Origin: a virus
Taxonomy: Duplodnaviria; Heunggongvirae; Uroviricota; Caudoviricetes
Length of the DNA stretch: 64,000 nt
IMG/VR virus record: IMGVR_UViG_3300038451_000684
Strand: one strand, 5' to 3'
Both the position numbers and the translations under genes were made by a program. Below, piece by piece: positions 1 to 64,000 of the stretch. How positions within the stretch are numbered: position 1 is the first letter of the stretch; each line of letters opens with the position of its first letter. The notes under the pieces are model-generated. The model had not been told where the DNA came from and made no database searches. It saw nothing but the letters and a program-made list of their open reading frames with translations.

Positions 1-1121
1 AACCTTCCAACACAATGAATCCTGTAGACGTTGCTCCAGTTACCGTTGCTGCCGTGGTTGTAAGGCTTGTCACCAAGCTCGACGCCAACCCATTCGTGGT
101 CAAAATCGCTGGAACATAACTGAACGCCGTTGGAAAAGTGTAACTGGCGGTGCCGAGCGCAGCATCACAATAAATCATCACTTTTTTGTAGCTCGCACCC
201 TGCTCCGGCTGACTGAAAATAACGGTTCCAGAGGTCGACGCGTTCACTGTGGTCTGTGCAGCGGTGTTGAAAATTCCCGGCGCGGTCACCGTACCCGTGA
301 AGGTAGGCGATGCCTTTGGCGCCAGTAGCGCCAGCGCCGTGCTCAAGCCGGAAATGTCAGCCACTGCCGGCTGAGAAAGCTGCGGAACGCCGCTGGTGTT
401 GATCGAATTGATCCACTCCGATGCAACTTGGACAATGGCTTCGACGCCGCCCAATGTGGTGGTCGTCGGAGTTGGCAGTTGCGCGGCCGCAACGATCCCG
501 GAAATGTCCGTGAAAGCCGGTTGGGTCTGCGTAAACAATCCTGTGGTCGCGTCGTAGCTTGCCAGCCACTTGTGAACAATCGCCGCCGTGGTCACGGGAA
601 CAATCGGAATCAATTCCGCCCAGAAATTTGTGCCGTCAAAGACCACGGAAGCGAAATATCCTTGCGTGATCGGCATCGATGCGGCAGCAAGGTTTCCGGC
701 ATAGGTAATTGTTCCGGTTGCCGGGGTTAGTGTTGCTGTTCCCGCGCCAAGGTTAAGGAACTCTGCATACCACGGCAGCGTAAAGCCCGAGGTTGTGAGC
801 GACACCGCCACCGCTGCGGCGTCATCGAGGATGATGTACTTGCCGTAATCCGCTTGCAGCGTGGCGTAGGCGATTATTCCCGTCTGGTCGTTCACATAGC
901 CGAGAACCGTCGAAGCAATGTTGGTAATCGTGGATGTGCTGGTCGAAGTGCTTGCTGTCGCCGTGGTCGTGCTGGTGGTTGTGGTGGCCGCCGTTTGCTG
1001 CGATTTCAGCGATGCAACCGCCTGTTGCACACTCGTCAGAATGTTGTCATGCGTGCGCAGCGCCTGCTCCACCTCTGGATCGCATTTCCCGGAGACGTTG
1101 GACGACGAATAATAACCCATG
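1..1121 (-). CDS. tail fibre protein, N-terminal ~373 aa (gene 3' end lies beyond window start)
   Basis: Open minus-strand frame runs from ATG at 1119-1121 (preceded by GGAGGAGGTG RBS) to window edge. T/S/G/A-rich beta-strand repeats with fibre-like motif [12 protein letters not shown]. Translated by eye. Confidence 0.45.
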
Positions 1122-1125
1122 CCAC

Positions 1126-4100
1126 TCATCCTTCACCTCCTCCGCCCGCAAAGGGAAGAGCAGTCTGATAGGGCCCCGTACTCCCCCACGGCTTCACCTT
1201 GACGGCAAAGCCTTCCAGATTGATCTGGAACGGATGTGTCGAGGAGAACTGGAACCACATCAACTTCCATTTGTTCGCCCCCGGCCCGTTAAGAAGATTC
1301 AACTTCGTCAACGCTCCCCCAGAGCTGGGAAGGGTAATTGTTGCTGGCCCATAACTTCCGTTGTCCACGTCTGCCGACAAACATTTCAAGGTAATTGCCG
1401 CGGAGGAAATATACTCCACCGTAATATCCCGCACGTGCATCCATCCCGTGCCGCCGATGGCTGGCGTAAGCACCAGCGAGGACAATGTTTCCGTACCCGC
1501 GCTGCTCATCAGGCGAACCGAGCCATCCGCGCATCCAGCCAGAATTCCTTGCGTATCGGAGCCTTCATCAGGAGCGTGAACGGTCGCCGGCCACTGGTAC
1601 ACATCCCAAATCCAGCCCATGGCGGCAATATCGAAGACCAGCGTCCGCGAAACACCGGTAGTGTCCACGTAGTCGTAATAGAGATAGCCGTTCTGAATGC
1701 TGAACTTCTGCAATTGCGGCTGGCTATCGTCTGGCGGATAAATTGTCACGTCATTCCGCACGACGGATGTTGGAACCGATCCTTCATGCGAAAAGATCGG
1801 GTAGAGGACTTCATCCGTAATCGACTGCGAAGACAATCCCCCAGACGAAACATGAATGCCGTCATCAACGCGGAAAAAGACGTTTCCTCCGCCTTCTACC
1901 GCCAGGCAGCGCGGAATGAACAGCCCTCGGTTGATGCTCGACTCTTGAAGCGTCCAGGCCGATCCGGTGGTGCCGGTTGCGGTTGCTTCTGAATTGGAGA
2001 AGTTGGGCGTAATGACCCATGCGCGTTTGATCGAGAACAGCACGCCGCGCCCGCTGGAGATTGCTCCATTGACCAGCGGCTCGCTCGGATCGGTTACGTC
2101 CAGTTGATTTGTGTCCGGGGCCGAATCCAGGTTCGATCCCTTGCACCAGTAGAGAGTTCCCGGCCGCAGAGAGTCGCCCACGGCAAAGGTGTAGTTGATG
2201 TTGTCCGTCGGACCCCACATATAGGCCAGAGGCTGCGCGGCCAGCGTCGGTTCCGTGATCTCATAGGCCAGATTATCCCCGTCCGGCACGTTGGAGATGG
2301 TAATCTGGTCCACAAATCCAGGCGGAACCACAACGCCCCTGTCCGTGAAGGTCACGGTGTCGCTTGTCGTCGTGCCGCCCGTCGTGCTGAAGGTTGGTGT
2401 GGAGCTTCCCGTGGTTCCCGCCGTGGTCACCAGTTGGTAGTGGCCATTGGAATCCTCAATAATCCAGTTCAGCGGATAGGCCGTCAACGCGGCAAAGGCG
2501 CTTGCCGTAGGCCGAGAGGTCAACGTGTATTCCAGCGAAGTGGGCGAGCCGATCAGAATCTTCGTGCCCGCCACCCAGAAGCTATTGAACCCCGTCGCCG
2601 TGCCGCCGATGGCCCCACCACTTATCCAGGTAATCACGCCGCCGGAAACCGAGCAAACGCCCTTCTGTGGAAGATCGACAGAGGGAAAGGGCTCAAAGTT
2701 ATCTGATTCAAGCAGCGTCGTTCCCAGTTGAGTGTCCGTCAGGGCATCTGTAACCGCTGTATTCGTTCCGGTCAGCGTTCCCAAGTCATCGTTCGGCCCG
2801 GTGCAGACATAGGTGAAATCCGTCACCGAAGAATCCACGCGATAATAATCGACCTTGTCCACCTGGGGGTCGTTGGACCACTCCGAGGTGATGGTGTTTG
2901 AGGTGACAGGAATGGCTTCGGCGGTCGATTCGGGCGACGGATTGGAAACTGCTCCCGTCGCGCTGCTCCGGTAGACGTAGCGGTACTGAACTTGCTGCCT
3001 GACATTGGCCGTGATCGGAGGAATAATAGTCGGACTGGCGCCCGGCGTGGGAGATGCCATCAAGAGCAGAATGCGGCCGGAGTGGTACCAATAGTCATAA
3101 TCCAGCTCGATTGGATAGGTTCCTGCGGCAGTGACTTTGATCACTACGGTTGTTTTTGCGTAAGTTCCGCTTTCACCGCTGTTGCTGAACGTGTATGGCT
3201 GGCGAGGAAGCAGCGCAATTCCAGACACAACAGTGATCGTCTGACCGTAATTCGAGATTACGGGAGTTGAATGATTTCCAGTGGCTGAAACCAACGTGAC
3301 GCCCTTGATCCCCCAGATCACATCGTCATGATTTGTAAGTACAAAGGTGTAATTGCCCGGTTCAGGAAAATAGATACTTCCTACCAGGCAGAAATTGAAA
3401 TTGGCATACTGCGTATTGTTGGTAATGGTTGTCGTGAGCGGAGAAGCGAAAACCGCATTGGTGCCGATGGCAGTGCTCTCCGAGTCCAGCGTTGTCCATT
3501 CCATTGCCAAGGACGAATCTCCGATGCCCGGCAAGCCAGGTATTCCAGCCGGTTGTACGGGGCTGGCGGAGGAACCAAACTTGGTGTCAAAGATGAAGGA
3601 ATTTCCCGTTGTGCTTCCCACCGCGTTGGATGTGGAGCGAGTTGAGCCTGATCCCCCGGAATCATCTGGATTTTTCCAGGTGTATTTGCCCACTGAGCCG
3701 GAATGCGGGGAATCATCCCAGTAATAAATGGTCAAATCGCCCAGCGTGGCTGTCACTGCGGGCAGCGCGTTGGTCGTCACCGTGGTCGTAATGTCAAAGC
3801 TGCCAGAATTGGGGGGGCTAGCTTGCGTAAATGTATTTCCCGTCGAGTTGATGCCAATTTGGAATGCCACAGCTCCCGAAGGAACAGTGATCGCCGTGCC
3901 CAGCGTTCCGCCCACATCCACGATATTCGCGACATAGAGCGGCGCCGCGCCTGCGTCAACCACGTTTCCCGATCCATCCGTGAAGGCCCCAATAATGATC
4001 GATGGAGTCGTACTCGGCGGAGAAACTCCGCCCGCGGGCTGCACGTAATATCCAGGATTGGTCGAGGCCAGCGTCGGCCCGGTTGTTGCGGGGCTTGTGA

Positions 4101-4839
4101 TCGTGCTGTTTCCGTTGATGGTGACCGTGCCCGCTGTAACAGAGGGAATGGCAATCGTCACCGTGGAGGCATTCAATACATTGACCGAGTACGGCGCTGT
4201 TCCATCGACAGGAGCTATGGTATTGGGGTAGCCTTCCGTTTCACCATAATTGAAGATCGAGTTGGTGCCCGATGGATAGTTGGTCCACGGAATTGCTGTC
4301 GCGTGAAGACTGCTTGTTTTGGTGACGCCGGATGCTTCCGTTGAAATGCTGGGCTCGGTCTGTGGCTCCTTGATGCCCATTTTGTAGATGCGGCCATCCG
4401 AGCGAACCTTGACCATGCCAAAACACGGGAAGGTCACCGCAGCCCCGCTATAAAGCGAGTTGGTCGCAATCTCCACGTTTTCCGAGGAGTCGCCGACATA
4501 GGCCCAGGGCTGGACGCTGGTATTGGGACGGAACGGCACAATGGAAACCGGATTTCCGCTCATCCCGGTGGCCACGGGGGTTGTTCCCGCGTAGAGCGAT
4601 GTGCTGGCCCCTGCGATCAAGGCGTAGCCGCTGGCCGGGCCGTTGGGCGTCGAATCATTCAACCGGTGGATGCTGTGCAGAGCGTTAGGAAGGGTTTCCA
4701 CCGCTGCCGTCAACAGATTACGGGTAGTGAAGCCGCCTTTAACGTAGGCGCGGACGTTCTGGGCCAGTGCCACCCTGCCGCTGGGGATGCGGTTGATGGG
4801 GTTGACGAGGTCCATCCCCTTGAAGTTGAGCTGTGCCAT
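1126..4839 (-). CDS. large tail fibre / host-specificity protein (1237 aa)
   Basis: Long ORF with T/S/G/N-rich low-complexity beta-strand repeats typical of phage fibres. Sits in structural module and is preceded by conserved 5'UTR element copy 1. Confidence 0.6.
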
Positions 4840-4863
4840 CCATCCACCTTGGGCTTAAAAAAG

Positions 4864-4940
4864 GAAATGGCTCAAAACCATTTCGGTTTTGAGCCATTGC
4901 TTGTTCTCCGCAGGGAGGGGCATGTCGCTCGTCGATTCTG
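4864..4940 (-). promoter_or_regulatory. conserved late-gene 5'UTR hairpin element, copy 1 of 5
   Basis: Consensus, read on + strand, is AGAAATGGCyCAAgrCCATtTCyGGtyTTGAGCCATTGCTtrTTCyC..GGgGGGGCATGyyGCTCG. On the minus RNA a 13-15-bp hairpin is followed by a U tract (UUUUUU here), 20 nt upstream of the ATG of 1126..4839. Confidence 0.6.
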
Positions 4941-4962
4941 CTGTATTATACCGTTTTAGCTT

Positions 4963-6309
4963 TTACTTTGTTCCCTGAGACGATGCTTGGTTCCTCATCT
5001 GATTCGCGTTGTTGTAGCGTTCCTGGCTCCGATTCTGCGCTTGTCCGCGCTGCACCAGAATGTCGGAGAAAGATCCCGTGCTCATGAGCCGCGAATTCTC
5101 CGCCGCGCACGCTTGAATGGCTCTCGATTCCAGTTCCAATGCTTGCTGGAATTCCGCGCCTCCCTGCTTGAAGCAAGCCAGGCACTGCGCCAGATCGATC
5201 ACAATATCCCAGTTGCTGCGTGAAACCTGTACATAGTCGGCATCGAGCGTGGGCACGGGCGCATTGGCCAGCACCGTCACGCCAATGCCTGAGCCAACCG
5301 GGGCGGCCAGAAAATCAATGCCGCCAATTACGACGCAAGGTCCAAAGCTGGCAGGGGAAGAATCCCACTCCGGCATATAGCGGTCCATCGCTACAATGGA
5401 GGGCATATCACAGGCCATGCCGTTTACTTTTCCCAACATCGCCCAAGGCGTCTTCAGCAACAGGTTCAGACCGTCCTGATAACGCCGCAGACAATATGCC
5501 GCGCGCTGCCGGTCCGTGGCTTCCGTTTCACGGCCTAGCAAGTCGGCCAGCGCACCCCACTCCAGCACCCAGGCAAAATCGTTGGGGATGCCCAGCAAAG
5601 TCGCTGTGGGCGGATTGAAGGCCGCGCCGGATTGTAGAACAACCGCTTCATACGTTCCCGGCTGGTTCGGCGGCACATCCACGTCCCAGGCGAGCGGCGG
5701 CTCGCTGCTGAGCATAAAGGTTTGCGGCGGTTGCGCATTCTGCTGGTAGAGTGGAGCTTCGTAAAACTCCAGCGCCACCGTGTCATCGCGATAAAGCGTA
5801 TTGGGCGATCCGGTCGCGGGAATGTACCGGACGCGCTCCACGTCGATGACCGTGTCTGGCAGCAGAGTGCGCCGGGTGTTAGGTGTCAGCGCAATTCCAG
5901 TGAGCAGCGACTGGTTGCAGTTGGAGGCTTGCAGCATCTCGTCCCTGCGCCGCTGCAAGGCTTGCGTTAGATCGCTCATACTGAACTGCGTTGTTCCGGT
6001 CCAGGTTCCGCCTGTAGGCGGCTCCAGCAGCATGTACTCCATATTGGTGTAGGAATCGATGTCGGTCAGCGTGCGCAGCCGCGGCGAGCCGGTCAAAAGA
6101 CCGAGGGAATTCCAGAGCGACGATGAGTTGAAAGTGAAATCCTGCTTCCAGGTAAAGGTCAGCGCATTGAACATGCGCAGGGCTTTTTGGATATAGAGGC
6201 CGCACTCCGCGTCCGTCCAGAAGGTGGTTGACAAGGAACTGTCAATCGCCAACCGGCCGGCGAGCTGCTGCCGTGCTGTCGCATACGTGAGCCAACTGTA
6301 AGACGCCAT
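4963..6309 (-). CDS. hypothetical virion structural protein (448 aa)
   Basis: Long ORF in the structural operon with a good coding frame. No recognisable motif. Confidence 0.55.
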   Translation of the reverse strand: MASYSWLTYATARQQLAGRLAIDSSLSTTFWTDAECGLYIQKALRMFNALTFTWKQDFTFNSSSLWNSLGLLTGSPRLRTLTDIDSYTNMEYMLLEPPTGGTWTGTTQFSMSDLTQALQRRRDEMLQASNCNQSLLTGIALTPNTRRTLLPDTVIDVERVRYIPATGSPNTLYRDDTVALEFYEAPLYQQNAQPPQTFMLSSEPPLAWDVDVPPNQPGTYEAVVLQSGAAFNPPTATLLGIPNDFAWVLEWGALADLLGRETEATDRQRAAYCLRRYQDGLNLLLKTPWAMLGKVNGMACDMPSIVAMDRYMPEWDSSPASFGPCVVIGGIDFLAAPVGSGIGVTVLANAPVPTLDADYVQVSRSNWDIVIDLAQCLACFKQGGAEFQQALELESRAIQACAAENSRLMSTGSFSDILVQRGQAQNRSQERYNNANQMRNQASSQGTK

Positions 6310-6317
6310 CTGTTTTC

Positions 6318-6412
6318 CTTCGGAAAACAGGGGTTAGGGATCAGGGGGTAGGGATTAGTTCATAGATAGGTTGTATCTATAAAAAACTAACCCCTAATCC
6401 CTAGCCCCTGAC
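6318..6412. repeat. ~95-bp imperfect palindrome built from telomere-like TTAGGG(G)/CCCTAA units
   Basis: Left arm is acaggggttagggatcagggggtagggattagtt and right arm is aactaacccctaatccctagcccctgacccctgt, around an inner atagata/tatctat palindrome. The core is shared with the 53876..53950 element. Confidence 0.7.
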
Positions 6413-6419
6413 CCCTGTC

Positions 6420-6704
6420 TCACCCCCTCTTGCTGGTTGCGATCTTGCTCTTACCCTTTTTGCCTTTGCCCTTTTTGCCCTTGCCCTTCGGGCCGCAACT
6501 TGCAAGGTGCATGGAGGCAATCCGTAGCGCCGAGGCGTGATCTGGAGCGACAAAGGTTTTGCTCATGTAGCCCTTGTCAGGACCGCCGTCGCTGCTGGTA
6601 TGAATAACGAAGCCATTCTCCGCGCTATCGATCGAGGTTGTAATCCGGCCTGAACCGCCGCTTGTGCTCGGGGCTTCCTGCTGCGCTTTTTTCTTCGCCA
6701 TCAC
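6420..6704 (-). CDS. small lysine-rich basic protein (histone-H1-like tail KGKGKKGKGKKGK)
   Basis: 94-aa ORF, first of four tandem K/R-rich small ORFs. Confidence 0.5.
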   Translation of the reverse strand: MMAKKKAQQEAPSTSGGSGRITTSIDSAENGFVIHTSSDGGPDKGYMSKTFVAPDHASALRIASMHLASCGPKGKGKKGKGKKGKSKIATSKRG

Positions 6705-6986
6705 TTACCTCTTTCCCGTGGCCCGCTTGCGGCCACCCTTTTTCTTCGCTGTGGCCTTTTTCTGTCCGCTGGCGGCGGTGCCGGCCAACTTGCCCTTAGC
6801 CTTGCGCTTTGTTTTGTCTTTTTCTGCTGCCTCGCGAAAACTCTCGTTGGCCTTCCTCACCATCTCGTCATGCCATGAAGTGTCAACTTTGCGATGAGGC
6901 GTGGGGATGGCCATCAGGGTGTTCTCGAACGTATCTGCAACCCGATGCGCCGAATCGACAAGTCCACTTACTGCATCCCTGGACAT
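6705..6986 (-). CDS. small lysine-rich basic protein (C-term KKKGGRKRATGKR)
   Basis: 93-aa ORF. Its C-terminal KKKGGRKRAxxKR is shared with the next paralogue. Confidence 0.5.
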   Translation of the reverse strand: MSRDAVSGLVDSAHRVADTFENTLMAIPTPHRKVDTSWHDEMVRKANESFREAAEKDKTKRKAKGKLAGTAASGQKKATAKKKGGRKRATGKR

Positions 6987-6989
6987 TTC

Positions 6990-7265
6990 TCACCTCTTCG
7001 ATACTGCCCGCTTGCGACCGCCTTTTTTCTTTGCGGCGGCTTTCTTCAAATTTCCATGCTTGGCCTTGCCTTGAAAACGCAATGCCAGCCGACCACGCGC
7101 GGCGATCTTCTTGCTTGGCGATTTTGCTTCCGCCTTCGCCTCTGCCGTCACGGAGCGACGATGTTTCTTGGCCGCGTTTTTCACTGCGCCGGGGTGCGAC
7201 ACGGCTTTCTGAATCCACTTTCCGCCCGTGGATTCCCGGTTCGATGAATCAATTTCGTTTGCCAT
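6990..7265 (-). CDS. small lysine-rich basic protein (C-term KKKGGRKRAVSKR)
   Basis: 91-aa ORF, paralogue of 6705..6986. Confidence 0.5.
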   Translation of the reverse strand: MANEIDSSNRESTGGKWIQKAVSHPGAVKNAAKKHRRSVTAEAKAEAKSPSKKIAARGRLALRFQGKAKHGNLKKAAAKKKGGRKRAVSKR

Positions 7266-7287
7266 AAATCTCTCCTGCTTACTGCGC

Positions 7288-7482
7288 TCATTGCTTCGTA
7301 ATCAGCTTTTTCCGGTGCGTGCTCTTTCCTTTTTTGCCCTTGCGCGGCCCGATCCGGCCTTCTTTTCGCAGATAACTCAAAAGGATTGCCTTTGCCTGCT
7401 TCTTGTTGCGCACAATTTTTCCGCCCCGGCCGGAATGGAGTTTGTGCTTACGGAAGTCTTCCATTACTTCGGATGCCGGCAT
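7288..7482 (-). CDS. small basic protein (64 aa)
   Basis: ATG at 7480-7482 with GGAGGAGG RBS. K/R-rich. Lies directly downstream of element copy 2. Confidence 0.5.
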   Translation of the reverse strand: MPASEVMEDFRKHKLHSGRGGKIVRNKKQAKAILLSYLRKEGRIGPRKGKKGKSTHRKKLITKQ

Positions 7483-7508
7483 CGCCCCTCCTCCATGGCT
7501 CAGAAACA

Positions 7509-7582
7509 GAAATGGCTCAAGCCATTTCCGGCTTGAGCCATTGCTTGTTCGCCGCAGGGCGGAGCATGCTGCTCGACGAGAT
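7509..7582 (-). promoter_or_regulatory. conserved late-gene 5'UTR hairpin element, copy 2
   Basis: AAATGGCTCAAGCC/GGCTTGAGCCATT hairpin plus conserved flank, 27 nt upstream of the ATG of 7288..7482. Confidence 0.6.
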
Positions 7583-7710
7583 ATTTCAGCTTACAGTTTA
7601 CCGCAAAACTCACCGCACGCATGTTGCGCGGCTGGTCAGGATTCCCACCTGACGGGGGGCATGGTCGATAGGATCACCCCGCGTTGCTCAGGGCACAGCC
7701 GCGCAAGCTC

Positions 7711-8256
7711 TTACAGCTTCGCCTTCGTCAGGCCAAGGCCGGTCGCAAGATCGTTCCACTGCGACTTATACGCGCCCACCTTCGACTGCATGAAGTGCGG
7801 ATCTTTCAGCGGCACTACACCGCGATGTTGGTTAGCCTGAACCAGTGCCTTCACCTTGACCTTGGTCGCGCTGGTCTTGACGAACGTGGTCAAGATTACC
7901 TCGATGGCCGAAACCAGCAAGTCGATCAGCGTCGAATATGCTGACGTGACCGGAATGACCGCCAGAACCGCTTCCAGGGTGTCCAGAGCGCTCACGACGA
8001 TTGTTACAGCGGTAGACCCATTCCAGGACGATTCGGTGTTCTCCAGCGCGGTAATGGCGTCGCTGAGCGTGATGTACCAGCTATCGGTCGAGGAACCCAA
8101 CGCCAGGATTTTTTCGGCCGATTCCAGTACCGTATTCAAATAGCTCTTCAAGGTCGATGTGCTGATCGTGCAGCCTTCCATCGAGAGCAGCGCCGGAGCC
8201 GCCACCAGCGCGGCGCCGCCAAGTCCCGAAGTCTTCAAAAAGTTTCTGCGATTCAT
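7711..8256 (-). CDS. secreted protein with twin-arginine (Tat) signal peptide
   Basis: N-terminus MNRRNFLKTSGLGGAALVAAPALL matches the RRxFLK Tat motif. 181 aa. Confidence 0.5.
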   Translation of the reverse strand: MNRRNFLKTSGLGGAALVAAPALLSMEGCTISTSTLKSYLNTVLESAEKILALGSSTDSWYITLSDAITALENTESSWNGSTAVTIVVSALDTLEAVLAVIPVTSAYSTLIDLLVSAIEVILTTFVKTSATKVKVKALVQANQHRGVVPLKDPHFMQSKVGAYKSQWNDLATGLGLTKAKL

Positions 8257-8459
8257 AGTGTCCTTTCGTGTTGCGGTTCCGGAGCGCCCTGCGGAAATGG
8301 TGGTGGACCGGGTTGAGGTTGAGAATCCGGTGGGGGAAAAGGCGGAGGAAACGGTTGCGGACCAGGGCCGGGAGCGGGTGGAAGTGGTGGCTCCGGACCA
8401 GCGTTTACAATATCCCCCGCATCTTCAAGCACATGTCCAATCTTGCTGAAAATACTCAT
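8253..8459 (-). CDS. proline-rich small protein (68 aa)
   Basis: ORF with a PPxP-rich tail. Weak call. Confidence 0.3.
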   Translation of the reverse strand: MSIFSKIGHVLEDAGDIVNAGPEPPLPPAPGPGPQPFPPPFPPPDSQPQPGPPPFPQGAPEPQHERTL

Positions 8460-8473
8460 GTGTTAGCTCCTTA

Positions 8474-8938
8474 TCAGTTGACTTGCGTAAAGACCGCCAG
8501 GGAAATCAAAAGACTATCCTCTGGTGTAAACCAGTTGACGACTCTGGGATCAAGCGGGTGAAGCAGCCCGAAAGCCGCCAAGCCCTCCACCCACAATTTG
8601 CTGCAAATCCACTTGTTTGGATCATCCCAATTCCGGTCCAGCGCAATAGCGGCGATATTCAGAAAGTCATACTGCTTGCCGATTTGCGCATGGAGCCACT
8701 TCATGCCGTTATTCAACTGCTCTTCGGAGACTTCCGCCTGAAAGCGCCACTCCGCCTGAAATTTGGCGTAGTTGATCGGCCGTATCTGCACTCCGCCCAT
8801 GGCTCGCGCTCCGATGGTCTGCGTCCAGTCGTCAACGCAGAATTCGACATGCGTGGCCTGTCCCCGGCTGACAAATTTGATGGCTTCGCCGATCGGGTCG
8901 TTATCCGCCACCACGCGCCATTGAACGAAATAGCTCAT
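8474..8938 (-). CDS. hypothetical protein; possible permuted papain-fold (NlpC/P60-like) hydrolase
   Basis: 154 aa. Conserved His (ATHVEFC) precedes Cys (WICSKLW), the order seen in permuted NlpC/P60 enzymes. Assignment is tentative. Confidence 0.4.
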   Translation of the reverse strand: MSYFVQWRVVADNDPIGEAIKFVSRGQATHVEFCVDDWTQTIGARAMGGVQIRPINYAKFQAEWRFQAEVSEEQLNNGMKWLHAQIGKQYDFLNIAAIALDRNWDDPNKWICSKLWVEGLAAFGLLHPLDPRVVNWFTPEDSLLISLAVFTQVN

Positions 8939-9690
8939 TGGATTGCCGCCAAGTCCGTCTGCAATTGTTCGCTGTCAAATCCATCCGGTGATTTAAAGTC
9001 TGGAACGATGACGGCGTATAGCTCGTCCGGGTACAGCGCCAACGCTTTCCAGGTGATGCGGTAGGTTTGCTCCCACGTCAAGAATTCCAGGTAGTCAGGC
9101 GTGTATCTGGCCTTGCCATAGATCATGTGCCCGCCCCAGCTCCACGGAGCCCACGAGCCGGTCGTCAGCCCCTGCGGCGACACATCCCACGTCGTTTCTC
9201 CCTGCCAGGCCGTCGGCAACGCTACGCCAATATACAGGCCGCCAAAGTACCGCGCACTTAGCTTGATCTCGTCCGGCTTGCCAAGATTCAGCGCCAGATA
9301 GGCAACCGGCGCGTGACCAAAAGCCCCCGACTTCTGCAGGTATTTGAGCGTGGTCAGGCCGTCGCTGCCGTTGTCCGTGCTGGAGTCCCCCGGCTTGTAT
9401 CCGTCGCACTCTTCATACATCTGCAATACCTGAGCATCTGTGTAATCGAAGGGCTTTCCTGCTGCGGTCGAGAGGCTGTAGACCATGCCGGCATAGGCCG
9501 CCTTGGTGCAGTCCCCCAAAGTGTCATTGTCATAGTAGCTGGGCGTGGTGTCAGGAATGCCGAGCAGACCATAGGCTTCCGGCGCCGGGGCTAGAGCTTG
9601 CGTATAGGTTGCCAGCTTCAGATTGCGCTTGTCGTGCCGGGCGTGCTGTTTTAGAACGGGAACCGACTTGTGAAATTGCAGCAGATTCAT
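8935..9690 (-). CDS. hypothetical protein (251 aa)
   Basis: Good frame. Overlaps neighbours by 4 nt, consistent with an operon. Confidence 0.5.
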   Translation of the reverse strand: MNLLQFHKSVPVLKQHARHDKRNLKLATYTQALAPAPEAYGLLGIPDTTPSYYDNDTLGDCTKAAYAGMVYSLSTAAGKPFDYTDAQVLQMYEECDGYKPGDSSTDNGSDGLTTLKYLQKSGAFGHAPVAYLALNLGKPDEIKLSARYFGGLYIGVALPTAWQGETTWDVSPQGLTTGSWAPWSWGGHMIYGKARYTPDYLEFLTWEQTYRITWKALALYPDELYAVIVPDFKSPDGFDSEQLQTDLAAIQ

Positions 9691-9911
9691 TCCTTTCCTG
9701 CTTTCTCCGGTACTTCTTCGATTCTGTACTGGTGGCGTTTGCCGTCGCCCATCACGGCCATCATGTCTGAAAACGCATTTTCCAGAGTGCTCCAGCTACT
9801 GCTCTCGGCAAAGATTTCATACTTGTCATCGATCTCCACCGCCACCTGGAACTGTTTCTCCGAAATGGTCCAAACAAACCGTTTTGCCGGTCGCCCGTTC
9901 AGATTCATCAT
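9687..9911 (-). CDS. hypothetical protein (74 aa)
   Basis: Small ORF overlapping the upstream gene stop by 4 nt. Confidence 0.35.
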   Translation of the reverse strand: MMNLNGRPAKRFVWTISEKQFQVAVEIDDKYEIFAESSSWSTLENAFSDMMAVMGDGKRHQYRIEEVPEKAGKE

Positions 9912-10025
9912 TTCTGTTTCTTTCTGCTATCGCTCCAAACCATTGCCACCAAGGTAAAAAAGGTTCCAACGGTTAGGACAACATAGCCACCAAGTACAAC
10001 TTTATCGAGCATGTTCATACAACCC

Positions 10026-10292
10026 TCATTTGTTCAAGCCAAGCGTGGCTGTGCCGTCCACGGGCAGCTTCTCTTGGATGGTTGAGTGCGAATACTTGGC
10101 GACAACGCCCGCCAGTAGAATGATGTTTGACGCCGCGACTGGATGCGCTTGAAGGATTGACACAATGAAGCTTTGCGCCTGCTGATCGGTGGTAATCAAC
10201 ACCGCCAGCGCTACCGCGCCCGCGAGTACCGTGTGCGAAGTAATGTTTTTGCTTTTGAACCACGTAATGATGCTGTTCATAAATCCCCTCAT
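10026..10292 (-). CDS. two-TM membrane protein, holin-like
   Basis: 88 aa with two hydrophobic helices (VLAGAVALAVLI and IILLAGVVA). Confidence 0.4.
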   Translation of the reverse strand: MRGFMNSIITWFKSKNITSHTVLAGAVALAVLITTDQQAQSFIVSILQAHPVAASNIILLAGVVAKYSHSTIQEKLPVDGTATLGLNK

Positions 10293-10623
10293 TGGGCCGC
10301 GGTTTGCGGCATTCTGGTAGCTGCATCATAAGGTACTGGTGGCTGCGACACAACGGTCTTTTGCTGAGTTTGCGCACTTGGATGATTGTGGTAATAATCC
10401 TCAATGACGAGCTTCGCGGCAGGAACAATTTGATCGAGCGCCCAACTGGTAAAAGCCAGGAAGATTGCGAACAATCCCCCGGAGATCCAGATTGCGGCTT
10501 TCTCAAATCCCATGTGCCGTTCCATCCGGCGCTGAAAAGCGCGAAAGTTGCTGACTCCCTCCTCTACCGGCTTCAACCGCGTCTTCAGTTTTCCCAGTTC
10601 CACCGCCACGTCTTCGTTCGTCA
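10289..10623 (-). CDS. single-TM membrane protein (start at internal ATG 10621-10623)
   Basis: Reads MTNEDVAVELGKL... with TM helix AAIWISGGLFAIFLAFTSWAL. The upstream part of the track ORF overlaps the 10644..14342 gene. Confidence 0.4.
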
Positions 10624-10643
10624 TGCTTGGCCCTTTCTTGCTT

Positions 10644-13600
10644 TTAATATCCGCAACGATAATGAACGGTGTACGCCGTACTTGCTGCCGGTGCTGAGAA
10701 CGCATAGCGAGTGAATCCAGTGCTGTTTTCTAGCGTGTAGCCAACTGTGGATACCGCCGCCGCCGTGTGAACCTCGGCTGAACAGTTTGGATAAGTCGTT
10801 TGTGCCGATCCGTAGAGCACCACTGTAGCTGCCGTGCCAGTTGTTGTACCTGTTCCGGTCGTAAGCGTCAGATCGCCGCTATTGGTTGTGCAAGTGTGGT
10901 TCGTTTCGCAAACGCATGTTGCTCCCGTGCCTGCCGCCGCGCCAGGGGTGCAAGAGAAATTTGTGGATACACCTACATAATTTGGGACTGCGCCAAGACT
11001 GGTTAAGCTCGAATTTACTATGGTGGAATTCAGCGTTGTGCCTGCTAGTGTACTTGCCGATGGTGTGGGAACATTGAGGACGCCGCCGGACAATGATGCT
11101 GCCCCGGAACCGGTTGTGGTGAGGGACTGAAACGGCACCAAGGATGTTGAAAATGAACCTTGGAAGGAAGGCGCATATTCCCATGGCGCGGCAGTGGCTG
11201 TCGAGTTGACCGCTGTTCCCGCTGTCACGGTGGATATGAAAGCGGCGCCATCGTTCAGAAAAATCATTTTAAGAACACCAGTTTCAGCGGAAGAGGCGCT
11301 CATATTCACAATTGAAAAAGTCCACGTTGTTCCGCTGCCACTCGTTGCTGCTGTCAAATAGAGCGTCTGCGTTGAACTGCTGCCGTTGTTGGAAGCGATC
11401 TGCTCTATATATATGCCATCCGTAGAATATCCGGTGATGGTATAAATATTTGCTGTGCGAAGTGCATCGCTTGAAGTAAGAATGGCAATTGCGCTAATAG
11501 CTTGTGCCGGGTCTCCGGTGGTTGGGGCCGTCACGGTAATCACCTGAGAATTTGTACCCGAGCTTACAGCCAAAGAGTATTTGATCAGAAAATCTTGTTC
11601 ATAGGCAACTGTACCCAAATAAGTGGGTGCCCCTGTGATGATGGGGTTGCTTATCGTCGGAGATGTAGCCAGCACTGCCGCGCCGGAACCGGTCGTGTTC
11701 GATATCTGCGAAGTGTTGATCTGTCCGCTGCTGTTGCCGAGCGGGATTCCCGCCCAGGTTCCCGGCGTGCCTCCCGCCACGTTAACCCAGGCGGCGATGC
11801 CATTCACAGACGCGCCGGAGTTCTGCTCCATGTCTCCCTGCGACCAGGTGAGCGTCGTGGGTGCGACAGAGGACTTCGTCGGGAACTGCATCTCCGGGCC
11901 AAACGTCGGGGTAAAGAAAGTCAGCGCCGTTGCGGTGGAATAGGTTGAGCCGAGGGTGCTTTGCAGGTTTACAGTCACCGCGCTGGAATTCGTGGCATCA
12001 ATGTAAGAAATACTTTTGTTTGTATCTGTCCCGATGCTGATTCTTTGCCCAGCCGACAGGTCGGTAGCGCTGCTGCAAGTGAGCACATAAGTCCCGCTTG
12101 TGCCGGTGCAGGTTGTATTTCCGCTGTTAAGGGTACCAGTTGTTCCAGATTGATAAACCACGTCGATGGCATATCGGTTGCCATTCACGCCCTTCCAGTA
12201 GGTTGGCGGAGCAATAATCTGGCCTGGTAGCAAGGTCGTTCCGTTTGGCAGTGCGCCAAAGGCGGTATCCGAATACAAAAATGCGGAAGCCTGAACAGCG
12301 TTCTGATACAACTGACCGATGTTCACGTCGCCCAGCAAACTCAAGACTGCTTTCGAGGAGCCAGCGCGTATGCCCATGCTCCACGATGGCGAGTAGGAAA
12401 GAAAAGGCAACGAACCGGCAGATCCCATTGTATTGATCCGGGACAATGCGGGAATACCGACAAAAGGAGCGCTGCCTCCCATCAAACTATTGACTACGGT
12501 AATCTCAAGAGCTGCGTCGTTGGCAGGAGAAACGACAATTGACGGATAAGTCGTCACGGTTCCTCCATGCTGGTTCCAAACAGTATTGAAATTGAAAAAA
12601 GCCTGAGACGTACTTGTGTTGTTCGGGTTATTGAGCAACGTGACCATACCTATACCGGATTGCAGATTCGTGTTGCTCTCGAACTTGATATCGTGCATGT
12701 CGAGATAAATGTCTCCCGTGCGACCGGTGGCGTCCACCATAATTACCCCGCCGCTGCCGCTGGTGCATGAGGAGCAACTGTTATCGACTGTGCCAACACC
12801 CATCTCTAAATCATCGAAAGCATTAAGCCGCCAGTACACGCACGATGTTTCGACAGAATCGCACCGCCAGCCTCCGCCCATATTTGTATTGATACCGCCG
12901 CCGGAGAAATAATAGCCAAAATACTGTGCGTCCTGCATCCATGTGTTATACAGCCGAGTTCCTGTGTCTACCCGAGACCCATAATATATGTTGATTCCAA
13001 GTGCGGAAGCGCTTGTTACCGTTGGCCCCTGAACCAGTATGTTTGTAAACGATTCTTGATAGCGTGCTGCAGAGTCAGTCGCAATTGCAACGTTAATCGT
13101 TGTAGCCGTGCAGGTATCGGTATAGGTGCCATTCGATACAAGTGGTTCACCAGTAGCAATCGTAAATTGCGAGGAAGAGGCTGAGGTAACCTCACCCATT
13201 GCATAATTCATGCCCAGTGACGAAGTGCTTGTGCAACCGGTAATAATCGCCCAATTATGCACGGAAAATGAGTTAGTGCCCGTGAAGGTGGCAAGGTGCG
13301 ATGGGGCGACACTCGCTATCGGCGAACTCGGGGTGGTTATATAAGCTGAATTGCTGGCTACAACAAAACCAGTGGTGGCCGAGGTCGCTCCCGCAGCCGC
13401 GCCGTTCCATTTGATTTCTGGCGGAGCTTGGCCACCTGTATAGGTTTCGATTACGCCTTCAGTGGCGCATCCATCATATACGTTGATCGTGGAACTGATG
13501 ACATATGTTTTTGCGCCAGGAAACTCAACAACCCCACCGCGAGGGGCAACTCCGTTGTTGTAGCACGCCGCATACGCTGCTTGGATGCCGCTTGTATCGT

Positions 13601-14342
13601 CAGTTGAGCCATTTCCCACCGCGCCGTATTGTGTCACGTCATAGCGAGGACCAATGCTGGTCAGATTTTTGGCGGCAAAAGTATTTGACACGGTGGTTGG
13701 GCTGGTAAACGTTCCGCCGGTGACAGCAAGCGTTACCGTACCCACGCCGCCGGAAGGCGACACACTCACGTTCGCGCCAGGAACAATTTGGGTAACTCCT
13801 CCGGCTGAACTGGTTGGCACCTCCACACTGACGCTGCTGCCGCTTACCTGAAACACGCCGTTGACGTAGCCGCTTGCGGCGGCTGGCGTCGTGCTGTTGA
13901 AATTGGGGTTGCTGACAGAACTTCCGTTTACGTTGACAGTCGTGCCTCCCCCCGAACCGCCGCCTGGGAAGAGGTCAGTCAACGTCACCGGCGAAGGATA
14001 GACATTCGGACTTGTTCCTCCGTTCAGTACCACATCGTAGCCTTGAGTGGTTGCTGCGAAGAACAGCCAGGAACCATCCGTGTTAGCCGTGAACGGGTTC
14101 GTCAGAACCGTGGAAGAAGAATCGGAGTAGATTGTCGCCGGCGTTGTTGTGCCGGTCAGATACACGGTCACCCTGCAGGACGGAATGACGCCTTGCAAGT
14201 AATTGGTGGAATTCAGGCCGGAGGTAGACGCTTGTTTTGCGCCCAAAACGCAGTAATTCTCAACTGCCGCCGTCTGGGCAAACGCTGGGGCCGCAAGCAA
14301 AGACACCAAAACATACAAAAATGCAGTTCTCTTCATCTTCAT
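10644..14342 (-). CDS. secreted right-handed beta-helix (pectate-lyase fold) tailspike/depolymerase-like protein (1232 aa)
   Basis: Sec signal peptide MKMKRTAFLYVLVSLLAAPAFAQ. Motif YDVTQYGAVGNGSTDDTSGIQAAY matches the GH28/pectate-lyase_3 N-terminal signature. T/S/G-rich repeats. Confidence 0.6.
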   Translation of the reverse strand: MKMKRTAFLYVLVSLLAAPAFAQTAAVENYCVLGAKQASTSGLNSTNYLQGVIPSCRVTVYLTGTTTPATIYSDSSSTVLTNPFTANTDGSWLFFAATTQGYDVVLNGGTSPNVYPSPVTLTDLFPGGGSGGGTTVNVNGSSVSNPNFNSTTPAAASGYVNGVFQVSGSSVSVEVPTSSAGGVTQIVPGANVSVSPSGGVGTVTLAVTGGTFTSPTTVSNTFAAKNLTSIGPRYDVTQYGAVGNGSTDDTSGIQAAYAACYNNGVAPRGGVVEFPGAKTYVISSTINVYDGCATEGVIETYTGGQAPPEIKWNGAAAGATSATTGFVVASNSAYITTPSSPIASVAPSHLATFTGTNSFSVHNWAIITGCTSTSSLGMNYAMGEVTSASSSQFTIATGEPLVSNGTYTDTCTATTINVAIATDSAARYQESFTNILVQGPTVTSASALGINIYYGSRVDTGTRLYNTWMQDAQYFGYYFSGGGINTNMGGGWRCDSVETSCVYWRLNAFDDLEMGVGTVDNSCSSCTSGSGGVIMVDATGRTGDIYLDMHDIKFESNTNLQSGIGMVTLLNNPNNTSTSQAFFNFNTVWNQHGGTVTTYPSIVVSPANDAALEITVVNSLMGGSAPFVGIPALSRINTMGSAGSLPFLSYSPSWSMGIRAGSSKAVLSLLGDVNIGQLYQNAVQASAFLYSDTAFGALPNGTTLLPGQIIAPPTYWKGVNGNRYAIDVVYQSGTTGTLNSGNTTCTGTSGTYVLTCSSATDLSAGQRISIGTDTNKSISYIDATNSSAVTVNLQSTLGSTYSTATALTFFTPTFGPEMQFPTKSSVAPTTLTWSQGDMEQNSGASVNGIAAWVNVAGGTPGTWAGIPLGNSSGQINTSQISNTTGSGAAVLATSPTISNPIITGAPTYLGTVAYEQDFLIKYSLAVSSGTNSQVITVTAPTTGDPAQAISAIAILTSSDALRTANIYTITGYSTDGIYIEQIASNNGSSSTQTLYLTAATSGSGTTWTFSIVNMSASSAETGVLKMIFLNDGAAFISTVTAGTAVNSTATAAPWEYAPSFQGSFSTSLVPFQSLTTTGSGAASLSGGVLNVPTPSASTLAGTTLNSTIVNSSLTSLGAVPNYVGVSTNFSCTPGAAAGTGATCVCETNHTCTTNSGDLTLTTGTGTTTGTAATVVLYGSAQTTYPNCSAEVHTAAAVSTVGYTLENSTGFTRYAFSAPAASTAYTVHYRCGY

Positions 14343-14344
14343 CC

Positions 14345-15586
14345 TTATCCCACGCGCTCCACAATCGCGTCGATCCGATATACGCCACCCGTATTGCTGG
14401 CCACCGTGGTTGTGTATTGGATTACAGTCGCAGCAGCAGCGTAATACGTCGTTGAAAGACTTTGTGCAGCCGCTAAGGTTGTTAAGGATGCCGTAGCGGA
14501 TGCCGTCCCGTTGACCGTAGCCAATACTGTTCCAGCCGAACCAGCCGTAGTGGTCTGCACGGATGCCGTCACACGGTAGATTCCTGTTGCCAGGGTGGTA
14601 TAGAGCGTAGTCGCGGCAACGCTGGACGATTGAGTCAGCAAGCTGTACTGCGCCAGTTCCAGCGCCCCCGTAAAGTGAAGCGCAGTGCCACTTAACAGAG
14701 CCATAATTCCGTCAGGAGCGACATATGTGTAGGCAGATCCACAAGTGACTTGTCCAGCCGATACGCCCGTCAGATAATTAGCCACCGTGGAGCTGACGGC
14801 GCTACTTCCAGAGAGGTTGATGTTGACCACGCTGTTATTGTTTGTGGCAAGAAATCCGCGCAAAAGCGCAAGTCCGCCATTGCTCATATCGATGTTGGTG
14901 TAAGCGCCCGTAGCCAACGATTGGCTATCGATGACGGTCAACACAGTCGCTGCCGTAGCGCTCGATGCACTCTTGAATCGCGGCGTGCCGACAACGTTCG
15001 TGAAGACTGGCGTTGCGCCAACATTCAGTGTTACTAGTGTGTTCGTCAAAATCGACATATCGAAGAAGTGTTCGTAGCCGCTGGTGAAGATGCCGCCAGT
15101 GATGGTCAACGACCCGCCAATACGCTCCGATTCAGTCGCAGTTGTTGCCGCATAGGTCAGCGTTCCAGTTGCCGTGGTGTACAGATTTTCAATGTGGAAG
15201 GCCGCGTTCAATTGCACATTGCCCGTGAACGCCCATGTCGAGCCATTGCCAAAGATGGTCATGAAATAGGCAGGGAAGGACACATTGCCGGTATAGGTAT
15301 AGCTGGATGCGGTAGGCGTGGAATAGATTACGCACGGCCCTGTTGCGCTGGCCACGCCTGCAATGAGCTGAGTCAGCGTTGTGTACGGCAGCAATTCCGT
15401 TCCATTGGGCGTATAGCTGTCCGTGCGCGTGCCGTCCAAATAAAACGAGGCTACTGACGATCCAGGATACGCAAACGATGTGGTGCCAGCCGAAGACTGG
15501 TAGGGCTCCGCTCCAGTGGTGCCGCCCGCCAGGCTTGTCGCGACCGACGTTGATCCATAATCTCCAACCTGAACTTGTCCACTCAT
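14345..15586 (-). CDS. tail fibre-like protein (413 aa)
   Basis: T/S/A/G-rich low-complexity protein adjacent to the tailspike gene. Confidence 0.5.
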   Translation of the reverse strand: MSGQVQVGDYGSTSVATSLAGGTTGAEPYQSSAGTTSFAYPGSSVASFYLDGTRTDSYTPNGTELLPYTTLTQLIAGVASATGPCVIYSTPTASSYTYTGNVSFPAYFMTIFGNGSTWAFTGNVQLNAAFHIENLYTTATGTLTYAATTATESERIGGSLTITGGIFTSGYEHFFDMSILTNTLVTLNVGATPVFTNVVGTPRFKSASSATAATVLTVIDSQSLATGAYTNIDMSNGGLALLRGFLATNNNSVVNINLSGSSAVSSTVANYLTGVSAGQVTCGSAYTYVAPDGIMALLSGTALHFTGALELAQYSLLTQSSSVAATTLYTTLATGIYRVTASVQTTTAGSAGTVLATVNGTASATASLTTLAAAQSLSTTYYAAAATVIQYTTTVASNTGGVYRIDAIVERVG

Positions 15587-15590
15587 ACTC

Positions 15591-15968
15591 TTACCTCGTC
15601 AGCAAAATGGTGACTGCTACCGTGTTTGTTAATGCAACCACTTGTGCGCGCACATACTTTGCCCAGAAAGAAGGCAATTCGAGACGACCGACATAGGAAG
15701 TATTCAACCCGCCAGTTATTGTGTTGATGGTCACAAAATGCGAATCCGTATCCACATCGGCGGTCTGAATGTCGACTTCAAACGTTCCCGGATCGCCGCT
15801 GAATGACAATTCCAGCGAGATGCCCCATGGATAAAATGCGCCGCGCTCCCGGCGCAGCTGATAGGCAATGCTGGCCGTCCCTGCCGCCACGGTTTCGTTT
15901 TGAAAGAGAAACGCTTGGCGATTCTCGTAAAGAAGTTGCGCTTGTGCTGGTCCTGTGTATGCTGGCAT
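15591..15968 (-). CDS. hypothetical structural protein (125 aa)
   Basis: ORF in the structural operon. Confidence 0.45.
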   Translation of the reverse strand: MPAYTGPAQAQLLYENRQAFLFQNETVAAGTASIAYQLRRERGAFYPWGISLELSFSGDPGTFEVDIQTADVDTDSHFVTINTITGGLNTSYVGRLELPSFWAKYVRAQVVALTNTVAVTILLTR

Positions 15969-15986
15969 CTCTGCACCTTCCTGTTC

Positions 15987-16044
15987 CCTAACCCCTAATC
16001 CCTGTCACCTAACCCCTAACCCCTAATCCCTGTCTCTATCCCCA
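15987..16044. repeat. C-rich (+) / G-rich (mRNA strand) telomere-like repeat island (CCCTAA/CCCCTAA)n
   Basis: Sequence ctaacccctaatccctgtcacctaacccctaacccctaatccctgtc lies between 16036..17046 and 15591..15968. Confidence 0.6.
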
Positions 16045-17046
16045 TCCGCCAACATTGAGCTGTCCTTCCACCGTGCTGTACGGCTCGCCAAACGCCGACG
16101 GGAACCGTTCCATCCGGGTGAAGTACAGATCAACAAGATTTCTGTCCATGTTGCGAATCATTTGCAGCCGGTTGGCATATTCGGCGCGCGACGCCTGCAT
16201 CAGGAATTGCCAGTTGGCGCCCGAGCCGCGCTCCATCTCGTCGCCCTTTTGCGACTCTTTCCAGAGATAGAGCATCTCGTAGGCGCGCAGCTTTACCAGC
16301 TCTTCCGTCAGCGGAAAGGGCAGCGTATCGGCTGGATTGGTCAGCGCCGGCCAGTTTGCTTGGCAACAAAAGGTGTAGGGCAGTTGCGTAATCGGATGCG
16401 GCCACAGCTCATACAGCATCTGTCCATAAGTTGCTGAACCGGTTCGCGTGTCCTGGCCGTAGGGAACAACGTAAAGTGGCTCGTCGAAATCGGTCCGTTC
16501 CGCGTCTTCGTTGGCCAAGTCGATTTGCGTCTTGCTCCACCAGTCGAGCTGGTTGTTGTTGGTCGTGTCGCGTATGTTGTACCAGCGTTTGAAGCCTGCC
16601 GGAGCTGGATAGTAGGCTTGGTAGGCCATGTAGGTCCCGTTCGTCTGTGCGGGTTCCATCCATGGCCGGTCCAGCGTCAGCACCACGGCGGAGGTGTTTG
16701 TCGCATCGAGGGCAACGACGTTATAGAGCGAATAATACGGAACGCGGATCTGGTACTGGGTAATTAGCGGCGGGTTGGTGATCGTGGCAATCCATGCGGC
16801 CGAGGCCGTGGCGTCGCCGGTGATGGTGTTGGTAAAGGGCGTAACGGTAATTGTTCCGGGGCTGAGAAACTGCGTCGTAGGGCCGCCCAGCAGCGAGGGC
16901 GTCAGCCAGCCTCCGGTTTGAAGTTGGAAGCTCCAGACGTTTTCGTTCTGGATGGCCTGCAGGGCTTCATTGAGCTTGGTTTTGACCAAGCCAAGATTGC
17001 AACCAGGGATGCCGAGCAACTCTTGAATCATGTTTTGAAACGCCAT
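16036..17046 (-). CDS. hypothetical structural protein (336 aa)
   Basis: Long ORF with a good frame. Confidence 0.55.
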   Translation of the reverse strand: MAFQNMIQELLGIPGCNLGLVKTKLNEALQAIQNENVWSFQLQTGGWLTPSLLGGPTTQFLSPGTITVTPFTNTITGDATASAAWIATITNPPLITQYQIRVPYYSLYNVVALDATNTSAVVLTLDRPWMEPAQTNGTYMAYQAYYPAPAGFKRWYNIRDTTNNNQLDWWSKTQIDLANEDAERTDFDEPLYVVPYGQDTRTGSATYGQMLYELWPHPITQLPYTFCCQANWPALTNPADTLPFPLTEELVKLRAYEMLYLWKESQKGDEMERGSGANWQFLMQASRAEYANRLQMIRNMDRNLVDLYFTRMERFPSAFGEPYSTVEGQLNVGGWG

Positions 17047-17051
17047 GCCGC

Positions 17052-17101
17052 CACCCCTGACCCCTGACCCCTTCTCTTACCAAAACGCCTCCTGCGAGTT
17101 A
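17052..17101 (-). terminator. G-rich tract (GGGGTCAGGGGTCAGGGGTGG on mRNA strand) plus rho-independent terminator hairpin
   Basis: Minus-strand hairpin GACGCCUCUUGCG..CGCAGGAGGCGU is followed by UUUUGG, downstream of the 3' end of 17146..17712. Confidence 0.45.
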
Positions 17102-17145
17102 CCCCGCAAGAGGCGTCTGGTTTGTCTTCGGGGGAAAGACCTCGT

Positions 17146-17712
17146 TTAATACTGTCCGCCAAATCCCATCAGTTGCACCTGCTCGGCGGAAAGGTTGGCA
17201 CCGGCTGCCACTGGTGCGCCGATGGTGGAAAGAACACCTGTAAATGTTGCCGGTGTGCCTCCTGCCGCTGCCGTAAATGTTGGCGCCGAAGTGTAGTTTT
17301 TTCCAGGAGTAAGAACAATCGGCGTTGCCGTTACGGTTCCTCCTGCGGCAACCGTAATGGAAATTGCAGCTCCCGTTCCACCACCACCGCTTGTGGTAAG
17401 GGTGTAGGTGCCAGGCGTTTGTCCAGTGCCAGCCCCGGCAATTGTTGCGCTTGCAATACTGCCGCTGGTCGCAAACCGCCAGATCAGGGACCAACTGGCG
17501 CGCGGTCCGACAGCCGCCGGTTGGCCAATCACGTCGTAGGTTCCGCTCACGCTGCGGAAATTTCCGCCAATGTCATCGATGTAGTAGTTGTAGCGCGGAA
17601 GCGAAATCGGATCGCCCGTCGAAAGCAACGACGTAGGACCGCTTCCGTAACCGCACCATGTGCAGCGCAGTCCAACAAAATCCGGGTAACCATGAAGCAA
17701 TGTAAGTTGCAT
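17146..17712 (-). CDS. Ig-like decoration/head-fibre protein paralogue A (188 aa)
   Basis: Shares GGGGT...IVLTPG..TS.PT.T motif with 17764..18612. Confidence 0.5.
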   Translation of the reverse strand: MQLTLLHGYPDFVGLRCTWCGYGSGPTSLLSTGDPISLPRYNYYIDDIGGNFRSVSGTYDVIGQPAAVGPRASWSLIWRFATSGSIASATIAGAGTGQTPGTYTLTTSGGGGTGAAISITVAAGGTVTATPIVLTPGKNYTSAPTFTAAAGGTPATFTGVLSTIGAPVAAGANLSAEQVQLMGFGGQY

Positions 17713-17763
17713 TGCCGCTCCTTGTTGAAGTTCCGGCGACGGATTACCGTCGCCGGAAAGGTG

Positions 17764-18612
17764 TTAGTCCTGAACCGTCGCGCAAGCATATCCAAGAACA
17801 ATCTTGAATGGCGTAGTCGCCGTCGATCCGGTAGTCACAGGATCAAGGACAAGACCGATCACATATGGTGTGATGGTCGTAACCGAAGCAGGCATCAAGC
17901 CAATTGGGGTGGAACCCATAGCAGTCGCAACTGCCCAATTGTTTACAGCTTGCGCAGCTCCTGCCACGGACAGTACGGTAGCCACTCCGAGTTCCTGCAC
18001 AAATCCATAGTTGCCCGGTGTAATTGAGTTTAAGAAAACCACTGGGCGAACCATGTTGGTGGAAATATCTGCGCTGGTAACTTGGTTTACGCTATAACCC
18101 ATTTCAACGGTAAGCGTCGCAGGTGTTCCATCCGTGCCTGTCAGTGTGGCGGTTGGCAGCGATGTGAATCCAGTACCCGGTGTCAAAACGATTGGCGGGG
18201 CAATGGTCGTTGCGGTCAGCACCACAATTTGAATCGTCGCTTGTGTCGTACCGCCGCCGCCTGCAGTGGTAACGATGTAGGTGCCCGGTGCCATGCCAGA
18301 GCCAGCTACAAGCTGGTAAACGTTTTGCACAAAAGTGCCTGGTTGGATGTATCCCACCGTGTTCGTCTTCACATTGGCCGCAGTGGCATTCGACGCCACC
18401 TGCACATAGCGATAGCGTCCCGAGTGCAGCAAGCCGTTGGTCGTGTAGGATGCAGAGTTGGCTTCCTGCTCCGTGGCGTCAAAGTAGTCGCCCAGGTTCA
18501 GGCCACCTGCCGCAAAGGGCAAACCAGTGCGTAGATCCGTAAGCGCGGTCGGCGAGGTGAAGTTCGCGTTATTCCATGCTGTCCAAGTTGGAACAATCTG
18601 TTGCAGTGGCAT
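17764..18612 (-). CDS. Ig-like decoration/head-fibre protein paralogue B (282 aa)
   Basis: Paralogue of 17146..17712. Lies next to the capsid gene. Confidence 0.5.
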   Translation of the reverse strand: MPLQQIVPTWTAWNNANFTSPTALTDLRTGLPFAAGGLNLGDYFDATEQEANSASYTTNGLLHSGRYRYVQVASNATAANVKTNTVGYIQPGTFVQNVYQLVAGSGMAPGTYIVTTAGGGGTTQATIQIVVLTATTIAPPIVLTPGTGFTSLPTATLTGTDGTPATLTVEMGYSVNQVTSADISTNMVRPVVFLNSITPGNYGFVQELGVATVLSVAGAAQAVNNWAVATAMGSTPIGLMPASVTTITPYVIGLVLDPVTTGSTATTPFKIVLGYACATVQD

Positions 18613-18715
18613 CGTCCTTCTCCTTGAAACTAGCTGCCAGCTAACAGCCAGCAGCTAACAGTTCGAAAATCCTGATTTTGCAGGCAACGAATAGCTGATC
18701 GCTGCCTGCTGGCCT

Positions 18716-19948
18716 TTAGACCGAGAATCCAAAAGCATAGTTGTTGTGGCGCGGCTGCACGTTGTACAGGTTCGTGCCCAGCCGCATAAACAGAGCATCG
18801 ATGCTCACGTTATTCGGCATTGGCGCACGGCGCAGACCAAAGTTCCAGCCCTTCTTGTTGGTCGGGCGAATCTTGAAGCTTTCCGGCTCCAGGAAGTAAA
18901 TCACTTCGCTGGGCTGAATCGTGGTGACCGAAGGCAAACCGGAACCGGTCGGCGATACAAGGACGTTCGCGCCGTTCTTGGTGAACTGCGGAGTCGTGAA
19001 CGACACCGTTGTGGTGCTCGATCCAACGCCGTCCTGAAGGTTCGTATTGCCGGCTGCGCCGTTCGCCGGAGCCAGTTCGATGTAGTTCTGAGCCTGGGCT
19101 GAAGGCGCCAGCGGATCGGCATAAATGTCGACGCCGTTGAAGTTCAGGCCATCCCACTTGATGTCGTGCTTGGTGTTCGAAATGTCGCGGCGCTGCGCAT
19201 CGAGCGCGACGGCGATGGCTCTGAACCCGAAAACGTTGGTGATGCCCAGCGTCGGATTGCCGCCTGCGACCTTGATTGTCGACCACAACTGCATCAGGGC
19301 GGCAAAGTCGATCTGGCCGGGTGCTCCAGCCGATGTTCCCAGATATTGCGGCGTCGTGTTCAGCGCCGTGCCGATGTTGCCATTGCGCGCTTGTCCGCCG
19401 TAATTCGTGTAGATGTTGCCGTAGACGGAGGGATCGATGCCGTTGTTCAAGGCTTCGTCCATGCCGTTGATGGTCTTGATGCGATTGTCGAGAACAGTTG
19501 TCGAGGAAGGCTGGCCATGCCGGAAGGAATCCATCTCCTGCATGGTGTTCATGGTCATTACCATGGCTTCCATGTAGAGCTGGTACTCGTCGACAATCTT
19601 TGACGGACCGGAGTTAATCACACCGCCCGTGCCGGAGCCGTCATCCATTTCCCAGTCGTCCAGCGGATACCAGGTGGCATACGCCTTGGGCAGGAACTTG
19701 ATGCCGGTGTTGATCTGTTGGCGGGTCACGGTGACCGTCTGGCCGGGATTCACTGCGGCGCCTTGCGTGCGCCCGTAGAGAATGCCTTCCATCATGCCGG
19801 CGCCGCCGAGGAATTCATCCCACACACCAGCCCTGCGGAGCTTGGCCTGAAACGGCGTATCCACAAACAGGTTGTTGAAGACTACATTTTTGCGGACGCT
19901 TTCCAGGTTCGACGCATCGATTTCGTTATAGAGAGGATCGGTTGGCAC
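18716..19948 (-). CDS. putative major capsid protein (410 aa, GTG start at 19946-19948)
   Basis: Size and position (after scaffold-like gene, before decoration proteins) fit a major capsid protein. Preceded by element copy 3. No diagnostic motif verified. Confidence 0.5.
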   Translation of the reverse strand: MPTDPLYNEIDASNLESVRKNVVFNNLFVDTPFQAKLRRAGVWDEFLGGAGMMEGILYGRTQGAAVNPGQTVTVTRQQINTGIKFLPKAYATWYPLDDWEMDDGSGTGGVINSGPSKIVDEYQLYMEAMVMTMNTMQEMDSFRHGQPSSTTVLDNRIKTINGMDEALNNGIDPSVYGNIYTNYGGQARNGNIGTALNTTPQYLGTSAGAPGQIDFAALMQLWSTIKVAGGNPTLGITNVFGFRAIAVALDAQRRDISNTKHDIKWDGLNFNGVDIYADPLAPSAQAQNYIELAPANGAAGNTNLQDGVGSSTTTVSFTTPQFTKNGANVLVSPTGSGLPSVTTIQPSEVIYFLEPESFKIRPTNKKGWNFGLRRAPMPNNVSIDALFMRLGTNLYNVQPRHNNYAFGFSV

Positions 19949-19977
19949 TGGACACCTTCTTGAGAATGAAATAGAAA

Positions 19978-20050
19978 TGGCTCAAGCCATCTCTGGTCTT
20001 GAGCCATTGCTGATTCCCTGAAGGGGGGCATGCGTCTCGATTGATTTTTC
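19978..20050 (-). promoter_or_regulatory. conserved late-gene 5'UTR hairpin element, copy 3
   Basis: Same consensus as the other copies. Lies upstream of the capsid gene RBS AAGGTG. Confidence 0.6.
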
Positions 20051-20065
20051 AAAACTGCTGCGGAA

Positions 20066-21082
20066 CTAGGCTGCTACTTCTTGCCCATGCTCCACAACTT
20101 CATGGTGAATCGCCTGCGATGTTGCCTGCCGGCGCTGCTGTTCATTCAAATTCAACGGATCTGGCCGTTCGTTGGCCTTGACTGCGCGCGCAACATCGGC
20201 GAACCGGCTGGGCTGCGCAATATGCACGTCAGGGTTGGAACCAATCTTTTCGGCCCACTTGCGATCAGTTTCTTCAATCGCCTTCTGCTTGGCAGCTTCG
20301 GCTTCTTTCAACTTTGCTTCAAAAGGCGCTGAAACTTCTTGCCGAATCTTGGTATCGTGTTCTTCTTCCTGCTTGCGCTGAATCTCGGACTGCTTGCCTG
20401 CGAAGTCGTACTTCCGCGCCACGTAATCGCGGAAAGGCAACCGCGAATTGCTCGCTTCTTCCGCCAGCTTGTCGAAGGAATCGGGGAGGAACTGACCACC
20501 GCTCAATCTCTGGTACTCCTGCATGGCCCAACCGATATTGCTGATGCCGTTGCCCAGCCGCTGGTCGATGGCTTCCATCGTGAAGGTCGGGCTGCCTGGC
20601 GTGCCGCCCTGAACGCCGGCCACATAGCGGCCCTGCGCATCGCGTTGCGGCGTGGCCTGCGCGGCGGCTGGCTGCGGCTGATAGTTGGGGGCCTCTGTCG
20701 GAATAAATCCGGTGGCCTTTGCGCTTTCCAGTTGCGTCTTGTAGAAAGCCAGCTCAGCGTCTTTCTGGGTCTTTTCATTGCCCCAGTTATTCAGCGCCGG
20801 CACGATGCTTTCTTCGTAAAACTGATCGTTGCTGCGTTTGCGAACTTCTTGCGCTTCGAGCGCTTCCGCTGCAGCCTTCCGTTCCTGTTCGGCCTTTTCG
20901 ACCGATTCCGTCGCGGCTTTTCTTTCCTGCTCTGCTTTTGCAGTAGCCTGCTGTGCTGTCTGCCGTTCCTGTTCGGCGGTGGTAAGAACACCAGTAAACG
21001 CAGAAATCGCCTTCGCATCAAGCGCGGCGATCTGCTCGTCAGTCAACCCGGATTGCTTTAAAACCTCTTGGACAGTCGGCAT
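20066..21082 (-). CDS. scaffolding-protein-like coiled-coil protein (338 aa)
   Basis: A/E/K/Q-rich with repeated AEQERKAA heptads. Located between portal and capsid genes. Confidence 0.5.
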   Translation of the reverse strand: MPTVQEVLKQSGLTDEQIAALDAKAISAFTGVLTTAEQERQTAQQATAKAEQERKAATESVEKAEQERKAAAEALEAQEVRKRSNDQFYEESIVPALNNWGNEKTQKDAELAFYKTQLESAKATGFIPTEAPNYQPQPAAAQATPQRDAQGRYVAGVQGGTPGSPTFTMEAIDQRLGNGISNIGWAMQEYQRLSGGQFLPDSFDKLAEEASNSRLPFRDYVARKYDFAGKQSEIQRKQEEEHDTKIRQEVSAPFEAKLKEAEAAKQKAIEETDRKWAEKIGSNPDVHIAQPSRFADVARAVKANERPDPLNLNEQQRRQATSQAIHHEVVEHGQEVAA

Positions 21083-21103
21083 TTCGTGTATTCTCCCGAA
21101 GCG

Positions 21104-21448
21104 TTAATATTGCGGTTGTTGACTTACAGGGGTTGGCTGCGGCGGACTAACTAATGCCGTCTGCATTTCCTGAATTCCTTGCGCGATCTTTTCGGCGCCT
21201 GAAGCCAGACGCGGGTCGGAAGCGGCCATTTGCTTGACCGTCTGATACCAGCGCGCAAGCAGCATCTGCATGGGGTTCGCAGGTGCCTGAGAGGAAGCTC
21301 CCGGCTGCTGCGGCTGATTTTGATCTGGTGCGCCTTGATCTGGAGGAGTCGGTGGAGCGCCGCCACCTGGAGCTGGCGCGCCCTGACCTTGCTGATCTGG
21401 CATTGGTTGTGAAGCTGTAGCCATTGGATCTCCTGGTGAGGTCCCCAA
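21104..21448 (-). CDS. P/Q/G-rich hypothetical protein (114 aa)
   Basis: Low-complexity ORF. Confidence 0.35.
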   Translation of the reverse strand: MGTSPGDPMATASQPMPDQQGQGAPAPGGGAPPTPPDQGAPDQNQPQQPGASSQAPANPMQMLLARWYQTVKQMAASDPRLASGAEKIAQGIQEMQTALVSPPQPTPVSQQPQY

Positions 21449-21480
21449 CGGCGGCTAAGCTGCCGTTGGGGAACGGCTAA

Positions 21481-21591
21481 CTAAGCCTTGATGCTGCTGC
21501 GTTTCTTTCCGCCCTTGCGACGGCCCTTGCGGCCACCCTTCTTCAGGTGACTTGCCTTCATTGCGCTGACCTTTTTTCCACGCTTCGCCAT
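21481..21591 (-). CDS. small lysine-rich basic protein (36 aa, MAKRGKKVSAMKASHLKKGGRKGRRKGGKKRSSIKA)
   Basis: Internal ATG 21589-21591 with AAGGAG RBS. The longer track ORF would overlap element copy 4. Confidence 0.45.
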   Translation of the reverse strand: MAKRGKKVSAMKASHLKKGGRKGRRKGGKKRSSIKA

Positions 21592-21616
21592 GTGATTTCT
21601 CCTTGGGTGCAAAATA

Positions 21617-21695
21617 GAAATGGCCCAAGAGCCATTTCGGTTCTTGAGCCATTGCTGATTCCCCAAGGAGGGGGGGCATGTCGCTCGGTTGATTC
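21617..21695 (-). promoter_or_regulatory. conserved late-gene 5'UTR hairpin element, copy 4
   Basis: Hairpin AATGGCCCAAGAGCC/GGTTCTTGAGCCATT varies compensatorily relative to copies 1-3. Confidence 0.6.
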
Positions 21696-21738
21696 TTAAT
21701 CATCTGTAGGCCGAATCTTTTTTCGTGTCAAGGCCTAA

Positions 21739-21978
21739 TTACAAAATCTTTTCACCAATCTCCAGCAAAGGACGGATTTCGGCTGCCTGAGCATCAGAAA
21801 TCTTGGTGCGCTGTTCGACATTGACGCCCTGCACAGATCCCTGGTTATACTGAATCACCAGTTTTCCCGTGGTCTTTGTTGCCTTCAGGATTTCGCTCAA
21901 TTGCCCAATATCCGTGGGCAATTCAATGCTCGCTTCGGTCAGATAGAAGTCTCTCTGAATTTTGATTTCCGGCTTCAT
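21739..21978 (-). CDS. hypothetical protein (79 aa)
   Basis: Small ORF between portal gene and element copy 4. Confidence 0.4.
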   Translation of the reverse strand: MKPEIKIQRDFYLTEASIELPTDIGQLSEILKATKTTGKLVIQYNQGSVQGVNVEQRTKISDAQAAEIRPLLEIGEKIL

Positions 21979-21988
21979 GCTTTTCTCC

Positions 21989-24082
21989 TTAACTTTCGGT
22001 CACCGTCGTACGCGGGGTTCCGCCCTGTGCGCCTTTTTGCTTGAGTTTGGGCGCTTTTCCTCCTGACGGTTCTCGACCGCCGCCGCCGCCACCTTTGTCT
22101 CCGCCGCCACCCTTACCGCCCCCTTTGCCTTTTCCTGGTGCTCCCTGCTGGGGTTCAATGCCGAGTTGCTTCATTAACTGCGCAGCCTGAGCTTGCGCCA
22201 GAATTTGCAGCTTCTGTGTCTCCAGCTCCTCGTTGAACCACTTTTCGCGTTCGGTGTTGCCTGCCGCTTCCCCATAATTCTCGACACCCATTTTTTTCAT
22301 GACCGTCGCCCAGGAAATTGGCGCCTGACCGCGCTTCAGTTGCAGATACTTTAGTTGCTCTTGCATCTGCGTAATCTTCAGCAAGGTGCTGGGCACGGAC
22401 ACCAGCCGAATCTGCTTGGCAAACCAGCGCGCCCGTGTAAGTTGGTCATACTGCGAGGGCGATTCCGGGAAATTGCCGCCAACCATTTCATCCGGCAGAT
22501 GGCTGGGAACCAGATCATCGGGATTAAAATCGAAGACTTCGCGCGCAATGTTATCCGGCCCCACGTACTCCATAATCCGGCGCACATTGAACCATTGCAG
22601 AATCAGGAATTTCATGCGGTAGCCAACCGCTTTGTTGCCTTTCTCAATGCGTGCGGCAATGCCCTTGGCGATGGGTCCGATTGATTCCAGCATCTTGTCG
22701 GCCGTGTCGTTGGCAATGTTCATCTTCATGTTTTGAAGATTGCCCAGATCGGTTAGTCCAAGCTGCGATTGCTTGCAGTCCTTCAGATACTTCAGGAAAG
22801 TGAAGTGCGTATTGTCAACACGGACTTCCTCTGGCAGCAAGGATTGCAAAATGTCTTTCGGCTTGCCGTCAACTCCGTAGCGGACATTCTGGTCAAAAAT
22901 GTCAAAATGCTCAATTTTTGGGCCACCCGTCGCCGTGTGGTCGTAGCCGATCGGCGGATTCAACGTAATGGTGATCACGTCGTCGATCTTGCGTTCAATC
23001 TTGCGCGTCGTGGTTTCAATCGAAGCGACATCGCCGACCAGGGAACGGCCAAGCGACTCCCATGCCCAATCATCGACGGTGTATTGGATCACCGGCATTT
23101 TTCCGTCCCAGTCAAAAGCCGGGCCGTCATACATCGGTCGATCAAGCCCGGAAGACGTAATGATGAGTCGTAAATTTGGATAGACGCGGCAATCTTCTAC
23201 GGTTGCTGGCCGCATAAAGGGTTGTCCGTTGCGCATCCCGCCAAAGATATCCTGCCCGACAAACGGCACTTTATAGAACCAACTGGTGCCAAGATCGCCC
23301 ATGGGCATCTCATACCCTTTGCCGTTAATTGGCGCGTTGATTCGCAAATCGCGGACAAACGTGTAGCGAATCTCCGTGTAGAGGTTGCCAAAGCTCCGTC
23401 CTTGTTCCCCGTAACGAAAGCGTTCCGCGTAATCCATCCGGCGCGCTTGAACCTGTGTTTTGTAACTCCGCGGTCCCACCGTTTGTAATTGGCCCTGGAA
23501 GAGCGGAAAACGCCCATGCGCTTCCGCAATCGGCATGTAGTCGTAAATGGTGACGGCATAAGCATCCTGCACGTCATTGCTTCTGGGAATCTGTACCGGA
23601 ACCACGTCCAGAAGTCCCAACGCATCGAAAACCAGCTTGCGCTCGCCATAGCCATATTCATCCGCTCGTACTTTTGGCCATAGATAGCCGATGCCCGTGA
23701 CGCTGGCATATTGCAAAACCTTTAGAATTTGATATGGGAAATCGGATTCCAGATAAACGGCCTTGGAAACGCGGGTCAGCATCTCCGCCATCTGCTTGAA
23801 GGCTGGGATGTCCGATCCATAACCGGCGATTTCCCTTACTTCGGACAGTGTTTCGCAAAACTTCCGAATATCGTATTTCAGATCATTGGTGACCAGAATC
23901 GAGCGCGATTTGTCCCTGAAGATGGCATCGAAGATGCGCATGTTCGTGCCCAGGTTTTTGTAGCACGACTGACCTTCCAGGAAGCCTTCACCTTCCTGGA
24001 TCTGCTCCTCGACCCAGCCGACACGGGAACTCGGGGAAGATTCAAACTTCGGTACTTGCCAATTTACAGTTTGCAGTTCCAC
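21989..24082 (-). CDS. putative portal protein (697 aa)
   Basis: Size and location immediately downstream of the large terminase gene cluster. GGK-rich C-terminal tail. Confidence 0.5.
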   Translation of the reverse strand: MELQTVNWQVPKFESSPSSRVGWVEEQIQEGEGFLEGQSCYKNLGTNMRIFDAIFRDKSRSILVTNDLKYDIRKFCETLSEVREIAGYGSDIPAFKQMAEMLTRVSKAVYLESDFPYQILKVLQYASVTGIGYLWPKVRADEYGYGERKLVFDALGLLDVVPVQIPRSNDVQDAYAVTIYDYMPIAEAHGRFPLFQGQLQTVGPRSYKTQVQARRMDYAERFRYGEQGRSFGNLYTEIRYTFVRDLRINAPINGKGYEMPMGDLGTSWFYKVPFVGQDIFGGMRNGQPFMRPATVEDCRVYPNLRLIITSSGLDRPMYDGPAFDWDGKMPVIQYTVDDWAWESLGRSLVGDVASIETTTRKIERKIDDVITITLNPPIGYDHTATGGPKIEHFDIFDQNVRYGVDGKPKDILQSLLPEEVRVDNTHFTFLKYLKDCKQSQLGLTDLGNLQNMKMNIANDTADKMLESIGPIAKGIAARIEKGNKAVGYRMKFLILQWFNVRRIMEYVGPDNIAREVFDFNPDDLVPSHLPDEMVGGNFPESPSQYDQLTRARWFAKQIRLVSVPSTLLKITQMQEQLKYLQLKRGQAPISWATVMKKMGVENYGEAAGNTEREKWFNEELETQKLQILAQAQAAQLMKQLGIEPQQGAPGKGKGGGKGGGGDKGGGGGGREPSGGKAPKLKQKGAQGGTPRTTVTES

Positions 24083-24189
24083 ACATCGCCCGTTTCCTCC
24101 TCGGTGAGTTCCTGAGCCATGAGCGCATAGTAGGCATATTTTGTCTACACGTCTACGCTAATTTCAACATTGCGCATAACTTACGCATC

Positions 24190-24579
24190 TCAGCGTCCTT
24201 TTTCGTAGGCCTCCGCGTGCAGATAGCTTTCCGTATGCATCTGCGTTCTGTCAGCGCGCTTGTCATAGAGTTCCAGGTGCCGACGCAGGAATTCGCGGTT
24301 TACGTTGTTTCGTGCATTGGTCATCAGGTGGTAAATGTGATCGCGCTGCTGCCGCCGGATTCTTCCCTCGACCTCTTCCCGTTCCGCATCTTCCATCTGC
24401 TGCTTGTGGGCTTCCTGCTGCCGCATCTTTTCGGACCACAACTCGGCTTCGTGCGCCGAGTTACAGACAATCTTTTCGTGAAAATCCGGTGCGGGATACT
24501 CTTCCGGCAAACCCATCTTGATCTGGCCATTCAGTGTGTCCAGCCAAAAAACAATCTTTGTTGTCAGTTGCGCGTTCAT
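24190..24579 (-). CDS. hypothetical protein (129 aa)
   Basis: Good frame with charged residues. Confidence 0.45.
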   Translation of the reverse strand: MNAQLTTKIVFWLDTLNGQIKMGLPEEYPAPDFHEKIVCNSAHEAELWSEKMRQQEAHKQQMEDAEREEVEGRIRRQQRDHIYHLMTNARNNVNREFLRRHLELYDKRADRTQMHTESYLHAEAYEKGR

Positions 24580-25199
24580 TTGCTCTCCAGCATTTCCCTG
24601 TTCTCGGAAATAAGCCTGTCCGTATCAGCCCAAACGTCATTGAACTCTCGGAAGTTTTGGCGCGTAACGTTTTTGAGCCGGGCCAACTCTGACGGAGTAA
24701 GCTGGAGTGCAGCACCCGTGAGCGGATCTTTTGCATAACCACCATTTTCCAGAGCCCGTAAAGCTAACGGAGCACTCATCGCCATGACAAACGTCTTGCT
24801 CCATTTCAATTTTTGCGTGGCCTTCTTTGTTTGCGCGTGCAGCTCGGTTGCCGTCATCATCACCGGATGAAGCCGCTTGCCGGCAGCGATCTCATTGAAC
24901 TGTTTCTCAACAAAGTCACGCTGCTCCGTGTAATACTTTCGTGCCTTTCTGTACTTTGGATGCTGAGTAACAAAATGCAGCCAATTGAATTTGCTCGATT
25001 CCCCGAGATTGTGAAGATCGCGCCTTCCCCAATAGAAGATCGGTCCCCAACCACGGAGCAGAATTACCAGACCAAACTCGTCGCTTCTGCCATAGAGCAT
25101 GGCTCCCCAATCAAATAAAATCGTGAACCAGCGCGTTGCCCACGTGACACTGCGCGAGCATTGCTCTGGTTTTCTTTCGTCGCTAAAGCTGATTTTCAT
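24576..25199 (-). CDS. hypothetical protein, paralogue of 25222..25620 (207 aa)
   Basis: Shared motif GKRLHPVMMTATELH / GERLHPVMMTARERH. Confidence 0.5.
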   Translation of the reverse strand: MKISFSDERKPEQCSRSVTWATRWFTILFDWGAMLYGRSDEFGLVILLRGWGPIFYWGRRDLHNLGESSKFNWLHFVTQHPKYRKARKYYTEQRDFVEKQFNEIAAGKRLHPVMMTATELHAQTKKATQKLKWSKTFVMAMSAPLALRALENGGYAKDPLTGAALQLTPSELARLKNVTRQNFREFNDVWADTDRLISENREMLESK

Positions 25200-25221
25200 T
25201 TGTTTTATCTCCGTTTACTTC

Positions 25222-25620
25222 TTACCGGATGATCTGGCGAAGTTCTGCTTCAGTGAATTCAGACGAATATTCGATGGCGCAACCATTCGCATGTGCAAGA
25301 TGACTGCCGAGAATGGCCTCAAATCCCGCCATGACGCCATGCGAATCGCAGAAACCTTTGCTCCAATCAAGTCCTTTGATCACGCGAGCGGATTCCATGT
25401 GCCGTTCTCTGGCAGTCATCATGACCGGATGCAGACGCTCTCCTTGACGAATTGCTTCCATTTGTTCTTCAAACCAATTTTGATCGCGAGATTGAGAAAC
25501 AGTTTCATCCCTTGATTCTGTTTGTGTCGCCTCTTTGCCAAACAACACCGTGAATTGCAGCCACGGAGTTCGTAACGTCAAACCCCGCTTTTTTTCTTTC
25601 TGCAAGCCAAAACATTTCAT
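25222..25620 (-). CDS. hypothetical protein, paralogue of 24576..25199 (132 aa)
   Basis: Shared RLHPVMMTA motif. Confidence 0.5.
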   Translation of the reverse strand: MKCFGLQKEKKRGLTLRTPWLQFTVLFGKEATQTESRDETVSQSRDQNWFEEQMEAIRQGERLHPVMMTARERHMESARVIKGLDWSKGFCDSHGVMAGFEAILGSHLAHANGCAIEYSSEFTEAELRQIIR

Positions 25621-25632
25621 TGTCTTCCCCCC

Positions 25633-27792
25633 TTACCAATCCAGTCGACCAACCGAGACCATATTCACCGAGCACACAGACTTATTCAGCGGTGGTGTTC
25701 GATCCGCCGGCAACGTGTAACGCTTTTGCGCTTGAGAACGATCAGCCAAGATATCGAAGTCGTGCGCGGTAAAGTAAGATTGCGCCGCCGCACGCACGCG
25801 GTCATCATGCTGGCCGCTGCGGTGCTCCAGCTTGGAAACACGGCCTGCGGCTTCATGCCGTTCCAGCGTCTTCAGCTCTTCGATCAGCCATTTGGATGCC
25901 GGCCGATACCAGCCGCCGTTCACAGCTTCCGTAAAGCGCGTCATCAGCATCGGCACGCTCCACACATTGGAGTACCAACCCTGCTTTTTGGTGGAGTTGT
26001 CCTTGATCTTCTTACTGTCGTAGCGCCGTGGAATGTGATGCCAATGGAAGCCCATCAGCTTGAGCTGGTGCTGGCATGTATCGCCCGGCCTCCCGATCTG
26101 CTCTACGCAGAACTTCACGCCGCGCGCATCGCGCGCATTTTCTCCATACCAGGCGGCCATACAAGCTGCGAAGCCCACAATCTGCGCGGAATTGATGCGG
26201 TTCGATGTCAGCTCGGCCACTTGGTAGTCAAACTCATCGCCAAACCTGTTTCGTGTCATCGACACGACGGTCCGGTCTTCATCCTCGCCGCCCAAGCCAT
26301 CGGCCGTATCGATTCCGCAACTATAGCTGGTGCCGGGCGTGGGCGCTTCATAGACCAGCAGTTTGTCGAACGAATCAGGTTCCTTGTCTTCGTCAATTGG
26401 CAAAAGAGGAACCAGAACCCAGTCGTATTGCTGGCCCCGATCAGACTCCCAACTTACGCGAATACGTGGTTTCTCGTCGTCGACGAATGCTTCGTTGGGT
26501 TCAAAGCCATCGTCAATCGAGTCACCCGTAATGGCATACACCTGTACTTCTTTCTTTCTTTCCCGCGTGTCTCCATGCAGTTCATAAACGTTGTTTTCAA
26601 TTTCCTGCATGGTTTCCGCGTCGAAGACGCTGTCATGCAAGCCGGTCAACGCTTCAAAGTCATCGGCGGCCATCTGCGCCAGCCAGATTTTCTGTGTATG
26701 GTTCTTGCAGGCTTGCAGATAGTTGAACTCCCAGAACCACTGCTGCTCGACAGGCATTGTCCAACGCGTGCCAACCACCTTGGACAGATATGGAGTGTTG
26801 CGGATGTAGAGTTCGCAGCGCAAAACATGCTTGCGCGTAATCTCCTGCCGTTTGCTCATAAAGTCTTCAGGAACGGGGAATTTCCGTATCCAATCGGCTT
26901 CTGGATAAAGATCGGTCGCCATCGGCCAGGGAATGAAGATAGGGCACAACCGGGAAAGGCCCTTCGGCCAATCTTCCTTGGCGCTGCGCCAAGTGTTTGC
27001 CAGCCAGCCAGTATTGCCGCCACCAGTCCCTTCAAAAACCAGAAACAGGTTTTTTGAAGAGTGCGTAGCGCGCAACAGACCTTCTTCAATCACCTTTTCC
27101 GGCTTGGGAATATCGGCAATTTCCGACACATGGATACAGGTCGGAGTCCACCCCTGAGCAATGCCGGTGGCCTGCATGCCAGACTGGATGGAAAGCACGG
27201 AACCGTTCTCAAAAGCCCCCTTCGGCATTCTGCGCGGCACCAGCCACCACGGGCAGCGGTTGTAGGCAATGTCAAGAATGCGCCCGATCAGTTCGGACTT
27301 ATCCGACTGCACGGACGCCATCACAGCCTGCGTATGGGGAATGAACAAGAGGCGGTGAAGGAACTTCAACGCGGTCTTGGTCGTGATGCCAACCTGCCGG
27401 GCCTTGATCACCAGGATTTCAATTGCCACTTGCAGTTCGTCGAAGCCGGCAATCACAGAATCGAAGATTTCCTGCGATCTACGATTTTGGAACTTGAAGA
27501 TTTCGCCTTTTTCGTTGCAGACATAGGCGTAGCGGCTCTCGAAGTAGCCGGCATCGAGGCCGCACATCGCCTGTTCATTCTCGATCCAGCGCCAAATTTC
27601 CTGACGGCGTTTTTGGGTAATCGGCCGCATCAGGGTGACATAGGAACTGCGAGAGTTTGATTCAATTTTGGTTAGCGAGTCGACGTAATGCTTGAATTCT
27701 TCTATTTGATCGAACGTATGAGGAGCGGGCATCCACCCCTCACGCGCGGCAAATTCGTCCAGGTTCCGAAGAATGATCTTCTCGGAATACAT
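25633..27792 (-). CDS. terL: terminase large subunit (719 aa)
   Basis: Size, position upstream of portal, and an ATPase-like segment VIKARQVGITTKTA. The antisense 443-aa + ORF is rejected. Confidence 0.6.
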   Translation of the reverse strand: MYSEKIILRNLDEFAAREGWMPAPHTFDQIEEFKHYVDSLTKIESNSRSSYVTLMRPITQKRRQEIWRWIENEQAMCGLDAGYFESRYAYVCNEKGEIFKFQNRRSQEIFDSVIAGFDELQVAIEILVIKARQVGITTKTALKFLHRLLFIPHTQAVMASVQSDKSELIGRILDIAYNRCPWWLVPRRMPKGAFENGSVLSIQSGMQATGIAQGWTPTCIHVSEIADIPKPEKVIEEGLLRATHSSKNLFLVFEGTGGGNTGWLANTWRSAKEDWPKGLSRLCPIFIPWPMATDLYPEADWIRKFPVPEDFMSKRQEITRKHVLRCELYIRNTPYLSKVVGTRWTMPVEQQWFWEFNYLQACKNHTQKIWLAQMAADDFEALTGLHDSVFDAETMQEIENNVYELHGDTRERKKEVQVYAITGDSIDDGFEPNEAFVDDEKPRIRVSWESDRGQQYDWVLVPLLPIDEDKEPDSFDKLLVYEAPTPGTSYSCGIDTADGLGGEDEDRTVVSMTRNRFGDEFDYQVAELTSNRINSAQIVGFAACMAAWYGENARDARGVKFCVEQIGRPGDTCQHQLKLMGFHWHHIPRRYDSKKIKDNSTKKQGWYSNVWSVPMLMTRFTEAVNGGWYRPASKWLIEELKTLERHEAAGRVSKLEHRSGQHDDRVRAAAQSYFTAHDFDILADRSQAQKRYTLPADRTPPLNKSVCSVNMVSVGRLDW

Positions 27793-27841
27793 TGATCTCC
27801 AACATTCCGCAGTCCCAAGACGAATTTATATCGCTGAAGGA

Positions 27842-27959
27842 TTATCCCTTGACGGCGAGTGTCTTGCTGGCCCGCTTGCCGAGATGCTTCACACGCGCGG
27901 TCTGCTTTTTCAGGTGGTTGAGCTTTGGTGTGTAGATCTGCTTGCCCTTACGCTTTGTC
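27842..27959 (-). CDS. small basic protein (39 aa, MTKRKGKQIYTPKLNHLKKQTARVKHLGKRASKTLAVKG)
   Basis: Internal ATG 27957-27959 with GGAGG RBS. Element copy 5 lies immediately upstream. Confidence 0.4.
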
Positions 27960-27991
27960 ATGATGTTCCTCCTTGGAAGTGGCTTAGAACA

Positions 27992-28066
27992 GAAATGGCC
28001 CAAGGCCATTTCCGGTCTTGAGCCATTGCTTGTTCCCTGGAGGGGGGGCATGTGTCTCGGTGATTG
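27992..28066 (-). promoter_or_regulatory. conserved late-gene 5'UTR hairpin element, copy 5
   Basis: Same consensus. Hairpin AATGGCCCAAGGCC/GGTCTTGAGCCATT. Confidence 0.6.
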
Positions 28067-28114
28067 TTTTAGATGTATGCCGGATTGATTTTCTTGTCAA
28101 GACCTATTCCCGGC

Positions 28115-28588
28115 TTATGCCAGCCTGACATCATGTGCGCGTGTCAGCATATCGATTGCTCGATCGGCATCCTTTTCCGTCAGTCCCACGTCAAATGGCG
28201 TTTGGATCAGGTAGGGCTCCAGCTCTTCCATGTCACGATCATCGTCCAAAATCACAAAGGATTCGACATTCGTTTTGCCATGCAGATATTCGGCAATCTC
28301 TTCTCCACGTGAAGCGGCTCTCCATAAACTGTCTATCTTGCGGAAGAGAATCGGCGTCATGCCGATTACTTTGCCTGTTACGCCCCAGGATTTCAAAAGC
28401 TCGTGCATCCTGTGCAGACCGTCCGAGCGCCAATTACTGCTGACAACGATCACGGCGCCGGTTGTGTCCGTGATGCGGTTGAGCGCCTCCACGGAATCTG
28501 GCCATGCCTTGCTTTCGATTGCGCGTTCAGGCATATGGCTCTGCGCAGGAATGATGGGTCCGTCGAAATCGAGAAAAACTATCTTCAT
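28115..28588 (-). CDS. HAD-superfamily phosphatase-like protein (157 aa)
   Basis: N-terminal MKIVFLDFDGPI matches the HAD motif I (DxDG). An acidic DDD motif lies near the C-terminus. Confidence 0.5.
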   Translation of the reverse strand: MKIVFLDFDGPIIPAQSHMPERAIESKAWPDSVEALNRITDTTGAVIVVSSNWRSDGLHRMHELLKSWGVTGKVIGMTPILFRKIDSLWRAASRGEEIAEYLHGKTNVESFVILDDDRDMEELEPYLIQTPFDVGLTEKDADRAIDMLTRAHDVRLA

Positions 28589-29430
28589 GACGTCTCCAAT
28601 AGCCGCTGCCGGATTGGCACCAGCTTTTCCTGCATGTCACTTGGCGCTGGAAAGAGTTCGTCAATATCATCGTCGCCATCAAAAACAGTTGCATCGGCTG
28701 GTCCTTCCGTTTCCTTGCTGCTTCCCGGCCCAAAAACTGCTTTGCCGATAAATGTTGGCCCCTTCGGAGACGGCAAGAAGCCAAGCGCCTGGTGCATTGT
28801 GTTTCGGTCTTTAATCCCGCCAGGCATTTTGGCAAATTCAATTGTTTTCTGCATAATGAGTGGATGAGCGCTCAACGCAATCACCTTGACGGTATTCACG
28901 GAGGCTGCTTGCATGGCAAACAAAATTGCTCCGGTCAGGCGCTGAAGATCGATTTTGGCGGAAAGCGCAATGGCCTCCCATGGCACATGTCCGCGATCAC
29001 CAGCCGGAATCGCATCGTATTTCTTCAGAAACGCCGCGATGGTTTCATCTGCTGCGGAAAAGCGCATTGCGTTCAAAACGGTTCTCAAACCGCCTTCGGC
29101 CTTTCTAAACATGGGAGTGATTCGCGGACTGTTCTCAAGCTGTTCCGGTTTGATTTTCAGGCGCCGCAGTGCTTCCTTCATCCGATTCACCTTCACTGGC
29201 AGCTTGGGCACTGGCAGCGGCTTGGGCGTCAAGGAAGGCTCTTTCGCGCTCGCCGACAAGCTCCGGCTCGCCGAGGTCGGAGTACCAGTCTTCGATGGGG
29301 ATGGGTTGGTCGCTGGCTCCTTGTCCTTCGCGGATGCGATCTTCTTCGGTGGGGACGCGAGAGTAAACAGCTTCCCTGACTTCTTTTCGCTCTGGCCATT
29401 GCTTGCCGAATTGTTTTTCTTCTGTGTCAT
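28585..29430 (-). CDS. hypothetical protein (start uncertain; possibly internal ATG ~29181)
   Basis: K/S/P-rich N-terminal 83 aa may be 5' leader. Overlaps 29135..29500 in another frame. Confidence 0.4.
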   Translation of the reverse strand: MTQKKNNSASNGQSEKKSGKLFTLASPPKKIASAKDKEPATNPSPSKTGTPTSASRSLSASAKEPSLTPKPLPVPKLPVKVNRMKEALRRLKIKPEQLENSPRITPMFRKAEGGLRTVLNAMRFSAADETIAAFLKKYDAIPAGDRGHVPWEAIALSAKIDLQRLTGAILFAMQAASVNTVKVIALSAHPLIMQKTIEFAKMPGGIKDRNTMHQALGFLPSPKGPTFIGKAVFGPGSSKETEGPADATVFDGDDDIDELFPAPSDMQEKLVPIRQRLLETS

Positions 29431-29500
29431 GGATGCCTGTTAAAGCTGTTGCAATCTGTTCAAACGCGGCGACTAGCCGCTCTTCCTGTTCTTCAGTCAT
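29135..29500 (-). CDS. acidic hypothetical protein (121 aa)
   Basis: ORF that strongly overlaps 28585..29430. Only one of the two long overlaps is likely real. Confidence 0.3.
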   Translation of the reverse strand: MTEEQEERLVAAFEQIATALTGIHDTEEKQFGKQWPERKEVREAVYSRVPTEEDRIREGQGASDQPIPIEDWYSDLGEPELVGERERAFLDAQAAASAQAASEGESDEGSTAAPENQTGTA

Positions 29501-29775
29501 GGTTCCGGTTCCTCCACCCAGCCTTTTTCCCCTTTGAACATGACAACCCGTTGTTTCCGTTCTTCAGGAGTGAGGCTGGCTATTTCCGGCATAGCGGGAT
29601 CATTCAAAAAACCATCCAATATCTTGCGCAGATCCTTTCGCGTTCGAGCAGTACATGGTTCGTTCCATACAGCAAACTTTTGGCCGTCACTTCTGATGGC
29701 AAGAAGTACACCGCGGAATATCTTCTCGTAGACAATCTCGCCCATGCGAGTTCGCAGCCACCGATATTTGCTCAT
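29497..29775 (-). CDS. hypothetical protein (92 aa)
   Basis: 4-nt overlap coupling with neighbours. Confidence 0.4.
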   Translation of the reverse strand: MSKYRWLRTRMGEIVYEKIFRGVLLAIRSDGQKFAVWNEPCTARTRKDLRKILDGFLNDPAMPEIASLTPEERKQRVVMFKGEKGWVEEPEP

Positions 29776-30137
29776 TGGACCTCCTCCTGGTGGGCATCAC
29801 CGTAAGTTGGAAAGATAGTGCCGCTATACGCCGGCTCCTCTTCTGGGGTCAATGGCCGAAAAGCATTTTGGTTGATCGGCTCACCTTCCAGGCCGGGCGT
29901 ATCGAAGGGCAGCACGTCCATCAAGCGCTGTGCCAACTGGTAGGGCGTTTCGAGTGTCGGGTTGGCGCAATTCTTGTGCTCTACCTGATCCACCAGGAAT
30001 GGGCCCACCCTGACATGCCGGTACTTGTGCGTGCGCAGAATGCGCCTGTGGCATAGTCGGCAAGTGCGGTGGTGAACCGTCTCCAAGCTGAAGAACGCGA
30101 TCAAGCGTTCAAACCATGAAAGCCTTCTCTCTCTCAT
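29772..30137 (-). CDS. hypothetical protein (121 aa)
   Basis: ORF. The start may be internal. Confidence 0.35.
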   Translation of the reverse strand: MRERRLSWFERLIAFFSLETVHHRTCRLCHRRILRTHKYRHVRVGPFLVDQVEHKNCANPTLETPYQLAQRLMDVLPFDTPGLEGEPINQNAFRPLTPEEEPAYSGTIFPTYGDAHQEEVQ

Positions 30138-30145
30138 TGCGCACC

Positions 30146-30462
30146 TTACTTCTTTGCTGGCAATGCCGGCTTTGGCGTTGTAGCTTTTGGCAACGCAGGT
30201 TTTACCTGATCGGCTTCCACGGCAAAGGTCTGCGAATTTACATGGTAACCAGGATGCGCCGCATGAAACTCAACCAGAATGGTTTGCTCTTGTTGCATGA
30301 TTTCCTGCCACCGCTTTTGCAAATCCTGCTTTGCGCTTTCGCAGCTCTGCAGGGCAATGCGCTCTGTGGTTGTCAACTGAATTGGGGCGGCAGAAGGTTT
30401 CGGCGCCTCCTGTGCAAACGCTGGCATGGATGCCAGCAGAAAAAATGCCAACCAATGTTTCA
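30146..30462 (-). CDS. small secreted protein with Sec signal peptide (105 aa)
   Basis: MKHWLAFFLLASMPAFAQ signal at internal ATG ~30462. Confidence 0.45.
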
Positions 30463-30480
30463 TCGTCTTCTCCTGTTCGT

Positions 30481-30897
30481 TTAAGCTGCTGTTTTTGACT
30501 CCTGGCCGCGCCGGTAGGCATCGAGTATAGAATTCTGCATCACTCGCTCGTACTTTGCTCCATTCCACACTTCCAGTAGGTCCTTGATCTCCTCTGGTAC
30601 TTCCGGCGCGGGGGCGAGGAACATCCGTCTCTGCCAATCCGAACATGCCCATTTTACGTTCGTGCGAGAATGTTCCCTGATTACCTCTTCCACAAAGTCG
30701 TCTGTTGGTATTAGTGGATTCTCGGACAGCCAGTGGAGAGCTGCTTCGAGAGCGACACTAGCACGACCACTGGCTTGTTGTTCTGGCGTGCTGGAACTTG
30801 GCTCGAATGCATCGACTTTGCAATATTCATAGAGCAACAGCCGCTCAACTGCTGCTCTATGCATTCCCTCCGGTACAACAATCTTCTTCTCGCTCAT
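30481..30897 (-). CDS. hypothetical protein (~138 aa, MSEKKIVVPEGMHRAA...)
   Basis: Internal start chosen because upstream codons overlap the next gene. Coordinates are +/-3 nt. Confidence 0.4.
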   Translation of the reverse strand: MSEKKIVVPEGMHRAAVERLLLYEYCKVDAFEPSSSTPEQQASGRASVALEAALHWLSENPLIPTDDFVEEVIREHSRTNVKWACSDWQRRMFLAPAPEVPEEIKDLLEVWNGAKYERVMQNSILDAYRRGQESKTAA

Positions 30898-31024
30898 TGC
30901 TCTTCCTCCAGAATCGGACAGCCATTGGGATACGTCGAAACAGGCTTTTCCTTGCTCCGACGTATCCGCTTCTCTGGTTGTTTCTCTGGAACCTTCTCTT
31001 TTTTCTCTGTCATCCGTCACTCGA

Positions 31025-31312
31025 TTACAACTCAATGCCAGCTTCATTCTCAACAACTTCGATCTTCGCTTTCACCCTGAAGACTTTGTTCAGGATGTAT
31101 TCGCCCACCATGTTTTCGGCGTATCCGGTGCTCAATGCCGCTGTATTGAGCTTGGTAAAAACAACCAGATCGTTCATAGGGTCTAGTGGAATCGAAGGAT
31201 CTGGATTCGCATCGGAGTTAAGAACAGCGTAGAGCTTTTTGGGATAGTCTTCTGGGTCCATCATCAGTTGCATGGGCTCCCCACATGCTTCGCACTTCGG
31301 TGTGTCTGCCAT
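31025..31312 (-). CDS. hypothetical protein (95 aa)
   Basis: ORF with CxxC near the N-terminus. Confidence 0.4.
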   Translation of the reverse strand: MADTPKCEACGEPMQLMMDPEDYPKKLYAVLNSDANPDPSIPLDPMNDLVVFTKLNTAALSTGYAENMVGEYILNKVFRVKAKIEVVENEAGIEL

Positions 31313-31533
31313 TACGCTTTCTCCTTATGTTCTAACTGGAAGCGCAATCTTGATGCGAATTCTTCTTGCCGCACCATCATGGGCTCCATGGAAAATGTCG
31401 CTCCAGGTGTTCCTGTGTACAGCACCCGTATGTTGTTTTGCTCTGCCAATCTGTGGAATATCTCAGTGTCGCGTCGGTCCTCTGGAATCAGAGCGACCAC
31501 AGGAACCGCTCCATATTGAACTTCCAATTTCAT
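31312..31533 (-). CDS. hypothetical protein (73 aa, start MKLEVQYGAV)
   Basis: Internal ATG with GAGGAAG RBS avoids overlap with 31557..32420. Confidence 0.35.
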   Translation of the reverse strand: MKLEVQYGAVPVVALIPEDRRDTEIFHRLAEQNNIRVLYTGTPGATFSMEPMMVRQEEFASRLRFQLEHKEKA

Positions 31534-31556
31534 CTTCTTCCTCGCTCGCAGACGTG

Positions 31557-32420
31557 CTAGTTCACGCCCTTGGTCAATGTCGGACTTCCACCGATGATGA
31601 ACGTGCAGTTTGCGCCCTGATGACCGCATACCCCCTGCTGCATCTTGATGCGTTCAAGCTGGATGTACTGATCTGGTGAAAGGTGCATGTTCTCGCGGTA
31701 GGCATTGTCGGCATCTGCCCGGCTTGTCTCTGCCGCTTTACGTTGATCCTCGGCGAGCTTGCGCTGCTGTTCCGTAATAACTCTCTGTTCCTGCGCCGCC
31801 GTTTCAATGCGCTGGCTCTTGATGGCGTCTGGTGGATTGACGCGACCGACATTGACGGCAGTGAGCGCAATCGGAACTCCGGTTTGCACGACGATGGTTC
31901 GTGAGGCTGTTTCGACCTCCTGGCCAACAACATCCGCCGCCGACTGATCGATGGCCATCTCCTGCATATCGCGCTTCTTCACGGCATCGCGAACGGCGTT
32001 CTGAATGGGCTGGTCGAGATTGCGGTTCCAGAAGCCCCAGGTGCTTGGTTGCCCGGATGCATCTGTGCCGCGGTCGGCGCCGAACTTCGACACCAGTTTC
32101 ACAGAGTCAGTAACCCTGAACGTCAGCACAACATGGAAGCTGACTGGAACTCCGCTCTTCGTCATCATGTCGTCGAATTCCATATCGACGCGCTGTGGCC
32201 GCATATCCAGATCGATGTGATCGCTGGTAAGGGCGCCGAAGGACAAGCCGGAAGAAACGGGCGTGTCATCAACGCCGCCATGACCAAAAATCATTGGATG
32301 CTCAACCCAGACGGCCTCATGCCCGGCATCGGGTGAAGCGATGCTGCATCCAGACAACGGAATTGACGCGAGCAAAACCACGATAAGCGCAAACCTTCTC
32401 ATTGCCTTCCCCCTGTGCAA
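31557..32420 (-). CDS. SPFH/band-7 (stomatin/prohibitin-like) lipoprotein (287 aa)
   Basis: Lipoprotein signal LLASIPLSGCS. Central region fits the SPFH architecture, followed by a coiled-coil Q/E/R-rich segment. Confidence 0.45.
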   Translation of the reverse strand: MHRGKAMRRFALIVVLLASIPLSGCSIASPDAGHEAVWVEHPMIFGHGGVDDTPVSSGLSFGALTSDHIDLDMRPQRVDMEFDDMMTKSGVPVSFHVVLTFRVTDSVKLVSKFGADRGTDASGQPSTWGFWNRNLDQPIQNAVRDAVKKRDMQEMAIDQSAADVVGQEVETASRTIVVQTGVPIALTAVNVGRVNPPDAIKSQRIETAAQEQRVITEQQRKLAEDQRKAAETSRADADNAYRENMHLSPDQYIQLERIKMQQGVCGHQGANCTFIIGGSPTLTKGVN

Positions 32421-32562
32421 TTGGTTGTGGATCTGTTCTTGTTAAATTGCGCGGGCCGGGCGCTACTCCGGCTTCCTTATTCCAAAGGACCGCATCTAGT
32501 GGTGATAAATCTGTCCAACTATCAACGGGTGTCTGCTTTCCACGCCGCCGCGCACACTCGAA

Positions 32563-33021
32563 TTACGCTTTCTCCGCCGGACGCTGCTTCCGGGCATAGC
32601 GCCGCTTCTTCACGACCGCATTTCCGTTCTCGTCTTTGCCCAGCGACGGGATTTCCTGGCCGCTGCGCTCACGAACCAGATTCAATCGTGGCTCCAAAGG
32701 AATGTCCACATGCTCATCGACCTCAGTCTCTTCGATCTCGCCAGATTGCTCTGTTTCCGCCGGCCGCTTCACTTCGATCTTGGTCTTGACTTCGGCCAGA
32801 TCGAATCCGCGAAGCCTCAAATGCACATCAACCGTGCCATCGTAGCCGCCCGTGTAAGCATCCGCTTCGCGCAGATCGCAGTTGTGGCGCAGATTCTCCG
32901 CCACCTGTTCCAGCACATCGTTGATGATTTCTTCGCCCGTCAAACCCTCTACGTAATCGTCTTCCACCCTATGCCGCCTCTCTTGGTTGATGAATTTCGC
33001 GATCCAGTTCAACCGCGTCAA
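32563..33021 (-). CDS. acidic hypothetical protein (152 aa)
   Basis: ORF only. Confidence 0.4.
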   Translation of the reverse strand: MTRLNWIAKFINQERRHRVEDDYVEGLTGEEIINDVLEQVAENLRHNCDLREADAYTGGYDGTVDVHLRLRGFDLAEVKTKIEVKRPAETEQSGEIEETEVDEHVDIPLEPRLNLVRERSGQEIPSLGKDENGNAVVKKRRYARKQRPAEKA

Positions 33022-33244
33022 TCAGCTTGACCATGTCGTCCTCGTTCAAATTTCCACCAGCATCGGACACATCCATGCCCCAGCCGTCATACGTTCCATC
33101 CTCGGTTCTGAAGAAATGCGATGTGCCCGTGGACTCTACCACCAAATGCCCTTGTCCCCCCGGCGCAGCTTCAATCACAGAAACCTTCCCGATCAGATTG
33201 AGCGTTTCTGTCTGCCCATCACAGCGCACTACCTGAATCTTCAT
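32969..33244 (-). CDS. hypothetical protein (91 aa)
   Basis: ORF only. Confidence 0.35.
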   Translation of the reverse strand: MKIQVVRCDGQTETLNLIGKVSVIEAAPGGQGHLVVESTGTSHFFRTEDGTYDGWGMDVSDAGGNLNEDDMVKLIDAVELDREIHQPREAA

Positions 33245-33476
33245 CGTGCCGCTCCTCGTGTTCGTATTTTGTCTTCAGCGCCAGGAACTTTCTCAGGGTG
33301 CCTGGAAATGGACTTACACGACAGGACTCAATCAGTTGCACCGTGCGCCGGCTGATGTCCAAAACTTCCGCCAGCCTGACCTGGGTAAAAAGATTCTTTT
33401 TCCGGAACTGCGACCATTCCTGCTTGCGGCTCTCTCGCTGCTGCAGGTCTTCCTCACTAGGCTTCGGTCTTGGCAT
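33219..33476 (-). CDS. XRE-family helix-turn-helix transcriptional regulator (85 aa)
   Basis: Segment LFTQVRLAEVLDISRRTVQLIES is a classic HTH_XRE. Divergent from the + strand early genes across the control region. Confidence 0.6.
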   Translation of the reverse strand: MPRPKPSEEDLQQRESRKQEWSQFRKKNLFTQVRLAEVLDISRRTVQLIESCRVSPFPGTLRKFLALKTKYEHEERHDEDSGSAL

Positions 33477-33526
33477 ATCTCACCCCTAACTTCATCGAAA
33501 ATCCGTGCCCTGTCAACAATGATTTT

Positions 33527-33832
33527 TTAATCGGCAAACACCCTAGTTTGCGCCTTGCGCAATCTGTCAGCACCAGCAACATAACAGCGGCCAATAATCG
33601 CCGACGCAGGAATTGGCATTGAACTGCAAACTTCCCAATGAGCCCCGCCAGTTACAAAATGCGCCTTTACAAAAAACACATAGGCACCCCCAAAAGTAAC
33701 TGCATCTTCCATGTGCTGCGCAAAATACGTTGTCGCCTGAAATCCTTCCTTCTCGATCTCAGAAACCATTCCCTTGCTGTTCGTGCCATAAAACCAAACC
33801 ATTTGCTCATTCATGCTTCGCACCTGTTTCAC
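33527..33832 (-). CDS. hypothetical protein (101 aa)
   Basis: ORF only. Confidence 0.35.
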   Translation of the reverse strand: MKQVRSMNEQMVWFYGTNSKGMVSEIEKEGFQATTYFAQHMEDAVTFGGAYVFFVKAHFVTGGAHWEVCSSMPIPASAIIGRCYVAGADRLRKAQTRVFAD

Positions 33833-33847
33833 GAGGAACCTTTGCGC

Positions 33848-34081
33848 CTACCACACGTCTTGCCTAAACTCTTGCGGTCTGCGAATCCGCTTTCTTGCCC
33901 GGTACTGTTGCATTCCCTTCCGGCCTCTTCCGCCACGCGTCAGATACCGCTGCAACGGAGTTTCCGCATAAAAATTGTCACAGAGAAGCTTCATCAACTT
34001 GGCCAGTTTTGTCGGATTGATCTTTCGCAAAGCACACATAACTCCACTCATCCACTTTGCGCAGAAGTTACGCTTATCCAA
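33848..34081 (-). CDS. basic hypothetical protein (77 aa)
   Basis: ORF only. Confidence 0.3.
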   Translation of the reverse strand: MDKRNFCAKWMSGVMCALRKINPTKLAKLMKLLCDNFYAETPLQRYLTRGGRGRKGMQQYRARKRIRRPQEFRQDVW

Positions 34082-34685
34082 TTTTTTTGTCTACTGTGAT
34101 TTTCAGGTGCGCTTTCTTTGCGCCCAAGTTGCGCCCCGGTGTTTTCTCTTTCAGAAATTTCTATATTTTCAATTGCGCCAGAATTGCGCTTTAGGGTTTT
34201 CAAGTTATAAGAAAATGGGAGGTTCAAAGGCGTCGACGACGACGAGCGCCCCCCCCCTCCCGGACAACCTGGCGACAACGGACAGGGCCGCGCCCGGTAG
34301 CCTATTGGGGCGCCGACACGATACAAAGCAATAGGTGACGCCAAACCTACAGAATTAGCGGCGGTATGCCCTCTGTACGCGCTGGACAGCCCCTTACAGG
34401 GACTTTGCGGTAGCTCATGGCCTTGACTGCCGGACTTGCTAGCCTGCCATGCCAGAGCGCTCGCGCACCCCCGCAGACGCGGCGGTATTGACGTGACAGC
34501 TTGCGCCTGCTTTTTGATAGGTGGCCATGAATCTGACCTTGGGGCGAAAAGGCTTTACTCTATCCAGCCGTTTTTTCTTGCACTTGGGCGGCACCCCTAG
34601 CACCATGGAAACGCCCCGGCACGACATATCTATATATAGGTGCGCACGGCGCGAATACCGCACGACTGTATAACAGAAAATAAAT

Positions 34686-34737
34686 TGCACTCTGGTGCAA
34701 TTTATGCTTGACACTGTAGAGCGGAAAGGCGCAAAGT
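34686..34737 (+). promoter_or_regulatory. early promoter module 1: palindromic operator TGCACTCTGGTGCA + TTGACA -35 + conserved GAGCGgAAAGGCGCAAAGT
   Basis: One of three near-identical modules, with the others at 36636 and 44080. Confidence 0.5.
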
Positions 34738-34775
34738 TGTATCAGTTCGATGTTACAGGGCGAACGCCCGGAAGG

Positions 34776-34982
34776 ATGACGATTATGTACACACAAGAGA
34801 TTGCAACCGATGAATATCAGTTTGAGCACGCGCCCTCAGCATACGGGTTTGATTACCGGCATCAAGCATGGGTAAAAGATGGGAAGTATATTTCATGCGG
34901 TCACGGAAACAAACCCGCTTGCGGCTGCTATGGCGCAATCCATGCAGGCGAACCCATTGCAGCCGATGCAGAAGTTGAGTAA
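34776..34982 (+). CDS. Cys-rich hypothetical protein (~66-69 aa)
   Basis: ATG at 34776 or 34785 downstream of AAGGA. Contains CGHGNKPACGCYG. Confidence 0.4.
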   Translation: MTIMYTQEIATDEYQFEHAPSAYGFDYRHQAWVKDGKYISCGHGNKPACGCYGAIHAGEPIAADAEVE

Positions 34983-35278
34983 TCGATACAGCGCAATCTT
35001 TCACGCAACACAACAGGGCATTGCCCAAGAGGAGAAAGCATCATGGCTATTACGTTGATTGTTCTTTCAGGCGCGATTATCGGCGGAGTATGGATCATGC
35101 GCGAACACACGGCACACAAGCGGCAAGTGCAAGCGGCGAACGGGCAACGGCTGGCCAATGTGATACGCTCGTGACGGGTTTTTCCCGTCCATCGGGTAAT
35201 CGGTCCCGATGCTGAATGAGCGCGGCCAGTGGTCAAGCGCGAAACGGGAGCATAGCTCCGAATCCCAAGGGGGATAGA

Positions 35279-36229
35279 ATGAGCACAAACTATCACAACT
35301 TTACAATCGGCGCGGCAATCAATCCTAACGTTGCACTCCGCATGCAGACACCGTTAACCATGGAAGCGCTGCAGCACTATGCGCCGTCCGCGTTCGCCAC
35401 GGCCGCGCACGAGTCACGCTCTGACCGATATACATACATTCCTACTTCGGAGATTATCGCCGGTTTGGTCAAAGAGGGGTTCCAGCCTTTCAGCGCGACT
35501 CAGAGCCGTTGCAGGATTGCCGGAAAATCTGATTTTACGAAACACATGATAAAGTTTCGTCACCCCGATTCTTTCAGTGCAATCCAAAAAGTGGGCGATT
35601 CCGTGCCGGAAGTCGTGCTAGTCAACAGCCACGACGGAACCAGTGCGTACAAGTTGAGTGCCGGCTTGTACCGGCTGGTTTGCTCTAATGGGCTCATGGT
35701 TGCCGACTCTACCGTCCAGATGGTCAAGATCATGCACAAGGGCAATATCGTCGACCAAGTCATCGAAGGATCTTTCGAGATTGTCCAACAGTCCGAAAAA
35801 GCGCTCGCACGCGCCGATGATTGGCAACAGTTACAGCTTACGGCAGGCGAACAGGGCGCCTTTGCGGACGCGGCGCGCACATTGCGCTTCGCGGACGCGG
35901 ACGGCGAGATTAAAACGCCTATCACGGCCGAACAGCTTTTACGTCCCCGCCGTGACGAGGATGCACCAGGGCGTACGAATGACTGGCGGCGGCCTGCCAC
36001 TCCGAAACCGGACCTCTGGCACACGTTGAACGTGGTACAGGAAAACGTGGTCCGTGGCGGCCTGCACGCATGGCAACAGGGTATTGACGCGAATACAGGG
36101 CGCAAGACTGCCCGGCGCGTCACAACTCGTGAGGTGCGCGGCATCGATCAAGACGTAAAGCTCAACCGGGCTCTATGGATGCTCGCCGAAAAAATGGCGG
36201 AACTGAAGGGCATGGCTGTAGCGGCCTAG
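35279..36229 (+). CDS. DUF932-like phage/ICE-associated protein (316 aa)
   Basis: Start MSTNYHNFTIG after AAGGGGGATAGA RBS. Core LVNSHDGTSAYKLSAGLYRLVCSNGLMV resembles DUF932 family members. Assigned from memory of the family. Confidence 0.45.
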   Translation: MSTNYHNFTIGAAINPNVALRMQTPLTMEALQHYAPSAFATAAHESRSDRYTYIPTSEIIAGLVKEGFQPFSATQSRCRIAGKSDFTKHMIKFRHPDSFSAIQKVGDSVPEVVLVNSHDGTSAYKLSAGLYRLVCSNGLMVADSTVQMVKIMHKGNIVDQVIEGSFEIVQQSEKALARADDWQQLQLTAGEQGAFADAARTLRFADADGEIKTPITAEQLLRPRRDEDAPGRTNDWRRPATPKPDLWHTLNVVQENVVRGGLHAWQQGIDANTGRKTARRVTTREVRGIDQDVKLNRALWMLAEKMAELKGMAVAA

Positions 36230-36311
36230 ATCCTTCCACCTGGGCGGGCGAGTTCTTCGCCCGCTTCATCCTTCAATCCAATTTAAAACGGGTGCTGCAG
36301 GGGAGGGACCT

Positions 36312-36599
36312 ATGCCGCAAGACACACACACTAGCACAATTAGCGACTTCGGAATTAAGCCACGATTCAAGAGCACATCTGCAAACGAGACGGCAGAAGA
36401 ATTGATTCATATAGCCGTCCAAAAAGTGTTTGACCGTTGTAACGCAGTAGATAACGCGTGCGCGAAAGACTTCGCCGGAGAGATTAGAGACGCGGCGGCA
36501 AGCATAACGCACTATACCGCTTCCAAACGCACAACCGAACGGATACGAAAAGCTGTAGCGGACGCATTTTGGGGAAACAAGCGGGAACCGTGGAATTAA
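36312..36599 (+). CDS. hypothetical protein (95 aa)
   Basis: GGGGAGGG RBS 6 nt before ATG. Confidence 0.45.
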   Translation: MPQDTHTSTISDFGIKPRFKSTSANETAEELIHIAVQKVFDRCNAVDNACAKDFAGEIRDAAASITHYTASKRTTERIRKAVADAFWGNKREPWN

Positions 36600-36611
36600 A
36601 TCGAACGCTCT

Positions 36612-36629
36612 TTTGATAGGCGCCCAAAA
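36612..36629 (+). promoter_or_regulatory. post-stop motif TTTGATAGGCGCCCAAAA (representative of 8 copies)
   Basis: Family yTTTGATAGnnGcCCAAAa sits directly after stop codons of + strand early genes. Copies are at 34513, 36612, 38289, 39728, 40689, 41766, 44058 and 44143. Confidence 0.5.
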
Positions 36630-36635
36630 TAATCT

Positions 36636-36685
36636 CACCATAGTGTATTTTCTGCTTGACACTACGGAGCGCGGAAGCGCAAAGT
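36636..36685 (+). promoter_or_regulatory. early promoter module 2 (CACCATAGTG half-operator, TTGACA, GAGCGCGGAAGCGCAAAGT)
   Basis: Same architecture as module 1. Confidence 0.5.
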
Positions 36686-36721
36686 ATCAACAGAATCAAA
36701 ATTCGAAAGGGGAAAGACGCC

Positions 36722-37318
36722 ATGAAGTCACAGAAACGCATCCAAAAAATCACAGTTCAGCGAATTGACGACAATGAAGGCCCGGACACCAGTTATCCCA
36801 GCTATCTGGGGGAGTATGCCAGCAAGCCTACCAGCGAATTTAGCATCGACCGTGACCACGCTGAAGATTGCCCGCGGTTCTGGGCAAACGATGATATTCC
36901 CGATGACGCCAGAGTGTGTGATTGCACCACTCATGACCAAAACACTTATCGTTATTTCAATCCCGGCTCTGTAGAACCTTTTGACCCGGCTGCAAGCTGG
37001 ATTCCCGCCGATGTGACCGATAAGCACGCCCATTGGTTAGCAGCCATGCGCGAAAATGCCAGCGACGATTATGCACGCATGGAAGCCTACAACCGCGAAG
37101 AGTGGCATTTCATCGGCATTCAGGCGCAGGCGGAGATTGTTCTCGATGGGACTTGTCAGACTATTAAGTCTGGCGGACTATGGGGCATTGAATCGGACTC
37201 TGATGAATCGTATCTTTGCCATGTTGAGCGCGAGGAACTGACCTCCCTACGCGGCATTCTTCACACCATGGGATTTTCGAAACGCGCCATTGCCGCCGCC
37301 TGCAAGGGGACAAAATGA
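36722..37318 (+). CDS. hypothetical protein (198 aa)
   Basis: ATG after GGGGAAAGACGCC. Acidic with several Cys/His. Confidence 0.5.
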   Translation: MKSQKRIQKITVQRIDDNEGPDTSYPSYLGEYASKPTSEFSIDRDHAEDCPRFWANDDIPDDARVCDCTTHDQNTYRYFNPGSVEPFDPAASWIPADVTDKHAHWLAAMRENASDDYARMEAYNREEWHFIGIQAQAEIVLDGTCQTIKSGGLWGIESDSDESYLCHVEREELTSLRGILHTMGFSKRAIAAACKGTK

Positions 37319-37521
37319 ACCGTGAATACGTTCTATGGGGTTTGCCCGCCGGATCCAACGACCCGATAGACGAAAAAGTATTATCGACGCAAGCGAAAAC
37401 GCCTCAACAGATGGATACGGTCAAGCAAGCAGCCTTGCTTGATGGCTGGCATTCGTTCCGCGTCCAGATCCTAGACTTGGATGCAAAGCCGGATTTTGCC
37501 GGAGTAGTCAAGCACAGCTAA
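37315..37521 (+). CDS. hypothetical protein (68 aa)
   Basis: ATGA-coupled to the upstream gene. Confidence 0.4.
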   Translation: MNREYVLWGLPAGSNDPIDEKVLSTQAKTPQQMDTVKQAALLDGWHSFRVQILDLDAKPDFAGVVKHS

Positions 37522-37523
37522 CC

Positions 37524-37556
37524 ACCCGCCCGCCCGTGGGCTGGTACGCGGGCTGA
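37524..37556 (+). repeat. GC hairpin repeat CCGCCCGCCCGTGGGCTGGTACGCGGGC (copy 1 of 2)
   Basis: Inverted repeat GCCCGC...GCGGGC lies immediately after a stop codon. A second copy is at 37872..37906. Confidence 0.45.
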
Positions 37557-37573
37557 AACGGAAAGGGGAACCG

Positions 37574-37870
37574 ATGAACGTAGCAATCAAGGTTACGACC
37601 ACCAGCACCACGCTAGGCAATCCAGCGCTCACCACGTATGAGCAAATTGCGCGGGCGGACAGCCACTCAAACGCCGTACATTTTCTCATTACCGATGCAC
37701 CCGACGATATGCCGCGCAGGGAGGTCTATGCGCAATTTTGCCGCATTGCACCTTGTAAGCAATTTGCCAAGGGACACGGCGAAACAGGCAGCCCGGAGCG
37801 CCAACACTACGGAACAATTTACCCGTGGGCAGAGATTGCCGACAAACCGCAAGGCGCAATGATTTTCTGA
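37574..37870 (+). CDS. hypothetical protein (98 aa)
   Basis: GGGGAACCG ATG start. Confidence 0.4.
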   Translation: MNVAIKVTTTSTTLGNPALTTYEQIARADSHSNAVHFLITDAPDDMPRREVYAQFCRIAPCKQFAKGHGETGSPERQHYGTIYPWAEIADKPQGAMIF

Positions 37871-37871
37871 T

Positions 37872-37906
37872 TCTCGCGCCCGCCCGTGGGCCGATACGCG
37901 GGCAAG
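37872..37906 (+). repeat. GC hairpin repeat CGCGCCCGCCCGTGGGCCGATACGCGGGC (copy 2 of 2)
   Basis: Near-identical to 37524..37556. Sits after a stop codon and before the next RBS. Confidence 0.45.
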
Positions 37907-37917
37907 GAAAATTCACA

Positions 37918-38268
37918 ATGAATGAACGCGATTTTTTTGACAAGCAAGCTGCGGCAGGAACTCTCCAAGGATCTGTAACGGGAAATCCAGCCGCCGCCGT
38001 CCGCGCATTGGGACCGATAAAGACCATTCTCATTGGATGCGGCGCAATGCTGAACACCGAAACCAATACGCCCGCTATGGAAAAGCGCGTCCTGAAAGCA
38101 GCTCACAAGGCCCTCAACCGGCGCAATCTGACAGCCATTTTCGAGCATGGCCAATGGTGGATTGAACACTTGCCAAGCGGCGCACAGTGGGCAGTTAATG
38201 ACGCGAGCGGTCCGAGTTGCCCGGATGGATTCGACTTTGAACAGGTAACGCAAGGCAACGAAGATTAG
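37918..38268 (+). CDS. hypothetical protein (116 aa)
   Basis: ATG after AAGGAAAATTCACA. Confidence 0.45.
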   Translation: MNERDFFDKQAAAGTLQGSVTGNPAAAVRALGPIKTILIGCGAMLNTETNTPAMEKRVLKAAHKALNRRNLTAIFEHGQWWIEHLPSGAQWAVNDASGPSCPDGFDFEQVTQGNED

Positions 38269-38363
38269 GCGCAAAGTCCGTATTCTGGACTTTTGATAGG
38301 TGCCCAAGAATAGCGAACCATTTTGAAAAACCGGCCGCGAATCCGGCCAGAACCGAGGACAGC

Positions 38364-38654
38364 ATGAAATTTCAGCTTGAAATTGAATTGGGCAACGATG
38401 CCATGCAGACGCGCCGTGACATTGAAGAGGTATTACGCAGGACAGGGCAAAATCTTGCTTATATGTGTGACCCGCCCGAAGACGGCGACGAAGGCCCCAT
38501 TTTCGACTTGAACGGCAACAAGGTAGGAACATGGACGGTCACAGGTCAACGGCAAGCGTACGGCCAATGTATCAGCGAAGAAGAATTAGCAAGCGAGCGG
38601 GAACAGTTGAGCACAGAAGATCGTGACAAGCTGGATGCCCTGCCAAATGGCTAG
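38364..38654 (+). CDS. acidic hypothetical protein (96 aa)
   Basis: Preceded by the conserved leader AACCGAGGACAGCATG. Confidence 0.45.
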   Translation: MKFQLEIELGNDAMQTRRDIEEVLRRTGQNLAYMCDPPEDGDEGPIFDLNGNKVGTWTVTGQRQAYGQCISEEELASEREQLSTEDRDKLDALPNG

Positions 38655-38855
38655 TATCACAGCCCCGGCAAAGCCGGATTAGTGAAAGGTTACAGAATGA
38701 GACGAATCAGCAAAAGACGCTTCTACAGCTACGGCGGTTTTTCTAATCCGCATTGCATTCGCGTGACACGCGGCAAAAAATGGGCATACTTCTACGCGTT
38801 ATAGTTCAACCTCAACCCCTAACAGCGGCACAGCCGCAGAATCGAGCATCGATCA

Positions 38856-39181
38856 TGGCACAGGAACCAAAACAGATTATTGACATTCCCGAACTCAACA
38901 ACGAACAGGGCGCGGCAAAATTGGAGCTTAGCACGCGTAAGTATAGCAACGGGCAAATTGTTTCCGCCGCGCACATCCATTATGCAAAAGATGGAATGCT
39001 GACCTTTATGATGTATAGCGACTTCAGTAAGACCATGCTCCGCATCAAAGGCCGCGCCACACAAAAGACGCTGGACGCCCAACACGCGCAGGCATTCACA
39101 CCGGAGAGCATCGAAGCCTTGAAGGTCGAAGCGCTGGCATTCTATGCCAGCAAGCGCAAACGCGAAGCCATAGCAGCCTAA
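38856..39181 (+). CDS. hypothetical protein (~108 aa)
   Basis: Start chosen at MAQEPKQ. Weak RBS. Confidence 0.35.
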
Positions 39182-39270
39182 CAGCTCAAGCCGTGAGCGC
39201 GGTCACCTGGCCGCGCCCTTTCGTCCATCGCATCATAACGGGCGCACAGCCCCAAGAATTGAGGTTCGCA

Positions 39271-39720
39271 ATGCCAGAACAAGACAACATTTCCGGCGAA
39301 GTAATTTATAGCTACACCCGTGCACAAGCAATTGCAGACGGCGTTTTGGTGGATCTTTCGGACCCGTCTTTCACCTTCCGGCCTAGCCTGCCCATTCTGA
39401 AAGAAGCGGGAATCAAGTTTCCCGTTGCCATGACTTCGGCCGCCTTTGCGCGCACTGTGCAAGATCCTGATACCAATGAGCCATTACCGCCCGGCCAAGA
39501 CGTGAGCGGCCGTCTCTGGGACGTGCTGACAGTCTTCAAGCTCTACGCACGACGCGGCGGAAGTACGATGTTCTTTCCGGTTTGCGTCCAGAATTGGGTA
39601 TATGTCGGCGGCAAGCGCACGGCAAATATAAAGCATGAAGACGTGAACCTAAAGGCGGTTTGCGGTCCTGGCGACACGCCCGCGCCCGTCATTACGATCA
39701 TGCTGCCCGATGAAGATTGA
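39271..39720 (+). CDS. hypothetical protein (149 aa)
   Basis: Start MPEQDN after the GGCGC-ACAG-CCCC leader hairpin. Confidence 0.4.
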   Translation: MPEQDNISGEVIYSYTRAQAIADGVLVDLSDPSFTFRPSLPILKEAGIKFPVAMTSAAFARTVQDPDTNEPLPPGQDVSGRLWDVLTVFKLYARRGGSTMFFPVCVQNWVYVGGKRTANIKHEDVNLKAVCGPGDTPAPVITIMLPDED

Positions 39721-39800
39721 AGTCCCATTTGATAGCTGACCAAACTTCTTGACCCATAACGCAACACAACGGGCGCACAGCGCCAAGATTCGAGTTTCCG

Positions 39801-40694
39801 ATGGTTTTCAATCCTGATTATGATCTTGCGCGGCCACTGGCAAGCGCCTTGAAAGCGAAGTCTCCGTATGTCGGCATTCCTATTCCTGGCCATGCGCCTT
39901 TGATCTTCAAACGGTCTAAACTTCAAAACGCCCTGCGCGGCGTCAAGCCGATCTATATTGACGTGGCGATAGATCCCGCAGGCGAGCGCTTTTTGACGGT
40001 TGAGGGCGTGGCCAGTGCGCGCTGCCGCACCTTCATGCGCATGCGCTCTATCCACCGTGAAACCTTCTATAATCCCTTCTCCGAGCCATACAACGAGATG
40101 CAGAAGTGGAACCCCCTGAAAAAGGCCGCCGCGCTGCGCACATCCAAGTATGACAAGGCTCTCGCCAAGCTGGAAAAGCAGCTCGCCAAGCTAGGCGACC
40201 GTCCGCAGATTCAGAACCCGTGCCTTTCGCACAGCACGGTCGACACTTCCAATCATGCGCAGTTTTTCCGCTGGCATGAACAAAAAGACCTGCGCCGCAA
40301 AATCGGCGCGCTGGCATCGCTGGCATACAGCGGCAAGATCACTGCACGCGAGTTTTACAAGGCGCTGGCACCCTTGACCACCGTCAAGCGTTACTCCGAA
40401 TTTACCGAAAAGCAGCGGGAAAATATCATCGGCAAGGTGCCGTTTAGGCATGACGGTTTCATGATCTACGTCCACCCCAAAAACATATGGAAGTTTCTCC
40501 CCGATTTATCACGCTCTTGGATGGGTACGCGCCCAAGGCTCTACTGGGGAAGCTGGCAAGAGTGGCAGGCGGAACAAACGAAGGAATGGGGCGCCGCGCG
40601 GTATGAGGTGGTCTTGGAGTGGTCCCGCGCACGCCGTGAGATCCTGTCACAGATTCAAGGCATCCGCGATATGCAGCCCATCGCCTCTATTTGA
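39801..40694 (+). CDS. hypothetical protein (297 aa)
   Basis: Long ORF. Leader hairpin GGCGCACAGCGCC lies upstream. Confidence 0.5.
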   Translation: MVFNPDYDLARPLASALKAKSPYVGIPIPGHAPLIFKRSKLQNALRGVKPIYIDVAIDPAGERFLTVEGVASARCRTFMRMRSIHRETFYNPFSEPYNEMQKWNPLKKAAALRTSKYDKALAKLEKQLAKLGDRPQIQNPCLSHSTVDTSNHAQFFRWHEQKDLRRKIGALASLAYSGKITAREFYKALAPLTTVKRYSEFTEKQRENIIGKVPFRHDGFMIYVHPKNIWKFLPDLSRSWMGTRPRLYWGSWQEWQAEQTKEWGAARYEVVLEWSRARREILSQIQGIRDMQPIASI

Positions 40695-40767
40695 TAGAGG
40701 CCCCAAAACATCCACACCAGAACGCAGTTTTAACCGGGGCTCAGCCCCAAGAAAGCAGACATTTACC

Positions 40768-41757
40768 ATGGCAACCATGACTATGCCCATCACCAGCGCC
40801 ACCGCCGATAAACTTGTCAGCCGTTTCCGCACTTGGGCCGATGCCCTGCAAAGCAAGATTGACAACGCCTGTCGGCCAATGACAGAGAACCCGACGCCGA
40901 AGCGCAATTGCCAGTACCAGCGCCGTCTGCATGACGGTCGCAACTTGGAGCGTACGCAGAAGGCACTGCGCGCCCTGGCAGACGCACGTGAAAGCGGCAC
41001 GGTTCCGCCCGAGCTGGCAGACCTCAAAACGAAGAACGACATCGCCGAACTGGTGCGCAAGGGCATCGATGGCTCACGAGGCGAATATTACTCCTGCATT
41101 GAAGCGAGCGACTACGCCGAAACCTCCGAGGCCGCCCGGCAACTGCAAGCCATGATTAAGGGCAGTAGCCATGAGCAGGCCGAACGCGAACGCCTGCGCA
41201 GAGTTGACGCTCTCGAAGCCGAAATCAAGCTAACCACGATTCCCGGCTACTTCCCGACGCCCGCGCCCGTGGTCGACCTCATGCTGCAGCGCGCGCGCAT
41301 TTCGGATGACATGAAGGTGCTAGAGCCGTCAGCAGGTAGCGGCCACATTGCCGACGCTATCCGCGCCACTCACCCTGGCGCATGGATCGACACCATCGAA
41401 ATCGCCTCGCGTCTGCGCGATATTTTGGTACTCAAGAATTACCGCGTAATGGCTTTTGACTTTCTCGACTTCGAAAACGATCAAGAGCGCCCGTATGATC
41501 GCATCGTCATGAATCCGCCCTTTGAGCGGCAACAGGACATTGCCCACGTGCGCATGGCATATTCCTTGCTTGCACCTGGCGGCATCCTTGTCACCATCAT
41601 GTCACCCAGCTTTGAATTCCGCAGCGACCGCAAGAGCACAGAATTCCGCGCATGGCTGGAAGAAGTTGGCGCAACTTGGGAGAACCTGCCAGAAGGATCT
41701 TTCAAGGCCAGTGGCACCGGCGTATCCACCCGCCTTTTGACGATTGAACGCAACTAA
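40768..41757 (+). CDS. orphan N6-adenine (amino) DNA methyltransferase (329 aa)
   Basis: Motif I is VLEPSAGSGHI and motif IV is RIVMNPPF (NPPF). It carries a ~200-aa N-terminal extension. The start is at the internal ATG, since track ORF 40603 overlaps the upstream gene. Confidence 0.7.
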   Translation: MATMTMPITSATADKLVSRFRTWADALQSKIDNACRPMTENPTPKRNCQYQRRLHDGRNLERTQKALRALADARESGTVPPELADLKTKNDIAELVRKGIDGSRGEYYSCIEASDYAETSEAARQLQAMIKGSSHEQAERERLRRVDALEAEIKLTTIPGYFPTPAPVVDLMLQRARISDDMKVLEPSAGSGHIADAIRATHPGAWIDTIEIASRLRDILVLKNYRVMAFDFLDFENDQERPYDRIVMNPPFERQQDIAHVRMAYSLLAPGGILVTIMSPSFEFRSDRKSTEFRAWLEEVGATWENLPEGSFKASGTGVSTRLLTIERN

Positions 41758-41808
41758 ACAGCCCTTTTGATAGATGCCCAAACTTCAGAACCAGAAACCG
41801 AGGACAGC

Positions 41809-42078
41809 ATGGAAGAACAGACGAACACAAAAGCAGCGGTCAAAGAGCTGCTAGACGATTACCGGCAAGAAGCGCAAGGCGGTGGCCCGTTGTGGGTCGC
41901 CGCGGCAAAGGACATTGTCCGGGCATTGGAGCAGAAAACGCCAGAAGAGGCACTGGTCTTTTTCAAGCAGATGATCCGAAATTGCGGAAAGATGACCGTT
42001 GGCAGTTCCTATGAAGGCGCGGCCGCAACGCTGAAAAAAGCCATTCAGGCAGACAAACGCGCAGCAAAGAAGGGATAA
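41809..42078 (+). CDS. hypothetical protein (89 aa)
   Basis: Leader AACCGAGGACAGCATG. Confidence 0.4.
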   Translation: MEEQTNTKAAVKELLDDYRQEAQGGGPLWVAAAKDIVRALEQKTPEEALVFFKQMIRNCGKMTVGSSYEGAAATLKKAIQADKRAAKKG

Positions 42079-42082
42079 GCCA

Positions 42083-42319
42083 ATGAGCTACGCACAAGCA
42101 ATGAAATGGGGGCGCATACACCGCAAAGGCACACGCCAGCCGATCATCATGTCGACCGGCTCCGGGTTCTGGCCTGCCCATGCATGGCTGGTAGGAAATT
42201 TTTGGCCTTATGTGGAGCAATGCAAAGCGACTGGCATTGAACCGATGAAGTGCGAAGCCTACTACAACGCCACAGTAAGCGGAGGCGCGGGAGATCCGCG
42301 TCTTCCCAGACAGGAATAA
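42083..42319 (+). CDS. hypothetical protein (78 aa)
   Basis: ORF only. Confidence 0.4.
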   Translation: MSYAQAMKWGRIHRKGTRQPIIMSTGSGFWPAHAWLVGNFWPYVEQCKATGIEPMKCEAYYNATVSGGAGDPRLPRQE

Positions 42320-42362
42320 CGCAGGATCAACCGGAGCACAGCTCCAAAATCGGGGGAAGGGT

Positions 42363-43028
42363 ATGAAACTAACAGATCGTTTTCGCCCAAAGAAAGATGC
42401 CAGATCTCTGCAAGAGTGGAATCAAGCGGCTTGGCAAACACGTTCAGATGCGCTTTCCGAACGAATCAAGGCCGAAGCAGGGGAAGCGCTCGCCGCGCAC
42501 ATTGAAACCTTGTATCCGGCTCAAGACATGGCCGTTCTCGCAAAGTACAACAGCGCCATCACGCTTACCGATGTGTCTTTGATGGTGCGTGTGCCTGACT
42601 CCGATTCCTGGTCCGAACACTTTTGCATTGCATTGCCGCGCGCCGTGGTGGTAGCTGCTTCTTACATCGGTTTGTATTGCGGCGGCCCGCGTTTTTCGCA
42701 GATGCCCGGCTATGGACTCCACGCAAAATCGCTTGAGGAGATCAAAGCCGGAAAAAACGACACATTCAAGTCTTTGGAGTCCTATCTTGAATCGCATCGA
42801 GAAACCGAGCGGAAAAGGCTTCCTGAAGCATTGGAACCTTTGATCTTCGCTTTGGCCTATGCTCGCCAGCAATACAAAGCGGAATACAAGCAAATCGCAA
42901 GTTGGCCAAAGGAATACAACGCGGCGCATGGCGTTTACCCAACCTGGGGCGAAATTGCCGCAGAGTTCCCCATGGCTGGTGCATTGATCCAGCAAGCCGC
43001 ACAGGACAAGCCCAAAGACGCAGCGTAA
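42363..43028 (+). CDS. hypothetical protein (221 aa)
   Basis: GGGGGAAGGGT ATG start. Leader hairpin GGAGCACAGCTCC lies upstream. Confidence 0.5.
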   Translation: MKLTDRFRPKKDARSLQEWNQAAWQTRSDALSERIKAEAGEALAAHIETLYPAQDMAVLAKYNSAITLTDVSLMVRVPDSDSWSEHFCIALPRAVVVAASYIGLYCGGPRFSQMPGYGLHAKSLEEIKAGKNDTFKSLESYLESHRETERKRLPEALEPLIFALAYARQQYKAEYKQIASWPKEYNAAHGVYPTWGEIAAEFPMAGALIQQAAQDKPKDAA

Positions 43029-43105
43029 GGCATCGGTGTGATAGCTAAACGCAACACGACCGCAATCTCTAACCGGCACACAACGCCAGAAACCGAGGGA
43101 GCACG

Positions 43106-43381
43106 ATGAGAACTACAACCACATCCAGAGCCAAAATTGCCTTTGTACTTACCATCTTGACCGCAGCGGCGGCTTTGGTTGCTGCTTTCCCAATAATTCG
43201 CAATTTCCTTTATGGCAATCGCTCTACGCATACAGATCCGCGCATTGCTTCGGGGGAATGGAAGATCGAAGTCCAGACGCCCCCCTGTGAGAGCGCCAAG
43301 AATCTGCAAGTCATCTGGCCTAAAGAGTCCGGCGCGCCCGTCACCATCGAATGCAATGCCCTGCCGGTCCCCGTCAAGTAA
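43106..43381 (+). CDS. small secreted protein (91 aa)
   Basis: N-terminal hydrophobic signal/anchor AKIAFVLTILTAAAALVAAFPII. Confidence 0.45.
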   Translation: MRTTTTSRAKIAFVLTILTAAAALVAAFPIIRNFLYGNRSTHTDPRIASGEWKIEVQTPPCESAKNLQVIWPKESGAPVTIECNALPVPVK

Positions 43382-43422
43382 CCGCAACACAACCGGAGCA
43401 CAGCTCCAGAAAGGTTTTCAGC

Positions 43423-44049
43423 ATGGCGCCCTTAACCGCTGTTCCCGATCCGCCGGAGTCCACCCGCCACCGCGGCCGCCCGGCACTGACTCCAGCCGAG
43501 CGCACGGCACGCATTGAAGCACGGAAAGAGAAGCGCCGCGCCGACCGGCGTCAAGCTCGGCGCGCTCTTGAGGTTGTGACTGCGCAAGAAAGCGCGCCGG
43601 CACCTGCACCACCCGCACCAGCCGCGCCGCATGTGTACTTTGCGCTAGGCCAGCGCGCTCGCGCCCTGCTGGGCTTCGCCGTGGGCGCATTCGTTCCCCT
43701 GGCCAGCTATACCGTGGTGCATACGGAAGTCAGCACGCGCCCGCTTATGTGGTTTCTGGTTGCCGGTGGCCTGCTGTACTCATCGATCAGCGTCTACACC
43801 TGGGCCGTCCAGATGTTTCATTGGCGGCTCAGGGCCCTGGGCTTTGTCGTCCTGCTGGAAAGCACCTTGACCTTTTGCGGCATCCGTTGGCTGGGCCTGG
43901 CAGGACTGGCAATCCTCATGTTGCTCAACGCGCTCAACGCGGCCGTGTCCTTGCAGCAAGCCGGAGCTTCCGAGGCGCCGGCCACCGAGGCCGAACCCTG
44001 CTACAGTCCAGAATCTGGACTGTGCCTGACCAGCGCCAAGCAGCGGTAA
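43423..44049 (+). CDS. multi-pass membrane protein with basic N-terminus (208 aa)
   Basis: Start MAPLTAV after the leader hairpin. Four predicted TM helices. Confidence 0.45.
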   Translation: MAPLTAVPDPPESTRHRGRPALTPAERTARIEARKEKRRADRRQARRALEVVTAQESAPAPAPPAPAAPHVYFALGQRARALLGFAVGAFVPLASYTVVHTEVSTRPLMWFLVAGGLLYSSISVYTWAVQMFHWRLRALGFVVLLESTLTFCGIRWLGLAGLAILMLLNALNAAVSLQQAGASEAPATEAEPCYSPESGLCLTSAKQR

Positions 44050-44079
44050 CTCCTATTTGATAGGGGACCAAAAAATTAC

Positions 44080-44128
44080 ACCAGAGTGCGCTAATCTCTT
44101 GACACTACAGAGCGACTAGCGCAAAGTG
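44080..44128 (+). promoter_or_regulatory. early promoter module 3 (CACCAGAGTGC, TTGACA, GAGCGACTAGCGCAAAGT)
   Basis: Third copy of the module. Confidence 0.5.
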
Positions 44129-44258
44129 CAAATAGGCCCTATTTGATAGGTGCCCAAACTTTTGGTTCTGTAACGCATTTTTAGCCGGAGCACAGCTCCA
44201 GATACCAGCGTTTCCGCAACAGGTTTGGATCGCTGACAAGGGAAGGGAAGTAAGCATT

Positions 44259-44549
44259 ATGAATTTCACAGGACATCAGGCACGCGTTTTGGCTGGCATT
44301 CCGCCGCTGGTAGAAGATGCGACATGGAAGGCCATCGCTCCGCAAGATCAGCACCGCATCGAGTGTGAGCATTTCCATGCGTGCGGAGAAGATGCGACGT
44401 GGACCACGCGGCAAGGCACTCTTTGCGTCTGCGATTATCATCGCTTCACTGCGGACATTCAGCGCATCATCAAAGCCCTGACGATCCAGAACCAGAACTT
44501 TTTGATTCCTGCTGTTGAGAGGCCGTCGCATGAACGAATCAGCGCATGA
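44259..44549 (+). CDS. Cys/His-rich hypothetical protein (96 aa)
   Basis: Residues CEHFHACGED...CVCDYH. GGGAAGGGAAG RBS. Confidence 0.4.
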   Translation: MNFTGHQARVLAGIPPLVEDATWKAIAPQDQHRIECEHFHACGEDATWTTRQGTLCVCDYHRFTADIQRIIKALTIQNQNFLIPAVERPSHERISA

Positions 44550-45207
44550 CCAAAAGCGGATGGCGGCGGGGTTCGTTGTCATGGCCTGCATGATGGTTCT
44601 CGTTCTTTGGCGCTGGCACCAGCGGCAATTGGACTTGGGAATTCGACATCGCACGGCGCATTTGGAGCGCGAAAATGAACAAATGCGCTACTACGCCGAA
44701 CACGATGATCTGACCGGCTTATGGAATCGCCGCATGATTCTCCAGCGGTTGCATCAAGAAGTGAACCGCGCACAACGCGACCACACCCCCTTGAGCGTTG
44801 TTTTGCTTGATCTGGACCATTTCAAGCGGGTCAACGACACATTCGGCCATCCGGGCGGGGATCTGGTTCTCGAAAAGGTTAGCGCCATCTTGCAGAATTT
44901 TGTGCGTTCTTATGATTGGGTCGGCCGTTGCGGAGGCGAAGAGTTTTTGTTGATTCTCCCAGGAGCCAATTTGCTCAATGCGCAAACGCGCGCCGAACAA
45001 TTACGGCAAACCATCGCTTTGTCAGAGTTTTTGCACGACGGCGCACTGATCCAGATCACGACTAGCTTAGGGGTTGTTTGCAGCTTCCCGGCTATGTGTG
45101 ACGGTCTGATCCGCACCGTCGACTCCGCGCTCTACGAAGCCAAAAAGAAGGGAAGGAACTGCGTCGTGGCGATTGAGATGAAACCTTGCGAAAGGGAAAA
45201 TCGATGA
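44515..45207 (+). CDS. membrane-anchored GGDEF-domain diguanylate cyclase (start 44515 or 44530)
   Basis: One N-terminal TM helix. The canonical LLDLDHFKRVNDTFGHPGGDLVL and RCGGEEF active-site motifs are both present. Confidence 0.8.
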   Translation: MRGRRMNESAHDQKRMAAGFVVMACMMVLVLWRWHQRQLDLGIRHRTAHLERENEQMRYYAEHDDLTGLWNRRMILQRLHQEVNRAQRDHTPLSVVLLDLDHFKRVNDTFGHPGGDLVLEKVSAILQNFVRSYDWVGRCGGEEFLLILPGANLLNAQTRAEQLRQTIALSEFLHDGALIQITTSLGVVCSFPAMCDGLIRTVDSALYEAKKKGRNCVVAIEMKPCERENR

Positions 45208-45500
45208 ATATTTATCCCATCCAACCACCGGCGGACGTGCCGGAATATGCTTGGCCCGCGTGGTTCGATTGCCTTCTGTGGGCCCTTTATGAACCGGAGA
45301 TTCGCGATAGGTTCACAGCGGACTCCGGTATGAGTTACAGCCCGCCGAAAAGCAAACTGGAAGCCATGATCGATGAAGCAAGCGGCTTTGATCCCGCTGA
45401 GAAATTTGTCATGGCGTTTGTTCCATGGTTCAACGCCAACATCTGGGGGTCGTGGAACGAAGAAAAAGCTGTCCAACAAAAACAGAATAACCAGAACTAG
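45204..45500 (+). CDS. hypothetical protein (98 aa)
   Basis: ATGA/ATG coupling with the GGDEF gene. Confidence 0.4.
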   Translation: MNIYPIQPPADVPEYAWPAWFDCLLWALYEPEIRDRFTADSGMSYSPPKSKLEAMIDEASGFDPAEKFVMAFVPWFNANIWGSWNEEKAVQQKQNNQN

Positions 45501-45509
45501 GAGATTCAA

Positions 45510-46046
45510 TTGCCTGCTGAAGAAATCACGGTTAAGCGTTATCGCTGCGTTTGCAAACGGCCAAACTGCCCCGGCAAACGCCGGCCCTGGCTGTCCAAGG
45601 AAGACAAGATCCCGGAGCAGTGCAGCTGGTGCAAAAGACCTACGTGGGGGAAAAGAGAACTGCAGTTTCACTTGGACTATGAGCAAGTAACCATCAAACG
45701 CTATCGCTGCATCTGCGAACAACCCAGATGTATTGCGAAGATCGGCAAAGGCCGCTCTTGGATATCCAAAACGCATGAGCTGCCAGCGCGCTGCAACTGG
45801 TGCAAGAGCCCCAACTGGAATGGCCACAAGAAGAAACAAAAATCCGTGGTGAGCAAGCAGGTGATTGAAGCCGCTCTCGCCCGCGGCGCTACGTCGATTA
45901 CCATCACCAACACGGATGCCAGCGGCAACGCGATCGGTACGCCTTTGACCATCGCTTTGCCTGTGAAGAAAGCCCAACCAGCCAAAGGGAAAAAACCAGC
46001 GATTATTACACTGCCCAAACCGCGAAAAGTGAGGAACAATGACTGA
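45510..46046 (+). CDS. protein with internally duplicated Cys-rich (zinc-ribbon-like) module (178 aa)
   Basis: Two tandem repeats of KRYRC[VI]C...P.C.......W[LI]SK......C.WCK.P.W. Lys-rich C-terminal tail. Confidence 0.5.
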   Translation: MPAEEITVKRYRCVCKRPNCPGKRRPWLSKEDKIPEQCSWCKRPTWGKRELQFHLDYEQVTIKRYRCICEQPRCIAKIGKGRSWISKTHELPARCNWCKSPNWNGHKKKQKSVVSKQVIEAALARGATSITITNTDASGNAIGTPLTIALPVKKAQPAKGKKPAIITLPKPRKVRNND

Positions 46047-46326
46047 ACATTACATACGGGTTCGGGCTTCGAAGTACAAGAATCTTGCTGGTGATCTAGT
46101 CGACAATCTCTCCGGCTTGAACCCCGTTTTTTATGGGCTCGGCCCCGGCGGCGAACGCCGCTGTTTGGAAGAGGAAACGCTGTACAGCTACGAACCCGGC
46201 CACGATTATCGTTCCGGCCGCATTGTCACCAAGGATGGAACGCGCATGGCGACCACCCAGGCCAATGCACTGGAAGCAGGCTGGGCAGACGTGGCCAACA
46301 TGATGGCAGAACGGAGCATCAAATGA
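46039..46326 (+). CDS. hypothetical protein (95 aa)
   Basis: ORF only. Confidence 0.4.
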   Translation: MTEHYIRVRASKYKNLAGDLVDNLSGLNPVFYGLGPGGERRCLEEETLYSYEPGHDYRSGRIVTKDGTRMATTQANALEAGWADVANMMAERSIK

Positions 46327-46595
46327 CAACTTCTTACATACGCTTTCGTATTCTCAGTGCATGGGGCCCAAAGGATGTATTCCGCTTTTCACAAGAGGGT
46401 GTGGTCCAAGTCGAAAGTTTGCTGGATGTAAAACAGGCCATTCAAAAGATTTCTGTCGTTTATCCGTTGACCTCTTTCGATGTGCTGGAACTGGAATTCA
46501 GCGCGTCCTATGCCTACTTCACATTTGCGGCAGATCCGCATGATCCCGACCAGGAATTGAACCCCAGTAAACCAATCTATGTACCAAAAGGGTGA
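46323..46595 (+). CDS. hypothetical protein (90 aa)
   Basis: ORF only. Confidence 0.4.
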   Translation: MTTSYIRFRILSAWGPKDVFRFSQEGVVQVESLLDVKQAIQKISVVYPLTSFDVLELEFSASYAYFTFAADPHDPDQELNPSKPIYVPKG

Positions 46596-46602
46596 ATCAG
46601 TA

Positions 46603-47286
46603 ATGACCGATGTTTTTGCATATCTGCGCGTCTCCGGCCCCAGCCAGCTTCGCGGTGACGGCTTCCGGCGGCAGTTCATCGCCATTCGGAAATACTGCGT
46701 CGCGAACCAGTTGCATATCGTCCGCATCTTCAAAGAGCGCGGCATCTGCGGCGCAACGGAACTTGAGAACCGACCGGCGCTTTCCGAACTTTTCAATGCG
46801 CTTGAATCAGACGGCGTCAAGGCGGTGGTGATTGAGCGGCTGGACCGGCTGGCGCGCGATCTCATGGTGCAGGAAACCATCATCGCCGATATGCAGAAAT
46901 CGGGTTATGTGCTGCATTCCAGCTGTGAGCCCGATCTTTGTTCGATAGATCCCAGCCGCGTGCTGGTGCGGCAAATCTTCGGCGCAATCGCGCAGTATGA
47001 GAAGTGCATGATCGTACTCAAGCTGCGCGGCGCCCGGCAACGCAAGAAGGCCCGTGGTGAGCGGGGAGAGGGCCGCCACGCTTACGGAGAGAAGCCCGGC
47101 GAGGAAGTGACCTTGCAGCGGATTCTTGCTCTTCAATCCACCGGCCATTCAACGCGCGCCATTGCCAATTTTCTCAATACGGCGGGCGACGCCACACGCA
47201 TGGGCGGCACCTGGAAGCCCGGCACGGTAGCCAAAATTCTGGCGCGCGACTCAACAAAAGAAAAGATTCACCACGCTTGCGCGTAA
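46603..47286 (+). CDS. small serine recombinase (resolvase/invertase family, 227 aa)
   Basis: N-terminus MTDVFAYLRVSGPSQ carries the catalytic Ser motif. C-terminal HTH GHSTRAIANFL. Ends 60 bp before CRISPR array 1. Confidence 0.75.
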   Translation: MTDVFAYLRVSGPSQLRGDGFRRQFIAIRKYCVANQLHIVRIFKERGICGATELENRPALSELFNALESDGVKAVVIERLDRLARDLMVQETIIADMQKSGYVLHSSCEPDLCSIDPSRVLVRQIFGAIAQYEKCMIVLKLRGARQRKKARGERGEGRHAYGEKPGEEVTLQRILALQSTGHSTRAIANFLNTAGDATRMGGTWKPGTVAKILARDSTKEKIHHACA

Positions 47287-47345
47287 ATTGCGCATTTTGA
47301 CGATTGGTTCGCGGCCGGCAATTGGCAAACGAGAGGCTGCCACGG

Positions 47346-48383
47346 GTTGCATCAACAGATGTACTGAAAATTCCTTGCTACCATATTGATGATTCTTTGG
47401 AGCTCGTGCGTACAGTTGCATCGAACAGATGCACTTAAAATTCCTTGCTACCTCTCCTTGGAAGCGCTGCTTGGGCTGCATTGCGTTGCATCGAACAGAT
47501 GCACTGAAAGTTCCTTGCGACGCCATTTCGCAAGCAACGATATGAAAGGCCAGCTGTTGCATCGAACTGATGCACTGAAAATTCGTTGCTACCGCCAAAT
47601 TACTCTGGGACGACACTGCAAAATTTGGTTGCATCAAACAGATGCACTGAAAGTTCCTTGCTACGCTGATAGCTCTTGGATATTGCAACGGAATCAAAGT
47701 TGCATCAAACAGATGCACTGAAAGTTCCTTGCTACTGTCTTTCTGCGGAACGGGCCTAGCTAGGAAAAGAGTTGCATCAAACAGATGCACTGAAAGTTCC
47801 TTGCTACGGAACGGGATAAAGGCCGGCGGCGGGCGTCTCGATGTTGCATCAAACAGATGCACTGAAAGTTCCTTGCTACACCTTACATGCTTACCGCAGA
47901 CTGCACATGGTTGGGTTGCATCAAACAGATGCACTGAAAGTTCCTTGCTACGAAATTTCCCTTGACGTAATAGGTGAACCCTGATTGTTGCATCAAACAG
48001 ATGCACTGAAAGTTCCTTGCTACCCCAAGTTCCTTCTGATGGCGCGTGCAATGCAACAGGTTGCATCAAACAGATGCACTGAAAGTTCCTTGCTACATTG
48101 TGGCAGGGGACTACAAGTGTCAACCTTGGTGTTGCATCAAACAGATGCACTGAAAGTTCCTTGCTACTACGAGCCGGGCGACGTGGTGCGCTATGCGAAG
48201 AAGTTGCATCAAACAGATGCACTGAAAGTTCCTTGCTACGTCCCGCAACGCGCAACGGTCAGGCGATTGACATGTTGCATCAAACAGATGCACTGAAAGT
48301 TCCTTGCTACATGTCATCTGGAACTGCGTTTGTCGGCCAGTCACGGTTGCATCAAACAGATGCACTGAAAGTTCCTTGCTACC
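47346..48383 (-). CRISPR. CRISPR array 1: 15 repeats of 37 bp, 14 unique spacers of 33-36 bp, no adjacent cas gene
   Basis: Repeat, read on + strand, is GTTGCATCAAACAGATGCACTGAAAGTTCCTTGCTAC. Eleven repeats are identical and the four at the 47346 end are degenerate (one has a 1-nt deletion). The AT-richer leader-like sequence at 48384-48560 therefore implies minus-strand transcription. Confidence 0.85.
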
Positions 48384-48559
48384 GCTCGATTATAACTCTT
48401 TTGTTTTGAATGGCTCCAATCCGCTTTCCGCTAACCTCGACTAGGAGCGCCTCGTCGGTTGTGACATAGAATACATGAATCATCCAATCCCCTTCAAAAT
48501 CATCATTTTACCCCTTCCGCGAACCTCCCGGCTTTTGGCCGTAGCTGGGGGTTCGCGCT

Positions 48560-48985
48560 TTACGAATTCCACACTTGGAGTTCCCATGTCCGCCGGGCAA
48601 GCAAATCTTTGTTCGCCTTACCGCCCGTCTCGTCCCATCGCAGCAGTTGCTTTCCGGCCGCCGCGTACTGTTGCTGGTTGAGCAATTCCAGCAACGTGGA
48701 TTTCTGCAAGCGGCCGGCGCCCAGGTTGTACACAAAATCCACCAGCGCGTCGAACTGGCCTTGCGTCAGCGACACTTTCACCAGCGTCTCCACCTGCGAT
48801 TCCACTTTGGCTACATCCTCTTCAAACGCTATTTTCGCTTGGAGCGTAGTCCAAACCAGCCCGGCATGGACCTCCGGCCCATGGTGGCCATAACCGATGG
48901 CCCAGCCGCTCACGTCCCATTTCGCCTGCAGGATCAGGCCTTCGGACTGTTGAATGCGATCAAGTAGCTTCTGGGATGCCTTCAT
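48560..48985 (-). CDS. GH24 phage lysozyme (endolysin, 141 aa)
   Basis: Catalytic E/D region IQQSEGLILQAKWDVSGWAIGYGHH and motif GQFDALVDFVYNLG are both conserved T4/lambda-type lysozyme features. Confidence 0.8.
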   Translation of the reverse strand: MKASQKLLDRIQQSEGLILQAKWDVSGWAIGYGHHGPEVHAGLVWTTLQAKIAFEEDVAKVESQVETLVKVSLTQGQFDALVDFVYNLGAGRLQKSTLLELLNQQQYAAAGKQLLRWDETGGKANKDLLARRTWELQVWNS

Positions 48986-49542
48986 CGTATTGCCTCCGCA
49001 TATTCACGCATCAGCGTCTTTTGTAAAAATTGAGAATAGGCGCGCAACGCCACCCCGCGCCCCACATCCTGGCATCGATCGATGAAGAACACGCCATGCA
49101 GATGATCGATCTCGTGCTGCACAATCCGCGCGGCCTGCGCCTTGTAAATCGAGCGCTGAACGGCGTCGGGATCTTGCAGCGTTCCGCTGCGCACATCTAC
49201 GATTTCGCTGCGCCATACGCGCGCCTTGACTTCGCCAGTGGGCGGCAAGCTCAAGCAGCTTTCCGATTCCAGCAGATCCTTTCCCGACAAATTCACGATC
49301 TCTGGATTGATCAGCACATGCACGTTTTTATAGGGCGGGATCTGAAAAATAGCTAACTGAATAAAAATGCCGACTTGCGGCGCGGCCAGCCCTGTTTCGT
49401 TATGCTGTTTCATTAACCGCGTCATTTCTTGCACCAGCTTTGTCAAGGCTTGCAAGTTGTCCAGCTTTACCACCCGCCGGCACGGTTTGTTCACAAGCTC
49501 CGGTCGATAGTATTCCAGGGATAGTTTTCCTAACTCCAGCAC
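48982..49542 (-). CDS. def: peptide deformylase (186 aa)
   Basis: All three PDF motifs are present: GLAAPQVG, ESCLSLP (EGCLS) and QHEIDHLHG (HExxH). Confidence 0.8.
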   Translation of the reverse strand: MLELGKLSLEYYRPELVNKPCRRVVKLDNLQALTKLVQEMTRLMKQHNETGLAAPQVGIFIQLAIFQIPPYKNVHVLINPEIVNLSGKDLLESESCLSLPPTGEVKARVWRSEIVDVRSGTLQDPDAVQRSIYKAQAARIVQHEIDHLHGVFFIDRCQDVGRGVALRAYSQFLQKTLMREYAEAIR

Positions 49543-49661
49543 AGGTCGCTCCTAGGACGGTGGATAAATCCTTCGTCAGAGCGCATTGTAAATCGATTTT
49601 AAAACAGGCATTCTAATACGTCACAAAGTCGAAAAAGGTATAGATTGAATCGTCAAAACAC

Positions 49662-50138
49662 CTAATTCATTTTAGATAAATCCGACTTTTTCTGGAAGGC
49701 ATCCAAGCTGCGGTTCAGGGGCTCCAAATTGAGAGGAAATCCATACTCGACCATAAGCTGCACGGCGACGGCCGCCAGCGCGACTTCTTTTAATTGCCGG
49801 TTTTCATTTTCCAGATTCTTGACTTGTTTTTTTTGCGCCAGAAGAAGTTTTCTCCACCAATAATTCCGAACAACAAGGACAACGCACAAGAAAAGCGTGA
49901 CGACGGCATTCATCCATCCCAGCCACCTGCCCCGTATCGCATCGATGGCCATGATCGCGCCGTTGCCGCAAAGCAAAAGGCAGTTCGAGATATCGTAACC
50001 GACAAAAAGCGCCGTTTGCCGCCGCGGCGTGATGCCGCCCCACCAGCGTTCAATCGCCTCAATCATTTTGCGCATTGCGTTCCTTTCAGCCAATCCTGGT
50101 ACGTCGAACAACTGTTTGCTGCGCGCTGTCAATACCAA
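49662..50138 (-). CDS. membrane protein (158 aa)
   Basis: Two or three TM helices and a coiled-coil KQVKNLENENRQLKE segment. Confidence 0.45.
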   Translation of the reverse strand: MVLTARSKQLFDVPGLAERNAMRKMIEAIERWWGGITPRRQTALFVGYDISNCLLLCGNGAIMAIDAIRGRWLGWMNAVVTLFLCVVLVVRNYWWRKLLLAQKKQVKNLENENRQLKEVALAAVAVQLMVEYGFPLNLEPLNRSLDAFQKKSDLSKMN

Positions 50139-50500
50139 AGAAACGTCAGCTCCGCCCAGTTGAGCACCTTCGGGTTTGACATCTGCTCATGATAGCTGCT
50201 GGCTTCGGCCAGGCGTTTCATGAAAATCGGCTGGTAGGCAAACTCCTCGGCGTGCCGACCGTCTTCTTCGTAGTTCGCTGAGGTGTAGACAAAACACTTG
50301 GTGTATTCGGGCATCGGCTGCCCAGGTATCAGGCCCGCCCGCACCTCCCATGCCGCCTTGAGCCGTGTCGCTTTCGCAGCTTCCTCTGCATGCCAGAGAT
50401 GCGTATCGGGATCAACAACAATCCAATGGCCGCACTTCGCGCAAATCGTTCTCTCTTTAACCGGATTCATCGGTACATGACCGCAAACGGTCTCACTCAT
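50129..50500 (-). CDS. Cys-rich hypothetical protein (123 aa)
   Basis: CGHV...CAKCGHW zinc-ribbon-like N-terminus. Confidence 0.4.
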   Translation of the reverse strand: MSETVCGHVPMNPVKERTICAKCGHWIVVDPDTHLWHAEEAAKATRLKAAWEVRAGLIPGQPMPEYTKCFVYTSANYEEDGRHAEEFAYQPIFMKRLAEASSYHEQMSNPKVLNWAELTFLWY

Positions 50501-50723
50501 GACTTTTCACCTTTTCCACCTTCGTCCAAGGATAACCGTCTGTCGTGCAGACCAGTTCAGGGTCGCGCTCCAGTCGCGCGAAGATCCCCATCAATTTTGC
50601 GTTTGCGCTCGCCTCGAAGCAGGAGTAGCGCCCAGCCTCCAGCACCCGCGCCTTGACGGTTTCGTAGGTCGGCTTCTTCAAGTTCAACGTCGAATCGAAA
50701 CGGCAAAGATGTGCGTAACTCAA
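50493..50723 (-). CDS. hypothetical protein (76 aa)
   Basis: ORF only. Confidence 0.35.
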   Translation of the reverse strand: MSYAHLCRFDSTLNLKKPTYETVKARVLEAGRYSCFEASANAKLMGIFARLERDPELVCTTDGYPWTKVEKVKSHE

Positions 50724-50883
50724 GACTCAACCTTTCTTGCTTTGCTGCGGCGCAATCTGAGGCTTCCGCTTTGCGGCGGCGCACAGTGCTGCGACAACAA
50801 AACCAATGGCAAAGCCCCAAAACACGCCAACAATCAAACCAATCCAAAAGGGAATTATATACTTGACTTCCGTGGGCCATAAG

Positions 50884-51525
50884 TTAGCCCCATTGCTCGG
50901 CAAATGCGGTGGCAATGCCAGGATAGGTGATTGAACGCCGTTGCTGTCGGGTGAGACCGTTTTTGATTCCAGGAGATTCATAATGCACCCTCGGTACTCT
51001 TCCATCGACGATATTAGACGGCTGCAAAAGTGGAAGACCTTTCAGCCAAAGACACGTTCCCTTGGTTTCGCCGTGCCCAAACTGCCAAGGCTGGATAATC
51101 TGGTCGGGCTTGCGCCAGCGACTCGACATCAAGCCAATGGGGTTCTCTATAGCGATCTTCGGGATGTCGGCATTGGCGAACAGCATGAACAGGTCTATCG
51201 CTTGTATCTGCTCTGCCTGTTTATCCTTCCACCATCGAGCGCCACTGACCGCAAGACGAGTGCAAGGAGGAAAGGCAATCATCATGTCCCACTGATAGGT
51301 GTATGGCAGCAAAGCATCCCAAGCGTCACCTACGATGTGGAACTCACTCCCATCAGCAGCCGGGAGAATATCGAGGGACCAAGCATCATGGCCCCGCTCA
51401 CGGAAGGCGCGTCTGACCGCGCCGGAAAACTCACACGCGATCAGGATTTTCAAGTTTCTTCTCTTTCCTCTTCCGTTTCTTGGCTGCTTTGCTCTTCGGT
51501 TTTGGCTTATAGGCCAGTACCACAT
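50884..51525 (-). CDS. IS passenger gene: protein with C5-cytosine-methyltransferase-like motifs (213 aa)
   Basis: AFPPCTRLAVSG resembles motif IV (PC) and IENPIGL resembles motif VI (ENV). It is too short for a complete Dcm-type enzyme, so function is uncertain. Confidence 0.35.
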   Translation of the reverse strand: MWYWPISQNRRAKQPRNGRGKRRNLKILIACEFSGAVRRAFRERGHDAWSLDILPAADGSEFHIVGDAWDALLPYTYQWDMMIAFPPCTRLAVSGARWWKDKQAEQIQAIDLFMLFANADIPKIAIENPIGLMSSRWRKPDQIIQPWQFGHGETKGTCLWLKGLPLLQPSNIVDGRVPRVHYESPGIKNGLTRQQRRSITYPGIATAFAEQWG

Positions 51526-51558
51526 CGGTTATCTTATCCAACACTTCGGGCGTTTCTT

Positions 51559-52476
51559 TCATGCTGTCAGCCTCTTATAAGTCAAACGCTGCCCGTCAAC
51601 CGCGGAAATGAACGAGTCCAGCCGGTCCAAGGTGTGATTGGCCACGTTACCAGCATTCAGCCGGAAGGTGACTTCATTGACGTATCGAGCAACGTGCTTG
51701 GCGCTGATGTGATGCCAAGTGCCGTAGACGCCGCGTTTCAGGAGTGCCCACACAGACTCGATACCATTGGTGTGGACTTCGCCCCGGCTGTACTCGCCAG
51801 CGCCGTGATTCACGGTCGCATGGCTGTAGAACAGTCCATCCATGCCCTGATAGCCGCTGGCCTCATCCGTCATGACTTTGGAGCCAATCTCGACGTTATC
51901 CAGGACTGCGCCTTGAAGAGCCTCTTTATCGGTGTTCTCAACTGGAAACGCAATCGTCCGACCACCGCGCTCCCTGAGTCCCACAACGGCGGTCTTGCCA
52001 ACAGCGCCCCGGCCCATGTGGAGTTTCTTCGACTCGTGTTTGTTGGCTTCCTTGCCGCCTACAAAGCACTCATCCACTTCAATCAGGCCGGACAGTTTAT
52101 CCATCTTTCCGGCGCAAGCCTCACGCAGCCGCTGCAACATAAACCAGGCCGTCTTCTGAGTCACGCCGATCTCTTTAGCGAGTTGCATCGAACTGATTCC
52201 CTTCCGCGCCGTGACTACGAGGTACATGGCATAAACCCACTTGTGGAGCGGTACATGCGACCGCTCAAAAATTGTGCCGGTGCGGACCGTGAAAGTAGTT
52301 TCGCAGCGGTTGCAACGGTAAAAGTCACCCTTGCGGTTGGTGATGCGCTCACGGCCCGCGCATGTCGGGCACGTAACGCCATCGGGCCAAAGTCTAGATT
52401 CCAGATAGAGCCTTGCGGTTTCCGCATCTGGGATCAGGTTGAACAACTCGAACGTGCTGATTGTACTCTTGCTCAT
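51559..52476 (-). CDS. IS1595-family (ISXO2-like) DDE transposase (305 aa)
   Basis: N-terminal zinc finger CPTCAG...CNRC. Core IEVDECFVGG...HATVNHGAGEYSRGEVHTNGIESVWALLKRG...HISAKHV is typical of DDE_Tnp_IS1595. Confidence 0.75.
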   Translation of the reverse strand: MSKSTISTFELFNLIPDAETARLYLESRLWPDGVTCPTCAGRERITNRKGDFYRCNRCETTFTVRTGTIFERSHVPLHKWVYAMYLVVTARKGISSMQLAKEIGVTQKTAWFMLQRLREACAGKMDKLSGLIEVDECFVGGKEANKHESKKLHMGRGAVGKTAVVGLRERGGRTIAFPVENTDKEALQGAVLDNVEIGSKVMTDEASGYQGMDGLFYSHATVNHGAGEYSRGEVHTNGIESVWALLKRGVYGTWHHISAKHVARYVNEVTFRLNAGNVANHTLDRLDSFISAVDGQRLTYKRLTA

Positions 52477-52542
52477 GAGTTAAAGATACTTGAGTTCCCC
52501 ACGGAAGTCAAGTATATAATTCCCATCCAAAATCCAGTCATG

Positions 52543-52923
52543 CTACTCCTCTACGGCCGCTCCTTGATTCGTTTCGGCTTCATCTTCCGGCCATGCCGGT
52601 CCCAGCGGATGATCGCCACAAACCGGCGTCAACGGCGCGTGTTTCTTGCCCTTCCCGAGCACTGGCAACCCAGGCGCGCTCAGACTATGCGCATAGAACT
52701 CGCAAAGCATGGTCCACATTACCTTGCGTCGCTTGCCGCATTCCGCGCAGGGAACCGCTTGGTTAAAGCGCAGAAACCGGACGGCGACCCGTGCTTCTTC
52801 CGTGAACATAGGATTCGGTTTGGCTTCCAGAATCTGGACGACCAGGATCTCGCGCTTTTTGGCTAATCCCTTACCCCTAGTCCCTAACCCCTGTTTTTTC
52901 ACAGCCAGACCTCCACGATGCAC
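52543..52923 (-). CDS. hypothetical Cys-containing protein (start uncertain, probably ~52809)
   Basis: The N-terminal 38 codons of the track ORF are encoded by the CCCTAA repeat island and are probably 5'UTR. The stop overlaps (ATGA) the start of the split membrane-protein gene. Confidence 0.35.
   Translation of the reverse strand: MHRGGLAVKKQGLGTRGKGLAKKREILVVQILEAKPNPMFTEEARVAVRFLRFNQAVPCAECGKRRKVMWTMLCEFYAHSLSAPGLPVLGKGKKHAPLTPVCGDHPLGPAWPEDEAETNQGAAVEE
52863..52893. repeat. telomere-like C-rich island ctaatcccttacccctagtccctaacccctg
   Basis: Same CCCTAA/CCCCTA unit family as the 6318, 15987, 17052, 53876 and 62970 sites. Confidence 0.55.
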
Positions 52924-53150
52924 GGATCATCGTCCTTGAAGCGCTCCAAGCAAAAGAGCCCCGGCGGAACGCTCAAGCGGATCTCTTCCAGTGTATTTGC
53001 CAGAGCTATGTCGTCGGTCATCTGCATCACACCAGGCTCCCGTATCTCCCAGCGCCGCATCATGTACTTGTCGGGAAAGTCGCGCGGATGATCGTAGATC
53101 ACCCACTGCGACATGACCAGATGCGGAGTAACGGTCGAGTCGTCTTCCAT
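52899..53150 (-). CDS. hypothetical protein (~83 aa, start MEDDSTV with GGGGAGG RBS)
   Basis: The longer track ORF would read into CRISPR array 2. An internal start has a good RBS 7 nt upstream. Confidence 0.35.
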   Translation of the reverse strand: MEDDSTVTPHLVMSQWVIYDHPRDFPDKYMMRRWEIREPGVMQMTDDIALANTLEEIRLSVPPGLFCLERFKDDDPCIVEVWL

Positions 53151-53265
53151 GCAATGCCTCCCCGTAAATTGCATCGGCCTCCCGGCCGGCTGTAGTGCGG
53201 GCGTCCCCGCCCGCGCTGGTTCATGATTAGCTACCAATTCATTCCCTTGTTCCCACACTTCCATC

Positions 53266-53866
53266 GTTGCATCGAACAGATGCACTGAAAATTCTTTGCT
53301 ACGAAAGTTTGCCACCGAGGTCGTAATCAGTGCGATGAGTTGCATCAAACTGATGCACTTAAAATTCGTTGCTACAGCGTCGATTCCCGCAGCAAATGGA
53401 TTCGATCATGTTGCATCGAACAGATGCACTGAAAGTTCCTTGCGACTCACGAACGCTTATCTTACGGACGTGATCGGACTGTTGCATCGAACAGATGCAC
53501 TTAAAATCCGTTGCTACGGATGGCTGCCAAACGCCTCGGGAATCTTGAAAAGGTTGCATCGAGCTGATGCACTGAAAATTCATTGCTACGTTGAGCACTT
53601 CTGCTGCGCGATCGGTCGGCACGCCGTTGCATCGAACTGATGCACTGAAAGTTTGTTGCTACCTTGCGGGGCCATGTATCTCTGAAGCCGCACTGCGCGT
53701 TGCATCAAACTGATGCACTGAAAATTCCTTGCTACGTTCCATGAGTCCTGATAGAAACAAGAGGCCCTTGTTGCATCGAACAGATGCACTTAAAATTCCT
53801 TGCTACCGAGGTCAAAACGGCAGCGAGTGGATGGCAGTGCGTTGCATCGAACAGATGCACTGAAAA
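53266..53866. CRISPR. CRISPR array 2: 9 degenerate copies of the same 37-bp repeat (last truncated), 8 spacers of 34-36 bp
   Basis: Repeats are GTTGCATCGAACAGATGCACTGAAAATTCTTTGCTAC and variants, each differing by 1-4 nt from the array-1 consensus. Orientation is ambiguous and no cas gene is present. Confidence 0.8.
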
Positions 53867-53875
53867 AAGCAGGAA

Positions 53876-53950
53876 ACAGGGAATAGGGATCAGGGATTAG
53901 TTTATAAATATCTATAAACTAACCCCTGATCCCTAACTCCTAATCCCTGC
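53876..53950. repeat. ~75-bp imperfect palindrome of telomere-like units with core GGGATTAGTTTATAAATATCTATAAACTAACCCCT
   Basis: Arms cagggaatagggatcagggattagtttata and tataaactaacccctgatccctaactcctaatccctg. Related to the 6318..6412 palindrome. Confidence 0.65.
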
Positions 53951-53961
53951 CTCTACTGCCT

Positions 53962-54408
53962 CTACTGCCGTCTGGTCAGCTCGGCAAGGTTGGCGGCAGT
54001 CTGCTTCACAAATTCCTTCTCCGGCAATCCGCTCTCGCGTGCGATCTGTTCGGCCAGGCTTTCCAGTCTGCCCATCGCGTAGCCCAGCATCGCTTCGGAA
54101 ATCTTCGCTGGCTGAATCCGACTTTCGACCGTCGCAACCGCAGCGGGCACAATGGCTGTTTGCTTGTGGTGTTTTGCCGGCTTAGTCTGTTGCGCACCCT
54201 TGGCTTTTTCCAATTCGTCTTGCTTTTTGTAGAAGGAAGCTGAGGATGGTGAAGTGCCCCTTACGCCGTGCGTAAAATGCCGGTGAAGGCCCAATCCCCG
54301 CCTATCTTTGAAGGTGGCTTTTTTGCCTGCTTTCTCGCATTCCGGGCAGATCAAATCGCCAGATTCTTTTGCCTTTTGAGTTGTCATATTCTCCTCGGTG
54401 GTTCCCAT
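53962..54408 (-). CDS. C2H2-zinc-finger-like protein (~148 aa, start MGTTEEN)
   Basis: CPECEKAGKKATFKDRRGLGLHRHFTH fits C-x2-C-x17-H-x4-H. Internal start with GGAG RBS. Confidence 0.4.
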   Translation of the reverse strand: MGTTEENMTTQKAKESGDLICPECEKAGKKATFKDRRGLGLHRHFTHGVRGTSPSSASFYKKQDELEKAKGAQQTKPAKHHKQTAIVPAAVATVESRIQPAKISEAMLGYAMGRLESLAEQIARESGLPEKEFVKQTAANLAELTRRQ

Positions 54409-54490
54409 GGGTATTCTCCACAAAGCTAACTGCGAGTAAAGGATACACCCTTTTAGAAGCGATTCGCCATAAAATTGCGCGCTTACTTCT

Positions 54491-55126
54491 TCAGAGGTCA
54501 AAGACCCGTGGAGGCCGGGCATACGTCCTGAGCTGTTCGAGGATCGCCGAGACGTTATACCACTCGCGCACGAAGCCGCCCACTCGAACTTCGTCTAGGT
54601 AAGTTCCTCCGCATTCGTGAATGTGACCAAAGATATGCTTGCGGATTTTTCGTTTTTCAATGGCCTCTCTCAATGCCTCGGAACCTTTTCTGTTGTCGAG
54701 AATGCCTTTAGGCGGCGCGTGAGTAATCAGCACGTCCACCTCCGCAGGCATATTGAGATAGCGCCGTCTTAGCTCGTCTTCGGTTGCCATAAAAGCCATG
54801 CAGCGCGGATTGACTCCCTCGAAGGTCTGCGACCAGGGGGAACCGTAGAAGACACGGCCTTGGTATTCCCAAGCTTCGTCAATCAGCAGATGGGTGTTCG
54901 GCGCAAAAGGGAACTGCTCTGCCGTGGGGAACTGTTCGAAGGCGTTGTCGTGATTGCCCGGCACCAGCAACACGGCATCATAAGAATCGTTTCCTAGCCG
55001 TTTGCCCAGAGCTGCGGTTTCCTTCCACGTTCCCCATCCGGTCATGTCACCGGCATGGATGAACAAGTCCGTCATGGGCCGGGCGAATTGAAGTCCATGC
55101 GTATCGGAAATGGCGGCAATCTTCAT
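54491..55126 (-). CDS. calcineurin-like metallophosphoesterase (211 aa, start MKIAAISDTHG)
   Basis: Motifs ISDTHG, GDMTGWG, GNHD and GHIHE are all present. Confidence 0.75.
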   Translation of the reverse strand: MKIAAISDTHGLQFARPMTDLFIHAGDMTGWGTWKETAALGKRLGNDSYDAVLLVPGNHDNAFEQFPTAEQFPFAPNTHLLIDEAWEYQGRVFYGSPWSQTFEGVNPRCMAFMATEDELRRRYLNMPAEVDVLITHAPPKGILDNRKGSEALREAIEKRKIRKHIFGHIHECGGTYLDEVRVGGFVREWYNVSAILEQLRTYARPPRVFDL

Positions 55127-55491
55127 TCCTTGCTCCAAGGCTTCAAGCCGTATTTCTCCCAAACAGGATCAAAACTGCAATTCTCTGGCGCATCCAGAAA
55201 CAGCGGCGCCATCTGGTCATCGGTAAAGCCAGCCAGTCCGCAGCCAATGCGAACCACCCGGAATTCCAGTTCTGGATGCTCATGCGCATAGACGAGGAAC
55301 CACTCAATACCTTCCCGCACGTCACTCAAGCGCAATCGCTTGTAAGGTGTCTCTTTGGTGGGAATGGCGTAGGCCTGCCCGGTGCGGCCCTCGCCGACTC
55401 CGAATTTGGCGCCGTACTGCTGCACGGCGATCTTCGCTGTCCCGGCGCCATGAATGCCCTTGCGATTGCTGCCAAAGACAAAGATGCTCAT
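55123..55491 (-). CDS. hypothetical Rossmann-like protein (122 aa, MSIFVFGSNRKGIHGAGTA)
   Basis: FGSNxxGxHGAG nucleotide-binding-like N-terminus (LOG/SLOG-like?). ATGA coupling to the upstream gene. Confidence 0.4.
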   Translation of the reverse strand: MSIFVFGSNRKGIHGAGTAKIAVQQYGAKFGVGEGRTGQAYAIPTKETPYKRLRLSDVREGIEWFLVYAHEHPELEFRVVRIGCGLAGFTDDQMAPLFLDAPENCSFDPVWEKYGLKPWSKE

Positions 55492-55754
55492 ACTACACTC
55501 AATGCTTTCTTCGCAGCACAATCCAGCGGCCACGCTCCATCCGGCAATCCATTCTCCCGATTGCGCGCACGCACTTGTGCTTTGCAGACAGGATCGGTGC
55601 AAGTCATGATGCCGTGATTGGGGAGATCACGATTCCATAGGACCTCCCCGCGCTTGCTTTCCTGACCGCCAAACATGCGTCCGCAGTTCGGACAGGGAAG
55701 CCAGAAATATCCGCCCAAGGCGGCTTTCAACCGCTCAATCCATTCGATTCTCAT
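55488..55754 (-). CDS. zinc-ribbon protein (88 aa)
   Basis: CPNCGRMF...C..PVC motifs. Confidence 0.4.
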   Translation of the reverse strand: MRIEWIERLKAALGGYFWLPCPNCGRMFGGQESKRGEVLWNRDLPNHGIMTCTDPVCKAQVRARNRENGLPDGAWPLDCAAKKALSVV

Positions 55755-55757
55755 CGT

Positions 55758-56012
55758 TCACCACCTTACCATTCGCCAGTTTTCATACCCACATATCCTA
55801 GCTTCAAAAGAGAACGGATCACAAGGTTTTGGAAAGCAGTCTGTCAAGTATTCCCGCTTCGCAGGAACCGCATTCGGATAGAACTTTTCATGAACGCCGG
55901 CTTTGACCATCAACGGAGTTTGGCAATCCACGCAACGGTACCCGATCAACGGTATCCGGGGGCGATAGTCATGAACCTCGACATGAAGATGTTTACACTG
56001 TGCGTTCGTCAT
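55758..56012 (-). CDS. Cys-rich protein (84 aa)
   Basis: CKHLH...CVDCQ motifs. Confidence 0.4.
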   Translation of the reverse strand: MTNAQCKHLHVEVHDYRPRIPLIGYRCVDCQTPLMVKAGVHEKFYPNAVPAKREYLTDCFPKPCDPFSFEARICGYENWRMVRW

Positions 56013-56293
56013 GACTCCTCTTCCGGCTCGGCCGCAATGGCAAAGACCTTGACCGGGTCCGGCCCGAAGTGTTCATGCGTGATGGTCCTGATCTCGTAGC
56101 CGTGATACGGAAAAGTCATGACCGTGGCTTCGCTCCTTGGTTTGTAGGCGTCCCAAAGCACCAGCCGGTCGTATCTTCGGTTCAATAGCCTCCGCGTCCA
56201 GTACGAATTGCATAGACGGTACTCGTGCCGCTTGGTCCTGGCCTTGATCTGCTGGAAATACTTTGACTTCAGATGCAGCACCAGATCAGCCAT
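56009..56293 (-). CDS. ASCH/PUA-like small protein (94 aa, start MADLVLHLKSKYFQQIKARTKRHEYR)
   Basis: Internal ATG with GAGGAGAAT RBS. Pattern LHLKSKYFQQIKARTKRHEYR resembles the ASCH N-terminal strand-helix. Confidence 0.4.
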   Translation of the reverse strand: MADLVLHLKSKYFQQIKARTKRHEYRLCNSYWTRRLLNRRYDRLVLWDAYKPRSEATVMTFPYHGYEIRTITHEHFGPDPVKVFAIAAEPEEES

Positions 56294-56468
56294 GATTCTC
56301 CTCTTCCGGCTCGGCCGCAAACACAGCTCCATCCTTGGGAGAGTGCATCGGCTTACCCTGTCTATCAAAGCAGATCAGCGATTGATCTTCCGTGTGCCGC
56401 CACTTCAATTCGGGCGCGCCAAGCGAATTGCTGGGTTCAATCGGTTTGTGACAATGCTTGCAGTTCAT
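56286..56468 (-). CDS. small CxxC protein (60 aa)
   Basis: MNCKHCHKPI N-terminus. Confidence 0.3.
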   Translation of the reverse strand: MNCKHCHKPIEPSNSLGAPELKWRHTEDQSLICFDRQGKPMHSPKDGAVFAAEPEEENHG

Positions 56469-57204
56469 ACACGCATTCCTCTGTCATCTTCTTGAACGAA
56501 ACGCGCCATACCCAGGGATTCACGGCCCAAGGATGCTTCGTGCCGTTGATCGAGTCCCATAGCGCGGCGTAAGCTTCCACGGCGGTCTTGAACCTGTTCT
56601 TTGAAAGGTCGCCCCAATGATACCGGTTGCCGTTCAAGTCAGGGAGCGCTTGCCGCTGGATTCCTTCGGCCAGCGCGCCGGCTTCACTGATCTCCTGCAC
56701 TTGTTGGGGCCAGATGCCGGTTACTTTCAGCCACAGCCGCGCCGCCCACCGCGGCATGGTGACCGGGCTGCGCCACTTGTTGTTGGTCGCTCCCCGGTCG
56801 CACTCCTCCGGCATCATGCCGGGATAATCGGTATAGAAGATCACGCGCTCGCGCCAATAGTCCAGTAATATCGAATTCTTTTCGACGCGCCAGGCAACCG
56901 GCAATTCGTAGTCTCGACGGACATTTGTCGGATAGGGTTCAACCCGCGCCCAAATTTCTCTCACCCACAATTCGTCGCCGGGAACGCCATAAGGGGAGCG
57001 CCAGCTCTGTCCGCCTTCCCCTATCCATTTGAGCAAATTTTCCGGGTCTTGAACCGGGCGCGGCCCAACAGGCTGCGGATACATCGTGCGCCGCGTCTGC
57101 GTCTTCAACAGCTTCTGAATTCCGCCGATGCTGGTCGCCGTCATGCTGATCGGCCGAAGGCTGATGATGGGTGCGGACGGTGCCGGGAAAAGTTCGTTAG
57201 TCAT
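56437..57204 (-). CDS. hypothetical protein with PUA/ASCH-like N-terminus (255 aa)
   Basis: SIGGIQKLLKTQTRR...GDELWVRE pattern. AGGAAG RBS. Confidence 0.45.
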   Translation of the reverse strand: MTNELFPAPSAPIISLRPISMTATSIGGIQKLLKTQTRRTMYPQPVGPRPVQDPENLLKWIGEGGQSWRSPYGVPGDELWVREIWARVEPYPTNVRRDYELPVAWRVEKNSILLDYWRERVIFYTDYPGMMPEECDRGATNNKWRSPVTMPRWAARLWLKVTGIWPQQVQEISEAGALAEGIQRQALPDLNGNRYHWGDLSKNRFKTAVEAYAALWDSINGTKHPWAVNPWVWRVSFKKMTEECVYELQALSQTD

Positions 57205-57290
57205 TCCATTCCACTTCCTGCCAAGCTCGTTCGTTACTTCGGTTGTAGAAAACCAGATCGAACGATTCTCGCATGATGCACAACCTCTTT

Positions 57291-57563
57291 TTATGGTTTA
57301 GGAGGATACCAACTCATGCCTCTGCCCCTGCATAATGTATCGTGCAAGCTATCGACAAAATCCTCAAAATTGCCATTCATGCTACCCACATGGGTGTGAG
57401 ATTTTCCGACTTCGATGGTCCACGAAAACGGCCCCCAGTCTGGAGACAGTCCAATTACCGGACCGGGCAGGTTGTCACGCTCCTGCTCTTCCGCATGGCC
57501 TTGTAGAATTTGGTCCATAGCCTGTAAAATTTCAACGGCTTTACGCTGCGTATCTCTTTTCAT
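57291..57563 (-). CDS. hypothetical protein (90 aa)
   Basis: ORF only. Confidence 0.35.
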   Translation of the reverse strand: MKRDTQRKAVEILQAMDQILQGHAEEQERDNLPGPVIGLSPDWGPFSWTIEVGKSHTHVGSMNGNFEDFVDSLHDTLCRGRGMSWYPPKP

Positions 57564-57961
57564 TTTTCAACATCTTCTCCTACCACAAACTTTTTGGCCG
57601 CAATTACAGCATTTGTCCTCGAAACCAGATGAATGTAGACTTTGAGGCCCTTCTCGCGAGCAGTTTGAATCATGTGCCTGGTGCCGGGGCTCTTGTTATT
57701 CCAGACTGCAATCAGCGCATCAGCATACTCTGCCATGCGCACGTTGCGCAAGTAACCGGCGCTTCGGCCGTCCCGATCCCAATCGGCAGGGAAGCTGGCC
57801 ACGGGAATGGAGTGCTGTCCAGCCCACCACCGCCCCAGCGCATCCACGCCGCGCGCTTCACCGCAAACCACTTCCGTAATCTCGAAGCCCGATTCGCGAA
57901 TGGCGGCGGTTAGCTCGTTGCTGCCGATAATGCAGCGGCAGCCAGCAAGAATAACTTTCAT
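57560..57961 (-). CDS. SLOG/DUF2493-like Rossmann-fold protein (133 aa)
   Basis: N-terminus MKVILAGCRCIIGSNELTAAI and GEARGVDALG resemble phage DUF2493 proteins. Tentative. Confidence 0.4.
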   Translation of the reverse strand: MKVILAGCRCIIGSNELTAAIRESGFEITEVVCGEARGVDALGRWWAGQHSIPVASFPADWDRDGRSAGYLRNVRMAEYADALIAVWNNKSPGTRHMIQTAREKGLKVYIHLVSRTNAVIAAKKFVVGEDVEK

Positions 57962-58245
57962 GGTTTGATCCGCTTCGACTGAAGAAAAGAGCCAATGACG
58001 TTTTGCGCCTTCAACAGAAGGGAGAAAGCTGCGGGGTGCTCAAGCGCTATCTCCGCCAGATCATCGTCTGAAAGTCTTTGCAACCCACCCTCTGCATCGA
58101 ACTTCAACGCCGTTCCACAGTAAATGCAAGCCGTCAAACAGCCGGCTGCGGGAGGTTCCTTGTGGTGCAGGCTCATGGCCCCATCAAGAACTTTTCCGCA
58201 AGTTGGACAAGCTGCCAGCTTCACGTGAAAATCTTCTGACTCCAT
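57958..58245 (-). CDS. zinc-ribbon protein (95 aa)
   Basis: CPTCGK...CIYCGT motifs. Confidence 0.4.
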   Translation of the reverse strand: MESEDFHVKLAACPTCGKVLDGAMSLHHKEPPAAGCLTACIYCGTALKFDAEGGLQRLSDDDLAEIALEHPAAFSLLLKAQNVIGSFLQSKRIKP

Positions 58246-58462
58246 GGCGCCCTTTTCCTCGGACCGCTCGGTCGCGAACAGTTTTTAATTCAAAATTCGT
58301 TCCTAAATCCGTTCCCATTACGATACCGATTCTGAAACGGAAAAACCACAAAAAACTGCGCTCTTGCTGTCTATTCTCCTCAATTTGCGCGCTTTGCGCA
58401 AATTAAAATGGAAGAAGGATTGATTGAAGGATCACGATGCCCCCAGTTAGGAAACTGTTTCA

Positions 58463-58885
58463 ATGCAGAAGGTTCCATCCGAAATCGCCGTCTCTATCAA
58501 CTTGAAAGAGTTGAAGCTTTTCCGGCGCGCCTTGGCCACGGCCGCAGAAGAAGGTCTGCTTGACCGGGAAAAAGCATGGCAGCGGATCATGGAATTGCAA
58601 CTTCTGGAGTGGCAAGCTGAAGACAACTTGCTTTTGCCGCGGCAGCAACGTAAAAACCTCTCCGAAGCTACCAAAGCCGGGTTGGAACGGCAACGTCTCC
58701 ATGGTTCACCGGGGCCGGGGGGATATTTTGCTCCTGGCCGCCCTCAAGCCAAGTTCGATCATGAGCTGGCAGAATCCCTTCGCTCCGCTGGCCTCTCTCA
58801 AAAACAGATCGCCGAGAAATGCGGGGTCTCCAAAACAACGATCTGGCGCTACTTTCAAAAGATGTTGCCCAACCAGCGTTTGTGA
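58463..58885 (+). CDS. resolvase-related HTH protein lacking the catalytic domain (degenerate paralogue of 59173..59784)
   Basis: C-terminal ATKAGLERQRLHGSPGPGGYFAPGRPQAKFD...GLSQKQIAEKCGVSKTTIWRYF aligns with the C-terminus of the next serine recombinase. No Ser-recombinase N-domain is present. Confidence 0.45.
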   Translation: MQKVPSEIAVSINLKELKLFRRALATAAEEGLLDREKAWQRIMELQLLEWQAEDNLLLPRQQRKNLSEATKAGLERQRLHGSPGPGGYFAPGRPQAKFDHELAESLRSAGLSQKQIAEKCGVSKTTIWRYFQKMLPNQRL

Positions 58886-59172
58886 ACAGGGAACAGTGTT
58901 CACTGTTTCTTCGGCTTTACATGCGGCCAGGTGCGGCGATCTTCGCCACCGGTGTTCCAACTGGGCTTCCGGCATGTGCGGTTCCAGCATCGCTTGGGCA
59001 ATGGTTTGCTCTCATCGTAGATTTTACGAGCTTTACACACATCGCAGACCAGAATTTTCCCAATAGTAATCACGTTTTTAATTTACCGTATTAGCTTTCT
59101 TTTCTCAAACAAAGTGGTGCATTGCGCCACTTTGTTTGGTACAATGTACCTAATGCGGGGGGAGGACGAACA

Positions 59173-59784
59173 ATGTGCGCTGGAATTTATTTGCTCGGCT
59201 CCGAAGAAGATACTTATCTCACGGAAAAGCAGCTGCAAAAAATGCAAGCATGTGTTGCCAGAAACGGCTGGAAAACAGTCCACGTTTACCGCGATACCGC
59301 TCCCGTTGTCAAAAAAGACCGGCCGGCTTTCCGAAAAATGATGAAGGATGCTCAACAGCATCGTTTCGACCGCCTCCTCTTCTGGTCGCTGGATCAACTG
59401 CAACATGGCGCGAGAAAGACGACGCTGCTGTTGAATAACCTTTCCAGTTGGGGCATCGGCTTCTGCTCCTGCACAGAGCCGCACATCAACACTTGCCATG
59501 AGCGGAAAGACACCGTCATTGCCGTTTTGGCTTCTCTGGCCCAGCAAGATAGTGCGCACATTTCGGAGCGCACACGCGCCGGCCTCGAACGGCAACAGAT
59601 CACCCGCAAGCCCGGTCCTCATGGACGCTTGGGACCGGGACGCCCGCCGGTCGAATTCAATCAAGAACGCGCCAAAGCCCTGCGCGCCAAGAACAAGTCC
59701 TACGATCAAATCGCCATGGCTTGCGGCATTTCCAAAGCGACCATACAACGGTTTTTCAAAAGCATGGAAAAGCCTAATTCCTAG
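59173..59784 (+). CDS. small serine recombinase (resolvase family, 203 aa)
   Basis: Start MCAGIYLLGSEED after GGGGGGAGGACGAACA RBS. Resolvase core plus C-terminal HTH (KSYDQIAMACGISKATIQRFF). The active-site Arg is replaced (YLLGS), so activity is uncertain. Confidence 0.55.
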   Translation: MCAGIYLLGSEEDTYLTEKQLQKMQACVARNGWKTVHVYRDTAPVVKKDRPAFRKMMKDAQQHRFDRLLFWSLDQLQHGARKTTLLLNNLSSWGIGFCSCTEPHINTCHERKDTVIAVLASLAQQDSAHISERTRAGLERQQITRKPGPHGRLGPGRPPVEFNQERAKALRAKNKSYDQIAMACGISKATIQRFFKSMEKPNS

Positions 59785-59851
59785 TCCCTGCTCCCTGGTT
59801 GTTTTCACGCTTGCAGAGCATAAGGATGAAATTCAACAGAATGGTCTGCGG

Positions 59852-60268
59852 TCATTCGTTCACCGTCAACTGATTCCGTTTCGCACCTTCCTGAATCATC
59901 CACTCAATCAGCCCTGACCAATCCTTGCGGTCAGCAAACGCTTGCACGGCCTTCTGGCCAGCTTGGCTCGCTTCGCCGGAAGTCAAATATCCACGCAACA
60001 TTCCACGAGCAAGCGCTTCCTCCCCCGTCGGATGGCGGCGGCCAAAAACCGAATGCTCCGTTTCAAACAAGTCATAAATCCGGTCCGCGGTTGTTGGATC
60101 TTCATAGCCGGCTATATAGCCGATATTCGAGAGTAGCGTTCTTTTCACCTCCGCCGGATCGCGTCTTGGCTCCTTTTTGCGAATATTCTCCACTTCCGCC
60201 GCTACCAGCTCCCGAGCTTTTTCCCGCGTTCCCGCAGCTAGGGCCGTCCGTACAATTTTTTCCAGATC
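59852..60268 (-). CDS. hypothetical protein (~138 aa)
   Basis: Internal start MDLEKIV. The N-terminal extension of the track ORF is G/A/P-rich. Confidence 0.35.
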   Translation of the reverse strand, partial: DLEKIVRTALAAGTREKARELVAAEVENIRKKEPRRDPAEVKRTLLSNIGYIAGYEDPTTADRIYDLFETEHSVFGRRHPTGEEALARGMLRGYLTSGEASQAGQKAVQAFADRKDWSGLIEWMIQEGAKRNQLTVNE

Positions 60269-60678
60269 CATGTTTCCACCTTTGGTCTTGCCTTTATGCA
60301 AATACGATCCAGGAATTTTTCCTGCGCCGCCTTGCATTCCTTTACCAACTGGGCGTGGCCAGCCAGCGCCTCTTCGCGTGACCGGTAGCGCCGCTGTTCC
60401 CGGTCCAGCTTCCCGCCAAAAACCATCGTCTCCCATACCAGCGGTTTGTAAGTCAGAGGATCTGGCGCCGAACCGAAGAAAGAGAAATAGCCTTGATCAA
60501 GTCCTAAGAAAATAGTCGAAACTCTTCCCCATCTGAATCGTGTCAATGCTATCTGTCGCTGCGCCGTCTGATACCACTGTGCCCAAGTCAGCACATCGTG
60601 TTCCGGTCGGGGATTTCCTTGCTCGTCCAGAACGTACTCGCCGATCCAGTGCAGTTCCTCTTCATTTTGCTTTTCCAT
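60238..60678 (-). CDS. hypothetical protein (146 aa)
   Basis: ORF only. Confidence 0.4.
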   Translation of the reverse strand: MEKQNEEELHWIGEYVLDEQGNPRPEHDVLTWAQWYQTAQRQIALTRFRWGRVSTIFLGLDQGYFSFFGSAPDPLTYKPLVWETMVFGGKLDREQRRYRSREEALAGHAQLVKECKAAQEKFLDRICIKARPKVETWIWKKLYGRP

Positions 60679-60934
60679 CAGGATCTTCCTTCTTGCCGGC
60701 GTCCAGCTTTCCGCCTAGCTGCTTGAGATCGGGGAACAGCCCATCCATCGACGATTCCTTCTTCATCTTATGCACGGCGACTTCCAGCTTGGCGGCGTCG
60801 ATCACCTCCCTGGCAGTCATCCGTACCGCAGCGGCTCTTTTGATGTTTGTCTCCAGCGCCGTCGTGCTGCTGGTTTTGAGCGCGTCCAGAGAATCGAACA
60901 GATAATCATACAGTTCCGTTAGCGTATGCTTCAC
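60662..60934 (-). CDS. hypothetical protein (90 aa)
   Basis: ORF only. Confidence 0.35.
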   Translation of the reverse strand: MKHTLTELYDYLFDSLDALKTSSTTALETNIKRAAAVRMTAREVIDAAKLEVAVHKMKKESSMDGLFPDLKQLGGKLDAGKKEDPDGKAK

Positions 60935-61592
60935 TCGTCTCTCTCACTTTCCTTTTCAGCGCCCCGGCCAGTTGGATTACCGCTTGCAACTCCATGGGCA
61001 GGTTATGCACGCTATTGCGCTTCATCAACTCCGCGCGCGAAATCAATTCCAGATTACTGAGCCGGATATGTGTCCTGTCTCCGTCCTTGAAGGCCAAAGC
61101 AAAGCCCTTCGGCACCGGCCCGTGCTTTTCTTCCCAGAGCATCGTGTGCACGCCCTTCCAGTTCCCATAAAGGCCATTTCGTTCGCGAAACTTCACTTCA
61201 AGGTAACCATCTCTGCTAATCCGCTTCGTCCCCAAAGGCTTCCATTGTTTCCGGGCGGCTCCGGCCATCTCGCCTTTTTTGAACTGTGTTGTGGCCATTC
61301 TTCCCGGCGCCCATCCCGGCCGGCGTAGCCCCTTGTTGGCCGGCACATGCCCAGGCTTGAAGCGGCCCAGCGCACCAACCTCTGGCCGCCTCCGCAGCAA
61401 ACATGCCTCCTCGCTGGCCAGCCATTCCGCGCTCTTCTTCACGCCCAAGAGCGTAGCCCGTTGGTACACGCTCCGCACACTCCGGCCAAAGTAAAGCGCC
61501 AGATGCTCGGTCTTCGTGACGGGATACAGACGCCGAAGGACCTCATCTTCATACGGATGCCAAAATCTGCGCTTGTTCTGACCGCTGTTCAC
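60906..61592 (-). CDS. HNH homing-endonuclease-like protein (228 aa)
   Basis: C-terminal GYLEVKF...HTMLWEEKHGPVPKGFALAFKDGDRTHIRLSNLELISRAELMKRN matches the HNH_3 pattern (His, GD, N..L). Confidence 0.55.
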   Translation of the reverse strand: MNSGQNKRRFWHPYEDEVLRRLYPVTKTEHLALYFGRSVRSVYQRATLLGVKKSAEWLASEEACLLRRRPEVGALGRFKPGHVPANKGLRRPGWAPGRMATTQFKKGEMAGAARKQWKPLGTKRISRDGYLEVKFRERNGLYGNWKGVHTMLWEEKHGPVPKGFALAFKDGDRTHIRLSNLELISRAELMKRNSVHNLPMELQAVIQLAGALKRKVRETSEAYANGTV

Positions 61593-62755
61593 TGTTCACT
61601 GTCCGCTGTCTTATCCAGCCGATAGATTCCATTCCCCACGCGCTGCAGCCTGCCCGACTTGGCAAGCGCAGACAAGAGCGCATAGATTTGCTGCTTTTGG
61701 GTGTGTTCTTTTTTGGACGCAGGCAGCGCTTTGTAGACTTCAGAAATGCTCCAATTCACGCCAGAATTGGCATTAAAGAATTGAATTAGATCATCAGGAT
61801 GGCAGACGGCCGGATCATTTCTTCGTGCGCGAACAGAAGCGAAAGGTGTTCCCATTTTTCTTTCAATATGCCGATGATGATAGATCTGGTTCGCCACTAG
61901 CAATCCAGGCTTCAGATTAGCGCTTTGTTCCGCCACCAGCGCGCAAGCTGAGATGTTGTCATCCAAGACTCGCAGGTTTTCCTTTTGCTCCTCAATTCCA
62001 TATTCCGCGGCATCCAACTGCTTTCGAAGTTCCTTTTGCCGCGCTTGGTATTGTTCCAGGGTAAAGATCACGCGCTGCCGGGCGTCTCTTAGCTCATTCA
62101 CGATTGCGGTAAGGTTGGTTGCGAAAGGTGTTGGTTTTTTGAGCCATTCCAGATTGGAAGGCAAAACAACCGCAGGCTCTGTTTCAACGTCTTCGTATTC
62201 GGAGTCAATTACCGGAGTCTCTGGTGGCGCGGGTGTTTCTGGTTGAGGCTTTTCCTCAACATGGGCTTCCTTGACTATGGGAACCAGAACAGGACCGAGG
62301 TCTTCAGGTGGCTTTTCAAAAATCGGAATAGGCGTAACGGGCGTTACTTTGGCCGGGCTCTTCAATTCGATGGGGACGTTCACGATCTTCGGGGAAGCCG
62401 CTGTCTCAGGTTGCTTTGTTTCTACAACCGGGACTTGCTGTTCAGACTCCTCAACTTCCAATTCCGGTTCTGCCTCGACCGGAGGTTCAGGAACAGTCAC
62501 AGCCGAATAAGCATGAACTGAAAATGGACTTCTTTTGCTCCTGGGATCAATATAACGAGGGGCATAAACCGGTTTTGGTTTGTTCTGGCTGGGGAAACTC
62601 GCCGCAAAATTCTGTTCTTTGGTTTTCTTGGTGAGTTTTCGTCGTGTGGCTTTTACTGCGGAAAGCACTGCCTCATCGGTTTGATGTTCAAGCTGCGTGT
62701 TCACCCCACGCGTCAGGATATCCGTCAAAGCATCCTGCATCGTCGTATTACGCAT
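61589..62755 (-). CDS. hypothetical protein with P/E/V-rich central region (388 aa)
   Basis: Long ORF with a good frame. Confidence 0.5.
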   Translation of the reverse strand: MRNTTMQDALTDILTRGVNTQLEHQTDEAVLSAVKATRRKLTKKTKEQNFAASFPSQNKPKPVYAPRYIDPRSKRSPFSVHAYSAVTVPEPPVEAEPELEVEESEQQVPVVETKQPETAASPKIVNVPIELKSPAKVTPVTPIPIFEKPPEDLGPVLVPIVKEAHVEEKPQPETPAPPETPVIDSEYEDVETEPAVVLPSNLEWLKKPTPFATNLTAIVNELRDARQRVIFTLEQYQARQKELRKQLDAAEYGIEEQKENLRVLDDNISACALVAEQSANLKPGLLVANQIYHHRHIERKMGTPFASVRARRNDPAVCHPDDLIQFFNANSGVNWSISEVYKALPASKKEHTQKQQIYALLSALAKSGRLQRVGNGIYRLDKTADSEQ

Positions 62756-62934
62756 TTGCTCCCTCCATTTGATTCTCCTGCCAAAAACCTGATCCCTTGC
62801 CCTTTTAGCCTTTTTATCGGTTCAAAAAGGGTCACAACACACTGTAGAACACATAATGATCTTTGTCTAATAAATAATTGCGCTCATGCCCCTACATTAC
62901 TTTGATTAGCCAAAGTTGGCAATATCGGCAGTGG

Positions 62935-63016
62935 ACAGCGGACAGATTGAAAAGCTGTTCGCTGTCCCCTAACCCCTAATCCCTAATCCCTAACCCCTAA
63001 TTTCTAGCCCCTAACC
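62935..63016. repeat. 13-bp-stem hairpin (GGACAGCGGACAG...CTGTTCGCTGTCC) followed by (CCCTAA/CCCCTAA)n telomere-like island
   Basis: Sequence cctaacccctaatccctaatccctaacccctaatttctagcccctaacccctg lies directly after the stop of 63024..63977. Confidence 0.6.
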
Positions 63017-63023
63017 CCTGTTT

Positions 63024-63977
63024 TTACATCGTCGCTTCAAACTTCGGTTCCGACCAGACCTCTACGTAAGCCGACATTTCCTCGTCCATGCTGCGATTCA
63101 GCGTTTGCACGCCCAGAACAAAGTCTGACAGGGGCGTAAGCGAGACGATCAGGAAGGGGTCTACCGCCAGTTCCTCCACGTAAAATTCGGCTTCTGGCAG
63201 CAACTTCTTGATCTCCACAGCCTTTTGCAGCACAAACTCCGGCACCGGCTTCTTGTACTCTTTGAGCGTGGTCAGCCGCCATGTTGGCTGAACCATCTTG
63301 CCGGCGGTTTCGTAGTGCGCGGCCATCTGCTTCTTGTAGGCGACCACGCTGTCGCGGTCCAGAACCTCCATCTCCAGTTGAGCCAGCACCCGTTTCAGCG
63401 TCCCCGGCGTCCGCAGTTCCTCCCGCAGGGGCGTGTAACCCAACAGCGCCTCAGCGTCGGTAGCCAGCTTTTGCCGTGGATCATCAAGGTTCAGGTTCTC
63501 GACATCCACCGTCGTCCGCTGCAGCATGGCCCGGCTTGGCTCCTCCACCACCGCGACGCCGGGCTGCGGCCCAAGCTGAAGCCGACGTGAAGCCGCCCAG
63601 AAAGCTTCACTCACCTCTGGTGGACCATAGTTGCCAAAACTAGGCAAGTAAGCCCCCCAAGGATCGAACATAGCGGCGTCAACAGATTGTTGCTGGGCCG
63701 CTACAGAATCCATTGCTGGGTGATAGCTGGATGGATCAAGATAGGCAGGGTCGACGCCAACAGAATAGTCGCTCCGGCTGTTGAGGTTGTTGAACGCCAA
63801 CGGCGGATTACTAGCCATGAGCTGTATTCTCGCTTGCATCTCCGCAACTCTGTCCGCGCGCTCGCTTTGCTCCGCCAACATAGCTTCCACTCCGTTCGCC
63901 GTGGCCGAGCCCGTGTTCGGCAACGCGTGGACACGTTCTTGCTCCTGCCTCCACAACGTTTCAAAAAACTTAGGCAT
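63024..63977 (-). CDS. hypothetical protein (317 aa)
   Basis: Long ORF. GGAGGAGCGT ATG start context. Confidence 0.5.
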   Translation of the reverse strand: MPKFFETLWRQEQERVHALPNTGSATANGVEAMLAEQSERADRVAEMQARIQLMASNPPLAFNNLNSRSDYSVGVDPAYLDPSSYHPAMDSVAAQQQSVDAAMFDPWGAYLPSFGNYGPPEVSEAFWAASRRLQLGPQPGVAVVEEPSRAMLQRTTVDVENLNLDDPRQKLATDAEALLGYTPLREELRTPGTLKRVLAQLEMEVLDRDSVVAYKKQMAAHYETAGKMVQPTWRLTTLKEYKKPVPEFVLQKAVEIKKLLPEAEFYVEELAVDPFLIVSLTPLSDFVLGVQTLNRSMDEEMSAYVEVWSEPKFEATM

Positions 63978-64000
63978 ACGCTCCTCCTCGTAAGGTGCGC

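Follow-up and report, generated by a model that had tools for sequence, protein, structure and literature searches.

Probable satellite CRISPR arrays in a phage genome and the Cas12m-related effector of its clade

Two CRISPR arrays lie in the 64,000-nucleotide stretch of phage DNA analysed here, hereafter the window. We regard them, with a probability of roughly 0.6, as functional satellite arrays of a phage-encoded, single-effector type V system whose effector, of 725–780 aa, is related to Cas12m. By sequence, the window phage belongs to a clade of phages that carry this effector, and its arrays are probably not cas-less. An earlier, sequence-only reading of the window had proposed a cas-less system that borrows a host effector; that proposal found no support, the repeat being cognate to a Cas12m-like effector encoded by the same phage clade.

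In the model that we favour, both arrays would give rise to minus-strand transcripts, those of array 1 originating in its conserved leader. The repeat hairpin (AGUGCAUC-N5-GAUGCAAC) would supply the 5′ handle of the crRNA, followed by a guide of 32–36 nt; the effector would bind this handle and process the transcript, and the form of the hairpin suggests that no tracrRNA would be needed. The effector would then find matching DNA in competing mobile elements, which it would either silence by binding, as with Cas12m, or cut. Its gene would lie outside the window; the closest relatives place it about 18 kb past the right end.

Table 1. Features of the array region, in window coordinates.
Feature	Coordinates	Strand	Description
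Small serine recombinase, 235 aa	46579..47286	+	Pfam Resolvase, E 9.6e-25
CRISPR array 1 (candidate main satellite array)	47346..48382	-	15 repeats of 37 nt, 14 spacers
Leader of array 1	48383..48560	-	homology to leaders at other loci
Gene cassette between arrays	48560..53265	-	lysozyme (48560..48985; Pfam Phage_lysozyme), peptide deformylase (PDF; 48982..49542; Pfam Pep_deformylase), small ORFs
IS1595-family insertion sequence in cassette	50848..52522	-	Pfam DDE_Tnp_IS1595, E 1.8e-44
CRISPR array 2	53266..53877	-	9 repeats, 8 spacers
Palindrome	53884..53935	.	24-bp perfect stem, 4-nt loop

Array architecture and the conserved repeat handle

The two arrays, their shared 37-bp repeat and their repeat and spacer counts (15 and 14, 9 and 8) are exactly as first described. 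A repeat-finding run recovered 24/24 copies in register at a period of 70–73 nt, and the 37-nt repeat matched the window 17 times at up to three mismatches versus no match in 100/100 shuffles; the chance expectation for both arrays is 0. At least three direct repeats of 23–47 nt at a constant period, with unique spacers of similar length between them, define CRISPR arrays in general, and both arrays have this form: the 22 spacers are all unique and 32–36 nt long, a range that the 14 of array 1 span by themselves, the eight of array 2 measuring 34–36 nt. Array 1 consists of 11 identical, leader-proximal repeats (47628–48382) and four variant ones (47346–47592), the final of which (47346–47382) has a 1-nt deletion in the loop. 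The window strain possesses at least three such putative satellite arrays, the third, with nine spacers, lying 8.3 kb left of the window; their 14, 8 and 9 spacers amount to 31 guides.

In crRNA (minus-strand) orientation the repeat reads GTAGCAAGGAACTTTCAGTGCATCTGTTTGATGCAAC, with a hairpin of a 6-bp stem and a 5-nt loop, AGTGCATC-N5-GATGCAAC, at its 3′ end. This hairpin is the minimum-free-energy fold in repeats of three different lineages, and in locus L010 the stem shows a compensatory replacement of T-A by C-G. We assigned the arrays to the minus strand because effector-linked arrays are all co-oriented with the effector and have the hairpin at the 3′ end of the repeat; the degenerate repeats at the 47346 end of array 1 were also used. 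The 21-nt handle is common to loci in metagenome-assembled genomes (MAGs) of Acidobacteriaceae, where the rest of the repeat is not. The earlier reading had suggested that the repeat may be uncatalogued; it is absent from Rfam, and none of 185,579 species genomes contains its exact 26-nt core.

The pattern of repeat variation bears on whether the arrays are decaying relics without working guides, persisting as repeated DNA, for example as homology patches that drive mosaic recombination. All nine repeats of array 2 differ from one another, as decay would produce, but the differences are confined to the 5′ half or the loop; the handle at the 3′ side is kept in 9/9, and the first repeat in crRNA sense (53841–53877) keeps the handle alone. 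Across the window strain, the handle is intact in 33/34 repeats while the 5′ half and loop vary, which indicates purifying selection on the part that the effector would read. The 11 identical leader-proximal repeats of array 1 separate 11 different spacers, the pattern expected of real acquisition. Between samples, array 1 differs by internal deletions only, two repeat-spacer units being absent from contig L139 and ten from L016, with no new spacers at the leader end; loss of units of this kind would also fit decay. Array 2 in JGI contigs L139 and L117, the latter cut within the first spacer, is the same array save single-base differences. Array positions in many relatives coincide with boundaries of mosaic modules, as homology patches might, yet the same-locus arrays of relatives hold wholly different spacers. 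We consider the relic explanation improbable.

The leader likewise argues against relics. A perfect −10 hexamer, TTCAAAACAAAAGAGTTATAAT, lies at its end, 6 nt before the first repeat, and the leader is 72–76% identical over ~170 nt to array leaders of other loci, including L009, where the leader sits directly between the effector stop codon and the first repeat. The array 1 leader was passed over by a consensus promoter scan on account of the 19-nt distance to the best −35 match. Array 2 is preceded by a palindrome, located between the stop of a 186-aa gene (53962) and the first repeat, that folds at −52.1 kcal/mol (z = −8.3; 0/200 shuffles fold as well); its role could be that of a terminator, a regulatory element or a site of recombination.

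A Cas12m-related effector family flanked by the repeat

Within IMG/VR, the exact repeat core occurs in two contigs only, each with two arrays flanking a 754-aa ORF that has RuvC D/E/D motifs and a CxxC...CxxC zinc ribbon. Among IMG/VR contigs, L003 and L173 have a Cas12-like gene bordered by this repeat, five identical variants included, and related repeats flank effector homologues in more than 20 loci. L009, L010, L017 and more than 20 further effector loci share one order, with a short array, the effector and a main array in the same orientation.

Full-length members of the effector family are 725–783 aa long, ~150 aa above the solved Cas12m proteins (about 600 aa) that are their nearest solved relatives. 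A profile of 25 members matches Cas12m 23vw_A at E 8e-22. For an AlphaFold2 model of the effector (pLDDT 82), the top Foldseek matches include Cas12m2 8hhl (E 8.6e-20) and Cas12m 8pm4; the top four are all Cas12m or Cas12m2, and the fold match to Cas12m has TM 0.43–0.53. The Pfam family Cas12f1-like_TNB is found at E 2e-4, below its gathering score. Membership of Cas12j or Cas12l was rejected, with no sequence match at E ≤ 1, and the fold match to CasLambda (TM 0.27–0.29) is much weaker than that to Cas12m. The RuvC triad D/E-E-D is intact across the family; cutting and binding cannot be told apart from the sequence, since Cas12m proteins with a D-E-D triad also fail to cut (PMC11013384).

The family is hosted by temperate peat-bog phages and by chromosomes of Acidobacteriaceae MAGs. 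Chromosomal copies, found in Terracidiphilus and Acidobacteriaceae MAGs, are flanked by CcmF, OEP, MacB/FtsX and GGDEF genes; in the phage clade, the effector gene lies between a short upstream array of its own and a main array, with a PDDEXK nuclease, RecT and a tyrosine integrase as neighbours. The gene tables of the effector loci contain no Cas1, Cas2 or Cas4 Pfam family, and with no cas1 or cas2 near any effector, our preferred explanation leaves spacer acquisition unexplained.

That hosts of the clade carry chromosomal effectors using the same handle raises the idea of RNA decoys, in which abundant handle-bearing transcripts would titrate a host Cas12m-like effector, much as RNA anti-CRISPRs do, and so keep it from being armed against the phage; the literature describes inhibition of Cas proteins by repeat units that phages carry (reviewed in PMC11656645). 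Known RNA anti-CRISPRs, however, are solitary repeat units, single repeats without a normal spacer series, whereas the window strain has complete arrays of 14, 8 and 9 unique spacers of canonical length, along with a leader that is conserved and spacers that have turned over. A decoy would, moreover, be self-defeating in a phage clade that itself encodes the effector, and we give this idea very little credence.

The effector in relatives and in the window strain

Sequence of the window strain covered 82.8 kb, comprising the window and 18.8 kb of flanks (from −14.3 kb to +68.4 kb in window coordinates), and no effector is present in it. The best tblastn hit of the cognate effector against the window had E 1.3, the family profile HMM reached at best E 0.97 against all six-frame ORFs of the window and flanks, and PADLOC detected no cas family in ten proteins, the eight largest ORFs included. 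The earlier observation that no Cas protein is encoded in the 64 kb stands.

The closest relatives, IMG/VR contigs L173 and L172, overlap the window strain at 62492–67544 in window coordinates with 84–99.7% nucleotide identity (99.7% in one 392-nt segment, 84–92% in the other aligned segments). In these contigs the effector falls about 17.9 kb past the right edge of the window and is encoded on the strand that arrays 1 and 2 occupy. Five of the 20 repeat variants of the window strain are identical to variants in the effector-flanking arrays of these two contigs, and none is common to other relatives. The sequence-only reading had named a cas operon immediately outside the window as a finding that would overturn it; in the closest relatives there is indeed a cas gene outside, but it is a single effector rather than an operon, and it is distant. 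Two more distant, collinear relatives also have an effector further along: Ga0224528_1000028, with the same layout of serine recombinase, array, PDF and array at 60–92% amino acid identity, and Ga0255348_1000020, with arrays at positions equivalent to those of the window.

Given an effector-free 82.8 kb, the window strain might have lost the effector, its three expressed arrays instead using a Cas12m-like effector in trans against competitors. Such an effector would come from a prophage of the same clade residing in the cell, or from a chromosomal effector gene of the Acidobacteriaceae host. Contig L169 overlaps the window-strain contig L168 by 1,491 nt with 100% nucleotide identity; past +67.56 kb its sequence departs from that of the effector-carrying IMG/VR contigs, which are also without the antirepressor gene of the window strain. 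The effector carriers are therefore mosaic relatives and not the same genome. In one sample, JGI 3300044798, two such phages occur together: a variant of the window strain, 99.6% identical to it along 2.1 kb that surround the antirepressor gene, and a relative that carries the effector and has the same repeat variants. Effectors that share the handle, chromosomal copies included, are 48–100% identical, so a foreign effector could plausibly load the guides of the window strain. On the other hand, three relatives syntenic with the window have the effector at the same relative position, and, as contigs of relatives run to 90–130 kb, 10–40 kb of the window strain is probably unseen, room enough for the effector module. 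The absence of the repeat core from the 185,579 species genomes means, too, that no host array with an identical repeat was found, unlike the case of classical viral mini-arrays.

We hold an effector-less window strain to be possible but unlikely. Equally tentative is its fuller form, in which three leader-equipped, handle-conserved arrays with 31 guides would arm the Cas12m-like effectors of other residents. If true, this would be a guide-only phage that reprograms the nuclease of another element, whether a sister prophage or an Acidobacteriaceae chromosome; growth of array 1 would then depend on adaptation machinery that also acts in trans, because no family member has cas1 or cas2.

Spacer content and targets

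The equivalent arrays of relatives have 0 spacers in common with the window, which points to spacer turnover since divergence. One spacer, at 47880–47914, overlaps a spacer of L173/L172 by 29 nt with a 6-nt offset, and this single overlap suggests that the two related phages may share a target. None of the 31 spacers could be matched to a protospacer: the 22 window spacers had no match in INPHARED, 31/31 had none in PLSDB, the cores of four had no exact match in IMG/VR, and 1.3 Mb of related phage loci gave no match. These searches leave unconfirmed the earlier supposition that the spacers are aimed at competing mobile elements, and the lack of targets is one of the observations that decaying relics would predict.

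Comparison with known systems

Type V-M (Cas12m; formerly V-U1), exemplified by MmCas12m2 (PDB 8HHL) and GoCas12m (PDB 8PM4) (PMC11013384, PMC10442227), has an effector that binds DNA in a PAM-dependent way without cutting it, and is reported to be enriched on plasmids and to occur in some prophages (PMC11656645). The effector of the related loci is closest to Cas12m by sequence profile and predicted fold, and the clade shares with V-M i) one effector that has a RuvC domain at its C-terminus plus a zinc-ribbon TNB domain, ii) no cas1, cas2 or cas4 nearby, iii) a repeat with an internal hairpin and no sign of a tracrRNA, and iv) carriage by mobile elements. Unlike V-M, the effector of the clade is longer by those ~150 residues (725–780 versus about 600 aa), is 14–15% identical to Cas12m, and has an array on either side; the phage genomes bear several additional arrays, tens of kilobases away from the effector and each accompanied by a copy of a portable leader, and the hosts are peat-bog Acidobacteriaceae. 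A V-M locus would itself include the effector gene, which the window and its 18.8-kb flanks do not.

Virus-borne cas-less mini-arrays (Medvedeva et al. 2019, as cited in PMC10120712) resemble the window arrays in their viral genome, the lack of a cas gene nearby and a presumed role in competition between elements. Viral mini-arrays have one or two spacers, repeats identical to those of the host CRISPR, and spacers that mostly match related viruses (PMC11656645, PMC7099407); the arrays of the window strain hold 14, 8 and 9 spacers, have a repeat core that is absent from the 185,579 species genomes and match nothing in 1.3 Mb of related phage loci, and the phage clade encodes its own effector.

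Among compact type V systems of phages, CasPhi (Cas12j), CasLambda (Cas12l) and Cas12r of Thermus phages (bioRxiv 10.64898/2026.04.20.719267) likewise combine a phage-borne hypercompact Cas12 (700–800 aa) with at least one array, no adaptation module, and a repeat whose 3′ hairpin makes a tracrRNA dispensable, a property that the hairpin suggests here as well. The effector of the window clade belongs to none of these families, and the clade differs in consisting of temperate phages of 90–130 kb, not huge phages, with arrays dispersed around the genome.

Genomic context of the arrays

The phage setting described earlier was borne out. A terminase large subunit (PHROG E 2e-8), a major head protein (E 1e-4) and the lysozyme lie in the window, a pRha/ANT antirepressor gene is found just outside it and a six-tRNA cluster further left; the support is weak because the phage is very divergent, and INPHARED has no match to it. 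Relatives carry an integrase and RecT.

The cassette between the arrays is not part of the CRISPR machinery, and its slot corresponds to the position between the short upstream array and the main array in effector loci of the family. The IS1595-family element in it has no relation to CRISPR function: it comprises a transposase (51559–52476) and a 213-aa passenger gene (50884–51525) within 24-bp terminal inverted repeats and an 8-bp target duplication (ATCCAAAA), and is missing from L014 and L139, contigs that are otherwise 97–99.9% identical. The serine recombinase gene, convergent with array 1, is a conserved neighbour of this array; homologues adjoin the equivalent array in L062, L040 and L141.

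Repeat arrays with a conserved hairpin handle

Both arrays in the window are real. Seventeen window sites match the 37-nt repeat with at most 3 mismatches, as against none in 100 of 100 shuffles, and a repeat search of the window recovered all 24 copies in register with a period of 70-73 nt, reproducing exactly the repeat and spacer counts that the sequence-only reading had given for each array. Within array 1, the 11 repeats toward 48382 are identical and the 4 toward 47346 are variant. Rfam and tRNA scans of the window returned no matches. ORFs of 103-334 aa across array 1 (47251-48255 on the minus strand, 47386-48409 on the plus strand) were discarded as artefacts of repeat periodicity, and show repeated peptide motifs such as SKELSVHLFDAT. 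Gene callers have annotated ORFs running through the arrays of related contigs.

In every locus where an array of this repeat family has an adjoining gene, array and gene are co-oriented; the crRNA sense in the window is therefore the minus strand, placing array 2 upstream and array 1 downstream. Read in that orientation, the repeat is GTAGCAA(G/C)GAACTTTCAGTGCATC-N5-GATGCAAC. Its 3' 21 nt form a hairpin with a 6-bp stem and a 5-nt loop, the minimum-free-energy fold in the repeats of three lineages; we call this part the handle, as it would become the 5' handle of the crRNA. Among repeats of the window strain, the phage that carries the window, AGTGCATC-N5-GATGCAAC is kept in 33 of 34, and drift is found in the 5' half and the loop. 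In the lineage of locus L010, a stem T-A pair is replaced by C-G, a compensatory change. The clade handle collection was chosen by a pattern that fixes the hairpin stem, so a covariation test on it would be circular. In the satellite arrays of two related contigs, Ga0224528_1000028 and Ga0255348_1000020 (L062, L110, L061 and L111), 14 of 16 and 11 of 11 repeats are distinct and the 21-nt handle is present in all; arrays can apparently persist with selection on the handle alone.

Features of the window strain and its relatives (window coordinates unless a contig is named; for arrays and leader, strand is that of the crRNA sense)
Feature	Position	Strand	Details
Array 1	47346-48382	minus	15 repeats; 14 unique spacers, 32-36 nt
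Array 1 leader	48383-48560	minus	adjoins the identical repeats of array 1
Array 2	53266-53877	minus	9 repeats, 9/9 variant; 8 spacers
Array 3	8.3-9.0 kb left of window position 1; L043:3780-4460, end of L007	plus	10 repeats; 9 spacers
Palindrome	53884-53935		24-bp perfect stem; AT-rich 4-nt loop; folding z-score -8.3
GGDEF diguanylate cyclase	44515-45207		Pfam E 7.8e-45; N-terminal membrane segment
Small serine recombinases, resolvase/invertase type	46579-47286 and 59122-59784
Peptide deformylase	48982-49542		between arrays 1 and 2; overlaps lysozyme gene start; conserved in relatives
IS1595-family insertion sequence, complete	50848-52522		24-bp terminal inverted repeats AATTATATACTTGACTTCCGTGGG; 8-bp target duplication ATCCAAAA
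L173 19344-19735	62883-62492		99.7% nt identity
L173 16170-18357	65154-63024		84% nt identity
L173 15048-15869	+67544 to +66707		92% nt identity
Short pre-effector arrays	L009:9839-10020, L010:9642-9963, L003:12428-12850 and equivalents

A Cas12m-like effector accompanies the repeat family

The exact repeat core is absent from 185,579 species genomes and occurs in only two IMG/VR contigs, where a 754-aa ORF lies between a 25-repeat array and a 6-repeat array. The ORF carries the motifs GLDVGW, IVETN and QDHNTAVN together with a CxxC...CxxC zinc ribbon, and belongs to a family that forms at least 107 clusters at 90% identity, with full-length members of 725-783 aa and a RuvC triad of D/E-E-D throughout. 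A 25-member profile of this effector matches Cas12m 23vw_A (E 8e-22), with TnpB and Cas12f far lower; Cas12j and Cas12l gave no match in the sequence and profile searches. Foldseek with the AlphaFold2 model (pLDDT 82.4, pTM 0.62) placed Cas12m2 8hhl (E 8.6e-20) and Cas12m 8pm4 at the top, and CasLambda was a much weaker match (TM 0.27-0.29). The effector is larger than type V-M Cas12m and distantly related to it. Cas12m proteins process their own single crRNA, and the DNA that they bind is left uncut (PMC11013384, PMC10442227). Cas1, Cas2 and Cas4 families were found in none of the tabulated effector neighbourhoods.

Many peat-bog contigs share a conserved effector module, in the order MazEF, a 180-aa gene, DUF7873, a short array, the effector, the main array of ~1.4 kb, a 58-aa gene, HNH, PDDEXK, RecT, an HTH gene, a tyrosine integrase, AlpA and a methylase. 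The short array is degenerate and co-oriented with the effector, and precedes every phage-borne effector gene of the family examined, and one is also present in the MAG locus L017; by analogy with described regulatory mini-arrays (PMC10120712), it might autoregulate the effector. Homologues 48-59% identical to the effector occur in Terracidiphilus and Acidobacteriaceae MAGs, which identifies the hosts as peat Acidobacteriaceae. At least two of these homologues are plainly chromosomal, with CcmF, OEP, MacB/FtsX and GGDEF genes around them, and they adjoin 1-6 repeats with the same handle. In some relatives (L150, L153 and L162), a gene for a 601-aa thiamine-pyrophosphate enzyme lies next to the module, at ~8-10 kb on the upstream side of the effector; it is an auxiliary metabolic gene or else marks a prophage-host junction.

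The effector in the closest relatives of the window strain

The window phage is a member of the effector-carrying clade. A metagenome scan for the handle returned at least 120 loci, all or nearly all of those listed being from peat or bog samples, and more than 50 of the listed loci have genes in common with the window. At 60-92% amino acid identity, the 120-kb contig Ga0224528_1000028 runs collinear with window 22.9-57.8 kb and repeats the window's layout of serine recombinase, array, peptide deformylase and array, with the effector (P0138) further on; Ga0255348_1000020 (90 kb) is likewise collinear and encodes the effector. Both IMG/VR effector contigs overlap the right end of the window, and the matches of contig L173 extend past it. 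The extrapolated position of the effector is window-equivalent 81.9-84.2 kb on the minus strand; in the effector contigs, the integrase, RecT, PDDEXK and the main array separate it from the equivalent of the window end. The sequence-only reading had taken the arrays as a phage-borne, cas-less system that borrows a host effector; this is probably wrong, since the repeat family has a cognate effector, encoded in the closest relatives 17.9 kb past the window.

Whether the window strain itself encodes the effector was weighed on a reconstruction. Logan contigs from SRR13021960 match the window with full identity and add 8.3 kb on the left and 3.3 kb on the right, and assembling L043, L007, the window, L006 and L169 gave 82.8 kb of the strain, from -14.3 kb (L043) to +68.4 kb (L169). 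No effector is present in these 82.8 kb. L169 is 100% identical to the strain's L168 over 1,491 nt. Beyond +67.56 kb it departs from the IMG/VR effector contigs, and those contigs do not have the strain's antirepressor gene. L170, 99.6% identical to the strain over 2.1 kb, comes from the same sample (3300044798) as the effector contig UViG_3300044798_000659. These observations are consistent with a strain that truly has no effector, a reading that we consider unlikely. The repeats tie the strain to effector carriers: of its 20 distinct variants, 5 recur exactly in arrays of the IMG/VR effector contigs and 0 are common to other relatives. We favor, at a probability of roughly 60%, an effector encoded elsewhere in the genome of the window strain.

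Array 3 lies left of the window, belongs to the same repeat family and is oriented opposite to arrays 1 and 2. Beyond it are a Flp-pilin-like gene, an AbrB/PIN toxin-antitoxin pair and six tRNA genes (Tyr, Ser, Ser, Leu, Leu, Leu). Array 3 was considered as a collapsed effector locus and rejected, as relatives have the equivalent array by the same HTH gene pair in addition to an effector locus.

Leader, spacer turnover and spacer targets

Over ~170 nt, the array 1 leader shares 72-76% identity with leaders at other loci, one of which sits directly between an effector stop codon and the first repeat. It ends in ...AAGAGTTATAAT, 6 nt before repeat 1, and was not flagged by a consensus promoter scan. 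Eleven identical leader-proximal repeats, each with a different spacer, form the pattern that real acquisition would be expected to leave. In relatives, the arrays at these loci hold entirely different spacers from those of the window. Between samples, array 1 differs by internal deletions only (L139 is without 2 units and L016 without 10), and its leader-end spacers are the same across the samples compared. The spacer at 47880-47914 overlaps one at L003:8629-8662, on one of the IMG/VR effector contigs, by 29 nt with a 6-nt offset, which implies that the two were acquired independently from one shared target. Immediately upstream of array 2 in the crRNA sense, the palindrome could be a terminator, operator or recombination site.

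No spacer matched the phage itself, and none of the 22 window spacers matched INPHARED. PLSDB held no match for any of 31 spacers, exact scans of IMG/VR with the cores of 4 spacers gave none, and, once arrays were masked, the 1.3 Mb of fetched loci held no match for any of the clade's 517 unique spacers. First-pass matches in the fetched loci were array fragments left unmasked and were dismissed as targets.

Relation to known systems

The system of the window clade would work like the compact type V systems that other phages encode. Cas12m is the nearest relative of its effector, yet the effector's size falls outside that which defines type V-M, a type found on plasmids and in some prophages (PMC11656645). 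Of five criteria for viral mini-arrays, the window arrays share location in a virus and depart from three, namely spacer number, host-repeat identity and spacers matching related viruses. On the fifth, a viral genome free of cas genes, the 82.8 kb of the strain hold none, and syntenic relatives carry the effector. Since phage-encoded compact Cas12 and prophage-borne type V-M are already known, the general idea is not new. Four aspects appear undescribed in the literature searched: a distinct, larger Cas12m-like clade widespread in temperate peat-bog Acidobacteriaceae phages and host chromosomes; a distributed architecture in which up to five or more arrays share a single effector, the arrays being dispersed over tens of kilobases with a portable 175-nt leader on each; arrays in which the 21-nt crRNA handle is constant and the rest of the repeat drifts; and signs that spacers turn over and repeats duplicate where no adaptation gene is seen. 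The clade offers a natural system for studying acquisition, expression and loading of satellite arrays and spacer acquisition in trans, and a new compact effector family for engineering. For genome scans, it advises comparison with relatives before arrays without cas in 64 kb are called cas-less.

Other genes of the window strain

The IS1595 element encodes a 305-aa transposase and a 213-aa passenger without a Pfam match. It is present in the window and L013 and absent from the otherwise 97-99.9% identical L014 and L139, and was thus recently mobile. A 641-aa plus-strand ORF (50941-52866), considered as a hidden effector, is a shadow ORF over this transposase and passenger (Pfam E 1.8e-44) and has no similarity to the effector profile. 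The plus-strand repeat has an exact 16-nt match for its 5' end, GTTGCATCGAACTGAT, at 52182-52197. This site was considered as a solitary repeat or tracrRNA and rejected: it lies within zinc-ribbon codons (RCN) of the transposase, is without the 5' arm of the hairpin, and its insertion sequence is absent from sister contigs. The match is probably due to chance, despite odds of roughly 1e-4 to 1e-3.

The structural region holds two ORFs, 1126-4839 (1237 aa) and 10644-14342 (1232 aa), without PHROGs or PADLOC matches; the phage is very divergent, and they presumably encode its tail or fibre proteins. The position of the serine recombinase (46579-47286) beside array 1 is conserved in relatives, and the segment comprising the HTH gene pair and its adjacent array has opposite orientations in the window strain and Ga0255348_1000020, which makes invertase activity of the small serine recombinases conceivable. 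The phage GGDEF protein may manipulate host c-di-GMP signalling.

Follow-up and report, generated by a model that had tools for sequence, protein, structure and literature searches.

Two CRISPR arrays in a tailed phage belong to a repeat family linked to Cas12m-like genes in related phages

Proteins of the Cas12m type bind DNA without cutting it and are in development as compact base and epigenome editors. They define type V-M, formerly called V-U1. The Cas12a effectors of type V-A have approximately 1200–1300 aa, and the Francisella Cas12a repeat, GUCUAAGAACUUUAAAUAAUUUCUACUGUUGUAGAU, forms a UCUAC/GUAGA hairpin. In class 1 systems, the cut made by Cas6 leaves an 8-nt tag from the 3′ end of the repeat. 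Repeats of published Cas12m crRNAs include those of Ms (GUAGCAACGCCUAGCUCAGGGGCUCGAAAACUGAGAC), Tf (GUUGCAAUGCCUAGCUCAGAGGUUUAAAGACUGAGAC) and Go (GUGUCAACGCCAGCGCGGAGGCGUCAAAUCCGCGAC) (PMC11013384, Table S5). In the Cas12m2 structure, the scaffold is a 36-nt repeat in which the helix of C(-22)–C(-17) with G(-8)–G(-3) adjoins a G(-23).A(-2) pair, and C(-1) is the last base before the guide (PMC10442227). PmCas12m cuts after nt 2–3 of the repeat and at nt 17–18 of the guide (bioRxiv 10.64898/2026.03.26.714355). Type V-M is known from plasmids and ‘some prophages’ (PMC11656645).

Here we analysed a 64-kb stretch of a tailed-phage genome (64,000 nt; called the window below). It contains two arrays that very probably supply the guide RNAs of a Cas12m-like CRISPR system of type V carried by phages. 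The features of the window are listed in Table 1; the matches to a large terminase subunit, a major head protein and lysozyme mark it as phage DNA, and no tRNA was found in it.

Table 1. Coordinates of the features located in the window
Feature	Position	Strand	Remarks
Major head protein match	18716-19948		
Large terminase subunit match	25633-27792		
GGDEF protein	44515-45207		
Small serine recombinase	46579-47286		
CRISPR array 1	47346..48382	(-)	15 repeats (37 nt), 14 spacers (32-36 nt)
Leader of array 1	48383..48559	(-)	Homologous to leaders between cas12 and array in related phages
TATAAT hexamer	48389..48394	(-)	6 nt upstream of first repeat, within conserved motif TTCAAAACAAAAGAGTTATAAT; candidate -10 element
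Palindrome CCGCGAACC...GGTTCGCGC	48518..48558	(-)	Between lysozyme stop codon and leader; kept in related leaders
Phage lysozyme	48560-48985		
Peptide deformylase	48982-49542		
IS1595 transposase	51559-52476		
CRISPR array 2	53266..53877	(-)	9 variant repeats, orientation as array 1; 8 spacers of 34-36 nt

Arrays, leader and repeat hairpin

Array 1 is a genuine, polar CRISPR array. Its direct repeats (GTTGCATCAAACAGATGCACTGAAAGTTCCTTGCTAC on the plus strand) start 70–73 nt apart and its spacers are all unique, in agreement with the generic description of such arrays (at least three near-identical repeats of 23–55 nt with unique spacers of similar length). Allowing up to three mismatches, we obtained 17 repeat matches in the window as against none in 100 shuffles. 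From 47346 to 48382, the copies differ from the consensus at 9, 3, 2 and 4 positions and then at none in eleven copies. These counts bear out the claim of a first-pass annotation that degenerate repeats, four in number, cluster at the 47346 end. The eleven identical repeats (47628–48382) adjoin the leader and have the loop UGUUU; the older variants at 47346–47592 have UGUUC or AGUUC. Loops of the form UGUUC or AGUUY are found at the old end of array 1, throughout array 2 and in the array of a related locus, L048. The derived loop base of UGUUU is common to the eleven uniform repeats, as would be expected if the array grew at the leader end.

The same mismatch-tolerant search brought up array 2, which does not appear in the first-pass annotation. 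Its copies all keep the hairpin described below and the AC that follows it, and the 5′ half of the repeat is missing from the copy at the 53877 end. Taken together, the arrays hold 22 unique spacers of uniform length (14 + 8). One of them, at 47880–47914, has 29 nt in common with a spacer from the older portion of the array of two related loci, L020 and L048, which indicates that the arrays are of common descent.

The leader had been placed in the AT-richer stretch at 48384–48560. This side was confirmed, although the difference in composition is mild: the G+C content is 50% at 48383–48559 and 45% in the 60 nt adjoining the array, compared with 54% in the window and 58% in the opposite flank. 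Homology to cas12-linked leaders also identifies it. The window leader aligned at a mean column identity of 71% with the leaders that follow cas12 in L047, L116 and L052, and it has in common with them the palindrome CGCGAACC...GGTTCGCG, the element GATGATTTTGAAGG, and TTCAAAACAAAAGAGTTATAAT just before the first repeat. The palindrome at 48518..48558 is terminator-like and has no T run. A strict sigma-70 scan of the leader called no promoter, and there is no -35 element at 16–18 nt from TATAAT. As the scan made no call at this site, the promoter of the array is a putative one.

On the minus strand, the repeat (GUAGCAAGGAACUUUCAGUGCAUCUGUUUGAUGCAAC) is predicted to form a single 3′ hairpin (−7.8 kcal/mol) of six base pairs, from U19-A35 to C24-G30, with a UGUUU loop and a final AC. 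The stem is UGCAUC/GAUGCA and the 3′ end of the repeat reads UGCAUC-UGUUU-GAUGCAAC. The first-pass annotation had described a 5-bp stem, GCAUC/GAUGC, with a UGUUU loop at the spacer-proximal end. Loop and position stand; the stem length does not, as the folded helix includes an extra U-A pair. The fold energy is ordinary for a 37-mer (z = −0.76), so that the fold alone proves little; it is covariation in the relatives that supports the helix. Here we counted six pairs in 23 distinct repeat variants from related loci (the 36-nt repeat of L113 was aligned with an N placeholder in the loop). Standard pairing was seen in all 138 stem cells, and four of the six pairs have changed on both sides: UC/GA at the top of the stem is replaced by CU/AG, CC/GG or GU/AC, and U-A at its base by C-G. 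None of 500 shuffles reached the observed covariation score, and in slid-partner controls only 19–49% of the cells paired. Four positions, A17, G18, A36 and C37, are invariant among the variants.

Six of the stem cells are G.U pairs, which on the opposite strand are A.C mismatches, so that 132 of the 138 antisense cells pair. This bias suggests a minus-strand RNA, to which it lends modest but independent support. The proposal that the crRNA derives from the minus strand is also favoured by the strand of cas12 in the relatives and by the leader homology. With up to three mismatches allowed, neither strand of the window contained an anti-repeat, the sign of a tracrRNA, and the arrays of the relatives contain same-sense repeat copies only. 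Rfam searches of the whole window at gathering thresholds, and of part of the array by E-value, returned neither a CRISPR-DR family nor any other.

The gene linked to the repeat family

The exact 37-nt repeat is absent from IMG/VR. The looser pattern TTGCATCNNNNNGATGCACTNAAA retrieved 46 stretches on about 25 viral contigs, with which the window has 65–90% nucleotide identity over the structural genes and the accessory region; many related viral contigs carry several arrays each. The nearest relative, L021, is collinear with the window across 43.9–54.8 kb; it has a single repeat in place of the 15 of array 1, and it lacks the ≈ 1.7 kb at 50849–52527 that holds IS1595. Among GenBank phages we found no DNA similarity to 44–56 kb of the window. 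Metagenome contigs of the group reach 120–130 kb (four measure 129.3–130.2 kb) and the related genomes appear to be ≈ 110–130 kb, so that the 64-kb window is probably about half a genome. The repeat is also present on MAG contigs of Acidobacteriaceae, Terracidiphilus and Acidobacteriales; on one of these, of 688 kb, three repeats lie beside a homolog of the recombinase of the window. Some effector homologs carry the label Terracidiphilus as well. The occurrence of the repeat on acidobacterial contigs, in one case beside the recombinase homolog, indicates that the host is probably an acidobacterium and the phage temperate. We regard the carrier as probably a phage of peat-soil Acidobacteriaceae.

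The first-pass annotation had pointed to a type V effector as the partner of the array and had suggested a search of related genomes for cas12 genes flanked by the repeat. Such genes were found. They are Cas12m-like and nearly always on the strand of the array. In relatives, an ORF of 745–754 aa adjoins arrays of the repeat family of the window; across the related loci it measures 730–780 aa. About 33 of the 58 cas12 loci listed have an array of this family downstream, at distances between a few tens of nucleotides and ≈ 2.1 kb, and many of the remaining loci end close to cas12. Some 30 of these ≈ 33 arrays are on the same strand as cas12 (those of L078, L079 and L088 are inverted), and the repeats on the cas12 coding strand read as the minus strand of the window. 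The closest repeat, that of L020/L048, differs by 1 nt, in the loop. At this locus, a 754-aa effector and a 25-repeat array share a strand, and 124 nt separate the end of the effector from the uniform end of the array. In L048, the ten gene-proximal repeats are identical and the fifteen farther away vary, a polarity like that of array 1. The exact repeat of the window occurred in none of the 132 related loci, nor was the cognate effector of its own phage found there; two contigs, 3300017941_000010 and 3300017940_000554, both carry window-like genes plus cas12. The neighbours of cas12 in L047, L130 and L132 are an HNH gene, a 488-aa ORF, DUF7873, RecT or ERF, and a tyrosine integrase. Neither the gene lists around cas12 in these three loci nor the window ORFs tested included a Cas1 or Cas2 family.

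The effector has the motifs GLDVGW, LIVE, CxxC...CxxC and QDHN, which correspond to a RuvC fold and a zinc ribbon. PADLOC scored it as Cas12u1 (2e-26) and Cas12f (2.5e-25). A database search yielded 107 homologs, mostly of 700–780 aa and nearly all unannotated (‘hypothetical’ or ‘zinc ribbon protein’). When a profile of 30 homologs was compared with the PDB, Cas12m chains came first (23vw_A, 3.6e-20; UnCas12m4a, 1e-12; Cas12m2, 1e-6), followed by TnpB and Cas12f. For an AlphaFold model of the effector (mean pLDDT 83), the top Foldseek matches were Cas12m2 (8hhl, 3.7e-20) and GoCas12m (8pm4, 2e-18), ahead of Cas12f, CasLambda, Cas12o, Cas12h and others. Profile and modelled fold thus both support Cas12m (V-M) as the closest relative of this family. 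The identity to the solved Cas12m structures is 13–16% over the structural alignment, with TM-scores of 0.43–0.53, and the effector is ≈ 150 aa longer. Because of this low identity and the extra residues, we call the effector Cas12m-like and do not assert membership of V-M. Its motifs do not occur in the accessible part of the text of the published Cas12m family table, and the family looks like an undescribed, enlarged branch. At the RuvC positions of 96 homologs, the first residue is D in 71 and E in 21, the second is E in 89 and the third is D in 87. The type V partner is therefore supported by a Cas12-family gene upstream of arrays of the same family in the relatives, and this partner is Cas12m-like. 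Repeat architecture alone had led correctly to type V; the present analysis pins down which type V protein is involved.

Source of the effector and mode of action

A tblastn search of the 64-kb window with four effector homologs gave no match, and Pfam, PADLOC and PHROGs detected no Cas family in ≈ 35 window ORFs. As the window contains no cas12, the link to the effector rests on the relatives. The gene lies directly upstream of the array in related phages; in the window, no Cas12m-family gene, the mark of V-M, stands beside an array. The IS1595 transposase was considered as an RNA-guided partner and rejected, being a DDE transposase and absent from the nearest relative. Two window ORFs of > 1200 aa were likewise rejected as effectors; they gave no RuvC or Cas signal. 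Nothing in the window corresponds to the cas12 module of the relatives (HNH, DUF7873, RecT or ERF, integrase), which may therefore lie in the half of the genome outside the window. In L052, L087 and L089, cas12 is ≈ 1.5 kb from homologs of window 57.6–58.0 kb, and in L097, L098, L111 and L103 it lies directly beside a homolog of window 60.3–60.6 kb; neither neighbourhood of the window (at ≈ 57.6–58.0 and ≈ 60.3–60.6 kb) holds cas12. We consider an effector encoded elsewhere in the same genome and one supplied in trans by a related co-resident phage to be about evenly balanced.

The lack of cas12 across 64 kb, including the positions that match its neighbours in some relatives, could also mean that the arrays are true orphans. 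The phage would then have lost, or never had, an effector and would use the Cas12m-like protein of a co-resident prophage, a co-infecting relative or the host, the arrays hijacking this protein as a guide library for competition between phages. L021 retains a single repeat at the site of array 1, and several IMG/VR contigs rich in arrays, among them the 89-kb 3300050034_000403 (five array loci), did not come up in the cas12 search. That virus-borne arrays use a protein supplied in trans is, moreover, an established idea (PMC11656645). Nevertheless, with related genomes of ≈ 110–130 kb, half of the genome of the window is unseen. The cas12 neighbourhood of the relatives has no counterpart in the window and so may simply lie outside it, and a pattern-based cas12 search can miss divergent copies. 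We therefore take orphan arrays to be a real possibility, but one on the doubtful side. The lone repeat of L021, together with lone hairpin units in relatives (e.g. L132 at 15329), would also fit RNA decoys, an RNA anti-CRISPR in which repeat hairpins sequester the Cas12m-like effectors of competing phages instead of guiding them; single repeat units acting as inhibitors have been described (PMC11656645). Decoys are hard to reconcile with 22 unique spacers of uniform length in the window, with one spacer common to the window and a diverged relative, or with a conserved leader and eleven identical leader-adjoining repeats that have a derived loop base, as expected of a normal array grown at its leader end. 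We judge this explanation to be very unlikely.

We give still less credence to a class 1 system (type I or III), which would produce plus-strand crRNAs, or to Cas12a proper. What speaks for them is generic, namely a 37-nt repeat with an internal palindrome and the similarity to the Francisella Cas12a repeat put forward in the first-pass annotation. The minus strand is favoured by the G.U pairs and by the polarity of the leader, and the repeat hairpin reaches to 2 nt from the spacer. Neither the window nor ≈ 60 related loci contain a class 1 cas gene or a Cas12a gene, the gene linked to the repeat family is Cas12m-like, the 5′ tract resembling that of Cas12a varies among relatives, and the repeat matched no CRISPR-DR family of Rfam. 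Either system would be extremely improbable.

If, as we prefer, the arrays serve a Cas12m-like system of this phage lineage, transcription of array 1 would proceed from the conserved leader (48383–48559) along the minus strand. Each repeat would fold into the 6-bp hairpin, which the invariant G.A closes, and AC would lie between this hairpin and the spacer that follows. We infer that the Cas12m-like protein of 730–780 aa, with its RuvC and zinc-ribbon parts, binds this repeat-derived 5′ handle and trims the precursor to crRNAs without a tracrRNA. The spacer would then guide it to double-stranded DNA of a competing element, next to a PAM. By analogy with Cas12m, in which even D-E-D variants fail to cut (PMC11013384), binding would most likely block transcription or replication of the target. 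Because most homologs keep the D-E-D triad, targets might also be cleaved.

Since the carrier appears to be a tailed phage that infects Acidobacteriaceae of peat soil, it is probably competing phages or other mobile elements that are targeted. Comparison of the 22 window spacers and 292 spacers of relatives with all related loci gave array-to-array matches only, and the two spacers compared with IMG/VR matched nothing there outside arrays. Among GenBank phages, no spacer of array 1 had a match except for a weak chance match to a Gordonia phage. As no protospacer was found, no PAM could be derived.

The scattered arrays, and arrays that bracket cassettes, are less ordinary aspects of the system, and they allow a bolder and rather speculative reading, which we think unlikely as a whole. 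Here, a temperate phage lineage of peatland Acidobacteriaceae, with genomes of ≈ 110–130 kb, would carry an enlarged, undescribed Cas12m-like clade with scattered arrays that double as a guide library for a DNA-binding silencer in phage–phage conflict and as recombination sites for the exchange or loss of cassettes, the effector among them. Some arrays would then bracket a cargo cassette in direct orientation, in the window the lysis and peptide-deformylase cassette and in relatives cas12 itself.

The analysis exposes a sizeable and unannotated Cas12m-like family of > 100 homologs in phages of Acidobacteria; these bacteria abound in soil, and little is known of their phages. A larger phage-borne Cas12m-like clade with its own simple repeat may be of some practical interest, and long phage-borne arrays at a distance from any effector gene are relevant to the use of CRISPR between mobile elements.

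Relation to described CRISPR systems

With V-A, the repeat of the window has in common a short 3′ hairpin at 1–3 nt from the spacer and a predicted crRNA with a 5′ handle that needs no tracrRNA. The first-pass annotation had gone further and likened the repeat to that of Francisella Cas12a, citing an AAG(G)AACUUU tract upstream of the hairpin. This analogy did not survive comparison. The stem is UGCAUC/GAUGCA rather than UCUAC/GUAGA, and the conserved 3′ end of Cas12a repeats, UCUACU-loop-GUAGAU (as in the AsCas12a crRNA), is absent. The AAGAACUUU-like tract is not conserved: AAGGAACUUU of the window repeat reads GCAGUUUGA, GAACAUAAA or GGGCGCCAA in relatives. Since the tract varies freely, the resemblance to Francisella Cas12a is most likely coincidental. 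As to Cas12a-sized proteins, neither of the two window ORFs of that size had a Cas match, and the 730–780-aa effector of the relatives is far closer, by profile and fold, to Cas12m and Cas12f than to Cas12a.

Virus-borne arrays without adjacent cas genes, namely the mini-arrays of archaeal viruses and the arrays of huge phages, resemble the window in being viral, in having no cas gene nearby and in their presumed role in conflict between viruses or other mobile elements (PMC11656645). The archaeal mini-arrays have 1–2 spacers, whereas those of the window are long, with 14 and 8. Moreover, the cognate effector is here encoded by phages of the same lineage, and is not, as for the reviewed arrays, known from the host.

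The closest likeness is to V-M. The repeat of the window has the features of V-M repeats (36–37 nt, a GUNNCAAYG-like start, a 3′ hairpin, and AC before the spacer), and comparison with eight published repeats showed that the length of 36–37 nt, a GUAGCAAYG-like 5′ start and the hairpin followed by AC are common to them and its family. As in the Cas12m2 crRNA, a 6-bp helix is enclosed by a G and an A, here the invariant G18 and A36, and a C (C37) is the last base before the spacer. The effector linked to the repeat in relatives has Cas12m as its best match in sequence and in modelled fold, no cas1 or cas2 adjoins it, and it is carried by a mobile element. It differs from Cas12m in its size (730–780 as opposed to ≈ 570–620 aa), and the sequence similarity is confined to the RuvC/zinc-ribbon half. 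The loop of the repeat is 3–5 nt long in the family and 5 nt in the window, compared with ≈ 8–11 nt in classical Cas12m repeats, and their GCC...GGC pseudoknot segment is not evident. A further difference from V-M is that several arrays are scattered over one phage genome and, in the window, stand without an effector. V-M systems on plasmids and some prophages had already been described (PMC11656645); what the window adds is a V-M-like array in a phage that probably infects acidobacteria.

A second array and the genes between the two

A second CRISPR array, absent from the first-pass annotation, has the same orientation as array 1 and is made up of nine variant repeats. Two repeats from the old end of array 1 recur in it in identical form (47415 is the same as 53770, and 47485 the same as 53410), and from the unit at its 53877 end the 5' half is missing. 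Adjoining this array, at 53880-53950, two of the heptamer runs found in the window face each other and form an inverted repeat with an AT-rich centre.

Features of the window and of one bacterial contig
Feature	Location	Coordinates	Strand or orientation	Remarks
1237-aa ORF	window	1126-4839	-	
1232-aa ORF	window	10644-14342	-	
CCCTAAC / CCCCTAA-like heptamer runs	window	15980-16031, 52868-52889, 53880-53950, 62966-63019		
GGDEF diguanylate cyclase	window	44515-45207		
Peptide deformylase	window	48982-49542		
IS1595-family transposase ORF	window	51559-52476		within ~1.7-kb stretch 50849-52527
CRISPR array 2	window	53266-53877	as array 1	nine variant repeats
L055	CAWCWB010000005.1	559-1078, about 5267-5450		688-kb Acidobacteriaceae MAG contig

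The two directly oriented arrays flank the lysozyme and peptide-deformylase genes and their neighbours (48560-53348). In relatives, the cas12 gene is bracketed by arrays in the same manner (L048, 1681-6337; L047, 9841-13166). Putative recombination from array to array could swap or delete such bracketed cassettes. The ~1.7-kb stretch that carries the IS1595-family transposase is missing in the closest relative, L021 (IMGVR_UViG_3300022594_000453), and was probably inserted between the arrays only recently.

Array 1 and its leader in related phages

At the position equivalent to the 15 repeats of array 1 (47346-48382), L021 contains a single repeat unit (3697-3733); either an array has collapsed there or the repeat is a solitary one. 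The spacer at 47880-47914 shares 29 identical bases with a spacer of a diverged relative (L048, 5912-5940; L011, 564-592), where it belongs to the older section of the array. This relative encodes the Cas12m-like protein P0001 as its effector. The arrays are therefore of common ancestry. The palindrome CGCGAACC...GGTTCGCG, at 48518-48558 in the window, was also found in the leaders of L047, L116, L052 and L113. It is present repeatedly, at times twice, in array leaders across the family, and could either terminate transcription of the gene upstream or serve as a binding site for a protein.

Effector variation, accessory genes and probable host

Among 96 full-length effector homologs from the set P0001-P0107, the first acidic residue of RuvC (position 433 of P0001) is Glu in place of Asp in 21 and neither of the two in 4. 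These substitutions hint that the nuclease chemistry of the effector may be relaxed or altered.

Searches of Pfam, PADLOC and PHROGs with the 1237-aa and 1232-aa ORFs gave no hit beyond a PA14 match below threshold in the former; both probably encode phage structural proteins. Two auxiliary genes, for the peptide deformylase and the GGDEF diguanylate cyclase, could change host physiology. On L055, three repeats of the family adjoin a homolog of the window serine recombinase (76% nucleotide identity). Finding them side by side on so large a bacterial contig points to an integrated prophage and to the Acidobacteriaceae as the likely host group.
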